Of a stretch of DNA of 52,338 nt, positions 1 to 52,338 are shown piece by piece. The position numbers and the translations under genes were made by a program. Numbering within the stretch: the stretch's first letter is position 1; every line of letters starts with the position of its first letter. This DNA is from Craspedostauros australis (Eukaryota), in assembly GCA_030167865.1 (NCBI GenBank), contig JALAGF010006363.1:1-52338 (forward strand), read 5' to 3'. The notes beneath the pieces were generated by a model. It was not told where the DNA came from. It saw only the letters and a list, made by a program, of their open reading frames with translations, and did not search any database.

Positions 1-1
1 A

Positions 2-3000
2 CAGTTCATTAAGGCAGTCTCGACGAAGGAACGACCCATCTACATGTTCCTCGACGATCTGCAGTGGTCTGCCGAGGTGGGCCTTAGCCTGATTGCCCGG
101 TTGGTAGCTGATTTCGGGTTGCAAAACTTCCTTCTGCTTGGTGCCATTCGTCAGGACACCAACCCGCATACAGATGAACCACTGGATCTCACTCCAGACC
201 ACCCGCTGGCGCGGTGCCTCGTCACGCCGTTGTCGTCAGAGGAGGGTGAAGACGGCACCCACAAAGCAGGTGGTCCCGATGATGCATCCGTTGTGACTTC
301 CACCACATCAATGTCCCAAGCCAGGAAGCGCCGCCCTCCGCGAACCCTCCAGCAGATCACGATCACCAACCTCGCGCTGGATGACATGACCGCATGGCTC
401 TCAAGCATGCTGGACTGCAACGACATCGAAGATCTATCCGAGAAGCTCCACGCCAAGACAGATGGAAACGTCTTCTTCACCCTGCAAGCTCTCGAAGAGC
501 TGGAGAGAAAGGACATTCTCGCCTTCAACTCCATTTCCCAGCAATGGGAGTGGAGCCTTTCCAACCCAGGGGATGACGACGACAGCAACGCCGGTAGCGC
601 CCAACTACCCATCAGCGATAACATCATCGGCATCATCGAATCCAAGCTGCGAGACCTTCCCATGCAGCTGCAGCAGGTGTTGTCCATTGCGGCCTACATC
701 CGATCGATGTTCGACATCTCGGTGCTGCATCGGGTGCTCGAAAGCGAGCGCAAGCACGTGGATGGAGAGATCGATTCCATGGCTCGCATCTCCTCCAAGC
801 AAGAACTCTCCAGTATGCTGGACCATGCGGTTCTGGAGCGTCTAATCTCCAACCCCATCGGTGGTACCAAATACTACTTCGCGCACGATCGCATCCAGCA
901 GGCCGCACAAGGCATGATCCCAGCCGGTGAGGCTCGCGACAAGCTGCGCGTGCGGATCGGTCACTGCTTGCTGCAGATGTACCGACGTATGCAGGCTCGT
1001 CTTCAAGAGGACGAGGAAGAAGAGCATGGCAACGATGTGAATCATGGGACTGACCACGAGCCCAAGAAGCAACGCAAAAGTCACCCACAAGGCAAGGCCG
1101 CAATGCCCTCCCAGTCCACAGACTCAGTAACGTCAACCGAAACATTCACTTCGACCTTTACTACGTCAGAAGTAGATGATGGGCTGTTGTTCGTGGCTGT
1201 GGACCACTTGAACACCGTGCAGACCAAGGACCATATGTTCTCCGTCATCATGAATCTGGAGGTTGGCGAGAAGGCCACAGAGATGGCAGCGCTCGAAGCA
1301 GCCGCCGGGTACTTGCGAAAGGCGCATGAAGCGCTGCAGCGAGTGAGAACTGGCTCATCTCCCAACACCTCCCCCAAGACCAAAGGGTCTACCAGAACCC
1401 AAGTCGCTGCCAGCTCATCGATCTGGGATAGTGATGAGCACTACGACATCTGCCTGCGGGTCTATCGGGCACGCGCCGACGTCGAGTTGTCGATCGGCAA
1501 CTACGAGGTCGGCTACAAGCTCTGTGAAGAGGTGCTAGAGAGAGCCAGATCACCGGACGACAAGGCGCTAACCCACTTCTCCATGGCCAGAGCCTTGACC
1601 AGGCAGGATCGCCACAGAGACTGCATGGAGATGGAGCTGCGTCTGCTCCAATCGTTGAAAGCGTTCCCCAAGCGATGGTACTCGCTGCACACTATGATGA
1701 GCAGGACGAAGGTCAAGCACTTCCTGAAGAACAACACCAACGAAGAGATCCTCGCAAGATCATGGATGACGGATAAGAAGAAGCTCACTGCCATGACGAT
1801 TGGTGCAGACTTCAACATGTGCACCAGTGCCACAAACAACGTGGACTTGGCCACCTTGAACTATTGCAAGATGCTGTGCACATCTATCAAGCACGGCATC
1901 TGCGCAGAGACAGGAAGCGCCTTCGGTGCATATGGACTTCTACTGAGTGGCACGAAAGAGCAAGCCCTGGCCCAGCGTTGTATGAAGATCGGCGACCTGA
2001 TCCTCGAGCAGGTCGATGGAAGGCATCTGGAAGGCATGTTCCGATTGACTTCCGCGACCTACGTCAACTCGTTCAGGTCCACTTTCGAAGATGCCCTGCG
2101 GGATCACAAGAAAGGGTATCGCCGCTCGATGGAGGTTGGAGAATTTGGCATTGGTATCCTCAATTACCAAAACTGCGTCATGCACGGACTTATGTATGGG
2201 CTGGAATTGAAGTCGTTGCACAAGGCAAACGAGGAAGCGCTTGACCAGCTGGACACTTACAAACTCAGGGCCTACGAGGGACTGTCAGACAACTATCGAG
2301 TCATGTTCAGGGTGATGTTGAAAGAAGATCCAATCGATTGGGACGAAATCGAAGCTTTATCCCGTCGCGATCCCACCGTTGAGAAGTTCGACCCTTCCAA
2401 TGCACTCAAGGACTGTACGATGTTCTACAGTCGAGGGTATTTGGCGCTCTTCCATCGGCGTTATGCAATGGCAGACCCTTTGTTCTCCAACTTCGTCTTC
2501 CTCGCCACGGGCGACCCATCAGCATTAGCTGCTCTCGCTGACACTTACATCGTGGGCGTCATCAATGCGGAACGATACAGGGAGACAGGGAATCAGCAAC
2601 ACTTAACAATCTTGCGCAAGAAAACCAAGAAACTGAAGAAGATGACCAAAGCCAGAGGACAAGCATGGATCCATCTAGTGCTCATCCTCGAAGCGGAGGA
2701 CCTCGCTGTCACCATGAAGAACAAACGGCACTCCAAGATTCAGGATGCCTACAACATCGCGATCCTCGCTGCAATCCGAGCTGGCTGTATCCACGATGCT
2801 GCCATGGTCAACGAGCTGGCAGGAGAGCACTACCTCCAGTGTGGTTCCGAGGACATGGCTGGCGACTACTTCGTGCACGCCGTCGACTACTACAAGGCGT
2901 GGGGTTGCAAGATCAAGGTGGACGACGTCATGCAGCGTCGCAAGAAGTTCCTCAAGAATGTCAACGACCCGAACCGCAAACGTCCAGAGGGTCTCACCGA

Positions 3001-3217
3001 CGACGGCAAAGGCAACTACCTCTTTGGAATCACCCGCGACACCTTCACCGGAGCGATCACCACAAGAGGCACAGGGATCGAAGCCTTCATCGATGCGAAA
3101 GACGGCCCTGAGGAAGGTGCCGGAGTGCTCGTCTTCGGATCGGAGCTCGGAGATGGCGTGGAGGGATCTGTGGGCCTCGATGAGGATGAGCTCTCCATCC
3201 TCACGGACATTGCATAA
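2..3217 (+). CDS. STAND-like (AAA_16/COG3899-type) ATPase with winged-helix and TPR-like helical region, copy 1; 5'-truncated by the window
   Basis: Frame is open from base 2 (QFIKAVSTKERPIYM...). Walker B MFLDDLQW, KTDGNVFF and YYFAHDRIQQAA motifs, and C-terminal A..NELAGEHY...A...Y..WG...KV motif. Colinear paralogue of 4471..8478. Confidence 0.85.
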   Translation, partial: QFIKAVSTKERPIYMFLDDLQWSAEVGLSLIARLVADFGLQNFLLLGAIRQDTNPHTDEPLDLTPDHPLARCLVTPLSSEEGEDGTHKAGGPDDASVVTSTTSMSQARKRRPPRTLQQITITNLALDDMTAWLSSMLDCNDIEDLSEKLHAKTDGNVFFTLQALEELERKDILAFNSISQQWEWSLSNPGDDDDSNAGSAQLPISDNIIGIIESKLRDLPMQLQQVLSIAAYIRSMFDISVLHRVLESERKHVDGEIDSMARISSKQELSSMLDHAVLERLISNPIGGTKYYFAHDRIQQAAQGMIPAGEARDKLRVRIGHCLLQMYRRMQARLQEDEEEEHGNDVNHGTDHEPKKQRKSHPQGKAAMPSQSTDSVTSTETFTSTFTTSEVDDGLLFVAVDHLNTVQTKDHMFSVIMNLEVGEKATEMAALEAAAGYLRKAHEALQRVRTGSSPNTSPKTKGSTRTQVAASSSIWDSDEHYDICLRVYRARADVELSIGNYEVGYKLCEEVLERARSPDDKALTHFSMARALTRQDRHRDCMEMELRLLQSLKAFPKRWYSLHTMMSRTKVKHFLKNNTNEEILARSWMTDKKKLTAMTIGADFNMCTSATNNVDLATLNYCKMLCTSIKHGICAETGSAFGAYGLLLSGTKEQALAQRCMKIGDLILEQVDGRHLEGMFRLTSATYVNSFRSTFEDALRDHKKGYRRSMEVGEFGIGILNYQNCVMHGLMYGLELKSLHKANEEALDQLDTYKLRAYEGLSDNYRVMFRVMLKEDPIDWDEIEALSRRDPTVEKFDPSNALKDCTMFYSRGYLALFHRRYAMADPLFSNFVFLATGDPSALAALADTYIVGVINAERYRETGNQQHLTILRKKTKKLKKMTKARGQAWIHLVLILEAEDLAVTMKNKRHSKIQDAYNIAILAAIRAGCIHDAAMVNELAGEHYLQCGSEDMAGDYFVHAVDYYKAWGCKIKVDDVMQRRKKFLKNVNDPNRKRPEGLTDDGKGNYLFGITRDTFTGAITTRGTGIEAFIDAKDGPEEGAGVLVFGSELGDGVEGSVGLDEDELSILTDIA

Positions 3218-4288
3218 GGGATATGTGTGAGCATTCGGTGGAAGTGATCTGTCTTCCTTGCTCTTGTGGCAGATTGAGGAATCAGCACACAGAATAGTAG
3301 AACGATGGCCAACGGTAATTGGTAATAGGCAACATTAATAGTAATAATAATAGTAATGGTCATGACAGCAGTTGCAACACGAGTAAACCAAACCATCGTG
3401 GTCGGAGGCCGCCAACACCTGCCCTGCGGCTCCTTTTGTCGCCTTCGAACCATGCAACAAGCCTCTCCGCTGAAGCAGAGCAGAGCATGCAATTGACTCG
3501 CATGTACCCGTGGGTGGCTCCTCCGAGTTGCGTGCAAACCGATGAACCGGATGATGCGCCATGGTGCTTTTCACAACATGTGGCTTGCGGATGGTCGTTG
3601 ATGACGTTGGGTATGCAAGACAACACGAAGAACACGTTGGGTGTCGTCAATTTTTTGATTGGAGTGTCCTTGATGTTGTTGATCGCACGCATCTTCTAGT
3701 GTGTCCGTTTGTGATGTACTTCAAAAGAACATAATCATCCTCATATTTTACAAATTATTGTAATTTACCGCAACTTTGTATATTACGATTAGATCTTGCA
3801 TTCAGTCGATTGCTTTTGATTCATGAGTGACGCCACGATACAGGATTGGTTTCAGCAAGGTGAGCGACGAAGAAAAGTGTCACGCTCATTCTTCCACGGT
3901 GGTGGTGGCATCTGGCTCGTCGTCGCACGAGTTGTGGGTTGGGAAAGTTTGTCCTTTTGTGTCGCTGAGGTTAAAGCGGTGTTGCCCAAGACACAAGTCA
4001 TTCATTCGCTGCGAATCCGGGTAGGAAATGGCCGCGCAGAGGCAGAGGGGCACTTGGTCACGAGATGCCATCCTTGCCGCAGAGCTATGTGGTCTTGACT
4101 TCGGTGTCTCTGGGTCTGAAGTTCGGCACGAAGGTGTGGGACTCTCTCTCTTCCTCTTGGGTGGTTGCCGTGTGCAAACCACTCGCAGCCGTCCGTTCTC
4201 GTCCAGCACATACTACTACAAATGGGTAGATGAACGCGTCGCTGTGCAAATCAATCGGCAACAAGGATTATTCATCCCAATCTCTCCC

Positions 4289-4304
4289 TCTCTCTCTCTC
4301 TCTC
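4289..4304. repeat. (CT)n microsatellite
   Basis: Run of ctctct... upstream of the 4471 start. Confidence 0.8.
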
Positions 4305-4470
4305 TTCTGCTCCGGAGGCCGTGCCCCCCAAAGCACAATCTGGCGCCAAGAGCAACGATGGAGCATCATCTTGTTCTCCTCTGTGAACACCCCATCGCCC
4401 ATCGCCCAGCTCTAGCACGCTCATACCAATACATACGTGCAGCTCATATGTGATATAGTCGTAATACATC

Positions 4471-7400
4471 ATGGAATCGCATCATGCATCAAATCCATCT
4501 GGTTCACCAAGCGGCGTTGCTCCCTGGAGGCAAACGCCGCGCTTTCTTGGCAGAGAGGCAGAGCTCGAGCAGCTCAAGGCCTTCAAGGACAAGGTGATAG
4601 GTGCGCACCAGAAGTGTGCTCCTCCCTCAGAGGAACCATTGAATGAGGAGGGCAAGGCAACGCCGTCGCCACTCAAACCCAAACCATCGCCAACCAAAAT
4701 CCTCGATGTGTATCCAGCCATGCTGATTTGGGGTGCCAGCGGCACAGGAAAGTCTGCCCTTGCCGATCACTTCTTGGAGACATGCTGCATCTGCAACACT
4801 GACATCGACCAGAAGCAGCAGCAGCAGCATAGCAATGATCAAGCAGCGACAGCCACAGCTTGCTCCTGCTGCTACGTCCTTCGCGGAAAGTATGACGAAT
4901 ACACGGGTCAGAGCGATCCATTCTCAGCCATCGTGCAGGCCATTCAGGACTTCACAGGCCAGCTTCAGCGCGGATCCAAGGAAGAACTCGATCGGATCCG
5001 CGAATGTGTCAGAGTGACCTTTCCCACTGGCGGGCTTCGTCCGTTGGTAAACGTGGCACCGTCGCTTTCCGTTCTCTCACCCACGGCATTGCGAGGAGAT
5101 GACTCCGTCATGAGCCACTCCGCCAGCCATCGCAGCGACGATTGCAGCGCAAGCCTGAACAGCAGCCAGGCCCAACGCAACGACGGGTCCTCTTTGCCAG
5201 CATCGAGTGCAGTGCTCACGGAGAAGACCTGGAATCAGCTCAAGTATATTTTTGCTCAATTCATCAAGGCGGTCTCGACGAAGGAACGACCCATCTACAT
5301 GTTCCTTGACGATCTGCAATGGTCCGCCAACGTCGGGCTGGACCTGATCGCTCACATGGTGGCAGATCCGGGGCTCAAACACTTCCTCCTGCTGGGCGCC
5401 ATCCGCCAGACCACGAATGCGCACGACGACCAACCGCCAGAACTCGCCCCAGACCATCCCCTATCGCGCTGCCTCGCCAAGCCATTGTCACCAGACGAGG
5501 ACGATGATGACTATCACGACACGGCAGCTGGCGGTGATGCTGATGAGGGATCAATCAGAAGTGCGTCCACGGCAAGATCTCAGGCCAAGAAACGTCGTCA
5601 TCTACGAAGTCTCCATCAGATCACGATCAACAACCTCACACTCGCCGAGATGACCGCGTGGCTGTCGATCATGCTGGACTGTGGAGATATTGGCATCCTG
5701 TCCGAGAAGCTCCATGCCAAGACTGACGGCAACATATATTTTGCGTTGCAAGCACTCGAAGAGCTCGAAAGAAAGCAGATCCTTGGCTTCAGTCCTATTT
5801 CTCAACAATGGAAATGGAACCTCTTGAACACAGAAAGTGATGAAAGCAGCAATGCCAGCAGCGCTCAGTTACCCATCAGCGACAACATTATCGGCATCAT
5901 CGAATCCAAGCTACGGGACCTCCCAATGCAGCTGCAGCAGGTGCTGTCCATCGCAGCGTACATCCGATCGGTGTTCGACATCTCGGTGCTGCACCGGGTG
6001 CTCCGGAATGAGTGCAAGCACGTGGATGGTGCCATTAATACCATGGATGGCATATCGACAACGCAAGAGCTTTCGGTCATTCTGGAGCAGGCAGTTCTGC
6101 AGCGTCTCATCTCCAACCCCATCGGTGGCACCAAGTACCACTTCGCGCACGATCGCATCCAACAGGCGGCGCACGGTATGATCCTAGCTGGCGAGGGTTG
6201 TGACAAGCTGCGCTTGCGGATCGGTCGCTGCTTGCTGAAGATGCACCGATGCATGCAGCTTCACCTTCAACAGGAAGGAGAGAATGATGGTGCCGATCCT
6301 TCCAGCACACACCATTGCAACGAAAAGAGTAGAGCCTACACACGAGACAAGACCACAATGTCTTTCCAGTCCGCAGATTCCTCATCATCCAGCGAAATGT
6401 TCAGTTCACCTTCCTCCATTGCGGGTGTTGACGATGGTCTCTTGTTCGTGGCTGCGGACCACTTGAACAGCGTGCAGACCAAGGATCACATGTTCTCAGT
6501 CACCATGAACCTGGAGGTCGGTGAGAAGGCGTTGGAGATGGCAGCTCTGGAAGCGGCCGTCGGATACCTCCGAAAGGCGCATAGTGCGCTGCAGCTTGTG
6601 AAAATCGTTCCACCCCCCAAGACCTCTCTCAAGACTACCAGATCTGCTGGAAGCCAAACTGCAGCGAGCTCATCGCTCTGGGATAGCGACGAGCACTATG
6701 ACGTCTGCTTGCAGGTCTACAGCAAGCGTGCTGACGTCGAGCTGTCCCTGGGCAACTATGAGGTTGGGTACAAGCTCTGCGATGAAGTGCTGGAGACAGC
6801 AAGGTCTTTGGAAGACAAGATGCCAACGTACTTCTCCATGGCCAGAGCGCTGGCGCGGGAGAACCGCCACGCGGAAACCTTGGCTGTGGAGATGCGTCTG
6901 CTCCGATCGTTGAAAGTGTTCCCCAAGCGATGGTACGTGCTCCACATCGCCAAAGCCATGATGAAGATCCGGCGCTTCCTCAAGAACAACACGAACGAAG
7001 AGATCCTCGCACGGCCGTGGATGACGGATCCGAAGAAGACCTTCGCGATGAAGATATGCAGCGACATGTCGATATGTACCAAGGCCGTAAGCGATCTGCT
7101 CCTGGTGGTCCTCAACCTCTGCGTGATGCTGACCAAGACCATCAAGTATGGCATCTGCGCTGAATCGGCAAATGCCTTGATCACATACAGCCTGGTGGTC
7201 GGCGGTATGGGAGATCAAGCCATGGCCGAACGTTGCATGGATCTCGGCCATCACATCCTCGAAAGACTGGATGCGAAGACGCTGCAAGGTCACTTTCGGT
7301 TCATCGCAGGCACTTACGTCATTCCATACACCCTTCCCTACCCTGAAGTTCTGCGGCAGCACAGGAAGGGCTATCTGGATTCGATGGAGGTCGGAGAGTT

Positions 7401-8478
7401 CGATATTGGGATTCTCAACTACCAAGGTGCTATCCAGATGGGATACTTCTATGGCATGGAGCTGGGTCCGCTGGCCAAGGCAAACAACAAAGTCCTTGAC
7501 ATGTTGGAGAGCTACAAAATCAATGCCTTCCGTGGCATGGCGGACAACTTTCAGTTCTTGTTCGCCTCCTTCATGGGAGAGGAGCAGATCGATTGGGCTG
7601 AGATTGAAACGTTGTCCCGCCGCAACGTCAGCACCGAGAATTTGGATCCGTCGGAGTGCCTTCACAACTGTATACTGTTTTCCACTCGGGCGTACCTCTC
7701 CTTGTATCATCGTCGATACAGAATCGCGAACCGGCTAATGGCCAACTTTCTCGTGGTCTGCTCGGGAGAACCGGCACTGCAGGTCAAGATGGGAGAGGCA
7801 TTCTTGATGGGGCTGACAAATGCACAGAAATACAGGGACACCGGAAATCGGCGGTACTTGGCAGCCATGCGCAAGCTGATAAAGAATGCCCACCAGCTGT
7901 TGAAGGCCAGAGGCCGGGTCTGGATCCACCTGTTGTTCATACTGGAGGCCGAAGAGCTCGCGATCAGCACGAAGAACAAACGGGATCCCAAGATCAAGCA
8001 TGCATACAACCTTGCGATCCTCGCGTCGATAAAAAATGGACGGCTCCACCACGGTGCCCTTGCCAACGAGCTGGCGGGTGAGCACTTCCTCGAGCATGGC
8101 TTCAAGGACATGGTCGGAGACTACTTCCTGCATGCCGTCGACTACTACATGGCGTGGGGCGGTAAGAGCAAGGTTGACGACCTCGTGCAGCGCCACAAGA
8201 AGTACCTGAAGACCCTGAACGATCCGAACCGCAAGCGTCCGGAAGGCCTCACCAATGACGGCAATGGCAACTACCTCTTCGGGATCACTCGGGACGCCTT
8301 CACCGGAGCCATCATCACCAGATGCGCGGAACTCGATGCCTTTGCCGATCGCTCGAAACTCAGCGCCGGTGATGGATCTCTGAACGTGCTAGTGCACGGG
8401 TTGGGGATGGGAGACGGCGTAGATGATCCCGCGGATGTCGATGGAGATGACGTGTCCGTTCTGACCGGCATGATGTAA
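4471..8478 (+). CDS. STAND-like (AAA_16/COG3899-type) ATPase with winged-helix and TPR-like helical region, copy 2 (1335 aa, no kinase, GAF or HisKA module seen)
   Basis: FLGREAELEQL, Walker A IWGASGTGKSAL, GKYDEY...PFSAI, Walker B MFLDDLQW, KTDGNIYF, FAHDRIQQAA. Single intron-free ORF. Confidence 0.88.
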   Translation: MESHHASNPSGSPSGVAPWRQTPRFLGREAELEQLKAFKDKVIGAHQKCAPPSEEPLNEEGKATPSPLKPKPSPTKILDVYPAMLIWGASGTGKSALADHFLETCCICNTDIDQKQQQQHSNDQAATATACSCCYVLRGKYDEYTGQSDPFSAIVQAIQDFTGQLQRGSKEELDRIRECVRVTFPTGGLRPLVNVAPSLSVLSPTALRGDDSVMSHSASHRSDDCSASLNSSQAQRNDGSSLPASSAVLTEKTWNQLKYIFAQFIKAVSTKERPIYMFLDDLQWSANVGLDLIAHMVADPGLKHFLLLGAIRQTTNAHDDQPPELAPDHPLSRCLAKPLSPDEDDDDYHDTAAGGDADEGSIRSASTARSQAKKRRHLRSLHQITINNLTLAEMTAWLSIMLDCGDIGILSEKLHAKTDGNIYFALQALEELERKQILGFSPISQQWKWNLLNTESDESSNASSAQLPISDNIIGIIESKLRDLPMQLQQVLSIAAYIRSVFDISVLHRVLRNECKHVDGAINTMDGISTTQELSVILEQAVLQRLISNPIGGTKYHFAHDRIQQAAHGMILAGEGCDKLRLRIGRCLLKMHRCMQLHLQQEGENDGADPSSTHHCNEKSRAYTRDKTTMSFQSADSSSSSEMFSSPSSIAGVDDGLLFVAADHLNSVQTKDHMFSVTMNLEVGEKALEMAALEAAVGYLRKAHSALQLVKIVPPPKTSLKTTRSAGSQTAASSSLWDSDEHYDVCLQVYSKRADVELSLGNYEVGYKLCDEVLETARSLEDKMPTYFSMARALARENRHAETLAVEMRLLRSLKVFPKRWYVLHIAKAMMKIRRFLKNNTNEEILARPWMTDPKKTFAMKICSDMSICTKAVSDLLLVVLNLCVMLTKTIKYGICAESANALITYSLVVGGMGDQAMAERCMDLGHHILERLDAKTLQGHFRFIAGTYVIPYTLPYPEVLRQHRKGYLDSMEVGEFDIGILNYQGAIQMGYFYGMELGPLAKANNKVLDMLESYKINAFRGMADNFQFLFASFMGEEQIDWAEIETLSRRNVSTENLDPSECLHNCILFSTRAYLSLYHRRYRIANRLMANFLVVCSGEPALQVKMGEAFLMGLTNAQKYRDTGNRRYLAAMRKLIKNAHQLLKARGRVWIHLLFILEAEELAISTKNKRDPKIKHAYNLAILASIKNGRLHHGALANELAGEHFLEHGFKDMVGDYFLHAVDYYMAWGGKSKVDDLVQRHKKYLKTLNDPNRKRPEGLTNDGNGNYLFGITRDAFTGAIITRCAELDAFADRSKLSAGDGSLNVLVHGLGMGDGVDDPADVDGDDVSVLTGMM

Positions 8479-9030
8479 AAGCGCACGCGAGACGCATAAG
8501 TTGGACTCGAATGGATGATTTGACGGACTCGCACAAGTCGATGCCGTACGACCATGGCACCATCACATTTGGGATGGAGACTGCCGACAGTGCGCTTGCC
8601 TCTTTCGACAATTTTATTACAGTAGAGTAAGTTGGAAGAGTGCATATATAATACAATAGATACGAGTATAATGATACGCAGTGTTTGAAGCGTGATTGTG
8701 TCGGTCTGTAGGTAGGTACATGGTGGTTCTGTTGGGGGTGGGCGCAGTAGCGCAACCAGTCCCTCCCGTCAATCCGTCTCTCTCTTTCTCTCTGGTCTGA
8801 TGATAAGTCTAATGTCGTCTGGCCTTCGTTCTTACTCGTAGTGTTCGCCCATCTCGATCTTGAACTTGTTGTTCGCGCCACGTAATTTTCCAAGCATGCC
8901 GAATCTTTTTGTGTCCCAACACAACACAAACTCACCGTCAGCATTCACGTGAGCATCCTCTTTCTCATTAATACCACAGAGCACAGCAGCACAACTCCGA
9001 TTGCGTCCATAGCACTACTCTACATCAACC

Positions 9031-9786
9031 ATGACGAGGACAAGGACAAGCAGCCTGTCGCTGGCGCTGTTGTGCGGTGGCTCGCTGCTGCAAGAAGCCA
9101 CATCCTTCGCATGCGGGACCGCCGGCGCGTCTTCCACCACGCAACGTGCCAACGCCGTGCAATTGCAGGCCACCAAGCAGGCGACCTTCGGAATGGGATG
9201 CTTCTGGGAACCATCGGAGGAGCTCCTGAAGGTCGATGGCGTGCTGGAAACGGTCGCGGGATACACCGGCAATCCCGATGCAACATCCGCGCCATCCTAT
9301 CAGAATGTGTGCTACGGACGCCAGTGGGTGGAGGGCGTGCGAGTCGTCTACGACGATGACAAGCTCAGCTTCGAGGATCTGCTGCAGGAGTTCTTTCGCA
9401 CGCAAAAGCCGGAGATCGGATCGCGGCAGTACGCCTCCGTCATCTTCCCTCACGATGATGATCAGGAGTCGTCCGCACGCGCGTGGATCCAGCAGAACAA
9501 GGACCTCTCCCGACCGGATGGATGGACTCCGCAGATGACGTCGGTGGAGCAGCGCACGCGCTTTTTCCAGGCCGAGGGGTATCACCAGCGATTCTGGCAG
9601 AAGCAGCGTCCGCGGTTCCTCGCCATCATCGGGTTGCTTGCGATTGCGACGGGTATTCTGGATCCCATCGTCCCAGAACAGTATCAATCGACTGTGGCGG
9701 CGGCCGGAAACAATGCTAGCCTGGTCGCCCTGCTGGCTATGCTTGCGGAGCGCAAGTTGGATGCGAAGGTGGTCGAGCTGGAGTAG
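9031..9786 (+). CDS. msrA: Peptide methionine sulfoxide reductase A-like, probably plastid-targeted, with hydrophobic C-terminal extension
   Basis: Catalytic FGMGCFW motif, VAGYTG, PSYQNVC, RQYASVIF, FFQAEGYHQ. N-terminal signal peptide ending ...EATS|FAC resembles a diatom ASAF-type presequence. Confidence 0.88.
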   Translation: MTRTRTSSLSLALLCGGSLLQEATSFACGTAGASSTTQRANAVQLQATKQATFGMGCFWEPSEELLKVDGVLETVAGYTGNPDATSAPSYQNVCYGRQWVEGVRVVYDDDKLSFEDLLQEFFRTQKPEIGSRQYASVIFPHDDDQESSARAWIQQNKDLSRPDGWTPQMTSVEQRTRFFQAEGYHQRFWQKQRPRFLAIIGLLAIATGILDPIVPEQYQSTVAAAGNNASLVALLAMLAERKLDAKVVELE

Positions 9787-10083
9787 AGTAGGGCAGAACA
9801 CTCGTCGAACGATTGCACTCCTGCGGCACCAGAGTGTAGAATTTTCTGCAAGTGCGCAAAGTGCTGACTCAAGAAGGCTGTGAGCATCCAACTACGAGTA
9901 TGACATCAACCATGGTGGACTTCGAGTAGAATACTGCTAGAGAGAGACAGCATTACATATCTGTCCGATGCTGTATTCTTCCTCCTCTTCTTCTTCTTCT
10001 TGGCTTGTGGAATGTGAGCACCATCCTTATTGTGAACTACTCCAATATCCGCGAGCGATTCACGCACCTGCGCCAGCAGCAAA

Positions 10084-10929
10084 TCACGAGTGTTCGCACA
10101 CATCGGACAACGTGACGAGATCGGAGTATGCCCGGATGCTATCGATCGTCGTGCCTCCATCAACCTGCGATCTTTGCAGCAGAATCACTCTGTACGCTCC
10201 ATCCTCCAGGTCGGTGGATATTGGCAAAATGACATGCTCAATCTTGCCTGTGCAGTTGTCATCATGGCACGCCGGAAACGCCGCGGCGTCGGGCATCATC
10301 GTCGAGACGACATCGCCGTTGGCTTGCGGCGCGAACACGATGACATTGTTCGGACCGGCGCTGCATTGGATGATTCCAACGACGAGTTCATCAGTGCCCG
10401 GAGTCAAGCATGTGCGGTTGATGGACACGGATTCAACGCATTCCGGCGGCGCGGACGCTATCGAACTGTCGGTCGAGGTGCCGTTTGCTCTCGTGTACAT
10501 GACGGCAATGACGATCGTAGCAACGGCAGACGCCACTAGCAGAACGATCAATGCAATGCACGCCTTCTTGCGATTGCTCCGTCTGAGACATGTTTGGATC
10601 CATGCTGGAGCGCCTGTGCTTCTCCTGCCGTCGCCCTTGTTGCGGGAACGATCACCGCTATGATCGTTCCCAACTTCCAATTCACCATCGTCGCTTGGAG
10701 TGGATGAGGATTCCGCGGTGGGTATTGCCAAGACATGGTCGTGCAACGCAGTTGCCGAGGCCTTCGTGGGAGTCTTGTCTGTTCTGTATTCATCGAATGG
10801 CCTCTCCTCCTCCCCGCAAACAATGGACATGATCGACCGCGGATGCAGATCATCGACGTGCTCATCGGAGGTCGTGGCGCTTTCGAAATCCACGCGCAAC
10901 GGCAGCTGTCCTTCGTTTCGCAGCGGCAT
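10084..10929 (-). CDS. Type II single-pass membrane protein with C-terminal 6-Cys domain (family member A, very short stalk)
   Basis: First ATG at 10929 (the track ORF starts at a GTG). Acidic N-terminus, RRSNRKK followed by TM ACIALIVLLVASAVATIVIAVMY. Cys pattern and G.Y...LL / A.S motifs align with 20271..21263 and 22953..24524. Confidence 0.75.
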   Translation of the reverse strand: MPLRNEGQLPLRVDFESATTSDEHVDDLHPRSIMSIVCGEEERPFDEYRTDKTPTKASATALHDHVLAIPTAESSSTPSDDGELEVGNDHSGDRSRNKGDGRRSTGAPAWIQTCLRRSNRKKACIALIVLLVASAVATIVIAVMYTRANGTSTDSSIASAPPECVESVSINRTCLTPGTDELVVGIIQCSAGPNNVIVFAPQANGDVVSTMMPDAAAFPACHDDNCTGKIEHVILPISTDLEDGAYRVILLQRSQVDGGTTIDSIRAYSDLVTLSDVCEHS

Positions 10930-11715
10930 GATAATGATTTGCGGAAGAGAGAACGGGAAGAATCTGGTGGAGCCGGAGGACAATGTGGTTGGCACTCTCT
11001 CTGTCTCTCTCCAATGAAGTCGAGTAAATGTGGTGGACAGCGAAAGTTAGCAAGTCGACGTTGAGCAATGCGAAATATACGTGGAGCAGAGCAATGCAAT
11101 CCGATCTTATGGTTCCAACCTTTGTGTCCTCATGTCCGTTGCGACTGTCATCTCAGGCTTCATGCTGTCTCGTTGACATGCAATCTGAGACCAGCCCACT
11201 ACCGAACCGTGCCATCCTGCCTCCCAGCATCATATCCAATGATGTCTCATGTTCTTGTTTGGCTCGTGCTTGACTGCTTGATTGAGTACGACATGACATG
11301 ACATGTTGAGTTCAAACCTCACCTGACCGGACCAAACACTTGGTGTGAGTGGAAGAGTATGGCAAAATGTGAACATGAGTTGCGTGTGTTTCGTGAAGGA
11401 GAAAAACGGTTATCAGTCTTGTGTGCGCATCTGAATCGCGAATTATCGCATTAGTCGTGTATAAATGATGTAAGTCGTGGTTCTGGATTCTGAGTCTAGT
11501 GTTACTCAAATATCAATATGACAATTCACACGATACAAATTTGACCTACTTTTATGGGCAAAAAGGACAACTGAATATTCATAGTGGTATTTTAGTTGAT
11601 GGCCACAAGATCGTGGAATTTCGCAAACACGCTCGCAGAACATGTTGCAGCTGATGCCAACTGGACCAAGCTGACACATCCACCTCTCCGCGAAGTCATT
11701 GAGGGACCGCTGAAG

Positions 11716-12989
11716 ATGAGGTCTATGAACGCACCGGTTAGAATGGCCATGAGGATATCTAAGACAATGTGCCTGCAGCGGGTTGCAGCTTCGCGGGCGT
11801 TCTCCAGTCCCTCGTCTCAGTCTGCGCGCTCGTACGGGTACTCGGGAATACTGGATCAGCAGTCAACCCGCAGGCACTTCATCTTTGGCGCCAATACGGA
11901 TGTTGGGAAGACGCTGGTATCTGCAGGATTGATGCGAGCCTCCTTGGCAGAAGTAAATGATGCAACGGCTGATGCGGACGGTGGACGGCGCGTGCACTAT
12001 CTGAAGCCGCTTCAATGCGGTGGGTCGGACGACGGCTTCGTCGTCAAATACGGACTGCCGTCTGCGACAACGACGAAACCGCAGAACATGACGACCACAC
12101 TGTTCTCTTGGGACTCCTTTACTTCGCCCCATGTTGCTGCTCGAATCGAGAACAAGCCAGTCAGCGACGATGAGGTGCACGCACGATTTCAGCAATTCTT
12201 GAGGGAACGGTCGTGCGATACATCAACATTATGGATCGAGACTGCCGGCGGAGTGCTGAGTCCCTCATCATCATCACCTGAGAATGTGGTAGATGGTCAT
12301 GTCGATTCTAGCATGACTCGGTGGGGCTGGATACCGCAGAGTGATCTCTACAAGAAATACGCAGCTGATGCATCCGTGGTGCTCGTTGGTGATGGTCGAT
12401 TGGGTGGCATCAGCGCGACGCTGTCGGCGTTGGAAAGCCTTCTGTCGAGAGACTTCACGGTTGATGGCATCGTGCTGCTGGAGACCGAATTCGATAATCG
12501 GAGTGCCTTGAGGGAATATGTCAGTTGGTAAGCTGGAGTTGCGCAGGAGAAGTGAAGCGATGTGTTGCATCTCTTAGGAGGAGAGAGCGTCTTCGCAAAG
12601 CTCCGGATGGAACGGGTGTTGTCAATTGGTTGCTCGAGTTGACGCGAAGGAACTCATAAACGCCGCCTCCTCCAAGTATGTAGCTTTCGCTGGCAATGTC
12701 GGCGTTCCTCATTCATGTTCCACACGTTTACTGGCTCACCTCTTCGCATGCACTGATGTATTCATCCATTCGCCCACTATCTTTCTTTGAACTAAGGAAC
12801 GCGCCGGCGGTGAGAAAGCAAGAAGATGTCTTCTCCACATACGAATCATCGATCATCTCCCTGCCGACGCCTCCACCGGAACCTGAACCGCTGTTCGAAT
12901 GGTACGACAAGCCAGAAGTGAAAGACTGCCTCGCAGCTTTCAACACGCACCTGTCAAAAGTTTGGAAGTCGCGGCATGGTATGGCCTGA
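11716..12989 (+). CDS. bioD: Dethiobiotin synthetase (BIO3/BioD domain only), 2 exons, likely mitochondrial
   Basis: P-loop IFGANTDVGKT, YLKPLQCG, SPHVAA, IETAGGVLSP, VLVGDGRLGGISATLSALESL. Exons about 11716..12527 and 12797..12989. Phase-2 intron GTAAGC...TAAG (12528..12796) restores the frame (YVSW|NAPAV). Start uncertain (11599, 11716 or a later Met); R/S-rich presequence. Confidence 0.85.
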
Positions 12990-13937
12990 AGTGAACTGGG
13001 TTAAAGCCTATTCTACTCCGCATACTCGTAACGTGCATACTCGTACTGTGCTTGCAATTACAAGCATGGTAAGCACACCTTGTGGAGGATTCTACCGTAG
13101 TCACGCCATGCACATACGAAAGTACTATCCACACTATTAGATTGCCTGTGCATCTGCGTGCATACGACTTGATGTATTATATATTATGAGGTGCCACAAG
13201 GCGACACAATCGTTGATCGGCTTTGCCAATCTTGGATGCCGTTTTGACATGGCTTTGAACTGTTTTCGTTGCTCTTTCTCTGAAGGATACACGAACGATG
13301 GCCGGTGTTCGGTCTAACCTTCTGCCATCTCTTCTGAGTCTCATCTTGTGAATCTTCGTCAAGCGCATACGTATGGTACAGTGGAGTGTTGTTTGCTTCA
13401 CTCGTCTCACGAAGAGCGCGGCGTGGTGAGCTGCTGCTTGTGGTTGCGAGAACAATCGCACTGGCTTCCTTGCCTTTGTGCCGACGAGAACACTTCGTCG
13501 GATCGGCCTTTGTGGAAAGGAGGCCTCCCACCAGAACGGCCGAGAAGAACGCGAAGGGCGTGGTTGTAAAACAACGGCGTGCAACCCGTTGTTCGCCAAG
13601 CCTTCGTTTCTTCATGTGCTTCCAGTCCGATAACAGAGCTGTCTTCTGGTTCCACTATGTGGCCATCTCTCGGAGTCGTCAATGGACTCTCCCTTCCTGC
13701 CACCTTCTTCCAAGGTTTCCCTTCCTCTCTCTCTCTTTTATTCTCAATTCACATCGTGTGCGTGTGTGTTTTTATGAACCCAGCACCCCATGCATGCCTG
13801 CATGCAAATTTTCCTGTTCTCTATTGTTTTCGGTTATGCTCGTACCATACTGTGTTGGCCTACGCCCTCGCGCACAAACGTGTTGACGCAAGGCCTTTGC
13901 ATGCGCAGAGCGATGCCATTGTCGACGTCGCCGTGCG

Positions 13938-14342
13938 TCACCGCCTGGATGTCTGTGTACGACCACGCCGACGAGTATTACTCTCGTCCAGATACAGTTT
14001 CCATTTGTCATCGGGTCGCACCATGGATTTCATCCGTGACGCCTCCTGCCGATGGTGCTGGTGTTGCTTATCCGAAAACTGCCTTGAATCGCCCATGCGG
14101 AGACTGCAGAGCTCCGAGACGCTATCATCGGAGCCGTCGTCAAAGGCAATGTCGGTCGGCACTGACGGCTTTTTCGGCGGTGTGGGCGTGCGATCCTGAA
14201 AGACCAGATCATTCCACAGGTCTTCGTCGCCATTGCAACGATCGCCGCCGATCTCATCCGGATCGAACAGTATGTCCTGGACCGTGGTGCATGCGTCGCA
14301 TAGCACGCTTTCTTTCAATACGCGTGGGAGTTGCAGGTTCAT
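13938..14342 (-). CDS. Hypothetical low-complexity protein (134 aa, may be incomplete)
   Basis: ATG preceded by a CAA-rich leader (acaaccatcaaacatcaagcATG) like other genes here. Acidic VPTDIAFDDGSDDSVSEL segment. No recognisable domain. Confidence 0.35.
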   Translation of the reverse strand: MNLQLPRVLKESVLCDACTTVQDILFDPDEIGGDRCNGDEDLWNDLVFQDRTPTPPKKPSVPTDIAFDDGSDDSVSELCSLRMGDSRQFSDKQHQHHRQEASRMKSMVRPDDKWKLYLDESNTRRRGRTQTSRR

Positions 14343-15263
14343 GCTTGATGTTTGATGGTTGTGTATTGTTGGAATCGTCTTCGTGTGTTCGTTGAAATGA
14401 ACGGATTATGTGGAGTATGATGGGCTGGGGGAGAGGTGATGGTGTTGGTGTTGGCGACTCTGGTCTACTCGATGCTCGTCCTTCGTGATCTGTGTCGTTG
14501 ATGTTGACAATGCTGGTGGAATGCAAGTTACTTGGATGCTGCTGCGAATAGAGTGCTGAATGAGTTGTGATCCTTCTGTTGTTGATACTCGTACATTTAC
14601 AATGATGGCCATGCATCAACGTCCATCAGCGTCTGTGGACATGCGCCGGTTGATGATGGCTCCCGTCTTGTTCTTCGAGAGATGTTTGACAGGGGATGAG
14701 TACTGAAATTTTGTTTGTCAGGAACGTTGTAAAAGGCTGAAGGGAAATGGATGTGGTTGGAGTGAGTTGATGTTGCTCGCAGCCGAGATTTGTGGCGAGT
14801 GAACACGTTTTGTCTCCGTTGATGTCCGATGTTGAACCTTTACTTAAGGCGTGTGACAATGGAAAAGGCGTGACGAGCTCGGCACTCTTGAATCGAATTG
14901 CAACGGTCGGCAAGAACGCAATCCGTTGATAGGCTCAAATTTTGAAAGCAAACGTGTGAGCCACAATCTCGATGCCCACCACTCCGCCACAATCCGATTG
15001 CAGGAGCTTCGTTCATCACGTCAACTTCACTCTCTTTGCTGCAGACCTATCATCGGCCTTGGCGCAGTCTGTGTACTACTCGCACCTTGCTCTGCTCGCA
15101 ATCACACCACCGCCATCACCATTCGCCATCTGTGCCCGCGTTCATCCAACCAATCAATCAGCGACCATCATGTCCCTGCAAATAAAACGCATCCCGAAGC
15201 TCTCTGCTGCCTGATTGACGGACTGTAGCCTCTCTCTTTTTCCTTCGAATCATGGTTGTGATT

Positions 15264-15287
15264 CCTCTCTCTCTCTCTCTCTCTCTC
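15264..15287. repeat. (CT)n microsatellite
   Basis: About 12 CT units. Confidence 0.85.
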
Positions 15288-15906
15288 CACGATCGAAACA
15301 CGCCTCTTCCAAGAGAGATTGTCACAAACACGATGATGTGCTTTTCGTCAATGGTGTGTACAGGCGATGGTACAAGTGCTTGCGGCTCCAATTTGTCGGT
15401 AATCCTCATCAAGGATTGGAGACATGAACGAGAGTTCCTTCTTTTGTGTGATGGGGGCATGGTCCCATCCTCGTACGCATGTACCATACGAGCACGACAT
15501 GAAGAATGTCGATTCTGCTCAATCTACCATGCATGTTCGAATGAATGAACGAGTGGAGTATTCGTAGAGTGGCGGCGATGCCACCGTCGCATACTTCGTC
15601 GACCCAGATGCGCCTCTTCTCAGGTAGCAGAGTGTTCGTATCCTGTCGAGAAGAGCAATACCAGTCGCATGCGCTACAAACGGGATCTCGCACTTGGTTT
15701 GTCGTCGTACTCGCATGATGGCTTGTTTCATCATGCGCATCATATTCGCCACGCGATCTCGCCGCGATCAAATGCAAGTCAATGAAATGCTGCGCAGTGA
15801 ATCCATGTGAGTGCGCGGACGAATGAATGAATGATAGAACAATGCACGAGTGAGGCGGGTTGCTTGCCGAAAATTCGTCACGGTTTAATTTTTCAGAATG
15901 CTTCGT

Positions 15907-17619
15907 TCAAGTGCAATGCGAAGAATCACCGGGGTAAAGAATCGCATGGATCCGATGCATGTAATCGGGATCCTTGATGAGATGGAAGGCGATGCTGTCG
16001 GGAGCTATCGTCGACGTGATTGACTGCGGCGCGGCGCTGCCCGTGTCAACTGCCTCGACAATCATGCCTGCGACGTGCGGTGCCGTTCCCACAGGAATGC
16101 TCTGGATCCATCGCAGCTGTTCAATCCACGAAAAGTCTGTGGTGTTGTCGGCAAATGATGCCGTGGTGTGCTGTGCGAGTGTCTTTGGATCGTAATGATG
16201 GTATCTCGACTGCCCATTGCGGTTGCGCGTGTCATAGCCAAAGACATTCTCATGCCACAGGCACTTGCCCATGAAGAGGTCCTCGGCGCTGTGCACCTTG
16301 TCGTGCGGGCATCTCGCAGTTTCTGCTTGCAATGACTTATCGACGAAGAGCGCGAGCGCGGCGCGGTTGAGCGTGTATCCAGGTCCGCCCCCATTGTAGT
16401 AGAACTCAGGACTTGGCAAGCTCTTTGGATTGCGCCATGTTGGTCGGATCCACCCGCCAAGGTACAACGGCATGGTGTCGTCGTGTGCGTGCGCGTCCAG
16501 GCCAATGCCGTTCACAAAGGCACGCAGGTTGTCAACGACGACGTAGGTGTCATCGCCGCAAACGTGAAAGTGGCTGTAGTCATCCAGAAAGTTGCTGTGG
16601 ACGTAAACAAGCGTGCTCGTGACCTTCTGCCAAATGGAATCGTACGATCCCTGCTTGCCCTTGTGGGGAATGTAAACCGTGCCAGTCGATGGATCTGTGA
16701 AGGTGGACGATGCCAAGAATCCATCGCATTTGGGTGCCCAGGTGTTGCGGATGGCTTCAAGTCGTTCTCTCGTACCATGGTAGGTGTAAACGATGCACAT
16801 GATTCTGGCAGCACTGCGGATGATAGAGTGATTGCGAATGCGGTGGGAAGCACCGTCTTGTGTGGCACGAGTGCGCGCAGGAGTCGACAGCTGATCGCGG
16901 ATCTTCTGAAGCGCTTGGTATCCTTCCATTCCTTCATGACCCCGTCCAGGCGATGCACAAACGACCGCGCGGCTTGGTTTGGGGCCATCCGGAGACGTGG
17001 AAACCCCATCGCTCTGCGTTGCTGCATTTAGCAGAACCTTGGGGTTGTGGACGTAGCCCCAATTCCCTGCTGCATCCACCGCCCCACCAAAGGGATGCGG
17101 CCGAGGTGGTTTCATGGCATCGCGACACGAGGCAGCGAGTTTCGATTTCGGCCTTTGAGATCGGAGACAGTTGATGACATCGCCGAGGTTCGCGGATTGG
17201 TTTTGAAGCACCGTGCCGTTTGAGTTGCCGTCCTCGACAGCGCTCTCCTGCCTGTGGCCATTCGATGGATGCCGTCCTGATGGCGACGCAGTGGAAGATG
17301 AGGACGGACAGAGGCGCTCTATATCACCTCGACATGCCACCAAGAAGTTGTTCTTCGCCGCATGCGCAGACTGGTTCAGACTCGCTCGATCGGCGGGAGT
17401 GCTGCGAAGGGGGGTGGCGTCCAAGGGAATCGTCACCGACCTGATCGACGCGTTCAGCATCCCTGTCACAACGATGCAGAGACATACGAACAGCGCGTAC
17501 TTCTTCCATCTGTGCTTGACCGTGCTGACCACGTGGCTGTTGTCGTTATTGCTGCTGTTATTGCTGCTGCTGCGCTTGTGATTCTGAAATAGCTTTCGTC
17601 GGGCATGACGTTGAATCAT
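15907..17619 (-). CDS. GT31 glycosyltransferase, core 1 beta-1,3-galactosyltransferase (C1GalT1/Fringe-like), type II membrane, with a Cys-rich GLG1-like repeat in the stem
   Basis: RIMCIVYT, TWAPKCDGF, IWQKV, HVCGDDTY, PLYLG, YNGGGPGYTLNRAAL, AEDLFMGKCL, SIAFH. N-terminal TM YALFVCLCIVVTGMLNA. First ATG at 17619. Confidence 0.88.
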   Translation of the reverse strand: MIQRHARRKLFQNHKRSSSNNSSNNDNSHVVSTVKHRWKKYALFVCLCIVVTGMLNASIRSVTIPLDATPLRSTPADRASLNQSAHAAKNNFLVACRGDIERLCPSSSSTASPSGRHPSNGHRQESAVEDGNSNGTVLQNQSANLGDVINCLRSQRPKSKLAASCRDAMKPPRPHPFGGAVDAAGNWGYVHNPKVLLNAATQSDGVSTSPDGPKPSRAVVCASPGRGHEGMEGYQALQKIRDQLSTPARTRATQDGASHRIRNHSIIRSAARIMCIVYTYHGTRERLEAIRNTWAPKCDGFLASSTFTDPSTGTVYIPHKGKQGSYDSIWQKVTSTLVYVHSNFLDDYSHFHVCGDDTYVVVDNLRAFVNGIGLDAHAHDDTMPLYLGGWIRPTWRNPKSLPSPEFYYNGGGPGYTLNRAALALFVDKSLQAETARCPHDKVHSAEDLFMGKCLWHENVFGYDTRNRNGQSRYHHYDPKTLAQHTTASFADNTTDFSWIEQLRWIQSIPVGTAPHVAGMIVEAVDTGSAAPQSITSTIAPDSIAFHLIKDPDYMHRIHAILYPGDSSHCT

Positions 17620-18206
17620 AGAGTAGCCGTATGCATGTGGATACTGAATGGGTGGTGAGCAAGTTGTGAGCAAGTTGTGGAAGGTATGGACAGTGAGCGA
17701 TGGATAACAGCGCGTCAATCAATGCTCGAGGCACGTGGTCGATGATGCTCGCTTGATGATTCTGAATGAAGGGAGAGAGAAGCAAGCAAGAAAGAAAGAT
17801 CGCAGCAAAGCACAAAGACGCGTCACTCTCTTCGCGTTGTTGTGCCTCATGTTTTTGTTCGTGTTGTTCGCCAAACGAAATGTTTGACGGAAGCAAGATA
17901 TTTAGTCCCGCCACCGTTCAATCATGAATCATCACCAACCACCAACAGCAACACCAACAAAACGAGAAAAACTGATCGACCATGACGTTTTCGTTTCGCA
18001 AGACAACAACACGACGGCTTCAAAACTGAAACACCACGCTCACCGCGAATGGTGTTACGATCGATACGTGCGAACGCAGCACAATCTCACTGAACTCTGC
18101 TCTACTCGACCATACTCTCCGGGTGATCTCTGGAATACAACACTCCACTTGATTTCACACAAGAACATCTCCATTCACGGCCTCCATTCAACCAGGAACA
18201 AGAACG

Positions 18207-18749
18207 ATGCCATCAAGCCTTCAGCTTGCTTCGCGTGGAGAAACACGGTCAAACGTGCCGTCCACCACCACCAACAGCAACAACAGCAACAACAGCAACA
18301 ACAACAAGAGTAACGCCACAAAGGAAAAGCAGTGCAAGGGACAGTTCGAATCATGCTTTGCGTCAGGGTTGGACTTGTCTGAATTCACGGGCGGTGCTTC
18401 CAAGGGCAAAGCAGATGCCCCACCAACACAAAGCGCGTCATCCCAACTGCTCAAGACCAAATTGGAAGAAAAGAGGATACGCGAAGTGCAGCAACAGGAG
18501 GAAGTCAAGATGAACGCGGTACTTGCGCAGCGCATCGCAACGATGAAGCAGCAAGCGACAAACAAGAAGAGCCAGGCAGATCATTTCCTGGTGTCCGCGT
18601 TGGTCAACATGCACAGCACGGATCATGCCGCCGTGCATCGAAAGGGCAAGAAGAGATCATCGCAGACGCTCTCGCATCCAACCTCCGCATCACGATCGGC
18701 CAAGGGCGTCAAGAAGAAGAAGCAGGCGGCCAAATTTCGCCGGAGATGA
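18207..18749 (+). CDS. Hypothetical small basic protein (180 aa) with Lys/Arg-rich C-terminus
   Basis: ATG ORF divergent from the GT31 gene. Asn-rich repeat, coiled-coil-like centre, ends KKKKQAAKFRRR (NLS/nucleolar-like). Confidence 0.6.
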   Translation: MPSSLQLASRGETRSNVPSTTTNSNNSNNSNNNKSNATKEKQCKGQFESCFASGLDLSEFTGGASKGKADAPPTQSASSQLLKTKLEEKRIREVQQQEEVKMNAVLAQRIATMKQQATNKKSQADHFLVSALVNMHSTDHAAVHRKGKKRSSQTLSHPTSASRSAKGVKKKKQAAKFRRR

Positions 18750-20270
18750 TGGGTAACAATGGTGGTGGCTGTGGGGTTGCCGTCGTCAAACGCGCGGGTG
18801 GCGAGGCGGTCTGCCTGCCATGGCCGTCTCTTCATCTTCCAAAGACACACAGAGTGGACAGTTTCCATTCGTCAACGCGCAGCAATGGCAATGGATGGAG
18901 ACACCCTGCGCACTCGTATTCGTACGTCCGGCTGATACCATTGGTTGACCTTAGTATTGGTATTCACGGCGTGGATTGTGCCAAACGACATCCTTGGCAG
19001 ATACGTACGAATACGGCAGCCAACATTCACTACTCTGTGATTTAGTCTGCAGAAGGTCTCGAAGAACACCGCCATCACCAACAACAGTAGTAGCAGAATG
19101 ATCTGTTGAATGGTCGACACAATTGCAGCAGTGAACCATACGAAGAACTGTGGCTGTGATAGAGATCAAACGAAGATGTAAGAAGCGTTCTTGCGACTTC
19201 GGCGCTTGTCAAAGCTGGAGAGAGTGCGGATAGAGCATTCTACCTTCATTGCAATTCCACGGAGGAGACGCACCTGCCTCTCTGCCCCTGCTTGCGGCCC
19301 GCGCCCATCTAATTTAGTTCAGAAGTCTACTCAGCTTTGTTGTGCTCGCTGTTGGTGTCGGTGACCGCCGATTGTTCTTCGGAAACTCCAGTGCCGCTCA
19401 TTGGATTTTCTATCGGATGAATGATCGGATGGTTGTTCCCTTCTGCGGAGCGTTGTTACGATGATACTGACTCGTGTTTGATTCGCGTTTGCAACGGCTG
19501 AATGGACTTGACGGTTGAGGTTTTCGGTGACTGGCGGTCATCGGGACATCAACTCACTTATTGTTCTTGGATCGGTTCATAAGTGACATGCCGACAAGAT
19601 ATGGCGCCAAACCAACAACAACGACGATACACATGAAACACTGCGTCCACAATTTTGTTGTCCAAACAAGAAATGTGTTGGCTGTGTGCACGTGATTGTG
19701 ACCGTGGAGAACGGGAGAAACGAAGAACTTGTCACATCGATTGTCACACATGGGGACGACCCCAACAGGATCCCCTCCGTCATCCACACTCCGACACAAC
19801 CAGTCAGCCTTCCATGTCACCCATCATGCCGTCCTCCACAGTGATGTCCACCAATTTGGCCAACACGTAAAAAGTGCAAACGATTCACCATCTTGTTTCT
19901 CCGTTCGCTCCTTCTTGCATTCCATCTTGCATGTACCAGCGCTGTGTTGTGCTGTGCCTGGGGTGAATGAGAAAGTGAAGAAACCTCAAGGAGAGCATCT
20001 GCAAGAACATACACGAGAACATCCACCATCTCGTTCTTCTGCACACTCTTTGCCTCGTTCCACAAGACGACTGCCTCCTGACACACAGCCACAAAGTTGT
20101 TCGTGACCTCCAACATTGCGCATACGTATACTACATACAGTTGAGTTCTGGTCGCACGAGTAGCTCGTCCACAACCATTCGCCCACATCAACCCACTCGC
20201 ACCATACCAAACGTACGTAATAGTATCATCACCACCAACATCACCACCAATATCAGGAACACCAATCAGC

Positions 20271-21263
20271 ATGGCCGAAGTAACAGACACCGCAGGATCA
20301 GGCGATGCAACACCAGCCGCCATGGAATATGAGCAGTCCTATGAGAACACCGCGGAAGCACAACCCAACGATGACCTCGTTCTGCTGGAAGACGGCAGGA
20401 CGATCGAGATCCAGGATGGCGGAGACGGATGCGTCGAGCTGACCGACGGCAACGACGCCTTCGGTGTCATGTCGACCCCGCCAGCCATGGATGGCGAGCC
20501 ATCGGAAGCCGATGAGCAAGAGCGCGTGTTCGCCGATGAGCCAAAGAGCAGCGGCGGCAAGCGAAGGAAGATGTTCGCGCTCTACGTCTTGTTGGCGATG
20601 GGATTGATCGTCGGTGTCATCACGTATTCCGTTCGCAGAAATGGTGGATCCTCGTCCTCATCAGCGCGGAGTGAAGTTGCAGGCGCGATCGGCGGCGAGA
20701 CGTCGTCCAGCAACAACAGTACCGACAATCAAAATAGCACGACGTCGCCTCCATCTGTCACACCAGATAGTGGCGTGGACGATGGTGGCAACACTACCGC
20801 AACGACAGACCTCCCAACCTCCGTCGTGACCGCCGTCAACACCACCAGCCCAACGGCGATGCCATCCGATGCTCCAACCCAAGCACCGACTGATGCGTGC
20901 GTGTCGGCCATCACAATCGACGTCCCCTGCCTCGTTAACCCGACCGTCATCAGTGCCGCATTCACGAACTGCGAACCCCTGACGAATGACTGGCTGGGCA
21001 TCTACCCTGCTCCCACCACGCCGCTGGCCGCCATGGGCGACGACTACGATGCATGGATCTGGTCGTGCGGATCCCAGGACTGCGACGACGCGTCGTCCGG
21101 AAGCCAATTCAATCTCGAGGTGCCGGCCCTGCCCAACGGTGACTATCAGCTTTTCCTGCTGCGCAACACAGACACCGGAGACGCGCCGTTCCCACTCATC
21201 GCCGCGTCCTCCGTATTCCAGATCAACGACGCGGAATGCGACTTGCTGAGAACGCAAACGTAG
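20271..21263 (+). CDS. Type II membrane protein, Ser/Thr/Pro stalk and C-terminal 6-Cys DWxGIYP domain (family member B)
   Basis: Acidic N-terminus, KRRK plus TM MFALYVLLAMGLIVGVITYSV, about 88-aa S/T/P stalk, then C...C...NCEP..DWLGIYP...GDDY..WIWSC...C...GDYQLFLLRN...C. Confidence 0.85.
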   Translation: MAEVTDTAGSGDATPAAMEYEQSYENTAEAQPNDDLVLLEDGRTIEIQDGGDGCVELTDGNDAFGVMSTPPAMDGEPSEADEQERVFADEPKSSGGKRRKMFALYVLLAMGLIVGVITYSVRRNGGSSSSSARSEVAGAIGGETSSSNNSTDNQNSTTSPPSVTPDSGVDDGGNTTATTDLPTSVVTAVNTTSPTAMPSDAPTQAPTDACVSAITIDVPCLVNPTVISAAFTNCEPLTNDWLGIYPAPTTPLAAMGDDYDAWIWSCGSQDCDDASSGSQFNLEVPALPNGDYQLFLLRNTDTGDAPFPLIAASSVFQINDAECDLLRTQT

Positions 21264-22952
21264 ATGTCTTCATCCCGTACCAAGCGGCGAACGCTGATCC
21301 TTTGCATGCGCATTCAATACAACAGAGAACACGTTAAGTGGTTGCGTCGACATGCGTGCGGTACTGCTGGCGACACACGGCCAGCGAGAGCGTCCATCGG
21401 ACCGATCCAGCCGAACTCCGGCCGATCCGATGCCATCCGATGCAACCCAATGCATCAAGATGCACCGCATCTGCTCAACGCGCAACATCGGCAGTGGAAG
21501 CTGCCCAGACGGCTGGCGGGTTTCGGAAGACGCCACCAGACAGGCTCCGCTGTTGCGCTGTGCAGGGTACTACTATATGTGTAAGTGCGGGCACCCATGC
21601 TCACTCGCATCATTGGACTTAGCTTCCGATTGATGATGAGAAACCGAAGCAAGGCACGGCAGCAACGAAAGACAATTCAAACGTCAACACGACCTGCCCC
21701 TGCCCCACATTCATTCATGTCCAACATTGCTGAGAACGTAAAACAACATCATAGTCGTACTTTACTGATAGAAATAGTCTTACTATACTACGACTACAAT
21801 CCCAATTACCAAAAGTGCTCTTCCGTTGTAAGCGGCAACAGCAGTCCCACCGTCATCATCATCATGGATCATACACACCAACTCGCGCCGGAAGTGGTTG
21901 CAGGTTGTCAGATCTCGTTACCTTTCTCTCATCGTGTGAGATTCTTTCGCGGTACAAACAGTGCGCAATCGTGGTTTTGTGCTCTCCACGATTGAAGAAA
22001 CAACGTTAGTCGAATGAGTCCACCCAACTACGACTCATTTGAACGGATGAATTCAATCAGCAACGGAAACACGATCGTGGTTGGTCATTCAACAGAGTCA
22101 CATGTGTGTCTTATACGACATGTGTAGTGTCGCCGATGTATCCAGCACATACAACAGAAACCTTGCCGTCACATTTCTCATCCGATCCCACCTCACAACA
22201 CGATCAACCTCACCAACCTCATTGGATTCAAAGAAGATGTGAGTTTGATTGCGCAAGTCCAAGTGACACACATTCGAGCCATAAAACCGCCAACCACCTT
22301 CCATCATCTGCGTGTCGATCCAAGCCTGCAGACTCCATCTGGATCCACATCCAAAGCACACCAACGCCTTTCTTTCATCCATTTCTCTGGCCATTTCCCA
22401 CGACTGTTTGCAGGTATTGGTATTGCCACCAGTTCCGTCCTCGCGTGGTCATCCTTTCCACACGCTTTTCCCGCGAACGCCCACAGTGCCAGCGAGCACA
22501 AGACCAAGAACAACACCAAGAACAACACCACCACCTTCACTTTCGCATCCCTGCTTCCTCCAACCCCATTGTGTCGTCTTTCTTCACTTCCAAAGGTCTC
22601 CATCACTTCTTCATCTGCTTTCTGTGTCATTGAGGATACGCAAGCGAAGAAACACTCAAGGAACGATCAGGGACAGTCGCATACTCATACCTACACGCTG
22701 CAATCGATTCCATCACAGCGCAATACGGACAGCACCTGAGCCATTCGGAAGCAAGACAGCCCATAAGCGCACAATCCTGCACCACCATAACCAGGTCTCT
22801 GTTCCGTGCCTCAACGAACATCCAGATCATTGACGACACGAAGCAAGCAATCGCAACAACCGTATCGTATCCGACGCAACCGTATCAAACATTAGTGCAA
22901 CCGCAACAAGCAACAACGATACAAGCCCACACAAGCAAAGAACCAAGCAAAC

Positions 22953-24524
22953 ATGAGTGCGACGATGGGATACGTCAAGAGCTTCGGGACGAAGTCCACC
23001 AACGAAACGCACATGGTGGACAGCCAGTTTGGATCCGTCGATCCTCCAAGCACGGATGATCGTCCATTCGACGAGAACTCGTTGAGCAATGAAGGAACAT
23101 GGGTGAACAACGAGGGACTCATTGTCTCCAACCAACGCGCTCTCGGCGGCGGTGGCGGGGTGATCATCAGAGACGAAGAAACAGGGTTCGAAGTGAAAGA
23201 GATCCCGCCAGGTGAAAGATTCGAAGAACTGAACATCGTGAAAAAGCGCAAAAGGAGGCGACGAATCTCTGGCATGATGGCCGTCTGCTGTATCCTGGCC
23301 ATCATCGCGACCCTCGTCGGCGTCTACCTCATCATCGATGGGCAGACTGATACTGGGCGTGGCTCTACGGTGGGCAGAGCCGTGACGAATGATCCAAACA
23401 TGACATCGAGCAGCCCGACCGCAGCCGTCTCCACCACGGCACAACCAACTATGATGCCAGTCACACAAGCTCCCACAGGCCTTGAGACGCAACCGGTCGC
23501 GAATGCGCCCACTGTGAATCCGGCAAATGGCACAAATTCGCCGACATTCCCGCCAACGAATGAAGGCAGCACCACCTCAACCACGATTGCACCCACAGCA
23601 GCGCCCACGTCCACCACGAGCTCGACGCCAACCACGCAAGCAGATCCAGTGCCGACGTCCTCACCAACGCAAGTCCCAACAATTGTGCCAACCTCCTCAC
23701 CAACGCAAGTCCCAACAATTGTGCCAACCTCCACACCAACGACCATCCCGACTTTGGCACCCACCCCCGTGCCAACGGCTGATCCAACACGGGCGCCTTC
23801 CTTATCTCCAACGGCAGAACCAACAGGAGGGCCGACTTCAGCACCAACTTCGGCACCGACTACTGCACCGACTACCTCACCAACTACAGTCCCAACATCT
23901 GCTCCCACTGTTGTGCCAACAGCTATTCCAACTGCACAGCCGACACCATCACCAACGACAGCCCCAGTTATTGGCGAAACCAGCACACCAACGAATGCTC
24001 CTATCGAAACCACGGACGCCCCCACGACGTCACCGTCCAGTCCACCCTTCACCTCTGCGCCTACAGCGGCCCCAGTGACACCCGCGCCCACTGCGGGACC
24101 CACATCAGCGCCCACGAGCGCACCAACGGTAACCACCGACGCCCCAACCTCTGAACCTACCGAGACGCCGTGCTTGCCGATCATCTCGGCAGAGAAGGTG
24201 TGCTTCACGTTGGGAGAAACCATCCCGATCGACATCTTCCAATGCAGTCCAACCGATCGCGATTGGATTGGGATCTACCCGGACAACGGAAGCAGCGCCT
24301 TGCTGCAACCGGTGGTCGGCGACGATTACGTGCAATGGAAGTGGCTTTGCGAATTGTTGCCCGGTGTCCAGTGCCTACAACCTCAATTCAGCCGAAGGCT
24401 CGTGTTCGATGCATTGGAAGACGAGGGGACCTACAGAGCTCTGCTCCTCCGCAACGGCGATGGTCCAACCTTCAATGCTGATGCCTACAGTGGAATCTTC
24501 ACTGTGGCGGCCCAATGTCCATAA
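22953..24524 (+). CDS. Type II membrane mucin-like protein, long PTxxPT stalk and C-terminal 6-Cys DWxGIYP domain (family member C)
   Basis: KKRKRRRR plus TM MMAVCCILAIIATLVGVYLII, about 278-aa Pro/Thr stalk, then C...C...QCSP..DWIGIYP...GDDY..WKWLC...C...GTYRALLLRN...C. Confidence 0.88.
   Translation: MSATMGYVKSFGTKSTNETHMVDSQFGSVDPPSTDDRPFDENSLSNEGTWVNNEGLIVSNQRALGGGGGVIIRDEETGFEVKEIPPGERFEELNIVKKRKRRRRISGMMAVCCILAIIATLVGVYLIIDGQTDTGRGSTVGRAVTNDPNMTSSSPTAAVSTTAQPTMMPVTQAPTGLETQPVANAPTVNPANGTNSPTFPPTNEGSTTSTTIAPTAAPTSTTSSTPTTQADPVPTSSPTQVPTIVPTSSPTQVPTIVPTSTPTTIPTLAPTPVPTADPTRAPSLSPTAEPTGGPTSAPTSAPTTAPTTSPTTVPTSAPTVVPTAIPTAQPTPSPTTAPVIGETSTPTNAPIETTDAPTTSPSSPPFTSAPTAAPVTPAPTAGPTSAPTSAPTVTTDAPTSEPTETPCLPIISAEKVCFTLGETIPIDIFQCSPTDRDWIGIYPDNGSSALLQPVVGDDYVQWKWLCELLPGVQCLQPQFSRRLVFDALEDEGTYRALLLRNGDGPTFNADAYSGIFTVAAQCP
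23658..23729 (+). repeat. Perfect 36-bp tandem duplication (SSPTQVPTIVPT x2) inside the mucin stalk
   Basis: tcctcaccaacgcaagtcccaacaattgtgccaacc at 23658..23693 and 23694..23729. Confidence 0.9.
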
Positions 24525-25142
24525 ACTCAAAGAGCGCATCATACCATACCATGCAATCTACATGGAGGACGGGCATGTTGTCAATGAGATCTGCTCTCCG
24601 TATCGCGATGCCACAACTTGCGCCGCACCTGTTCCAACATTGCACTCCACTCCACTTTCCCCTTCGTTTCACGTCAGAAACCAATTGTATAATAATAATT
24701 GATTGCCCACGTACGGGTATAACCTTTAGCTAAAAAGAGAAGAAGCTCTCTGCTCCCCCACGCAAGCACCCGCACAATAGTACTCTTTTGAATAGAATAG
24801 AATAGTAGAATAGTCAGTATGCAGGGCATGTTGCCTCATCCAGCCGGAATACAACACATGCACAGCATAATTACAAGCATCGAACTCGTCTCCCATTCCC
24901 GTCCATGCAGTATCTGGTGCCTCCAATGTGCAAATACTACCTACTGTGGGGATGGCATAGTCGTAGCTCGACCATGGCAACACATTCGACGTGACACATC
25001 GGCATCAGCCTCTTCCAACACACTCGTGCCTTCCGCAACATGCATCAAAGTGCACCACCACAAGCGGGAGTGTGACCAACGCAGCAGCTCAGCTGATGTG
25101 AGTTCGTTCAATCCGTTTACTTTGTTCTATTTTACTGCATGC

Positions 25143-25586
25143 TTAAAGCGGAATGAATCTTGTCTGGTGGGCCGCGCTGACACCTGGACGTCCGTGCTGG
25201 ACTGGCTTGTAGGTGATGGCGAATTCTCCGAGGTACATACCGACCATCTCTGGCTTCATTTCCACACCGCAGAACATCTTTCCGTTGTAAATACCGACGA
25301 TGGATCCGATCATTTCTGGGACGATAACCATGTTTCTCAGGTGCGTCTTGACACCGCGTGGCTTCTCGCCCGGTGGTGCCTCCTTCTTGGCCTGTCGAAG
25401 TCGCTTGATCAGGGCCATTGGCTTGCGCTTCAACCCGCGCTGCATTCGGCGGCGTGGGCGGGCAGTGATCAGGTCCATGAGCTCCTCATTGCTCAAGTCA
25501 AGGAGGGCCTCAAGCTCGATACCGCGGTATGTGAACTTTCTGAACTGGCGCTTCTTGCGAAGCTCGGCAACTTTCTCGGCGTCCAT
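25143..25586 (-). CDS. RPS15: 40S ribosomal protein S15 (uS19), 147 aa
   Basis: [49 protein letters not shown]-terminal RFIPL. ATG at 25586 in a caaccaacacaATG context. Confidence 0.97.
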
Positions 25587-26544
25587 TGTGTTGGTTGGAT
25601 TTGTAGGAATTCTGCGTGAATCGCTGCGCGCCGCAATACGAGAGGGCGAATAAATAACAACAGGGCGTTCATACAAGCCGCCGCAGGACGACAGGGCGAT
25701 GAACGGGAAGAAGAAATGTGCAGGAAGACAAGAATGAAAGATCAGTACGACTGTCGCAGCAAAGGAACGCTTGGGGTCTCTCGGCTGCTTGTCCGTGCAC
25801 CAGCTTCATGGGGAGCATCCAGAGGATGTCATGTCGCCGTCTCTGCCCTCGCTGGCGGACGCTTGCATCCTGAGTTGCCAAAATCCAACAGCCGACCACC
25901 AAGACGAAGGCTCCGCTCGCATCCTTCCTCCTGCGTGACGTTGTTCAGCGGCGCCTTTCCATCGTCATCTCCATGGTGAGCATCATCTCGTTGCCACGCC
26001 GTCATCACTTCGAGGCATCACATCGTCACGGGAACACATACCGACGGGACAGGGATCTGTATGGTTGGGCAAGCGGTCGAACGAGGGTGGCGTCTTGGTG
26101 CTGTTGGTGTTGCTGCTTCTTCCTGCTGTTGGTGCTGGCGATGTTGCTGATGCTGGTGTTACCTCGCCGCAACGTCCGTCTGCCACAACAACCCGAAACA
26201 CGACACGACAACAGCACAAACCACACAAAAACAGTTTAGTAACCGAGAATTAGTAACGTCTGGAGTCCGTGTGGTCGACAATCAATTCACGGACAAAAGT
26301 CACTATCGAATCACGAATCGCTTCAACCACCGAAAAACGCAACAAAACGAAAACATGATCCCAGGAAACACATCCACGATCATGTCTTCTGCTGTTCTTT
26401 CAACACCCTCTCCTCTATTGGCACACAATACTGTACATCCTTCGGATCGCACCGGAGCGCCAATACTCACCTCCAACCTCCGAATCACCTTCCCTCCAGA
26501 ATATAATAGCACAGATTCCACCACGCACTCGCAGCATCGCAATC

Positions 26545-29322
26545 ATGTCCTCGAGAGGCGGTTCGAACAGCGGCGGCGGCGCTGGTGCTGGTGGCAACGG
26601 ATTCAAGCCGATGGGATTGTCGGATGATGTGTACAAGGGCGTCGTGCGCATGGGATTCCGCAATCCGACGCCCGTGCAACGCAAGGCGCTGCCGGTGGTC
26701 CTCACGGGAGTCGACACCTGCGTGATGGCCCGGACAGGATCCGGAAAGACGTGCGCATTCCTGATCCCGCTGCTGGAAAAGCTGCTGTCCATCCCGCGCC
26801 CCAGCACCGGATCGACCTGCCGAGGCATGGTGCTGAGTCCCACGCGAGAGCTGTCCCTGCAGACGCTGCGCGTGCTCATCAAGCTGGCGCATTTCACGGA
26901 CATCCGCGCGGTGGGCATCCATGGTGGGGAAGGCATGGAGCATCAGTTCAACCTCCTGGCCAACAAGCCGGATGTCATCGTCGCCACGCCCGGTCGCTTG
27001 GCCCATCATGTCACGGAGATTCCCGACTTTTCCCTGTCCAACTGCCAGATCGCCATTCTGGATGAGGCAGATCGGTTGATCGAGATGGGATTCGCCCTGC
27101 AGATCCGCCAGATCGCGAGGACCTTGCCGGACCAAGGCCAGAAGGTGCTGCTCAGCGCGACGATGCCCAAGCTGCTCATCGAGTTCACCAAGGGAGGCTT
27201 CCTGACGGACCCCCAGGTGGTGCGCCTGGATTCCGAGGCGACGGTGTCATCCGAGCTGCGGATATCCTTCATCACGTGCCGCAGCATGGACAAGGACGCC
27301 ACGCTGCTGCACATCATCGATCACATCGAGCAGGATCAAGCGAAGAACGAATCGACGCGGACCGGATTGACGTTGGTGTTCTGCGCCACACGGCACCACG
27401 TGGAATTCGTCACGTCGTTACTCACCGCCAACGGACAGAAGCCAACCTTCGTCTACGGAACGCTCGATCAGGAGGCGCGCAAATCCAACCTCGCAGCCTT
27501 CCGCGCTGGTCGCAAACCGATTCTGGTTGTGACGGACGTCGCCGCACGTGGTATCGACGTCCCGTTGATCGACCATGTCATCCACTATCAATTCCCGCCC
27601 AACGCCAAGCTGTTCGTCCATCGCAGTGGCCGAGCTGCGCGTGCGGGTCGCATTGGTTTCTGCTGGGGCATCGTCGAACCTGATGAGCTGCCGTACATGG
27701 TGGATCTGCATCTATTCCTGGGACGGCCGTTGGCGACGTGCGCCGAGGATGAGACCTACGATCTCAAGGAGATGACTCCTGAGATGGTGCACTACGGATC
27801 CGTCCCCGAGGCGGTGATCGTCGAAGAGGTTGAGAATGTGCGGAGGATCATGAATGCCGAGCTCACCGGATCCGAAGAAGCCGAGTCGATGAGAGCACTG
27901 TCCAGGGCGTGCGACAACGCCATGAAGAAATACCGTCGCACGAGGCCGGAAGCGTCGAAGGCAGGTGTCCGAAGGGCGAAGGCCATTCTGGAAGGCGAGC
28001 GTCTTGACACAGGCGAACGCATGAGCTCCGGTTGTATTCCGCCGCACCCGCTGTTGGAAGGCGTGCTGCTGTCCAAGTACGAAGCGGCAAAGAAGAAGGG
28101 GAGAATCGGATCACTGAACAACATGGAGCAGCAGAGGCAAAGAGAAGATTTCCTCCGCGCTGTGGCCAGCTTCCGTCCGAAGGAAACCGTCTTCGAGGCC
28201 TTCGCCACCGGTGGCGGGAAGGATGCCGGTGTGCTGAGCCAAGTGGACAAAGGGCGAACGACCATCGCATCTAAGAAGAACGACACCGGTTTCGCTTTGG
28301 CCGCGATGAAGAGCATGCGGCGGCAAATGAAGATCGTACGCAGCAAGGGGGCCGCTCTGGTGGTTGCTGGCAGTGCCAACGCTCTGGAGATCAATGGAGA
28401 CGAGGTTCCTGCGGACACAGAAGATTTGGATGGTGCCCTTGGAAGTGAAATAAGAAGCAACGGCAATAGCACAACTCAACCGGTGGGTAGCAATGGCACG
28501 AGCTCGGCTCCGAAGCAATCGTTAGCATCTCGCCAAGGCAAAACGATATCGGTGAAGTCAGTGCAGACGAAGACGAAAGCACGCCTCTCCAAGGCAGAAC
28601 GAAAACGCCTGAAGAAGGCCGGCTCATCCAAGGCGAGCGGAACCGGCGGTGGGAGCAACAGGACGAACTCATCGTCAAACGGAAGGCCCAAGAAAGTGCA
28701 GAAGACCGATTTCCGAGATCCCTCCTTCTTCATCTCCAATGATTTCACGAATGATGTGGATGAGGCCAATCGCCTGCGCCAGATCGAGAGCGCCATGCAA
28801 CCCAGCTCCTCTCAGTCGGTCAAGGGCAGCGCCGGCACTGCTCTGCGCATGCAAGAAGCCATGCTGGATATCGTGGGAGACGAGAACGACGAGCTGGTTC
28901 AGAAGCAGCGCATGATGCGGTGGGACAAATCGAAGCGTAAATACGTCCAGACGACGGTCGGAGCGGAGCTCAGCGATACCAGCCGTACGCAGAAACTACG
29001 GCTGGAGAGCGGGCAGAGGGTGAAAGCGGGCAAGATGAAGCTCGGCGAGATCTACGACAAGTGGCAAAAGAAGACGAATCGATCTGTCGGCCGCAGCGGT
29101 GTATTTGATGATGATGTCGATGAGGACACCGCTGTCGCAAGCACGAAGCGCAACAAGCAGAAGAAGCAGAAGAACAAGACGGCGTTGGCCAACGACAAGA
29201 AGCGGGGAGCTGATGAAATCAGACGGGAACGTGAACGCAAGCAGGACAACAAGCTGAAGAACATGAAGAAGGCAGACCGAAGGAAGATAGAGAGAGCCAG
29301 CTCGGCCAGTAAGCGAAGATAA
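26545..29322 (+). CDS. DDX54: DEAD-box RNA helicase DDX54/Dbp10 (60S biogenesis)
   Basis: PTPVQRK, ARTGSGKT, SPTREL, DEADRL, SAT, DVAARGID, HRSGRAARAG, and DBP10 C-terminal RWDKSKRKYV...ESG...YDKWQKK. Confidence 0.95.
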   Translation: MSSRGGSNSGGGAGAGGNGFKPMGLSDDVYKGVVRMGFRNPTPVQRKALPVVLTGVDTCVMARTGSGKTCAFLIPLLEKLLSIPRPSTGSTCRGMVLSPTRELSLQTLRVLIKLAHFTDIRAVGIHGGEGMEHQFNLLANKPDVIVATPGRLAHHVTEIPDFSLSNCQIAILDEADRLIEMGFALQIRQIARTLPDQGQKVLLSATMPKLLIEFTKGGFLTDPQVVRLDSEATVSSELRISFITCRSMDKDATLLHIIDHIEQDQAKNESTRTGLTLVFCATRHHVEFVTSLLTANGQKPTFVYGTLDQEARKSNLAAFRAGRKPILVVTDVAARGIDVPLIDHVIHYQFPPNAKLFVHRSGRAARAGRIGFCWGIVEPDELPYMVDLHLFLGRPLATCAEDETYDLKEMTPEMVHYGSVPEAVIVEEVENVRRIMNAELTGSEEAESMRALSRACDNAMKKYRRTRPEASKAGVRRAKAILEGERLDTGERMSSGCIPPHPLLEGVLLSKYEAAKKKGRIGSLNNMEQQRQREDFLRAVASFRPKETVFEAFATGGGKDAGVLSQVDKGRTTIASKKNDTGFALAAMKSMRRQMKIVRSKGAALVVAGSANALEINGDEVPADTEDLDGALGSEIRSNGNSTTQPVGSNGTSSAPKQSLASRQGKTISVKSVQTKTKARLSKAERKRLKKAGSSKASGTGGGSNRTNSSSNGRPKKVQKTDFRDPSFFISNDFTNDVDEANRLRQIESAMQPSSSQSVKGSAGTALRMQEAMLDIVGDENDELVQKQRMMRWDKSKRKYVQTTVGAELSDTSRTQKLRLESGQRVKAGKMKLGEIYDKWQKKTNRSVGRSGVFDDDVDEDTAVASTKRNKQKKQKNKTALANDKKRGADEIRRERERKQDNKLKNMKKADRRKIERASSASKRR

Positions 29323-29349
29323 AGTTTCATACTCTCTACTCAGTAAGTA

Positions 29350-29375
29350 AGAGAGAGAGAGAGAGAGAGAGAGAG
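29350..29375. repeat. (GA)n microsatellite
   Basis: About 13 units just after the DDX54 stop. Confidence 0.85.
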
Positions 29376-30568
29376 GCAGGAATGGGCGCGTCGATGTCTT
29401 CGCATGGTACCTTGAGGTGTATAGTAGTTGCATCTCCAAGCATGAATGCAAATACTGATGTGAAACTTGAAATCACTGTCTCTCTCCCTCTCTCTCCGCA
29501 GTGTGTCCACAATAACAACAACTCTTCTTTCTGTTCCATCGCACATGGATGGTGTGATACTCGCATAGCTCGCACAGGAGAACTACGAGACACACAAGCG
29601 TCATGCAACATGACCTCCTGTTGATGCACATATCAGCAAAGCAGTCTTCAAAAGTACGAGTAGAGGGCCCCCTCTTCTTGTTGCATGTGTGCCCTACCAT
29701 ACCATACCATACCATGCCATATCTACGTTGCACTTATGATAGACGATCGTACCGAGTTGGCCTTCCCATAGATAACCTCTCTGCGGGCTCTGTGTTCAAG
29801 GTGTCATCCTTGTCAGTGTCAGAAAACGAGTACTTTTCGGTATCCTCGCGCACGCCGTCGTGGAAATCATCCACTGCTTTCCCCAACGGCTTGCCATTGG
29901 TCTCCGGCATCTGAACCGCTGATTCGGATGAGACGATAGCTTGTCGCGAGGCGTACAGTGCGACTCTTTCAAGTGATGTGATGGTGCTGGCCACCTCTCA
30001 TCCAGCACGATCACTGAACACCTGAACGCAGAACGCTGAACGCCGAGCACGTGGCACTGCGCATCACGCATGGCGCGATCCTCCATCCACAGTCTGTGTG
30101 ACAGCGCATCGAAACAGATGAGGCAGACAAACGATCTGGAGAACGAAAAGAGAAACATAGTGGACGCAGAAAGATGGGTAAATCGTGTGACGCCGGGAGT
30201 GATGGCTGGCGAATTTTGTGAGGAGGGAAATGTCGTCGCGCTCCTCCAAAATAGACCTCGTGAACACGTTCCTTTTCTCGTTTCGACTGCGTCGACTAAC
30301 TATGAGAAGCAATCCAGCGAACGAATTGGAGTTTCCCCCAAAACGAAATGAAAGAAATACACAATTACCGCAGCTTTCGCATGTCAGAGGCTTTCCTTGC
30401 GAGATCTTTGGGGGAGTGATGTTGTTGTGCTGTCTCATTCGTTTTGAGCTCCGCACTGACATCAACACGATCACCAATCCAAGGCACGACACTATTCTGT
30501 CACTACTATACGTTACAGTGAGCAACAAGATCCACAAAGTACAATCCTTCCAAGCATCACATTCCGCA

Positions 30569-32125
30569 ATGAAACGACCAATGCATGCCACATCATCGAT
30601 CTTGATTGTGGTTGCCATTGCGACTGCGACGATCAAATGCAGCCTTGGGTTTCATGTTCCTCTTGGATGGAGTCGCCAGAGGACCACCGAAGTCAGAACG
30701 AATGAGGAATCTGTGAAGGTGCCATCGCTGAAACGATCCCCGCCGCTGTCGTTGTTGTCGTCGCAGTCACATTCCTTGTTGACGACGCAGCTGCGATCCA
30801 CGTACGGCAGGGGGGCTGGGATCTGGCCGGAATGTAACGAGGCCACGGTGCTGTTGTCCACTTCCTTCCCGAATGGCCAGATTCCAAGTTCTGCGCTTGA
30901 CATTCTGCGCGAGACTGCGCAAGCAGAGATCTCATCGATGACCGAAGATGAATCCTCTGACGATCCCAACGATGCGGCTGACGCCACGGAACTCGCTTCG
31001 ACATCATCTTCATTGTCGTTGCCATCTTCGTCTTCATCATCCAAACGCAGGATCCCAACATGGTCCATTCGAAGGATCCTGACGAGAGCTGCTGCGCGTG
31101 AGGAGTTGGATTCAGAGGATCAGGTCCCAAGCATCGCCATCGATCGCGCCCCGTCCCTTCTGGTCGTGTCCTTGATCCTGAAGGGTCTGATCCACCCGTT
31201 GGATATCGTGCTCGTGTCATGCATCACTGCCTACGTCGTGATCTTGAGCATGGTGGCCCAGTCCTCGAGGGGCATCCCCAACGTCCCCATGCTGGCAGCA
31301 TTGCCACCGCAGGGTCACGTGCCGTCGATCGTCTCGACGCCGTTGGGAGAAACCATGACGAGTTCCATGGCCTATGATCGGTGGATGAAGATGGGATTGT
31401 CGCTGGGAATCCTCGGTCCTGTGGCGATGGTGGCGAAGTACGCGTATTGGGACAAGGCGCCAGCGCTTGCAGGATCGTGTGCAAGGCCGCTGTTCCTCTT
31501 GTGCTTTCAGGCCATATCGGAGGGATTTGCGCGTCGCAACTTGGTGAGTCTGCGTGTATTCTGCATAGTTCTTGCGTGATCGTGTTGATTACCATACTCG
31601 GACGATGCTCTTATCCACATGCATTGAGCCTCACGGCATCTCTCCCTTTCGTCCAAGTATGTGTAGAATAGGATGCATTGGATACCGCGGCTTCCCCAAT
31701 CTCACTCCTCCCCTGCAATTTTTTCACGCTACACATCCACTTCCTCATTCCACACTCCGAATACGAATGCCACGTTGCACGTTCAATGACGCCCATCCAT
31801 TTCTTCTTCCTTCCCTCCATGGCGATGCATGATATCACACCCTGCAAAATAGGTACCACTTCCGATTCGGATATTCATCCCACTGATGTACAATGCGGTG
31901 CGCATGGCTTATCTTTGGAACTGGGCCACGAGCGGTCTGGCCCTTGGGATATTGGGACGCGCCTTGGCGGTTTCCAATGCTGTGTACTGGGCATTGAATC
32001 TGTTCGCCTTCCTCATTCCCATCGCCGCCTTGCGGTACATGCGGGCCCACTTCTTTGGTGTCGAAGCGGAGGAAGTCAAGCTACGACCTGGATTGGAAGA
32101 GACGATTGGTCTGGTGCCTCGATGA
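30569..32125 (+). CDS. Hypothetical multi-pass membrane protein, probably plastid-targeted, 2 exons
   Basis: Signal peptide ILIVVAIATATIKCSLG|FHVP followed by an S/R-rich transit-like segment. Exons 30569..31543 and 31853..32125. Phase-0 intron GTGAGT...ATAG gives RRNL|VPLPIRIFIPLMYNAVR. Several hydrophobic helices. Confidence 0.75.
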
Positions 32126-32483
32126 AGACAAGAGTGTAATCCTCAAGCACACGAGCATGTTACCGTGTTGCACAATGTTCTGTGATGACTCTGGCACGGA
32201 ATCGCATCAGCTCAGCACCACTGCAAATCGGGTATCATGCGCGCACTCGTGGGGTACATGTACCAATGCGCGGCGCTCTGTTCACTTTTATTTTGTGCGA
32301 ATGTTAGTGTTACACAATCTACTACTATAATATTATTACAGATTTATTTCTAGAGAGAGAGGGGGAGAGGGCATATGTTTTTTGTTGTTGGTGTTGCCAT
32401 GATTCATCCCATTGGATATTCTTCCATCTTGCCCCTTGTTGTTCTGTGCAGGTATGCTAACGCTACGAATACAGAGCATGGAA

Positions 32484-35183
32484 TTACCGCCGCTTCCGAC
32501 GTCGCACATGCGAACTGTGACGATTGGAAGATGCTGTCGCCTTTTCAGAAGTGTCTGGCAGGATGTGCGAGGGGAAGGTAATGTCCGGTCGCAAGGGTGG
32601 CTGTTCATCGTACCAATGTCGCAGCAGTGACCAGGCATCGTCGAGATCTGGCAAGCGGGCGAAGATGCCATCGGATATGGTCGTGCTGCGATGGCCACCG
32701 GCACGTCGGCTGTGCTTGAAGTGCAAGTGATCCTTCAGGATGATGTACAGGATGGTCGCGGCGAGGACGAGCCATGCCACAAGCACCGTGAATGTATCGT
32801 AGAGTTGCTCGTCACCATCTGCGCGGCCGCCGCCCACTCCTGCCAAGGTCTGTTGAATGGCGTGCACCATGTCCTCGTGGCTCGACCAAGCACCATGCTG
32901 CGCCTTCTGTCGATCGGCAACGGTTTCCAGAAGACCCAACGCCGAAAGCAGTCCTCGCATTGGCGATCGTTCGTCATGAGGGACATCAGCTTGGCTTCGT
33001 GGTTTGACGCTAGCAGATGCCGTGCTGTGGTTGCGGATTGCGTGGACGAGCTTCACCGTGAATTCTTCCGTGAGCTGCTTGGCGACATCATCGGAGCCCT
33101 TCGTGATGACCTCCCTTGGTGGCAGCGAGCTGGACTGCGAGATGCAGACTATTGGAACGCCCAGGAGTCCGAGAATGTCGCTCTCCATGTCGCAGACCGT
33201 GACGACCGCATGGACGTAAGGACTCCGACGCAAGTAGGCATCAATAACGTTGTAGGATTTCTCCGGCTCGACGAACCACGGGATGGTGAGCGAGCCCTCG
33301 GCGTCGACGATCTGCTGGCTGCCAAGATGCTCGATCCAGTAGACTTGCATGTACTTGGCACTGTTTTGGCACGTCGCAGGGTCCCACTCGCAGTCGTCGA
33401 TGTTGTTGATGGTCATTCTCGCCGCGGTGAGGCCGTCAATGAGATTTCGCGCCGTGGAGAGGGAGATAGTCGGCGGTTGGACGAAGAGGATGCATGGCTT
33501 GACGCTGGCGAGGGATGGCTTCTTGAGAATCTGCCTCCGTTTGCTGCTGTGTCTGCTCGCCAACGAGTCATTGACGCAGGGAATGCATGGTGGTTGCAAC
33601 GGCCCCACGCCGTGCACCACTGTCGATCGATCGCGATTGTACATTGACACCATCTGTTGTGTTCGCGATACACTTGCAGCTGTGACTATGCTGCTGGTGG
33701 CCAAGCTTGCGCCGTTGCTGTTGCTGTTGCTGTTTGTGTTGCTGTTGGAGTCGCTGTTTGCATTTGCTTTGGCATCCGTGTTGGATATGGTGGCAGTTGC
33801 TGCATGCATGAGGTTCCCGGCATGCGCATCTGGACCGGCATGACTGTGATCCACGAATGGTGATGGGACATCGGACGGCAAGGCGAAGCCAGCAATGGTG
33901 GCGACGACTGGTTGGAAGTACTGGAACGGAACACGGATTCGATCCAACTGCAGATCCCGTCTGATCCAGTTGAGTCTCATGAATGCGGACGTGAGCACGA
34001 TGCTTTGAAATCTCTGTTTCATGATCCGGTATGCGCGCGTGATGATGTTCCATTCCTGCGGCGCCCAGCCGGGGTCGTTGTGAACGTACGTCATGAGAGC
34101 ATCGTAGGCTGAGAGTGTGACTGTTGGAACGTGCACAGTCTCCGCGAAGAGCAGCCCGCCGACGAAGTTCGTATCCATCAACAGAAGATCCGGTATCTGC
34201 TGCTGCTTCTCTTGCTGCTGCTGATCTAATAGCTTGGGCCATTGACGTGACCACACCGTCTGCACGATATGAAAGTCGTCGTAGGCCTGATTCAACGTGC
34301 AATACTGAAATGGTGTACCGCCGCCTTCGGCGGTGTTGCACGGTTGCGGTCCCACGGCAACGGAGATGGCATGAAAGCGACTCCGAGAATTCTTCTCAAA
34401 CGAACACGGCACGCCCGCGAGAACATCCTCCCGGAAGGTGGTGGTCTGGTTGGGCTCGTTCTCCAAATGCAGGGCGGTGATGCTCCAGCCCTTCATGAGC
34501 ATTCCCGCGAGTACGGACACGAAGTCAATCCGCACATCCGTCTGACGCAAGATAACGAAGGCACTGCGCTGCTGCTGCGCAGCTGTGCCATCTGCTATTC
34601 CATCCGTCGTCGGCTCCGGAGTGTCTGGATTCGCGTAGAGGAAGGAGAGCATGCGGCTGCTGTCCGAGCAGGTCCGACACGTCGCATTTTGTCTCACCGA
34701 TTCAAGAATATCGGCAGAGTCCATCTCTCCCATGTGTTCCATGATGGGATCCAGGGCGTCGCCGAAGCATCGTCGGCCCTTGATCTGCTGCTGCGGTTGA
34801 TGATGCTGATGATGCTCAGCTTGCTGTTTTTGATAGATTTCACGCAGCTTCTCTCGATCCTGAAGCTCTGGTTCCGGTGTGGCGTGGTTCCTCATCAAGA
34901 ATTCGGACAGCTGCTCATCCAACTGATCTCCCAGCCCCATGAAGGCCGCACCGGAAGTGACCGCGTTCGCAGATGCTGCCGCTGCTGCTGCGACGGAGGC
35001 CGACGAAGCAGACTCCGCAGGCCAGCTGGAAACTCTCGATATTGCGTAGGCGGCCGCAATCACTCCCCATCCCACGAGGGCACCAAACAAGGACAGCATC
35101 CGCCACCGTCGCGAAGCGTCGTCGCCTCCATACCTGTAAGCGTAGGGCGCAGGAGATGGACGCCATCCTCTCCAATCCGTCAT
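32484..35183 (-). CDS. Divergent GT-B/UDP-glycosyltransferase (GT1/UGT)-like protein with N- and C-terminal TM helices
   Basis: PDLLLMDTNFVGGLLFAETVHVPTV, LNWIRRDLQL, VVHGVGPL and LLGVPIVCI match the UGT layout. 899-aa intron-free ORF. Confidence 0.65.
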   Translation of the reverse strand: MTDWRGWRPSPAPYAYRYGGDDASRRWRMLSLFGALVGWGVIAAAYAISRVSSWPAESASSASVAAAAAASANAVTSGAAFMGLGDQLDEQLSEFLMRNHATPEPELQDREKLREIYQKQQAEHHQHHQPQQQIKGRRCFGDALDPIMEHMGEMDSADILESVRQNATCRTCSDSSRMLSFLYANPDTPEPTTDGIADGTAAQQQRSAFVILRQTDVRIDFVSVLAGMLMKGWSITALHLENEPNQTTTFREDVLAGVPCSFEKNSRSRFHAISVAVGPQPCNTAEGGGTPFQYCTLNQAYDDFHIVQTVWSRQWPKLLDQQQQEKQQQIPDLLLMDTNFVGGLLFAETVHVPTVTLSAYDALMTYVHNDPGWAPQEWNIITRAYRIMKQRFQSIVLTSAFMRLNWIRRDLQLDRIRVPFQYFQPVVATIAGFALPSDVPSPFVDHSHAGPDAHAGNLMHAATATISNTDAKANANSDSNSNTNSNSNSNGASLATSSIVTAASVSRTQQMVSMYNRDRSTVVHGVGPLQPPCIPCVNDSLASRHSSKRRQILKKPSLASVKPCILFVQPPTISLSTARNLIDGLTAARMTINNIDDCEWDPATCQNSAKYMQVYWIEHLGSQQIVDAEGSLTIPWFVEPEKSYNVIDAYLRRSPYVHAVVTVCDMESDILGLLGVPIVCISQSSSLPPREVITKGSDDVAKQLTEEFTVKLVHAIRNHSTASASVKPRSQADVPHDERSPMRGLLSALGLLETVADRQKAQHGAWSSHEDMVHAIQQTLAGVGGGRADGDEQLYDTFTVLVAWLVLAATILYIILKDHLHFKHSRRAGGHRSTTISDGIFARLPDLDDAWSLLRHWYDEQPPLRPDITFPSHILPDTSEKATASSNRHSSHVRRRKRR

Positions 35184-35847
35184 GATTCGCGATTCCTTGG
35201 TTGCGACGGCGCAGCACTGGTGGTTCAGCCCACTTCAGCACTGCAGCAGAGTATCCGTATTCTACTCCAATCTCCAGCTTGTACGATGTTATGCTTGCTC
35301 TTGCTCTTGCGCTTTTACTGTGAGAGCCCAAGAGGAGGCAAGGATTCGTCGGAGTGCTCCCACGAGGACTCGTGTGTGACTTATGATGATTGTGTCGCAA
35401 GAAGTGGGATGCCTTTGGATTCTCTCTCTGTGCGTGGAGTGTGTGTGGAGAGGCAGGTACTATTCGGACTCACATCATCATTGCTTCTTCTCCCTCTCTT
35501 TCGTGGCGTTCTGTTTGTTGTTTGTCTGTTGTTCCCAGATACCATCAAGGAAGAAGTACTGTCGAAGACTCATTTTTGAGTTCATATGGTATACCATATC
35601 AACTGAGATACTGGGACAATTCGTTCAACAACTCAGACATGCGATATACTATTGGATTGGTATCTACATTGTGTTGTGGGAGTTCGCGCCAAAAATAATG
35701 CGCTGACAAGCCTCACCAATGACGAGAACACCTCATGGTGAGTTTCTTCACTTCTTCTCCTTCCTCCTTTTTTGTCACCGTGGCGGTGGACATCTCGTGC
35801 GCGAACGCGTTCTCGTATTGGTACTCTGCACACATTTGCAACATAGT

Positions 35848-35900
35848 CAACCACCACCACCACCACCAACACCAACACCAACAACAACAACAACAACAAC
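35848..35900. repeat. (CAC)n/(CAA)n trinucleotide repeat in the importin 5' leader
   Basis: caccaccac...caacaacaacaac. Confidence 0.8.
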
Positions 35901-35917
35901 TTCAATCGAACAAAACC

Positions 35918-38900
35918 ATGGCGACGATCACGCTGGAGCTGCTGCAGGCGCTGCAATCACCTGAGACGCAGGTACGATCTCAAGCTGAGACGCACTATGC
36001 CAACCTCTCCGTCCAGCAGAAGGTGGAGCAACTGGCAGCTATCCTGCCCCACTTGCACAACCAGCCCAACCTGGAGCTTCTCGCCGTCGTTCTGCTGCGA
36101 CGTCAAATCTGCAGATTGGCAGATGCCGACATCCTGGTCGCCATCATGACGCCACTGCTGCAGCTATTTCCAACTTCACAGGTCAGCCTGCACATTGCCA
36201 ACTGCCTCGCGGAAGCTTGCGGTTCCCTCTCCGCCATTGCGGGCGATGATGCACCCAAGGCTGCCATGGCCAACATCCTCGCGACCATCGAATCCTCAGT
36301 CGGTCAAGGTCATGCCGCGTCGCTCAAGCTCCTCGCCAATATGGCCAATCGGTCGCCCAAGCAATTCGTGGAACTCAACGTCGTGGACTCCTTGCCGCAG
36401 TTGATCTCGGCAACCAAGAATGCAGCCTTGCAACCCAACCAGCTGGAGGCCTTCGTGGATCTGGCGTGCAACGCCGCCATCGCGATGGAATCGGACGCAT
36501 CGCAGCAACACAAATCCGCGCAGCTGGGACTCAGCGTCATGCCGACGTTGCTGTCGCATACTGTGCGATGCGCGGATCCGTACAGATTGGAACAGATCAC
36601 GCAGCATCTGACGCATGCCTGCATGGCATGTCCGGCATTGCTCACTGGTCACGACGCCGTCCTCGAAGCTCTGTTGCAAACATGTTTGCATCTCATCGCG
36701 CATCATCGAGATTCTTCCTTGATAACGCTCGAAGTCGTCGCATCTGTGTTGCACATTCCGTCGGCTCTGCATCGCGTTCAGAACAATCAAATCCAAGCTG
36801 TCGCAACCAACGTCCTCATCCAAACCATCTTCGACGCGTGCTTCCACTTCATGATCGATCCCGTAGATCCCGACGTTCAGGAATGGGCAGAAGAACCAGC
36901 CACTTTGATGGACGCTGTTGATAGCTTCATCGGAGAAGATCAGGCATCGCATGCTGAGGCGCTAGCTGTCGATTTTGCACGCACGTTGCAGCTGTCGTTC
37001 CGTACCACTGTCCGCACAGCGCTGGCGGCGCATCATCCGCCCAAGGATTGGAGGACCTTGCGAGCAGCATTGAACATGCACGAGTGCTGCTGTTTGGGAT
37101 CCGGGTTGGAACAGCGGGATGTGTTGCAGACGTGGGAAATCGCTCTGCAGTCGCTGAACTCGAATGTCCGCGTGCAGTGGCAGGCACTGCGATTGCTCAT
37201 CACGATCTGCGATGATTACGGACCGCTCGTGTGTCACCATCATGCGACGGAATTGCGGCAGCATGCCAGCGCTCTTGTGGCGTCGTCATGTACCAAGGTC
37301 TCGGCGTTGGCGTCGTTGCTCTTTGTGAGTTACGGTCGCGGGGTTGGCGCGGATGAAGACATTGACATCGAGGCCAGCCTGCTGCCGTACCTTCCCAGCA
37401 TCCTCGATGCCTTGATTCGTGGTCCCTTGTACAACGACAGCCTCGAGGAGGGCCACGTCACGGCGCAAGTGCGTGCCATGGACGCCATCGCTTGTTTCGC
37501 CAACGTGATCGGCGACGAATTCACGCCCCATTACGCTCGGGTCATGCCTGGATTGGTGGCAAGCGCACAGCGACCATCGACGGAGTTGGCTTGCGGTGCG
37601 ATTCAGGCAGCGACGATCGTGGGCCAAGCAGTGGGGGCGGAAGTGTTCGCCGAGACGGCACACCAGCTCCTCGCCATCATGGTTCCGGCCATTCAGTCTG
37701 CCACGACCAACCACAACGTCCCGTTGGAGCAGCTGCTTTCCGCTTGCGCACGCATCGCATCCGTCATCGGCAGCGACTTCTTGCCGCACATGAACACCGT
37801 GCTTCCCGTTCTATTGCAGCAGGCGCGGCTTGAAGCAGATGTGTCCATAGTGGAGGGCACCGAAGTGGATCTGGACCAATCGCGATCCCGCAGCCCGTAC
37901 CTGCCACCACAAGACGACATCTTCTCCAATACTGACACCATGACCGTGACGCTGCCAGGTCGTGGCATCACCAAGATCACCATCAACACCAGCAATATAC
38001 AGGAGAAGACGCAGGCGATCCGCGCTCTGTACGAATTGGCGACGGCCCTAAGCGACGACTTTGGTGCGTACAGCGAGGTGTGCCTCCAGACTCTGATACC
38101 GATTTTGACGTTCAAGTATTCCTCCGAAGTCCGCTCCTGCACATTCCAAACCGCGGCCGCTGTCTTCGACTCCACGTGCGAATACGCGGAGCAGGCTGGA
38201 GGTCCCGCCATGGTGCTGGCGTCGAAGTATCTTCCGGGTTTGGCGGAGACCATGTCCAACCAGATGATGATGGAAGATCCGACCGACATGGAGGCCTGCG
38301 CGGATGGTCTGAGCGAGGTTTGCTACATCGCTCACCGGTACATCGCTGGCAACGTCGCCAGCAATCCACACAATCTGTTCCAATCCTTCACGCAGCAGCA
38401 AGGCCGTGCCGTGCTGCACAACTGTATGAGGACCATGGTGGGTTGCTTCGAACGACGCAATGCGCTGAGGCAGAACATGTCGAACATGGCCCCGCTTCCT
38501 ACAGAAGGCGATGCCAAACCATGGGAAGAGCAACACGAGATGGAGGCGGAGATCGTGACTCAGCTCGTCCACACAGCGGGATACATCCTCAAGTTCTTCA
38601 AGCACAACATGACATCCGCCTTCGAAGAGCTGGCGGTCCCGGTGCTGTCTCCAATCTTGCAGAATGCCAGCCTGGACGTGAGGCTGTACGAAAGCGAAAT
38701 CGCAACCTCCATCACGCTGTTCGGTGATTGCGTTGGCCACTGCGGCGCTGATGCAGCAACGAGGCACACGCGTACTTTGATGCAAGCGACGCAACGTGGG
38801 TTGCAACAGATCATGAAGAGCGAGAAGATCACGAAGGCATGCCTCGATGCATTGACGGATGTCAGCCGTCATGGACCATGGGAAGCTGTGAAAGATATCC

Positions 38901-39660
38901 CCCGGAATTCACAGCTTTACCAGCTCGCCATGACTGACAAGGAGAGTTTGGAGGATCCGTTCATGGTGGTATCTGCGCAGTCCGCCATCTGCAACGTCGT
39001 TTTCTTCCGACCTGAAAGCCCCACTTGTTATGCAGATGCGCAGAGCCACATGGGCTGCTTCCTGAACTCGCTTCCGTTCACGCAGGATGATGATGAGGCC
39101 AAGGTACGTAATCTACTCCGTCGCTCTGCAAGTACAACTATCGTCACTCCTACAGACAGAGACAGGTGCTCATGTCGGTGGGTATTCACGAATGCAGGAA
39201 AACCTTGACTAGAATCATGCAGAAGGATAGCGACCATTGGCGTCATTTGAATTGGAATTGATGCGATTCCTGTCCCCTCTATTCGTGCAGTCGTGCCACC
39301 CTCACGCCATCCTCACCCTTCTCCATTCTGCCGTTCTGCCATTCTACTATTGTACTGTACTACATTCCACTCTATCATTCGGATGCAAAACAGGCTTACC
39401 ATGCCCGCTTCTGTTCTTTCATGGAATCCGGAGCGATAGACATGGAGTCGGGCGCGATGCAGATGGTGCAGATCATTGCCAGGATAATGAACGAGGTGTA
39501 CGAGGACAAGGATGTGGTGCTTCCAGAAACTGTGCAGCGGTTCCAAACTATTGTCGCCGGAATCAAATCAAAGCTCCAGCCACCGCAAGACTGGGCATTC
39601 CTCATGCAGCACTTGCCGGAGGCGGAGCAGGCATCATTGCACACGCTCCTTTCCTCGTGA
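35918..39660 (+). CDS. Importin-5/RanBP6-like karyopherin beta (HEAT repeats), 2 exons
   Basis: LQALQSPETQVRSQAE...LAVVLLRR, EFTPHY, RIASVIGSDFLPHM..VLP.LL, INTSNIQEK..A, L.FKYSSEVR, LPFTQDDDEAK. Exons 35918..39103 and 39394..39660. Phase-0 intron GTACGT...ACAG gives DEAK|AYHARFCSFME. Confidence 0.85.
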
Positions 39661-40421
39661 TGAAGCTTGATTTGGATACTGAAGACGGGGATGGTTATGT
39701 TCATGATCGGAGGAAGAGCATCACAACATGCAACCACATCGACAACCACCTCTACTCTGCATCCTATTCCAAAATGATTACTGAAAGTGGATGGCATGGT
39801 ACGGTGAATTCGCAGAACTTCTATTATACTCTAATACAACTGCACCATGAACTCTGTGTTTGTCTATCTGTCGTTGACCGCTGGTCATGAAGCCTCCATA
39901 CATTGTCTAGACTAATACGGTAGCCTGATACTAGAAACTTGATTTGTTCTTGACGAAGGAGGAGACGTTTTGGCGAAGGAAAAAGAACAATTTGTTTTGT
40001 TCGCGCTGGAATAATGGTCGAGCGAGTCGTGTATGTTCCTGGTTTGTCCGGATTGATCACAACTTGTGTTGAATCGCTGCACGTTCTCGAGAAAACGCGA
40101 TGGGAACAGTGAGAAATCACACACGGTCGTTTCGTTGCCGTTGCGTGATGAACGGCGGTTTGGTGGGAGATCCTGTAGGTACTGCAATCACGCCCATGCA
40201 ACAGATGTACAAGGCACACGCGTGTTCGAGTTGCTGGCCAGAGGCGTTCCGCTCTGCTTGTGCCATACTGCCATCACAGACCGGACAGCATAATACCATC
40301 TCCACAAGCCTCAATCCATTTCGGGATCAGAGAAAGACAACGCTGTATCGCACGAAGCACTCCAGCATTGCTGCTGGTTTCATGCATCAGCCTTCCGACA
40401 GGAGAGTGTGAGAGCGTGAAC

Positions 40422-40501
40422 ATGGAAGAATCAAAAGATGCATCCGACGTCGAAGCCGCAAACACAACTGGTTTTGCTCGTCGTTCTGGTGGTGGCAACG
40501 G

Positions 40502-40536
<35 letters not shown>

Positions 40537-43500
40537 GGGTTGGAGTTGGAGTTGGCATAAACCAGGGCTCGACAACGAACAACCCCATCGAGATCGATGA
40601 CGACTCAGACGGTACCTCCGAGGCCGATTTCAGCAGCGATGGCACGGTGGACTACGGCAACAACGACAGTAGCAACAGTGACGTTATTGGCATCGATAGT
40701 GGGACCGAAGTCGACAGTCACGAAAGCGACGACGGCGGCGGCAGCGAAGGCAATCGCGACTGCAATCGCAAAAGTGAGAAAGACAGCGACAGTGATGATG
40801 AGATCGAATACTTGCTGACAGTTCGTCCATCGAGTCCGATGCTTTCGAGAGATGAAGATCAGCCGGCTGGCTTCGCCACTGCCACCCCCAACGTTCAGGC
40901 CAACCCTCATGTCAACGATGGTGGCAACATCCACGATGGTGTCGGTGATGGCGATGGTGATGGCGAACAACCAGAAGAGGATAAAGCGGAACAGGGTCAG
41001 TCTTCCTCCAAAACAATGCAAACGGAGAACCCATCGAGCTCCAGGACTCCACCAGTCACCAAGCGATCCAGGGCAGCTGATGCGCAGTCACAGCCATCAG
41101 CACCGAAAAGTTCATCAGCGTCAGCAACAACAGCGTCACCAGCATCACGACCAACAATGCTACCAATAGCGGCGAGGGCAACTGTCACAAATGCGCCTCA
41201 ATCCAGCACCCCCTTCCGCCGTTGTGTGACAGTTGAGAAGGGAAAGGAAGACCGCAGTCAGAGCGCCACCGCCACTCCGCTTGGAGCTACTGCGATCGCT
41301 CCTGGGAGTGAGCTGTCTCTGTCTGGAACAGTCGGTTATTCAACACCCATGGTGCGCACGGAGTCATCGCAGCAGGCCTGCACCATCCAAACCCCACAGG
41401 TTTTCCCTTCACAGACAAGCATTGCGAAGAAAGCACCCAAGACTAGCAATACGAACAATGCGAGCGACGCACACCAAGGCCGCAAAATCACAACAAGAGC
41501 TCAAGTGGAGAGTGCATCCAGCGCTGTCACTGCAAGTGTCCCAAAACAACCAAATGAAATACGAGCAAAGGACTCGGCCTACCTGCAAAGTCTGGCGGAA
41601 ATTTGCAGCACGATTCTGCAGGACCGGCGCTGGCGGTATGGTCGACAGCGGCAGCATCTCTTCTCTCAGGAGCATGGCGATGATCTCAGTGCCGCTGTCG
41701 CGCTCGCAAAGATGCACGAACCAGACACACCGCTTCCGCCCCCCACCAACTGCACCTGTCTGCTCTGTCATCGCAGCACCACCACCGAAGGTGCCTACGA
41801 AGAAAGAGCTGGCGTCATCGATATGACCGATCAAGACGAGGACAATGATGCAGGTCAATCGAATCCGCAGAACGAAAACGACACCAGTGCCGACGCCGAC
41901 ACCAGCATCTACAGCGACGACGGCCACCAAGGTGATAACACCAATGGTGGACGCAGCGACCACCGTGATGATGGAGATCCGGATGACGCGCTAAATGATG
42001 AGGAAGCGCAAGTTCGAGCTTTGTTGCTCTACTCACGCATGTTCAGCAGAAAAGGCCCATGGTTCCGAATCGATGACCTCTTCCGCTACTATGATCCGAA
42101 GGTTGCGCAAACCGAAAGGTCCGACACTATGAGTACTTTTCTGAACAATATCCATGCACAAGGTAGCGCAAATGCGACGGGTACACCCAACCCCCACTCA
42201 CACGGTCACAATCGCATGGCCAGCACGCCACCCAAGAACGACGGCATTCGTAAGCGGCTCTTTTCACCGTCTACTCCAAAACATTCGCATATGCTGAAGG
42301 AGGAATCCTCTCAACCAACCGATCACGTGACATCGCGCAACACCTCCGACCAGCTTGATAACGACTCGCTGGATAGGCACCTGCATGCCCTCCACCTCCT
42401 TCTGGATGACATTGCGTACCTGAAACGCACAGGGTTAATCAGGTCCTTTCAGAGCGAAGAGGAATGCGGAAAGACAGTGGGCCAGGTGAAAGGCTTCAGA
42501 TTGCTCACGGTGGAAGAACAGGGGGTGGTGTTGAAGAAGCTGGGTGGGAAGAAGTTGAAGCGATCACCTTCCAAACAACGCAGTTCCCACCAGCAGCCCC
42601 AGCAACAAAGTCGCAGATCACGTCATGGCGCTCGTACCAGCGATCCAGGCAATGGCAAACCGACCAACCTGATCTGGAAGCAGATGAAGGAACAAAAACC
42701 CTTCTCATTCTTCAAGGCCAGTGACGCGGCATCCCCAGCTTACCTGCCGGTCATATGTCATGTGAATCGCATCATCACAGATTCATTGGGTCAGTCGATG
42801 GCGATGAAAGTGCTTGGGATCAGCCAGAAAACATCGACGCCAGCTGTTGGACGGCATATCGCAGGTGTGCGTGCCAAGGTGGGGCGTCTGCTTCAGGAAC
42901 AGAAGGCCACACTCGTTGCACAATGTGGAAAGGCACGCATGGATATGTCCTGGCGCCTTTGTGAGAAGCCGCTCACGACGTTGCATCGGATGGCGCGTCT
43001 TTATCTCTGCGCAACAGACGGCCCAGGCAACATGCGATCTGGCGGCACAAGCGCATGGAGAACGTTGCCGATTCATGACATCGATCTGCAACCGGTTGTT
43101 TCGCACGTACGAACCTCGACGTCCCCGCCTGGTACACACTCATGGCACACTGTGAAGTATCCGGGGAAGGACCACAGATTTCGAATGCAATCATCGAATT
43201 TCGTTCGTTCGTATTCGCCGTATCCAGTCGAAGCAAGCGACACTTTGGTTGCCGAATCGACAATCCAAGAAGATGAAGAAAGAGATCGCGATGCTCTGCA
43301 AGTCTTTCCCGAGCACTGCTCTTTCCGTCGGTGGGAGGTGTGCGCTGAGTTCCGCGCAACCTGCGACTACTTGATCGAGCTCAACGAGTGGATACATTAC
43401 CTCGGACGGCGCCGGGAGGCTGGTGTGAATGCTGCAAATGGTACGATCGATGACCACAACCCTCCAGAACTCGAGGGTGTGTGCGTTGACTTCCTCGATG

Positions 43501-46001
43501 TCCTTGACCCCTCGAAACGAGAGCATTTCGTGAAAAGTTTGCTGTTTGAAAGCAGCGGTAATGTTGCTGTAAACAACAACAGCGCCGCACGACTGGCCGG
43601 CATCATGAAGGGGATAGATGACGATGTCCGGAGCTTGGTTGTTCAGCAGCACGACCTCGAATTTGAACCTGAACATGGCAATCGCAATCGCAACCACGGC
43701 CACGCCACAGATGAAAACGGGGATGGAGATGAAAGCTCTCACAACATTCATGGATTCGATAGCCAGGACACGAGCTTCCTCAATGATTGCGAACTCGTCC
43801 TTGCAGTCATTGGAATCCTCCTTCGCTGGGTGCTGCAGTTCCGAATCCAAGAAGTATCTCGAGAGGAAGCCAGGCGTCGATTGGAAACACCCTGGCTTCG
43901 GCATCTGACCTGGGAGGGATGCATGGCGTGCATGCTTTGGGACATCGTCGCCATCATGGAAAAGCGCAAATACCACAAGCTGGCCATCGACTCTCTCCAA
44001 GTTCTCCTCTTTGGCTCGACCCATCGGTATGATGTACTGAATGAGCACCACTTCGACCCGCATGTTTCTCATTCCGAGTTGAAGCCAGCGCATTCGCAAG
44101 GCCAAAGCAACCATCACCCCCGTCAACATCCGCGCTCGTACAGTCCACCAGATTCGCAAGAGCAGTGGCGGGCCGATTTCGTGCTCTCGCTCATGTCCAG
44201 ACGATCGAGAGGCAAAGCCTTTGAACGCCTTTTGATTGATACCACGCACCACCTTCGCATCGTGCACAAGCAGTTGAAGCTCGTTGAGAAGGCACAAAAC
44301 GCTGACACGCATGATTCCCAATCACACAAGCAGAACGTTGTAAAGTCAAAGATGCACGACACCAACCAAATCGTGGCGAGCTTGGCTGAAGCGTTGATCT
44401 GTACCTACGGGCGGCACGGCATCATTCCCTTTTCCGCCATACGAACGTTGGCACGCAAATTGAAACAGCCGCTTGCCCAAACACTGGCGCACACCCAATG
44501 CTTCGAAGTCCAACAACTGGGGCACAGATTCGACAATAATAGCAGCAACGACACTGGCAACGGTGATGTCAAGATCGAGGATATGAACTGGGCGTCCCGC
44601 ATGGCAATGGCTGCAGGTGCAAGTGCAAACCATCACATCGAGGCATGCATGACAACACAAAGGAAGAGCACGTACGCGGATTGGGTTCCGATTACAGACT
44701 ATGTGGTCGCGAATGCCATGCGTGTGGATGAAACGCTGACCGGCAAACGATGCAGTTACATCGGCGCGGATGAGAACGAGCGGGATTATCACAGCCTTTC
44801 GTCCTTGAACGTGGAGCAGCTTGCGATGGAATACTACAGAACAGGGCCTCCTCCAAACAGCCTGAACCAGAACGCAACTGAGACTGATATGACGGACCAC
44901 AGCGAGCAGAAGCACCCTTGCCACGCATTGTCCGGTTGGCAGGGCTGGCACGACGAAGGAGTGGGTGTCCGTACACTGTTCCGGATTCTTTGCAGCGGCC
45001 CCATCCTTGGCATGGATTGGGGCTGCAGCGCGTCATCAAAGATGGGCGCGTCATCACAATCGAATGCGCTAGTCTTCCTCACGCCGTACCAAACAGCCCC
45101 GCACGATCTGCATGTAGGTGCAGAGACCACTCTGGGGGGCGCATCGAGACAGAGCTTTTGGAAACGACGCGCGCAACGCATTCACAAGTTCCTCCGAAAG
45201 CTATCAGGGCTCAGTTCGCAGCAACTGAGTGATTTGGTGCACCGCTCCATCAAATCTCGGTTGGAGTACAGGGAAGAAACGAATGTCCCCGATCCGTTCA
45301 TCGGCAGAGACATCAAGCAATGTCGAACGCTCTGTCTGCTGGCAGCTGGAGCGGGCGGCAGGCAGCTCACGGGCATCTTCCGCAATCTCTTCTTCGACTA
45401 CAGGCACTACAGCGGTGGCTTGCCAGACTGCACTTTGGTGCGGGCCCTCTACGAGGATGAAAATGGCGATCCCTGCATGCATGGCCACTCAGCAACAGCA
45501 GTGCCAAAGTCAACGAGTGGCATGTCGAGCGTCGTTGATCTTGGTGAATGGGTGGGGGAGGCGTTCAGCGCACAACATCTGGACGCAGTGGGACAGGCAA
45601 AGTTCGCCAGCATGCTGATGGATCGAGAAGACGAATTCCTCGGATGCGACAAGATCGGAGAATCGAAGGGGCGTCCTGGTGGCAAGAGCACGCACGGATC
45701 ATCCCACAAGCAAAATCCACGCAGCGGTGCTGTCGATGGCGATGGCAGTAGTGAGACGGACATCATCACCATGCCGGAGAGGCTCACGCTGCAGCACAAT
45801 GGTCGATGCATCCGTGCAGAATGCATGATGGTGGAAGTTAAGAGCCACAACGACCGTCTGGATGCTCGGCAGGAAGACTGGCTCAACATCCTCGACCTGC
45901 ACGGCAATGCCAGGGTATGCAAGTTCGTGAAGAGCCCCTCAGACCGGAAGAAGCACGCGCCAACCAAACGCAAGCGCGGCAGCGAAGAACTATTTGAATA
46001 G
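40422..46001 (+). CDS. FAN1: Fanconi-associated nuclease 1-like (VRR-NUC), about 1860 aa with large low-complexity insertions
   Basis: LYSRMFSRKGPWFR, RGKAFERL.ID..H, LNVEQLAMEYY, WQGWHDEG, PYQTAPHDL, DYRHYSGGLPD, VEVKSHNDRLDARQEDWL. ATG at 40422. Confidence 0.88.
40505..40532 (+). repeat. (GCT)n poly-Ala coding repeat in FAN1
   Basis: About 9 GCT units. Confidence 0.85.
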
Positions 46002-46459
46002 AGAAGTAGAGACCGAAGCAGCGCTCATATAATAATAATACTCATATGGTATTATATAATACTTACATTGACCATCATGATCATGATCATCACCACAATC
46101 GCAGTCGCCATCACCACAAACATGATGGAAATAGCACGAAGGTCGCGACAACACCAACAAACCAAGTCGTGGATGAAAAGAAAGGAGTCGTGAGTTGGCC
46201 CTCGTTCGTGATTGGCAAGGCCGTCGATAGGCGGAATGTATTGTAATCGAACGAATCGGAGTCGTGTAAGAACAGTCATTGTGAGATTTTGTTTGGACAA
46301 GACGAAGAGAGGCGAAAAGGTGAAAGGGCTGGTTGTTGCTGTCCTTGTTCTGATGACGCCGTTGCGTCCATCGCCGTGGACACCACAATCGTTGCCACCT
46401 CCTCCCACCCACAAAACAATCCCGACGCAGAGTTGTTGGATCGGTAGCGTGCTTTTTGA

Positions 46460-47570
46460 ATGATGCAGAAGACACCAGGAGGAGAGACAGTGATCGTCCC
46501 TCGGAACTTCAAGCTCCTCGAGGAGCTTGAGAAGAGCGAGAAGGGTCTGGGCGACATGGCCATCTCGTTTGGGCTGGTGGATTCTGGAGATACATTCTTG
46601 TCGAACTGGAATGGCGGCATTTTGGGACCAGGCGGCGTAAGTCAATCAATTGTCGTATTGGGGACCTCGATTTCCGTATTGCAAGAAGGGCAAAATTCCT
46701 ATTTGAGCCACATGTTCTCCACGCGCCTATTTTTTTTTTTGCTGCAACGCTCACCTTTCTTCTCCTTCTTTGTCTTTGTGATGTTGGTCCTTGCATTGGA
46801 CGTTGCGTTGGACGTTGCCTTGATCATTGCTATCATATGGTACCATACCGTGTGGATGACGATGATGATGCATGGTGGGTCGTTTCCAAACGAACCGTTT
46901 TCTCCACACACATTGGGAATCACACGCCCACACACAAACATCCGTGTGTGTTGCTCCACTGCTCAATACACAAATACCGCCACAATGGCTTCGTTTGGCT
47001 TGGGCTGGGCTGGATCGTTGAATGGAATCCACTCTGGCTCACATGCATACCAATTCACTTATGGATATATGCACATGGGATGTGTGCGGGGCATGGATGT
47101 GTCCTCTGCTCTGATGATGCACGCCGCCGAACCGCTTCTCCCTAAATTCGACGTCCATCCATGCACATGACCGCAAACTTTGATGCTTCACTCCATTTGC
47201 GTGATACGGATACTAACGCTGACGTCGACGTCGACGGTGATGAATATCGCATGCCTTCGGGATCATTCCACCATTCTATGATGCACACTTCATGCCCATG
47301 CAGACCCAGCACGATGGTCGATTCTACCAGCTCCGCATTCATTGCCCAGAGAAGTACCCGGCCGTTCCACCTGAAGTGCGATTTGTCTCCAAGATCAACA
47401 TGACTTGCGTCGATTCCAGAAGCGGCGCTCTGAAGATTGACAAGGTCCCAGCCATGAGAAACTGGAACAGAAACATGGGCATTGAGCAGATCCTGCAATC
47501 CATCCGAGTTGAGATGTGCAGCGACCAGAACCGACGACTCCGTCAGCCATCGGAGGGCAGCACGTTCTAA
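46460..47570 (+). CDS. MMS2: Ubiquitin-conjugating enzyme E2 variant MMS2/UEV1, 2 exons
   Basis: VPRNFKLLEELEKSEKG...ISFGL...WNGGILGP|TQHDGRFYQL..HCPEKYPAVPP.VRFVSKINMTCVD...LRQPSEGSTF. Exons 46460..46636 and 47304..47570. Phase-0 intron GTAAGT...GCAG. Exact start uncertain. Confidence 0.95.
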
Positions 47571-48073
47571 TGAGAGGAATCTCGAAGAATCTACCTTCCA
47601 AACGAGAACAGCTCACCCATCACCATATGCACCTATCTCATGTCTTTGGCAGCAGAATTTGGATGTGGATGGCCAGCTCAATTTTACGTAGGTAGCCGAT
47701 TGCGCACGAGATGTCTGCATGTGCGATCGTCCTTTCATTCCAAATCTATCCGGTGCCTCCCTTGAATCGCGTTGGGCCAGTCAACGATGAATCAATGAAT
47801 CAATGGAACAACCAGTCAACACACCACCCACCCAACCAACCGATCTGACAGTCGTGACGCATCATCACCAACCAAAACGTCTGACCAAACGGCAAGGAGA
47901 TGGGGAAACCAGGTCGAAGCCCATACCTGTCCACTAGGAGCAGTGTGGTGTACTAGGTTCAGGCAAAGCCGCGGAACAATCACGGAACGAACGCACAGAA
48001 AGAATTTTGGTCGTTTGCGGTTGATTCTGCTCATGAAGAATACTCGGTGCGAAGAACGCGCAAATGAAGCCTC

Positions 48074-48122
48074 CCAACCAATCAACCAACCAACCAACCA
48101 ACCAACCAACCAACCAACCAAC
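48074..48122. repeat. (CCAA)n tetranucleotide microsatellite
   Basis: ccaaccaatcaaccaaccaacc... about 12 units. Confidence 0.85.
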
Positions 48123-48247
48123 TAAAACAAATAGACTGCCACTGATAGGAACATCTGTACCAGTACACTGCGCTTGTTCGCGTATATCTCTGCTATCTCT
48201 TGTCAACACAGAGTACTCGTACTCCGACATGTGATACCGACGCTGCG

Positions 48248-49300
48248 CTACTGGAGCTGCGCTGTTTGCCTCCTTTGCAGATACCGCTTTCGTGCTGCCG
48301 CGACCTTCATCTCCCGAATTTGGCGCTTCGAGAATCTCGGTTTCTGGGTCGTTTGGTTCGCAGGTTTCGCGGCTGGCTTTGATGGTGATGGCCGGTCCTG
48401 CTCCTCCGCACCAGCCGCACCATCCTTGCCGTCATCAGCCTTTGCTGACGTCTCGAAGCCTGACAGGAATCCGGACTTGAAGTCAAAGTCATCATCGGCA
48501 GCACCGCCCAATCCTGTCTTTGCTTTCTTGGCATCCTTCTCATCCTTGTTGTCATCATCGCTGCCCTTCTCGTCCACCTTGGCATCCGCACCGCCCATGG
48601 ACACGTTCTTGCTGAAATTCCCGTAGAAACTGCCAAAGGCAGCACCGGCCGATTTCTTGGAGACGTCGTTGGCCTCTTCCTCCTTGAGCTGCTGCTCCTC
48701 CTCCTCCTGCCATCGCTTGCGTTCCTCCAGCTTGCGCTTGTAGGCCTTCGTGACGAACTTGTCCTTGCCGCGGAAGTCCGCATTCGCTTCTTCATCCTCC
48801 TGCTCGCGCGCCACCTTGCGTTCATGGATGAGCTCTCGTTCGTGCTGACGTTTCTTGGCCGTCTTGAGGAGGCTGCCGATGTACCGGCTCTTCTTGTCGC
48901 CTGCATCATCACCATCATCCTTCTTGGCATCCTCTCTCTTGGCGAAGCTGTCGTACGCATCGTCGTAATCGTAGATGCTGGCCTCCTTCTGGCTGATGTT
49001 GGACATGGCGGCCTGCGCTCGTTGACGCAACGCATCCTGTTCTGCCAAGATCTGGCGGTTCACGCGGTCGCGTCCCGTCAGTCCAGCGCGGTTGATGCCG
49101 GCATCATCGTCGTCGTCATCATCACTGCTGTTCTTCTTGTTCTTGTTCTTGTCACCATCATCATCACCACCACCATCATCGCTGTCATCTCCAAAGACGT
49201 TAGGTTTCTTGGCAGCCTTCTTCTTCTTCTTCTTTGCCGCGCCGGACTTGAAGCTCGTTTTCGAAGACTTCTTCTTGGATGTGCCGATGCTGATGTTCAT
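48248..49300 (-). CDS. NSRP1: Nuclear speckle splicing regulatory protein 1 (CCDC55/DUF2040)-like
   Basis: SIYDYDDAYDSF, KSRYIGSLLKTAKKR..ERE...ERK, DKFVTKAYKRKLEE, C-terminal AARKRYLQR. Confidence 0.88.
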   Translation of the reverse strand: MNISIGTSKKKSSKTSFKSGAAKKKKKKAAKKPNVFGDDSDDGGGDDDGDKNKNKKNSSDDDDDDDAGINRAGLTGRDRVNRQILAEQDALRQRAQAAMSNISQKEASIYDYDDAYDSFAKREDAKKDDGDDAGDKKSRYIGSLLKTAKKRQHERELIHERKVAREQEDEEANADFRGKDKFVTKAYKRKLEERKRWQEEEEQQLKEEEANDVSKKSAGAAFGSFYGNFSKNVSMGGADAKVDEKGSDDDNKDEKDAKKAKTGLGGAADDDFDFKSGFLSGFETSAKADDGKDGAAGAEEQDRPSPSKPAAKPANQTTQKPRFSKRQIREMKVAAARKRYLQRRQTAQLQ

Positions 49301-50791
49301 GATGATCTCTATCAGTGCGAGTAGTGAGGGAGTATTGCATTGGCAGGGTTGAGTAGAGGATGTCTGTGGGCGTGATGGGCCGACACGAGAATACCACCAC
49401 GACCGGCGGCGTTTGTGTCCTTGGTGGTCGTGTTCTTGTGTTTGTTGTTGGAAACGATTGGTGGTTGTCGACTTGTTTGCGATCTTTCATGCATCTCGAA
49501 GGCCTACCATGACGAATGTAGACCACACATACCATGATTGTTCGCCAAGGAGAAACAATCGAGAACTCTGATGGACTGTTCGTCATCTACTGAAATTGTC
49601 CGTTTCATGTTCGATTTCTTGAAAGAGAGTTGTCTTGTCCGATACCAAGGTCGTCATGGTGTCGATCGAAACGGTTTGGGAAGGACACACTTTCGCTTTG
49701 GTTTCTGTCCTCCGAAGGGATCAATACATCGTGGCGCTGTGTTGGTCGGAGAGTCTGCAGAGAGAACTGAGACTGTTCAAAAAAACGGGTGAGAGTTGGG
49801 CACAGGAATCATTTTCTGCAGGTTTGCGAAGTCCATTCACGAACACGTGTAGCACAGGGATTCTATCCGGACCTACATACGCCCAACAAAATGGCAATAA
49901 GAGAGGGAGAACAAGCAACTTGTTTCGCGCCACGAATACCCACGGGCTCCTTTGTTGTGAAGAATGCTCATGTGATTCCGACGCTTCTGGCATCAGCCAA
50001 TCGTCACCCTTGCTCAGGTCGAATCTTCTGTTGGCATGCGTACCACATGTTGTGCTCGGAGGAACGAGCGTCAAGCCCAATCGTCGCTGATTTTGCACTT
50101 TCGGCCGAGGACAGAGTCATTTATGAGGTGAGAACGGCGTGCTCGGACCACCAGTGAAGGAATTGGATGTGCGAACCGATCTCGTTTTAGACTAAGCCGG
50201 TCGTGAAGCGTCGACACCCGCCATATTGTCGACGTCAGAAGATGGACGATAAATCATAACCGTTGCAAGCGTACCAGCGGCCACCTTCTTGTTCACGTCA
50301 GGAGACGGACGAGAAATCATAACCGCCACAAGGACCCCAGCAACCACCATCGGCCGCAAGCGGTTGCCATGTACTCCGATGTTGGCTTGGTTGGTCAGTC
50401 GGCTGGATGGCTGGTTGTTGGCAACAGCGCGGACTCACTCCAATCCCGAAAATTAGCCCGAGCGACGAACCTGTCTTTTGTGAGCATCTGTACGTCGGAG
50501 GTTGCAGATCGCACAGTATGCGCAGTATCTGTACCTGTACAATCCATTGTCGCGAGGGACAAAGTACATCGTCGCGGCGAAATGCCTGGATTCTGGTTAA
50601 CACTTCGCAGAACCTGAAAGTTCGCGCGGTCGCAACTTCGTTTCCCCTCACAAAACAATATCGCTCTCAGCCATACGCGTGCGAATCTCATCCAAACATC
50701 AGAATCGAATACGAGCACTCGACTCGTTTTGATCAATACTATCAACTGAAACATCGCTAGCAGCGCTCCAGCCACGGCACACGCAGATACA

Positions 50792-52338
50792 ATGACCATC
50801 TCTGAAAACGCACGTCTCCTAGAGTCCGATTCCCCTCAAGCCAGGTACGAGTCCGGAGTTGCCTTTCACAATGGCATGGATCACGGCTCTCAGCGCCAGC
50901 CGTCAGCAAGTGACGGTACGAAGCATGTCGATTATCCCAACGGTAGCAACGGTAGCAACGGAAGCATTGGAAGCGACGTTCTCGAGATCGACGTCGATGA
51001 TGCTATTGGAATGATCGGTATGGGACGCGTCCAATCCGAGGTGATGCTCTGCACTGGCATGTGCTTCGTTTCGACCAGCATCCAGATCTTCTTGGTTTCA
51101 TTCCTTAACATTGTGCTCGAAGCCGAGTGGGACCTCACAGAGCGCGAGATGGACACCGTGTTCTCCATCTCCTTTGCTGGCGCCTGCGTCGGAGCGCTCT
51201 TCATGGGGCATCTGGCGGATTGCATCGGACGCAAACCAGTCTTCGTAATCACCGCCGCCATCAACGCAGTCTGCGGCGTCCTCACAGGCATGGTTGACGA
51301 TGTCCGCTGGTTCTTCGTCATCCGATTCATCGTTGGAATCGGCGTGGGTGGACTCGCCATCCCGTACGACACGCTTGCTGAAGTCATCCCAACCTCCCAT
51401 CGCGGAACGAAAATGACGTACATGCAGTTCTTCTGGACAGCGGGGACGATGCTGTCACCTCTCATCGCCAAGTTCACGCTTGGAGTCGGCGACGACAACG
51501 CCTGGCGGTGGTTCGCCTTCTCTTGTGCTATGCCCTGCGTTCTTTGCTTGATCATTTGCCTCGTCTGGGTCCCCGAATCCCCGCGCTGGCTATTGGCCAA
51601 GGGGCGGCACGAGGAGGCTGTCGAAACATTGAGAAAGTTGGCCTACAAGAACGGCAAGGATGGCATGATGATGTTCCCAGCTCATACCGAGCTCGTGGTG
51701 AGAGAAGCAGAGGCAGAGGGCGATGGTTCTTGCTCCAAGCTGCTGTCGCCAAAGTGGGCAATGACCGTGCTGAAATTGTGTTCCGTGTGGTTCGGCTTTT
51801 TCTCTCTCTTCTACGGCAGCTTTCTCCTGATCACATTTCTATTCTCAAGTCAAGGTTTCGATCAGGGTCACTCCGGCTTCAATGGCAGGTACGACGACAA
51901 CAACAACGATAACGACGGAAGCGACAAATTGTATGACTTCAACTACGATGCCATCTTCATCAGCACTGCCGCGGAGCTGTTCGGAAGCTTCGCCTGCATC
52001 GCCGTCGTCGACAGACTTGGCAGGATCATGACCCAGTCTTTGACGTCCTTTCTGGGAGGCACATGCTGCCTCATCCTCGGATTCCTGAGCGAATCAGACG
52101 GCGTGCCGAAATGGCCATTCGTCGCTCTCGGCTTTACCGTGAGATTCTTCATGGCAGCCGGGGATGCCGCAACGTGGCTCTATGCTTCCGAGGTATTCAC
52201 CACTGAGGTGAGAGGAGCGGGACATGGTGCTGCAAATGCTATGGCGCGACTGGGTGCGTTCCTCGTCCCGTACGTCGTCACCCCGGGAACCTCGGCATCG
52301 AACGTCGGTCTCAACTTGTTCCTGATCGGTACGATCAC
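50792..52338 (+). CDS. MFS transporter, SV2-related/SVOP-like; 3'-truncated by the window (absent from the ORF track)
   Basis: Manual translation from ATG 50792: DVDDAIGMIGMGRVQ, GHLADCIGRKP (MFS motif A), RFIVGIGVGG, YDTLAEVIPTSHRG, VPESPRWLL, VDRLGR, ASEVFTTEVRGAGHG...ARLGA. Confidence 0.9.
   Translation, partial: MTISENARLLESDSPQARYESGVAFHNGMDHGSQRQPSASDGTKHVDYPNGSNGSNGSIGSDVLEIDVDDAIGMIGMGRVQSEVMLCTGMCFVSTSIQIFLVSFLNIVLEAEWDLTEREMDTVFSISFAGACVGALFMGHLADCIGRKPVFVITAAINAVCGVLTGMVDDVRWFFVIRFIVGIGVGGLAIPYDTLAEVIPTSHRGTKMTYMQFFWTAGTMLSPLIAKFTLGVGDDNAWRWFAFSCAMPCVLCLIICLVWVPESPRWLLAKGRHEEAVETLRKLAYKNGKDGMMMFPAHTELVVREAEAEGDGSCSKLLSPKWAMTVLKLCSVWFGFFSLFYGSFLLITFLFSSQGFDQGHSGFNGRYDDNNNDNDGSDKLYDFNYDAIFISTAAELFGSFACIAVVDRLGRIMTQSLTSFLGGTCCLILGFLSESDGVPKWPFVALGFTVRFFMAAGDAATWLYASEVFTTEVRGAGHGAANAMARLGAFLVPYVVTPGTSASNVGLNLFLIGTI

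Follow-up and report, generated by a model that had tools for sequence, protein, structure and literature searches.

A tandem pair of sensor-only STAND-TPR genes from an expanded diatom family of apparent HstK-type descent

STAND ATPases are characterised by a Walker A motif, a Walker B motif, an N-terminal hhGRE motif and a sensor-1 arginine. Bacterial proteins of the COG3899/HstK type, a clade reportedly labelled SWACOS in Leipe 2004, are arranged in the order kinase-STAND-TPR-GAF-output, and their STAND-TPR core represents an ATPase clade distinct from both NB-ARC and NACHT. In MalT, the maltose regulator, and in PH0952, an NBD-HD1-WHD fold is followed by a TPR sensor; we know of no diversified multigene arrays of either protein. 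For STAND proteins with TPR sensors, a model has been proposed in which the protein rests in a closed, ADP-bound state and multimerisation is driven by the inducer (PMC6468293). The brown alga Ectocarpus, a stramenopile, carries 24 STAND-TPR candidate receptor genes with an NB-ARC domain and one exon per repeat, which undergo exon shuffling and birth-and-death evolution, with positive selection chiefly on terminal branches (PMC3341825). In fungal NLRs with TPR sensors, selected and polymorphic sites are located on the concave TPR helices (PMC4986451). In Thalassiosira pseudonana, the COG3899 ATPase type has been noted at the annotation level: three such genes are fused to another diatom-specific domain, two "multi-sensor multi-kinase" genes are up-regulated in silicon starvation, a non-immune setting, and the passages on these genes mention neither an expanded effector-less family nor selection (PMC3478156). 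Our literature search found no description of the diatom family considered here as a receptor repertoire, and a keyword search of the main text of the Seminavis genome paper gave no hit for it; its supplements could list it.

The window, i.e., the whole stretch of DNA analysed (52,338 nucleotides), corresponds to positions 1-52,338 of contig JALAGF010006363.1, forward strand, in the Craspedostauros australis assembly GCA_030167865.1. At 2..8478 it holds two paralogous ORFs in tandem on the same strand (Table 1), of which copy 1 is open at its 5′ end (1071 aa); the two are identical at 647 of 1068 aligned residues. An earlier note on this sequence had recognised the tandem pair, and both identities that it had counted by hand, 47/48 and 27/62, are exact. 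When the identity pattern is shuffled 2000 times, no 48-residue window ever contains 47 matches. The 47/48 segment had been placed after the ATPase, which is incorrect, as residues 464-511 form the start of the winged helix within the STAND module. Nor is the 27/62 segment the most divergent of the pair, the lowest 62-residue window containing 19 identities. Over the central stretch, 129/292 residues are identical (44%), versus 217/282 (77%) over the STAND core.

Table 1. Coordinates of the features in the window
Feature	Position	Strand	Remark
Copy 1 STAND-TPR ORF	2..3217	+	5′ end cut by contig end
Segment 100% common to contigs C3050, C5358 and C1886	1..569	+	Assembly-graph joint; array continues upstream
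Copy 1 47/48 segment	596..739	+	Winged-helix start
Copy 1 TPR-like solenoid	1172..2938	+	Mapped from copy 2 by alignment
Copy 1 central fast-evolving repeats	1790..2665	+	Putative ligand groove
Copy 1 conserved tail motif	2969..3067	+	Subclade-specific
Copy 1 C-terminal acidic-S-x-L-T-D motif	3185..3208	+	
Inter-copy spacer	3218..4470	.	
Copy 2 STAND-TPR gene	4471..8478	+	Complete, single ORF, 1335 aa
Copy 2 hhGRE motif FLGREAE	4543..4563	+	Start of nucleotide-binding domain
Copy 2 Walker A GASGTGKS	4732..4755	+	Intact
Copy 2 Walker B MFLDDLQW	5299..5322	+	Intact
Copy 2 sensor-1 strand LGAIR	5392..5406	+	Near-invariant Arg at end
Copy 2 GxP-equivalent, helical domain 1	5728..5739	+	GNI; Pro lost
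Copy 2 winged-helix domain	5866..6264	+	MHD-equivalent FAHDR at 6142-6156
Copy 2 TPR-like solenoid	6427..8193	+	About 12 helix pairs; model mean pLDDT 88.9
Copy 2 central seven repeats, residues 859-1150	7045..7920	+	Fast-evolving, inner-helix biased
Copy 2 subclade tail motif	8224..8322	+	Predicted short beta strands; segment omega 0.10
Copy 2 C-terminal DDVSVLT motif	8446..8469	+	

Copy 2 combines intact nucleotide-binding motifs with a modelled NBD-HD1-WHD STAND fold and TPR solenoid. FLGRE, GASGTGKS, MFLDDLQW and LGAIR are all present and conserved across paralogues, and the HD-type motif FAHDR occurs in both copies. At the GxP site, Gly-Asn is invariant in a 45-row alignment, while the proline is retained in 3 of 32 paralogues and is also absent from 3 of 17 bacterial relatives. 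Pfam matches are limited to AAA_16 (E 1.6e-16) and a weak TPR_12; neither copy matches NB-ARC or NACHT, for which sub-threshold matches appear in 3/25 paralogues only, and NCBIfam gives one weak TPR-type match far under its cut-off. A PDB sequence search reached E 0.19 at best. In the STAND model (pLDDT 78), the three domains adopt the NBD-HD1-WHD arrangement, and VIA-align places MalT first (8bob, Z 14.4, rmsd 4.5, 329 residues aligned), followed by PH0952 (6mfv, Z 14.3, rmsd 4.3, 292 aligned) and the NB-ARC of NRC1 (6s2p, Z 14.1, rmsd 4.2, 245 aligned). Cdc6/Orc1 ties with these on Z (13.9, rmsd 10.6). MalT, PH0952, NRC1 and NRC2 align over NBD, HD1 and WHD (rmsd 4.2-4.7). The C-terminal sensor is modelled as an all-helical solenoid whose nearest folds are TPR proteins; Foldseek with the TPR model returned nothing at E 0.001, the usual outcome for solenoids. 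Unlike MalT and PH0952, with which they share 14-15% identity, the diatom copies have no DNA-binding output.

The family appears to derive from bacterial COG3899/HstK proteins that lost their outputs at both ends, a descent that the earlier note had suggested and that the homologue search and tree nesting uphold. The nearest homologues are of the COG3899 type; AAA_16 is found on all 120 homologues listed, 115 of which carry further signalling domains on the core. The STAND and TPR core of the bacterial kinases is homologous to that of the diatom proteins (21-27% identity, best E 1e-40) and has the same Walker B and HD motifs, and the diatom-type clade is nested among these kinases. In contrast to them, the diatom family is without kinase, GAF, PAS, histidine kinase, cyclase and phosphatase modules, has exchanged GNP for GNI or GNV, carries long disordered insertions and new terminal motifs, and numbers about 100 or more copies in one genome with fast-evolving central repeats. 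The C. australis genome contains 145 C-terminal matches, part of them duplicates; 28 of 32 sampled paralogues fall in one clade, and the pair is the end of a longer array.

The absence of a kinase, GAF or histidine kinase from both copies, claimed earlier, holds in Pfam, and no output domain was detected in 25 paralogues from this genome, all of which lack the kinase; tandem clustering and the diatom host were likewise correctly recognised. It is very improbable that the proteins are not effector-less and that an output domain sits on an upstream exon missed by stop-to-stop ORFs. Such an arrangement would fit the kinase domain seen in 4 of 7 outside relatives scanned, but only 1253 nt separate the stop of copy 1 from the ATG of copy 2, and this spacer contains no kinase-sized ORF (the longest plus-strand ATG ORF is 141 aa). 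Paralogues share matching Met-Glu/Asp starts, and many protein-database relatives (1050-1150 aa) start no more than about 40 residues from the hhGR motif, one of these short-start proteins being labelled a complete transcript. Copy 2 itself starts 24 residues before FLGRE, close to the 20 or so of the earlier note, with a shorter N-terminus than its closest paralogues. Copy 1 opens shortly before Walker B at the contig end, and contigs C3050 and C5358, which match window positions 1-569 at 100%, both bear candidate 5′ halves that show no enzyme domain by inspection.

Since the array breaks off at segments of 338-1052 nt that are shared exactly, collapsed or chimeric repeats could account for both the mosaicism and the apparent selection described below. 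We consider such an assembly artefact barely credible: about half of the synonymous sites differ between two copies that lie on one contig, paralogous ORFs stay open across 1300-1700 codons, and the selection signal holds with per-segment trees. Recombination between ATPase and sensor does occur in the family, whose ATPase tree and sensor tree are mutually rejected and whose nearest neighbours are mosaic, with 100% identical tracts. One copy is broken; a further paralogue with an apparent frameshift was not counted as a pseudogene, the site being an unresolved stretch.

The sensor had been described in the earlier note as selectively diverged, and this stands for part of the data. The pair shows purifying selection only: omega is 0.15 in STAND and 0.27 in the central repeats, and sliding dN/dS stays below 1 in every window, with a maximum of 0.64 that cannot demonstrate positive selection. 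Across the whole clade, omega reaches 0.28-0.31 in the central segments versus 0.09-0.19 in the other eight, the M2a test is null in 11/11 segments, and M8 versus M8a reaches nominal significance twice, in a sensor segment (p 0.02) and in a winged-helix control (p 0.025), both lost under correction for 11 tests. The description fits best in the central repeats of two young subclades (omega 0.42, versus 0.12 for STAND and 0.17 for flanking repeats). There, M2a versus M1a, a comparison picked only after the null whole-clade tests and on a sample that may include alleles, gives p = 0.0009 for the central repeats, 0.29 for STAND and 1.0 for the flanks. With separate trees, p is 0.001 per 45 codons and 0.004 per 30 codons, and the omega class on recent branches is 2.3-4; the STAND control also gives an M8 p of 0.006. 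Purifying selection is strong on the ATPase and the end repeats.

As the earlier note had anticipated, protein evolution is accelerated in the central repeats alone, and preferentially in their inner helices. When repeat registers are assigned manually, using secondary structure and conservation instead of coordinates, inner helices evolve at about 2.4 times the rate of outer helices, the inner-helix average still being below 1. On recent branches, omega is 0.57 in the groove versus 0.24 on the outer face (p = 0.00014); this groove-class mean lies below 1 (p = 8e-5), and non-groove positions on the inner helices are equally fast (0.65). Deep branches show no such difference (0.29 versus 0.25, p 0.21). 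Thirteen of the top 20 candidate sites map to inner helices and five to outer ones (p = 0.047).

These patterns could also be the neutral outcome of birth-and-death and gene conversion, in which central repeats are merely less constrained and less homogenised, with no adaptive diversification. The null whole-clade tests, the mosaic neighbours with their identical tracts and the correlation between window pS and pN in the pair (rho 0.50, p 0.02) are consistent with this, as is four-fold divergence pooled over nine paralogues, which is higher in the centre (0.54 versus 0.40 in STAND; an excess in 33 of 36 pairs, which are non-independent). However, at clean four-fold sites the pair itself differs equally in both regions (27/52 central, 49/103 STAND, p 0.54), and a rise of central dS in the pair (1.64 versus 0.91) was set aside as an effect of multi-hit codons. 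The 47/48 segment carries 14 synonymous and one non-synonymous differences between copies; because of the 14 synonymous changes, its conservation is ascribed to selection, and recent gene conversion is ruled out. Relaxation would not make inner helices outpace a solvent-exposed outer face, and none of 35 neutral simulations with recombination attains the young-subclade statistic that supports the class with omega above 1. As for gene conversion alone, which the earlier note had tied to uniform dN/dS and to synonymous divergence tracking the protein pattern, omega is uneven, and four-fold sites track that pattern only when pooled, and then in part. Altogether, the neutral account appears rather improbable.

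We regard as evenly poised the reading that the pair belongs to a lineage-expanded, NLR-like repertoire of sensor-only STAND proteins of HstK origin in a raphid pennate diatom, with the two proteins as candidate intracellular sensors; an immune function of the family may follow from it. By analogy with MalT and PH0952, the protein would rest closed with ADP, a ligand in the central groove would release this state, and the ATP form would multimerise. The ligand would most likely differ among paralogues and most likely be non-self, i.e., a parasite, virus or bacterial protein. The family shares with NLRs its clusters, recombination and inner-helix acceleration, with positive selection in young subclades only, yet it lacks NB-ARC or NACHT and any N-terminal effector or adaptor domain. 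Fungal NLRs are built on NACHT or NB-ARC, and their N-terminal effector or amyloid domains and often near-identical repeats are likewise absent here. It differs from the Ectocarpus genes in its COG3899-type ATPase, single long ORFs and non-identical repeats.

The same switch and variable groove could instead serve non-immune signalling, with endogenous or environmental ligands such as metabolites, partners, or mating or self/non-self cues. This we judge unlikely, if far from negligible. The family's ancestors are bacterial kinases of general signalling, the top fold match, MalT, is a non-immune STAND-TPR protein, groove omega is elevated yet below 1, and like-annotated diatom genes respond to silicon starvation (PMC3478156). 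Sites with omega of 2.3-4, sensor swapping, tandem arrays and a broken copy nevertheless fit an arms race better. If the repertoire is indeed immune, NLR-like receptors would have originated independently once more, here from a signalling kinase and with no fused effector; if not, the family still constitutes a large set of unannotated sensors that databases label merely as "predicted ATPase". To our knowledge, the means by which diatoms recognise viruses, oomycetes, chytrids and algicidal bacteria are largely open, and the family offers concrete candidates, with residues for swapping and terminal motifs as bait.

In place of a catalytic output, the C-terminus is a tail of about 100 mostly disordered residues, and paralogue N-termini are of low complexity with a short motif at most. 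Short conserved motifs occupy the termini from which the output domains were lost. More speculatively, multimers might bring these disordered ends together, and the clustered motifs (acidic-SVLTD, the subclade tail and the N-terminal GxEFYDDGY) might draw in an effector or kinase encoded by another gene. A wider proposal, which we hold tentatively and consider somewhat unlikely, is that pennate diatoms built an independent NLR-like immune repertoire from the HstK STAND-TPR core by deleting its outputs, linear motifs leading to a shared unlinked effector while about 100 recombining sensors per genome monitor the cytoplasm for proteins of parasites or viruses. The flanks of six family loci, compared at the sequence level with ORFs unannotated, have no common sequence that would indicate a shared partner gene, bar one assembly overlap, and a signalling motif common to the family and a separate effector gene, a trait of amyloid-signalling NLRs, was not found. 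GxEFYDDGY, with 59 matches partly checked for locus, occurs in other members, is missing from copy 2 and has decayed in the clade of copy 1. In its relaxed pattern, the C-terminal DDVSVLT motif is present in 49/56 complete paralogues; 27 of its 30 true matches lie firmly in family loci, one weakly, and two are unassigned. All 23 genome matches of the tail motif lie in family loci. Neither the size of the family nor the conserved terminal motifs had figured in the earlier note.

The two open reading frames of the pair lie on one strand of the window and are tandem paralogues, as the earlier note held, with 647 of 1068 aligned residues identical. Its hand counts of 47/48 and 27/62 are reproduced exactly, the former being reached in 0/2000 shuffles; the 47/48 segment, described as post-ATPase, in fact sits within the STAND module, in the winged-helix domain. 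By region, the STAND core has 217/282 identical residues, the first repeats 134/182, the seven central repeats (copy 2 residues 859-1150) 129/292, and the last repeats together with the tail 95/140. Pfam detects AAA_16, a weak TPR_12 and nothing else in the pair, which bears out the reported absence of kinase, GAF and histidine-kinase modules. Kinase, GAF or other output domains are likewise absent from 25/25 scanned paralogues of this genome, and a kinase domain is present in 4/7 outside relatives; an output domain carried by a missed exon appears very improbable. Four outside relatives (P0219, P0228, P0233, P0246) show a weak N-terminal kinase match with no C-terminal output and are possible intermediates of stepwise output loss. 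Two cysteine clusters flank a disordered NBD insertion and are retained throughout the close clade, possibly as a zinc site.

The observation is real, and the family is larger than first noted. A C-terminal query of the genome yields at least 145 matches (150 of 288 candidates scored), including duplicated graph nodes and probable alleles, from which about a hundred or more copies are estimated. The fetched part of the family provides 56 complete ORFs with Walker B. In a FastTree tree (88 sequences, 935 columns, arbitrary root on a bacterial sequence), all 71 non-bacterial-type sequences, for whose outside members a eukaryote label is mostly presumed, fall into a single clade (0.999), which is nested within a set of 17 bacterial COG3899-type proteins; 28/32 own paralogues group together with two outsiders (0.999). 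Among relatives that carry a name, the nearest belong to Stauroneis constricta, Epithemia clementina, Cylindrotheca closterium and Nitzschia sp.; most of the best Atlas cluster is Bacillariophyta, which points to a raphid pennate diatom as the probable host. An in-frame stop after helical domain 1 makes one paralogue (L067:3807-3809, G000:C2407) a probable pseudogene. The distant paralogues L094 and L095 (G000:C4359) have highly acidic N-termini of 400-600 residues and basic C-terminal tails.

The window spans a complete contig. Upstream of it, where the earlier note would look for more copies, the array probably continues. Among the contigs sharing the window's first bases, C3050 has 604 bases in common with C3427 and C3454, each bearing two further copies; the pair therefore probably closes an array of at least four copies. 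At the other end, a close relative of copy 1 lies inverted on C5466, about 7.6 kb past the window end. The neighbours at 9031-52336 look like ordinary housekeeping genes. An assembly artefact as the source of the mosaic pattern and of the apparent selection is very improbable.

Features of the window (nt)
Feature	Position	Strand	Remark
Exact overlap	1-569		common to contigs C3050, C5358, C1886
Copy 1	2-3217	+	5′ end open
CT-rich tract	4286-4305		~170-250 nt 5′ of copy 2 start codon
Copy 2	4471-8478	+
CCxC cluster	4783-4794	+
CSCC cluster	4861-4872	+
CT-rich tract	8774-8800		~170-250 nt 5′ of MsrA start codon
MsrA	9031
AAA_26	11596
603-aa ORF	15907-17718	-	no Pfam match
372-aa ORF	20145-21263	+	no Pfam match
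DBP10-type helicase	26359
916-aa ORF	32484-35234	-	no Pfam match
Importin-beta-like	35723
VRR-NUC protein	40179
NSRP1-like	48251
MFS transporter	50750
Overlap, last 1052 nt	51287-52338		100% with G000:C5466

AlphaFold2 models on paralogue alignments cover residues 17-598 (pLDDT 78) and 652-1285 (pLDDT 89). The former matches MalT (Z 14.4, rmsd 4.5, 329 aligned), PH0952 (14.3, 4.3, 292), NRC1 (14.1, 4.2, 245) and resting NRC2 (13.7, 4.7, 334); Cdc6/Orc1 ties in Z, with all three domains aligning only at rmsd >10. The latter forms a solenoid of some 12 helix pairs, with TPR proteins as its closest folds. Walker A, Walker B and the sensor-1 Arg are all intact, as is the HD motif; the GxP proline is replaced in 29/32 paralogues and retained in 14/17 bacterial relatives. 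The HD context reads FVHDS in L042 (G000:C6000), and several others of the 32 sampled paralogues have degenerate HD motifs.

The claim of a selectively diverged sensor stands in part. Sliding dN/dS on the pair never exceeds an omega of 0.64 in 60-codon windows, and whole-clade site tests (14-17 close paralogues, a separate tree per segment, custom codon-model code) show no improvement of M2a over M1a in 11/11 segments; M8 nominally exceeds M8a in two segments, one of the sensor and one a winged-helix control. The central repeats do evolve faster: over the whole clade, omega is 0.28-0.31 in the three central segments versus 0.09-0.19 in the other eight, and in the two young subclades it is 0.42 versus 0.12 (STAND) and 0.17 (flanking repeats). 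In these subclades, analysed after the whole-clade tests, M2a beats M1a in the centre (p = 0.0009; 5% of sites at omega 4), with p values of 0.29 for STAND and 1 for flanking repeats; M8 gives p = 0.006 in the STAND control, for 2% of sites. The central signal holds with trees per 45 (p 0.001) and 30 codons (0.004), and 0/35 neutral simulations switching tree every 15 codons reach the real statistic of 11.6 (maximum 6.8).

TPR ligand positions 2, 5, 6, 9, 12 and 13, as given in the accessible text of PMC1261162, define groove sites on repeat registers assigned by hand. Groove sites vary more than outer-face sites within the central repeats (p 0.015), with no such excess in the end repeats (p 0.6). 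On recent branches, groove omega is 0.57, significantly below 1, versus 0.24 on the outer face (p 0.00014), and non-groove positions of the same helices are equally fast (0.65); deep branches show no difference between groove and outer face. Inner helices hold 13 of the top 20 candidate sites and outer helices 5 (p 0.047), an inner-helix bias rather than a mapped surface patch. At pooled four-fold sites the centre is the more diverged (0.54 versus 0.40); some of the contrast therefore stems from sensor segments being of older ancestry or from the remainder being homogenised. Nearest neighbours also change along the gene, certain tracts being 100% identical, and in 12 full-length paralogues the STAND region and the central repeats each reject the other's tree (log-likelihood gaps 98 and 332; AU p 1e-95 and 0.046). 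Sensors thus appear to be reassorted onto ATPase modules, as judged from a fragmented assembly without reads. Relaxation with gene conversion is an unlikely reading. The evidence for recent diversifying selection is moderate.

Terminal motifs are an addition to the first observations. The C-terminal end reads acidic-S-V-L-T-D in 45/56 complete ORFs (49/56 with a relaxed pattern), after a variable disordered linker and even where overall identity is below 30%; its spacing may resemble that of a primed casein-kinase-1 site. The corresponding DNA pattern has 33 genome matches versus 0 reversed: 3 encode another peptide, 20 lie in contigs already assigned to the family, and the remaining 10 are family firmly (7), weakly (1) or lack assignment (2). 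The motif does not occur in the 8482 residues encoded by 12 other ORFs of the window. N-terminal GxEFYDDGY occurs in 26/56 complete ORFs (59 pattern matches versus 0) and in relatives outside this genome; it is missing from copy 2 and decayed in copy 1's clade. The window subclade's 33-residue tail has an omega of 0.10 and matches confined to family loci (23/23). Paralogues of other subclades (L082, L087, L091; L043, L044, L045) have their own conserved post-repeat tails, unrelated to it.

Altogether, the proteins join a conserved STAND switch to a solenoid in which change is fastest on the central inner helices, and have no catalytic output. On the model of MalT and PH0952 (available portion of PMC6468293), the rest state would be closed on ADP, a ligand at the sensor would release it and the released protein would multimerise. 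More tentatively, an effector or kinase from an unlinked gene might be engaged through terminal motifs that the multimer presents, as a stand-in for lost fused outputs. For the recent positive selection, the likeliest cause is a putative ligand of non-self origin. Taken whole, this reading, from STAND switch to separate effector and non-self ligand, is an even call; sensing outside immunity is rather unlikely.

By its putative mechanism the family may act like an NLR sensor, in keeping with the 'NLR-like architecture' of the earlier note, but it is no NLR by domain: NLRs have NB-ARC or NACHT and an effector, whereas the family has none of these. It equally lacks the kinase, GAF and output of HstK-type kinases. 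Its mode of evolution resembles that of brown-algal NB-ARC-TPR genes (PMC3341825) and fungal TPR NLRs (PMC4986451), as far as the accessible texts describe them. The family would be a new form of the STAND-TPR sensor kind, with a putative function. A literature search restricted to main texts outside subscription found no account of it, and the accessible parts of PMC12803021, PMC13236601 and bioRxiv 10.64898/2026.01.04.697583 do not cover it. In Thalassiosira, according to the available text of PMC3478156, COG3899 domains are noted in three genes, and two genes so annotated respond to silicon starvation.
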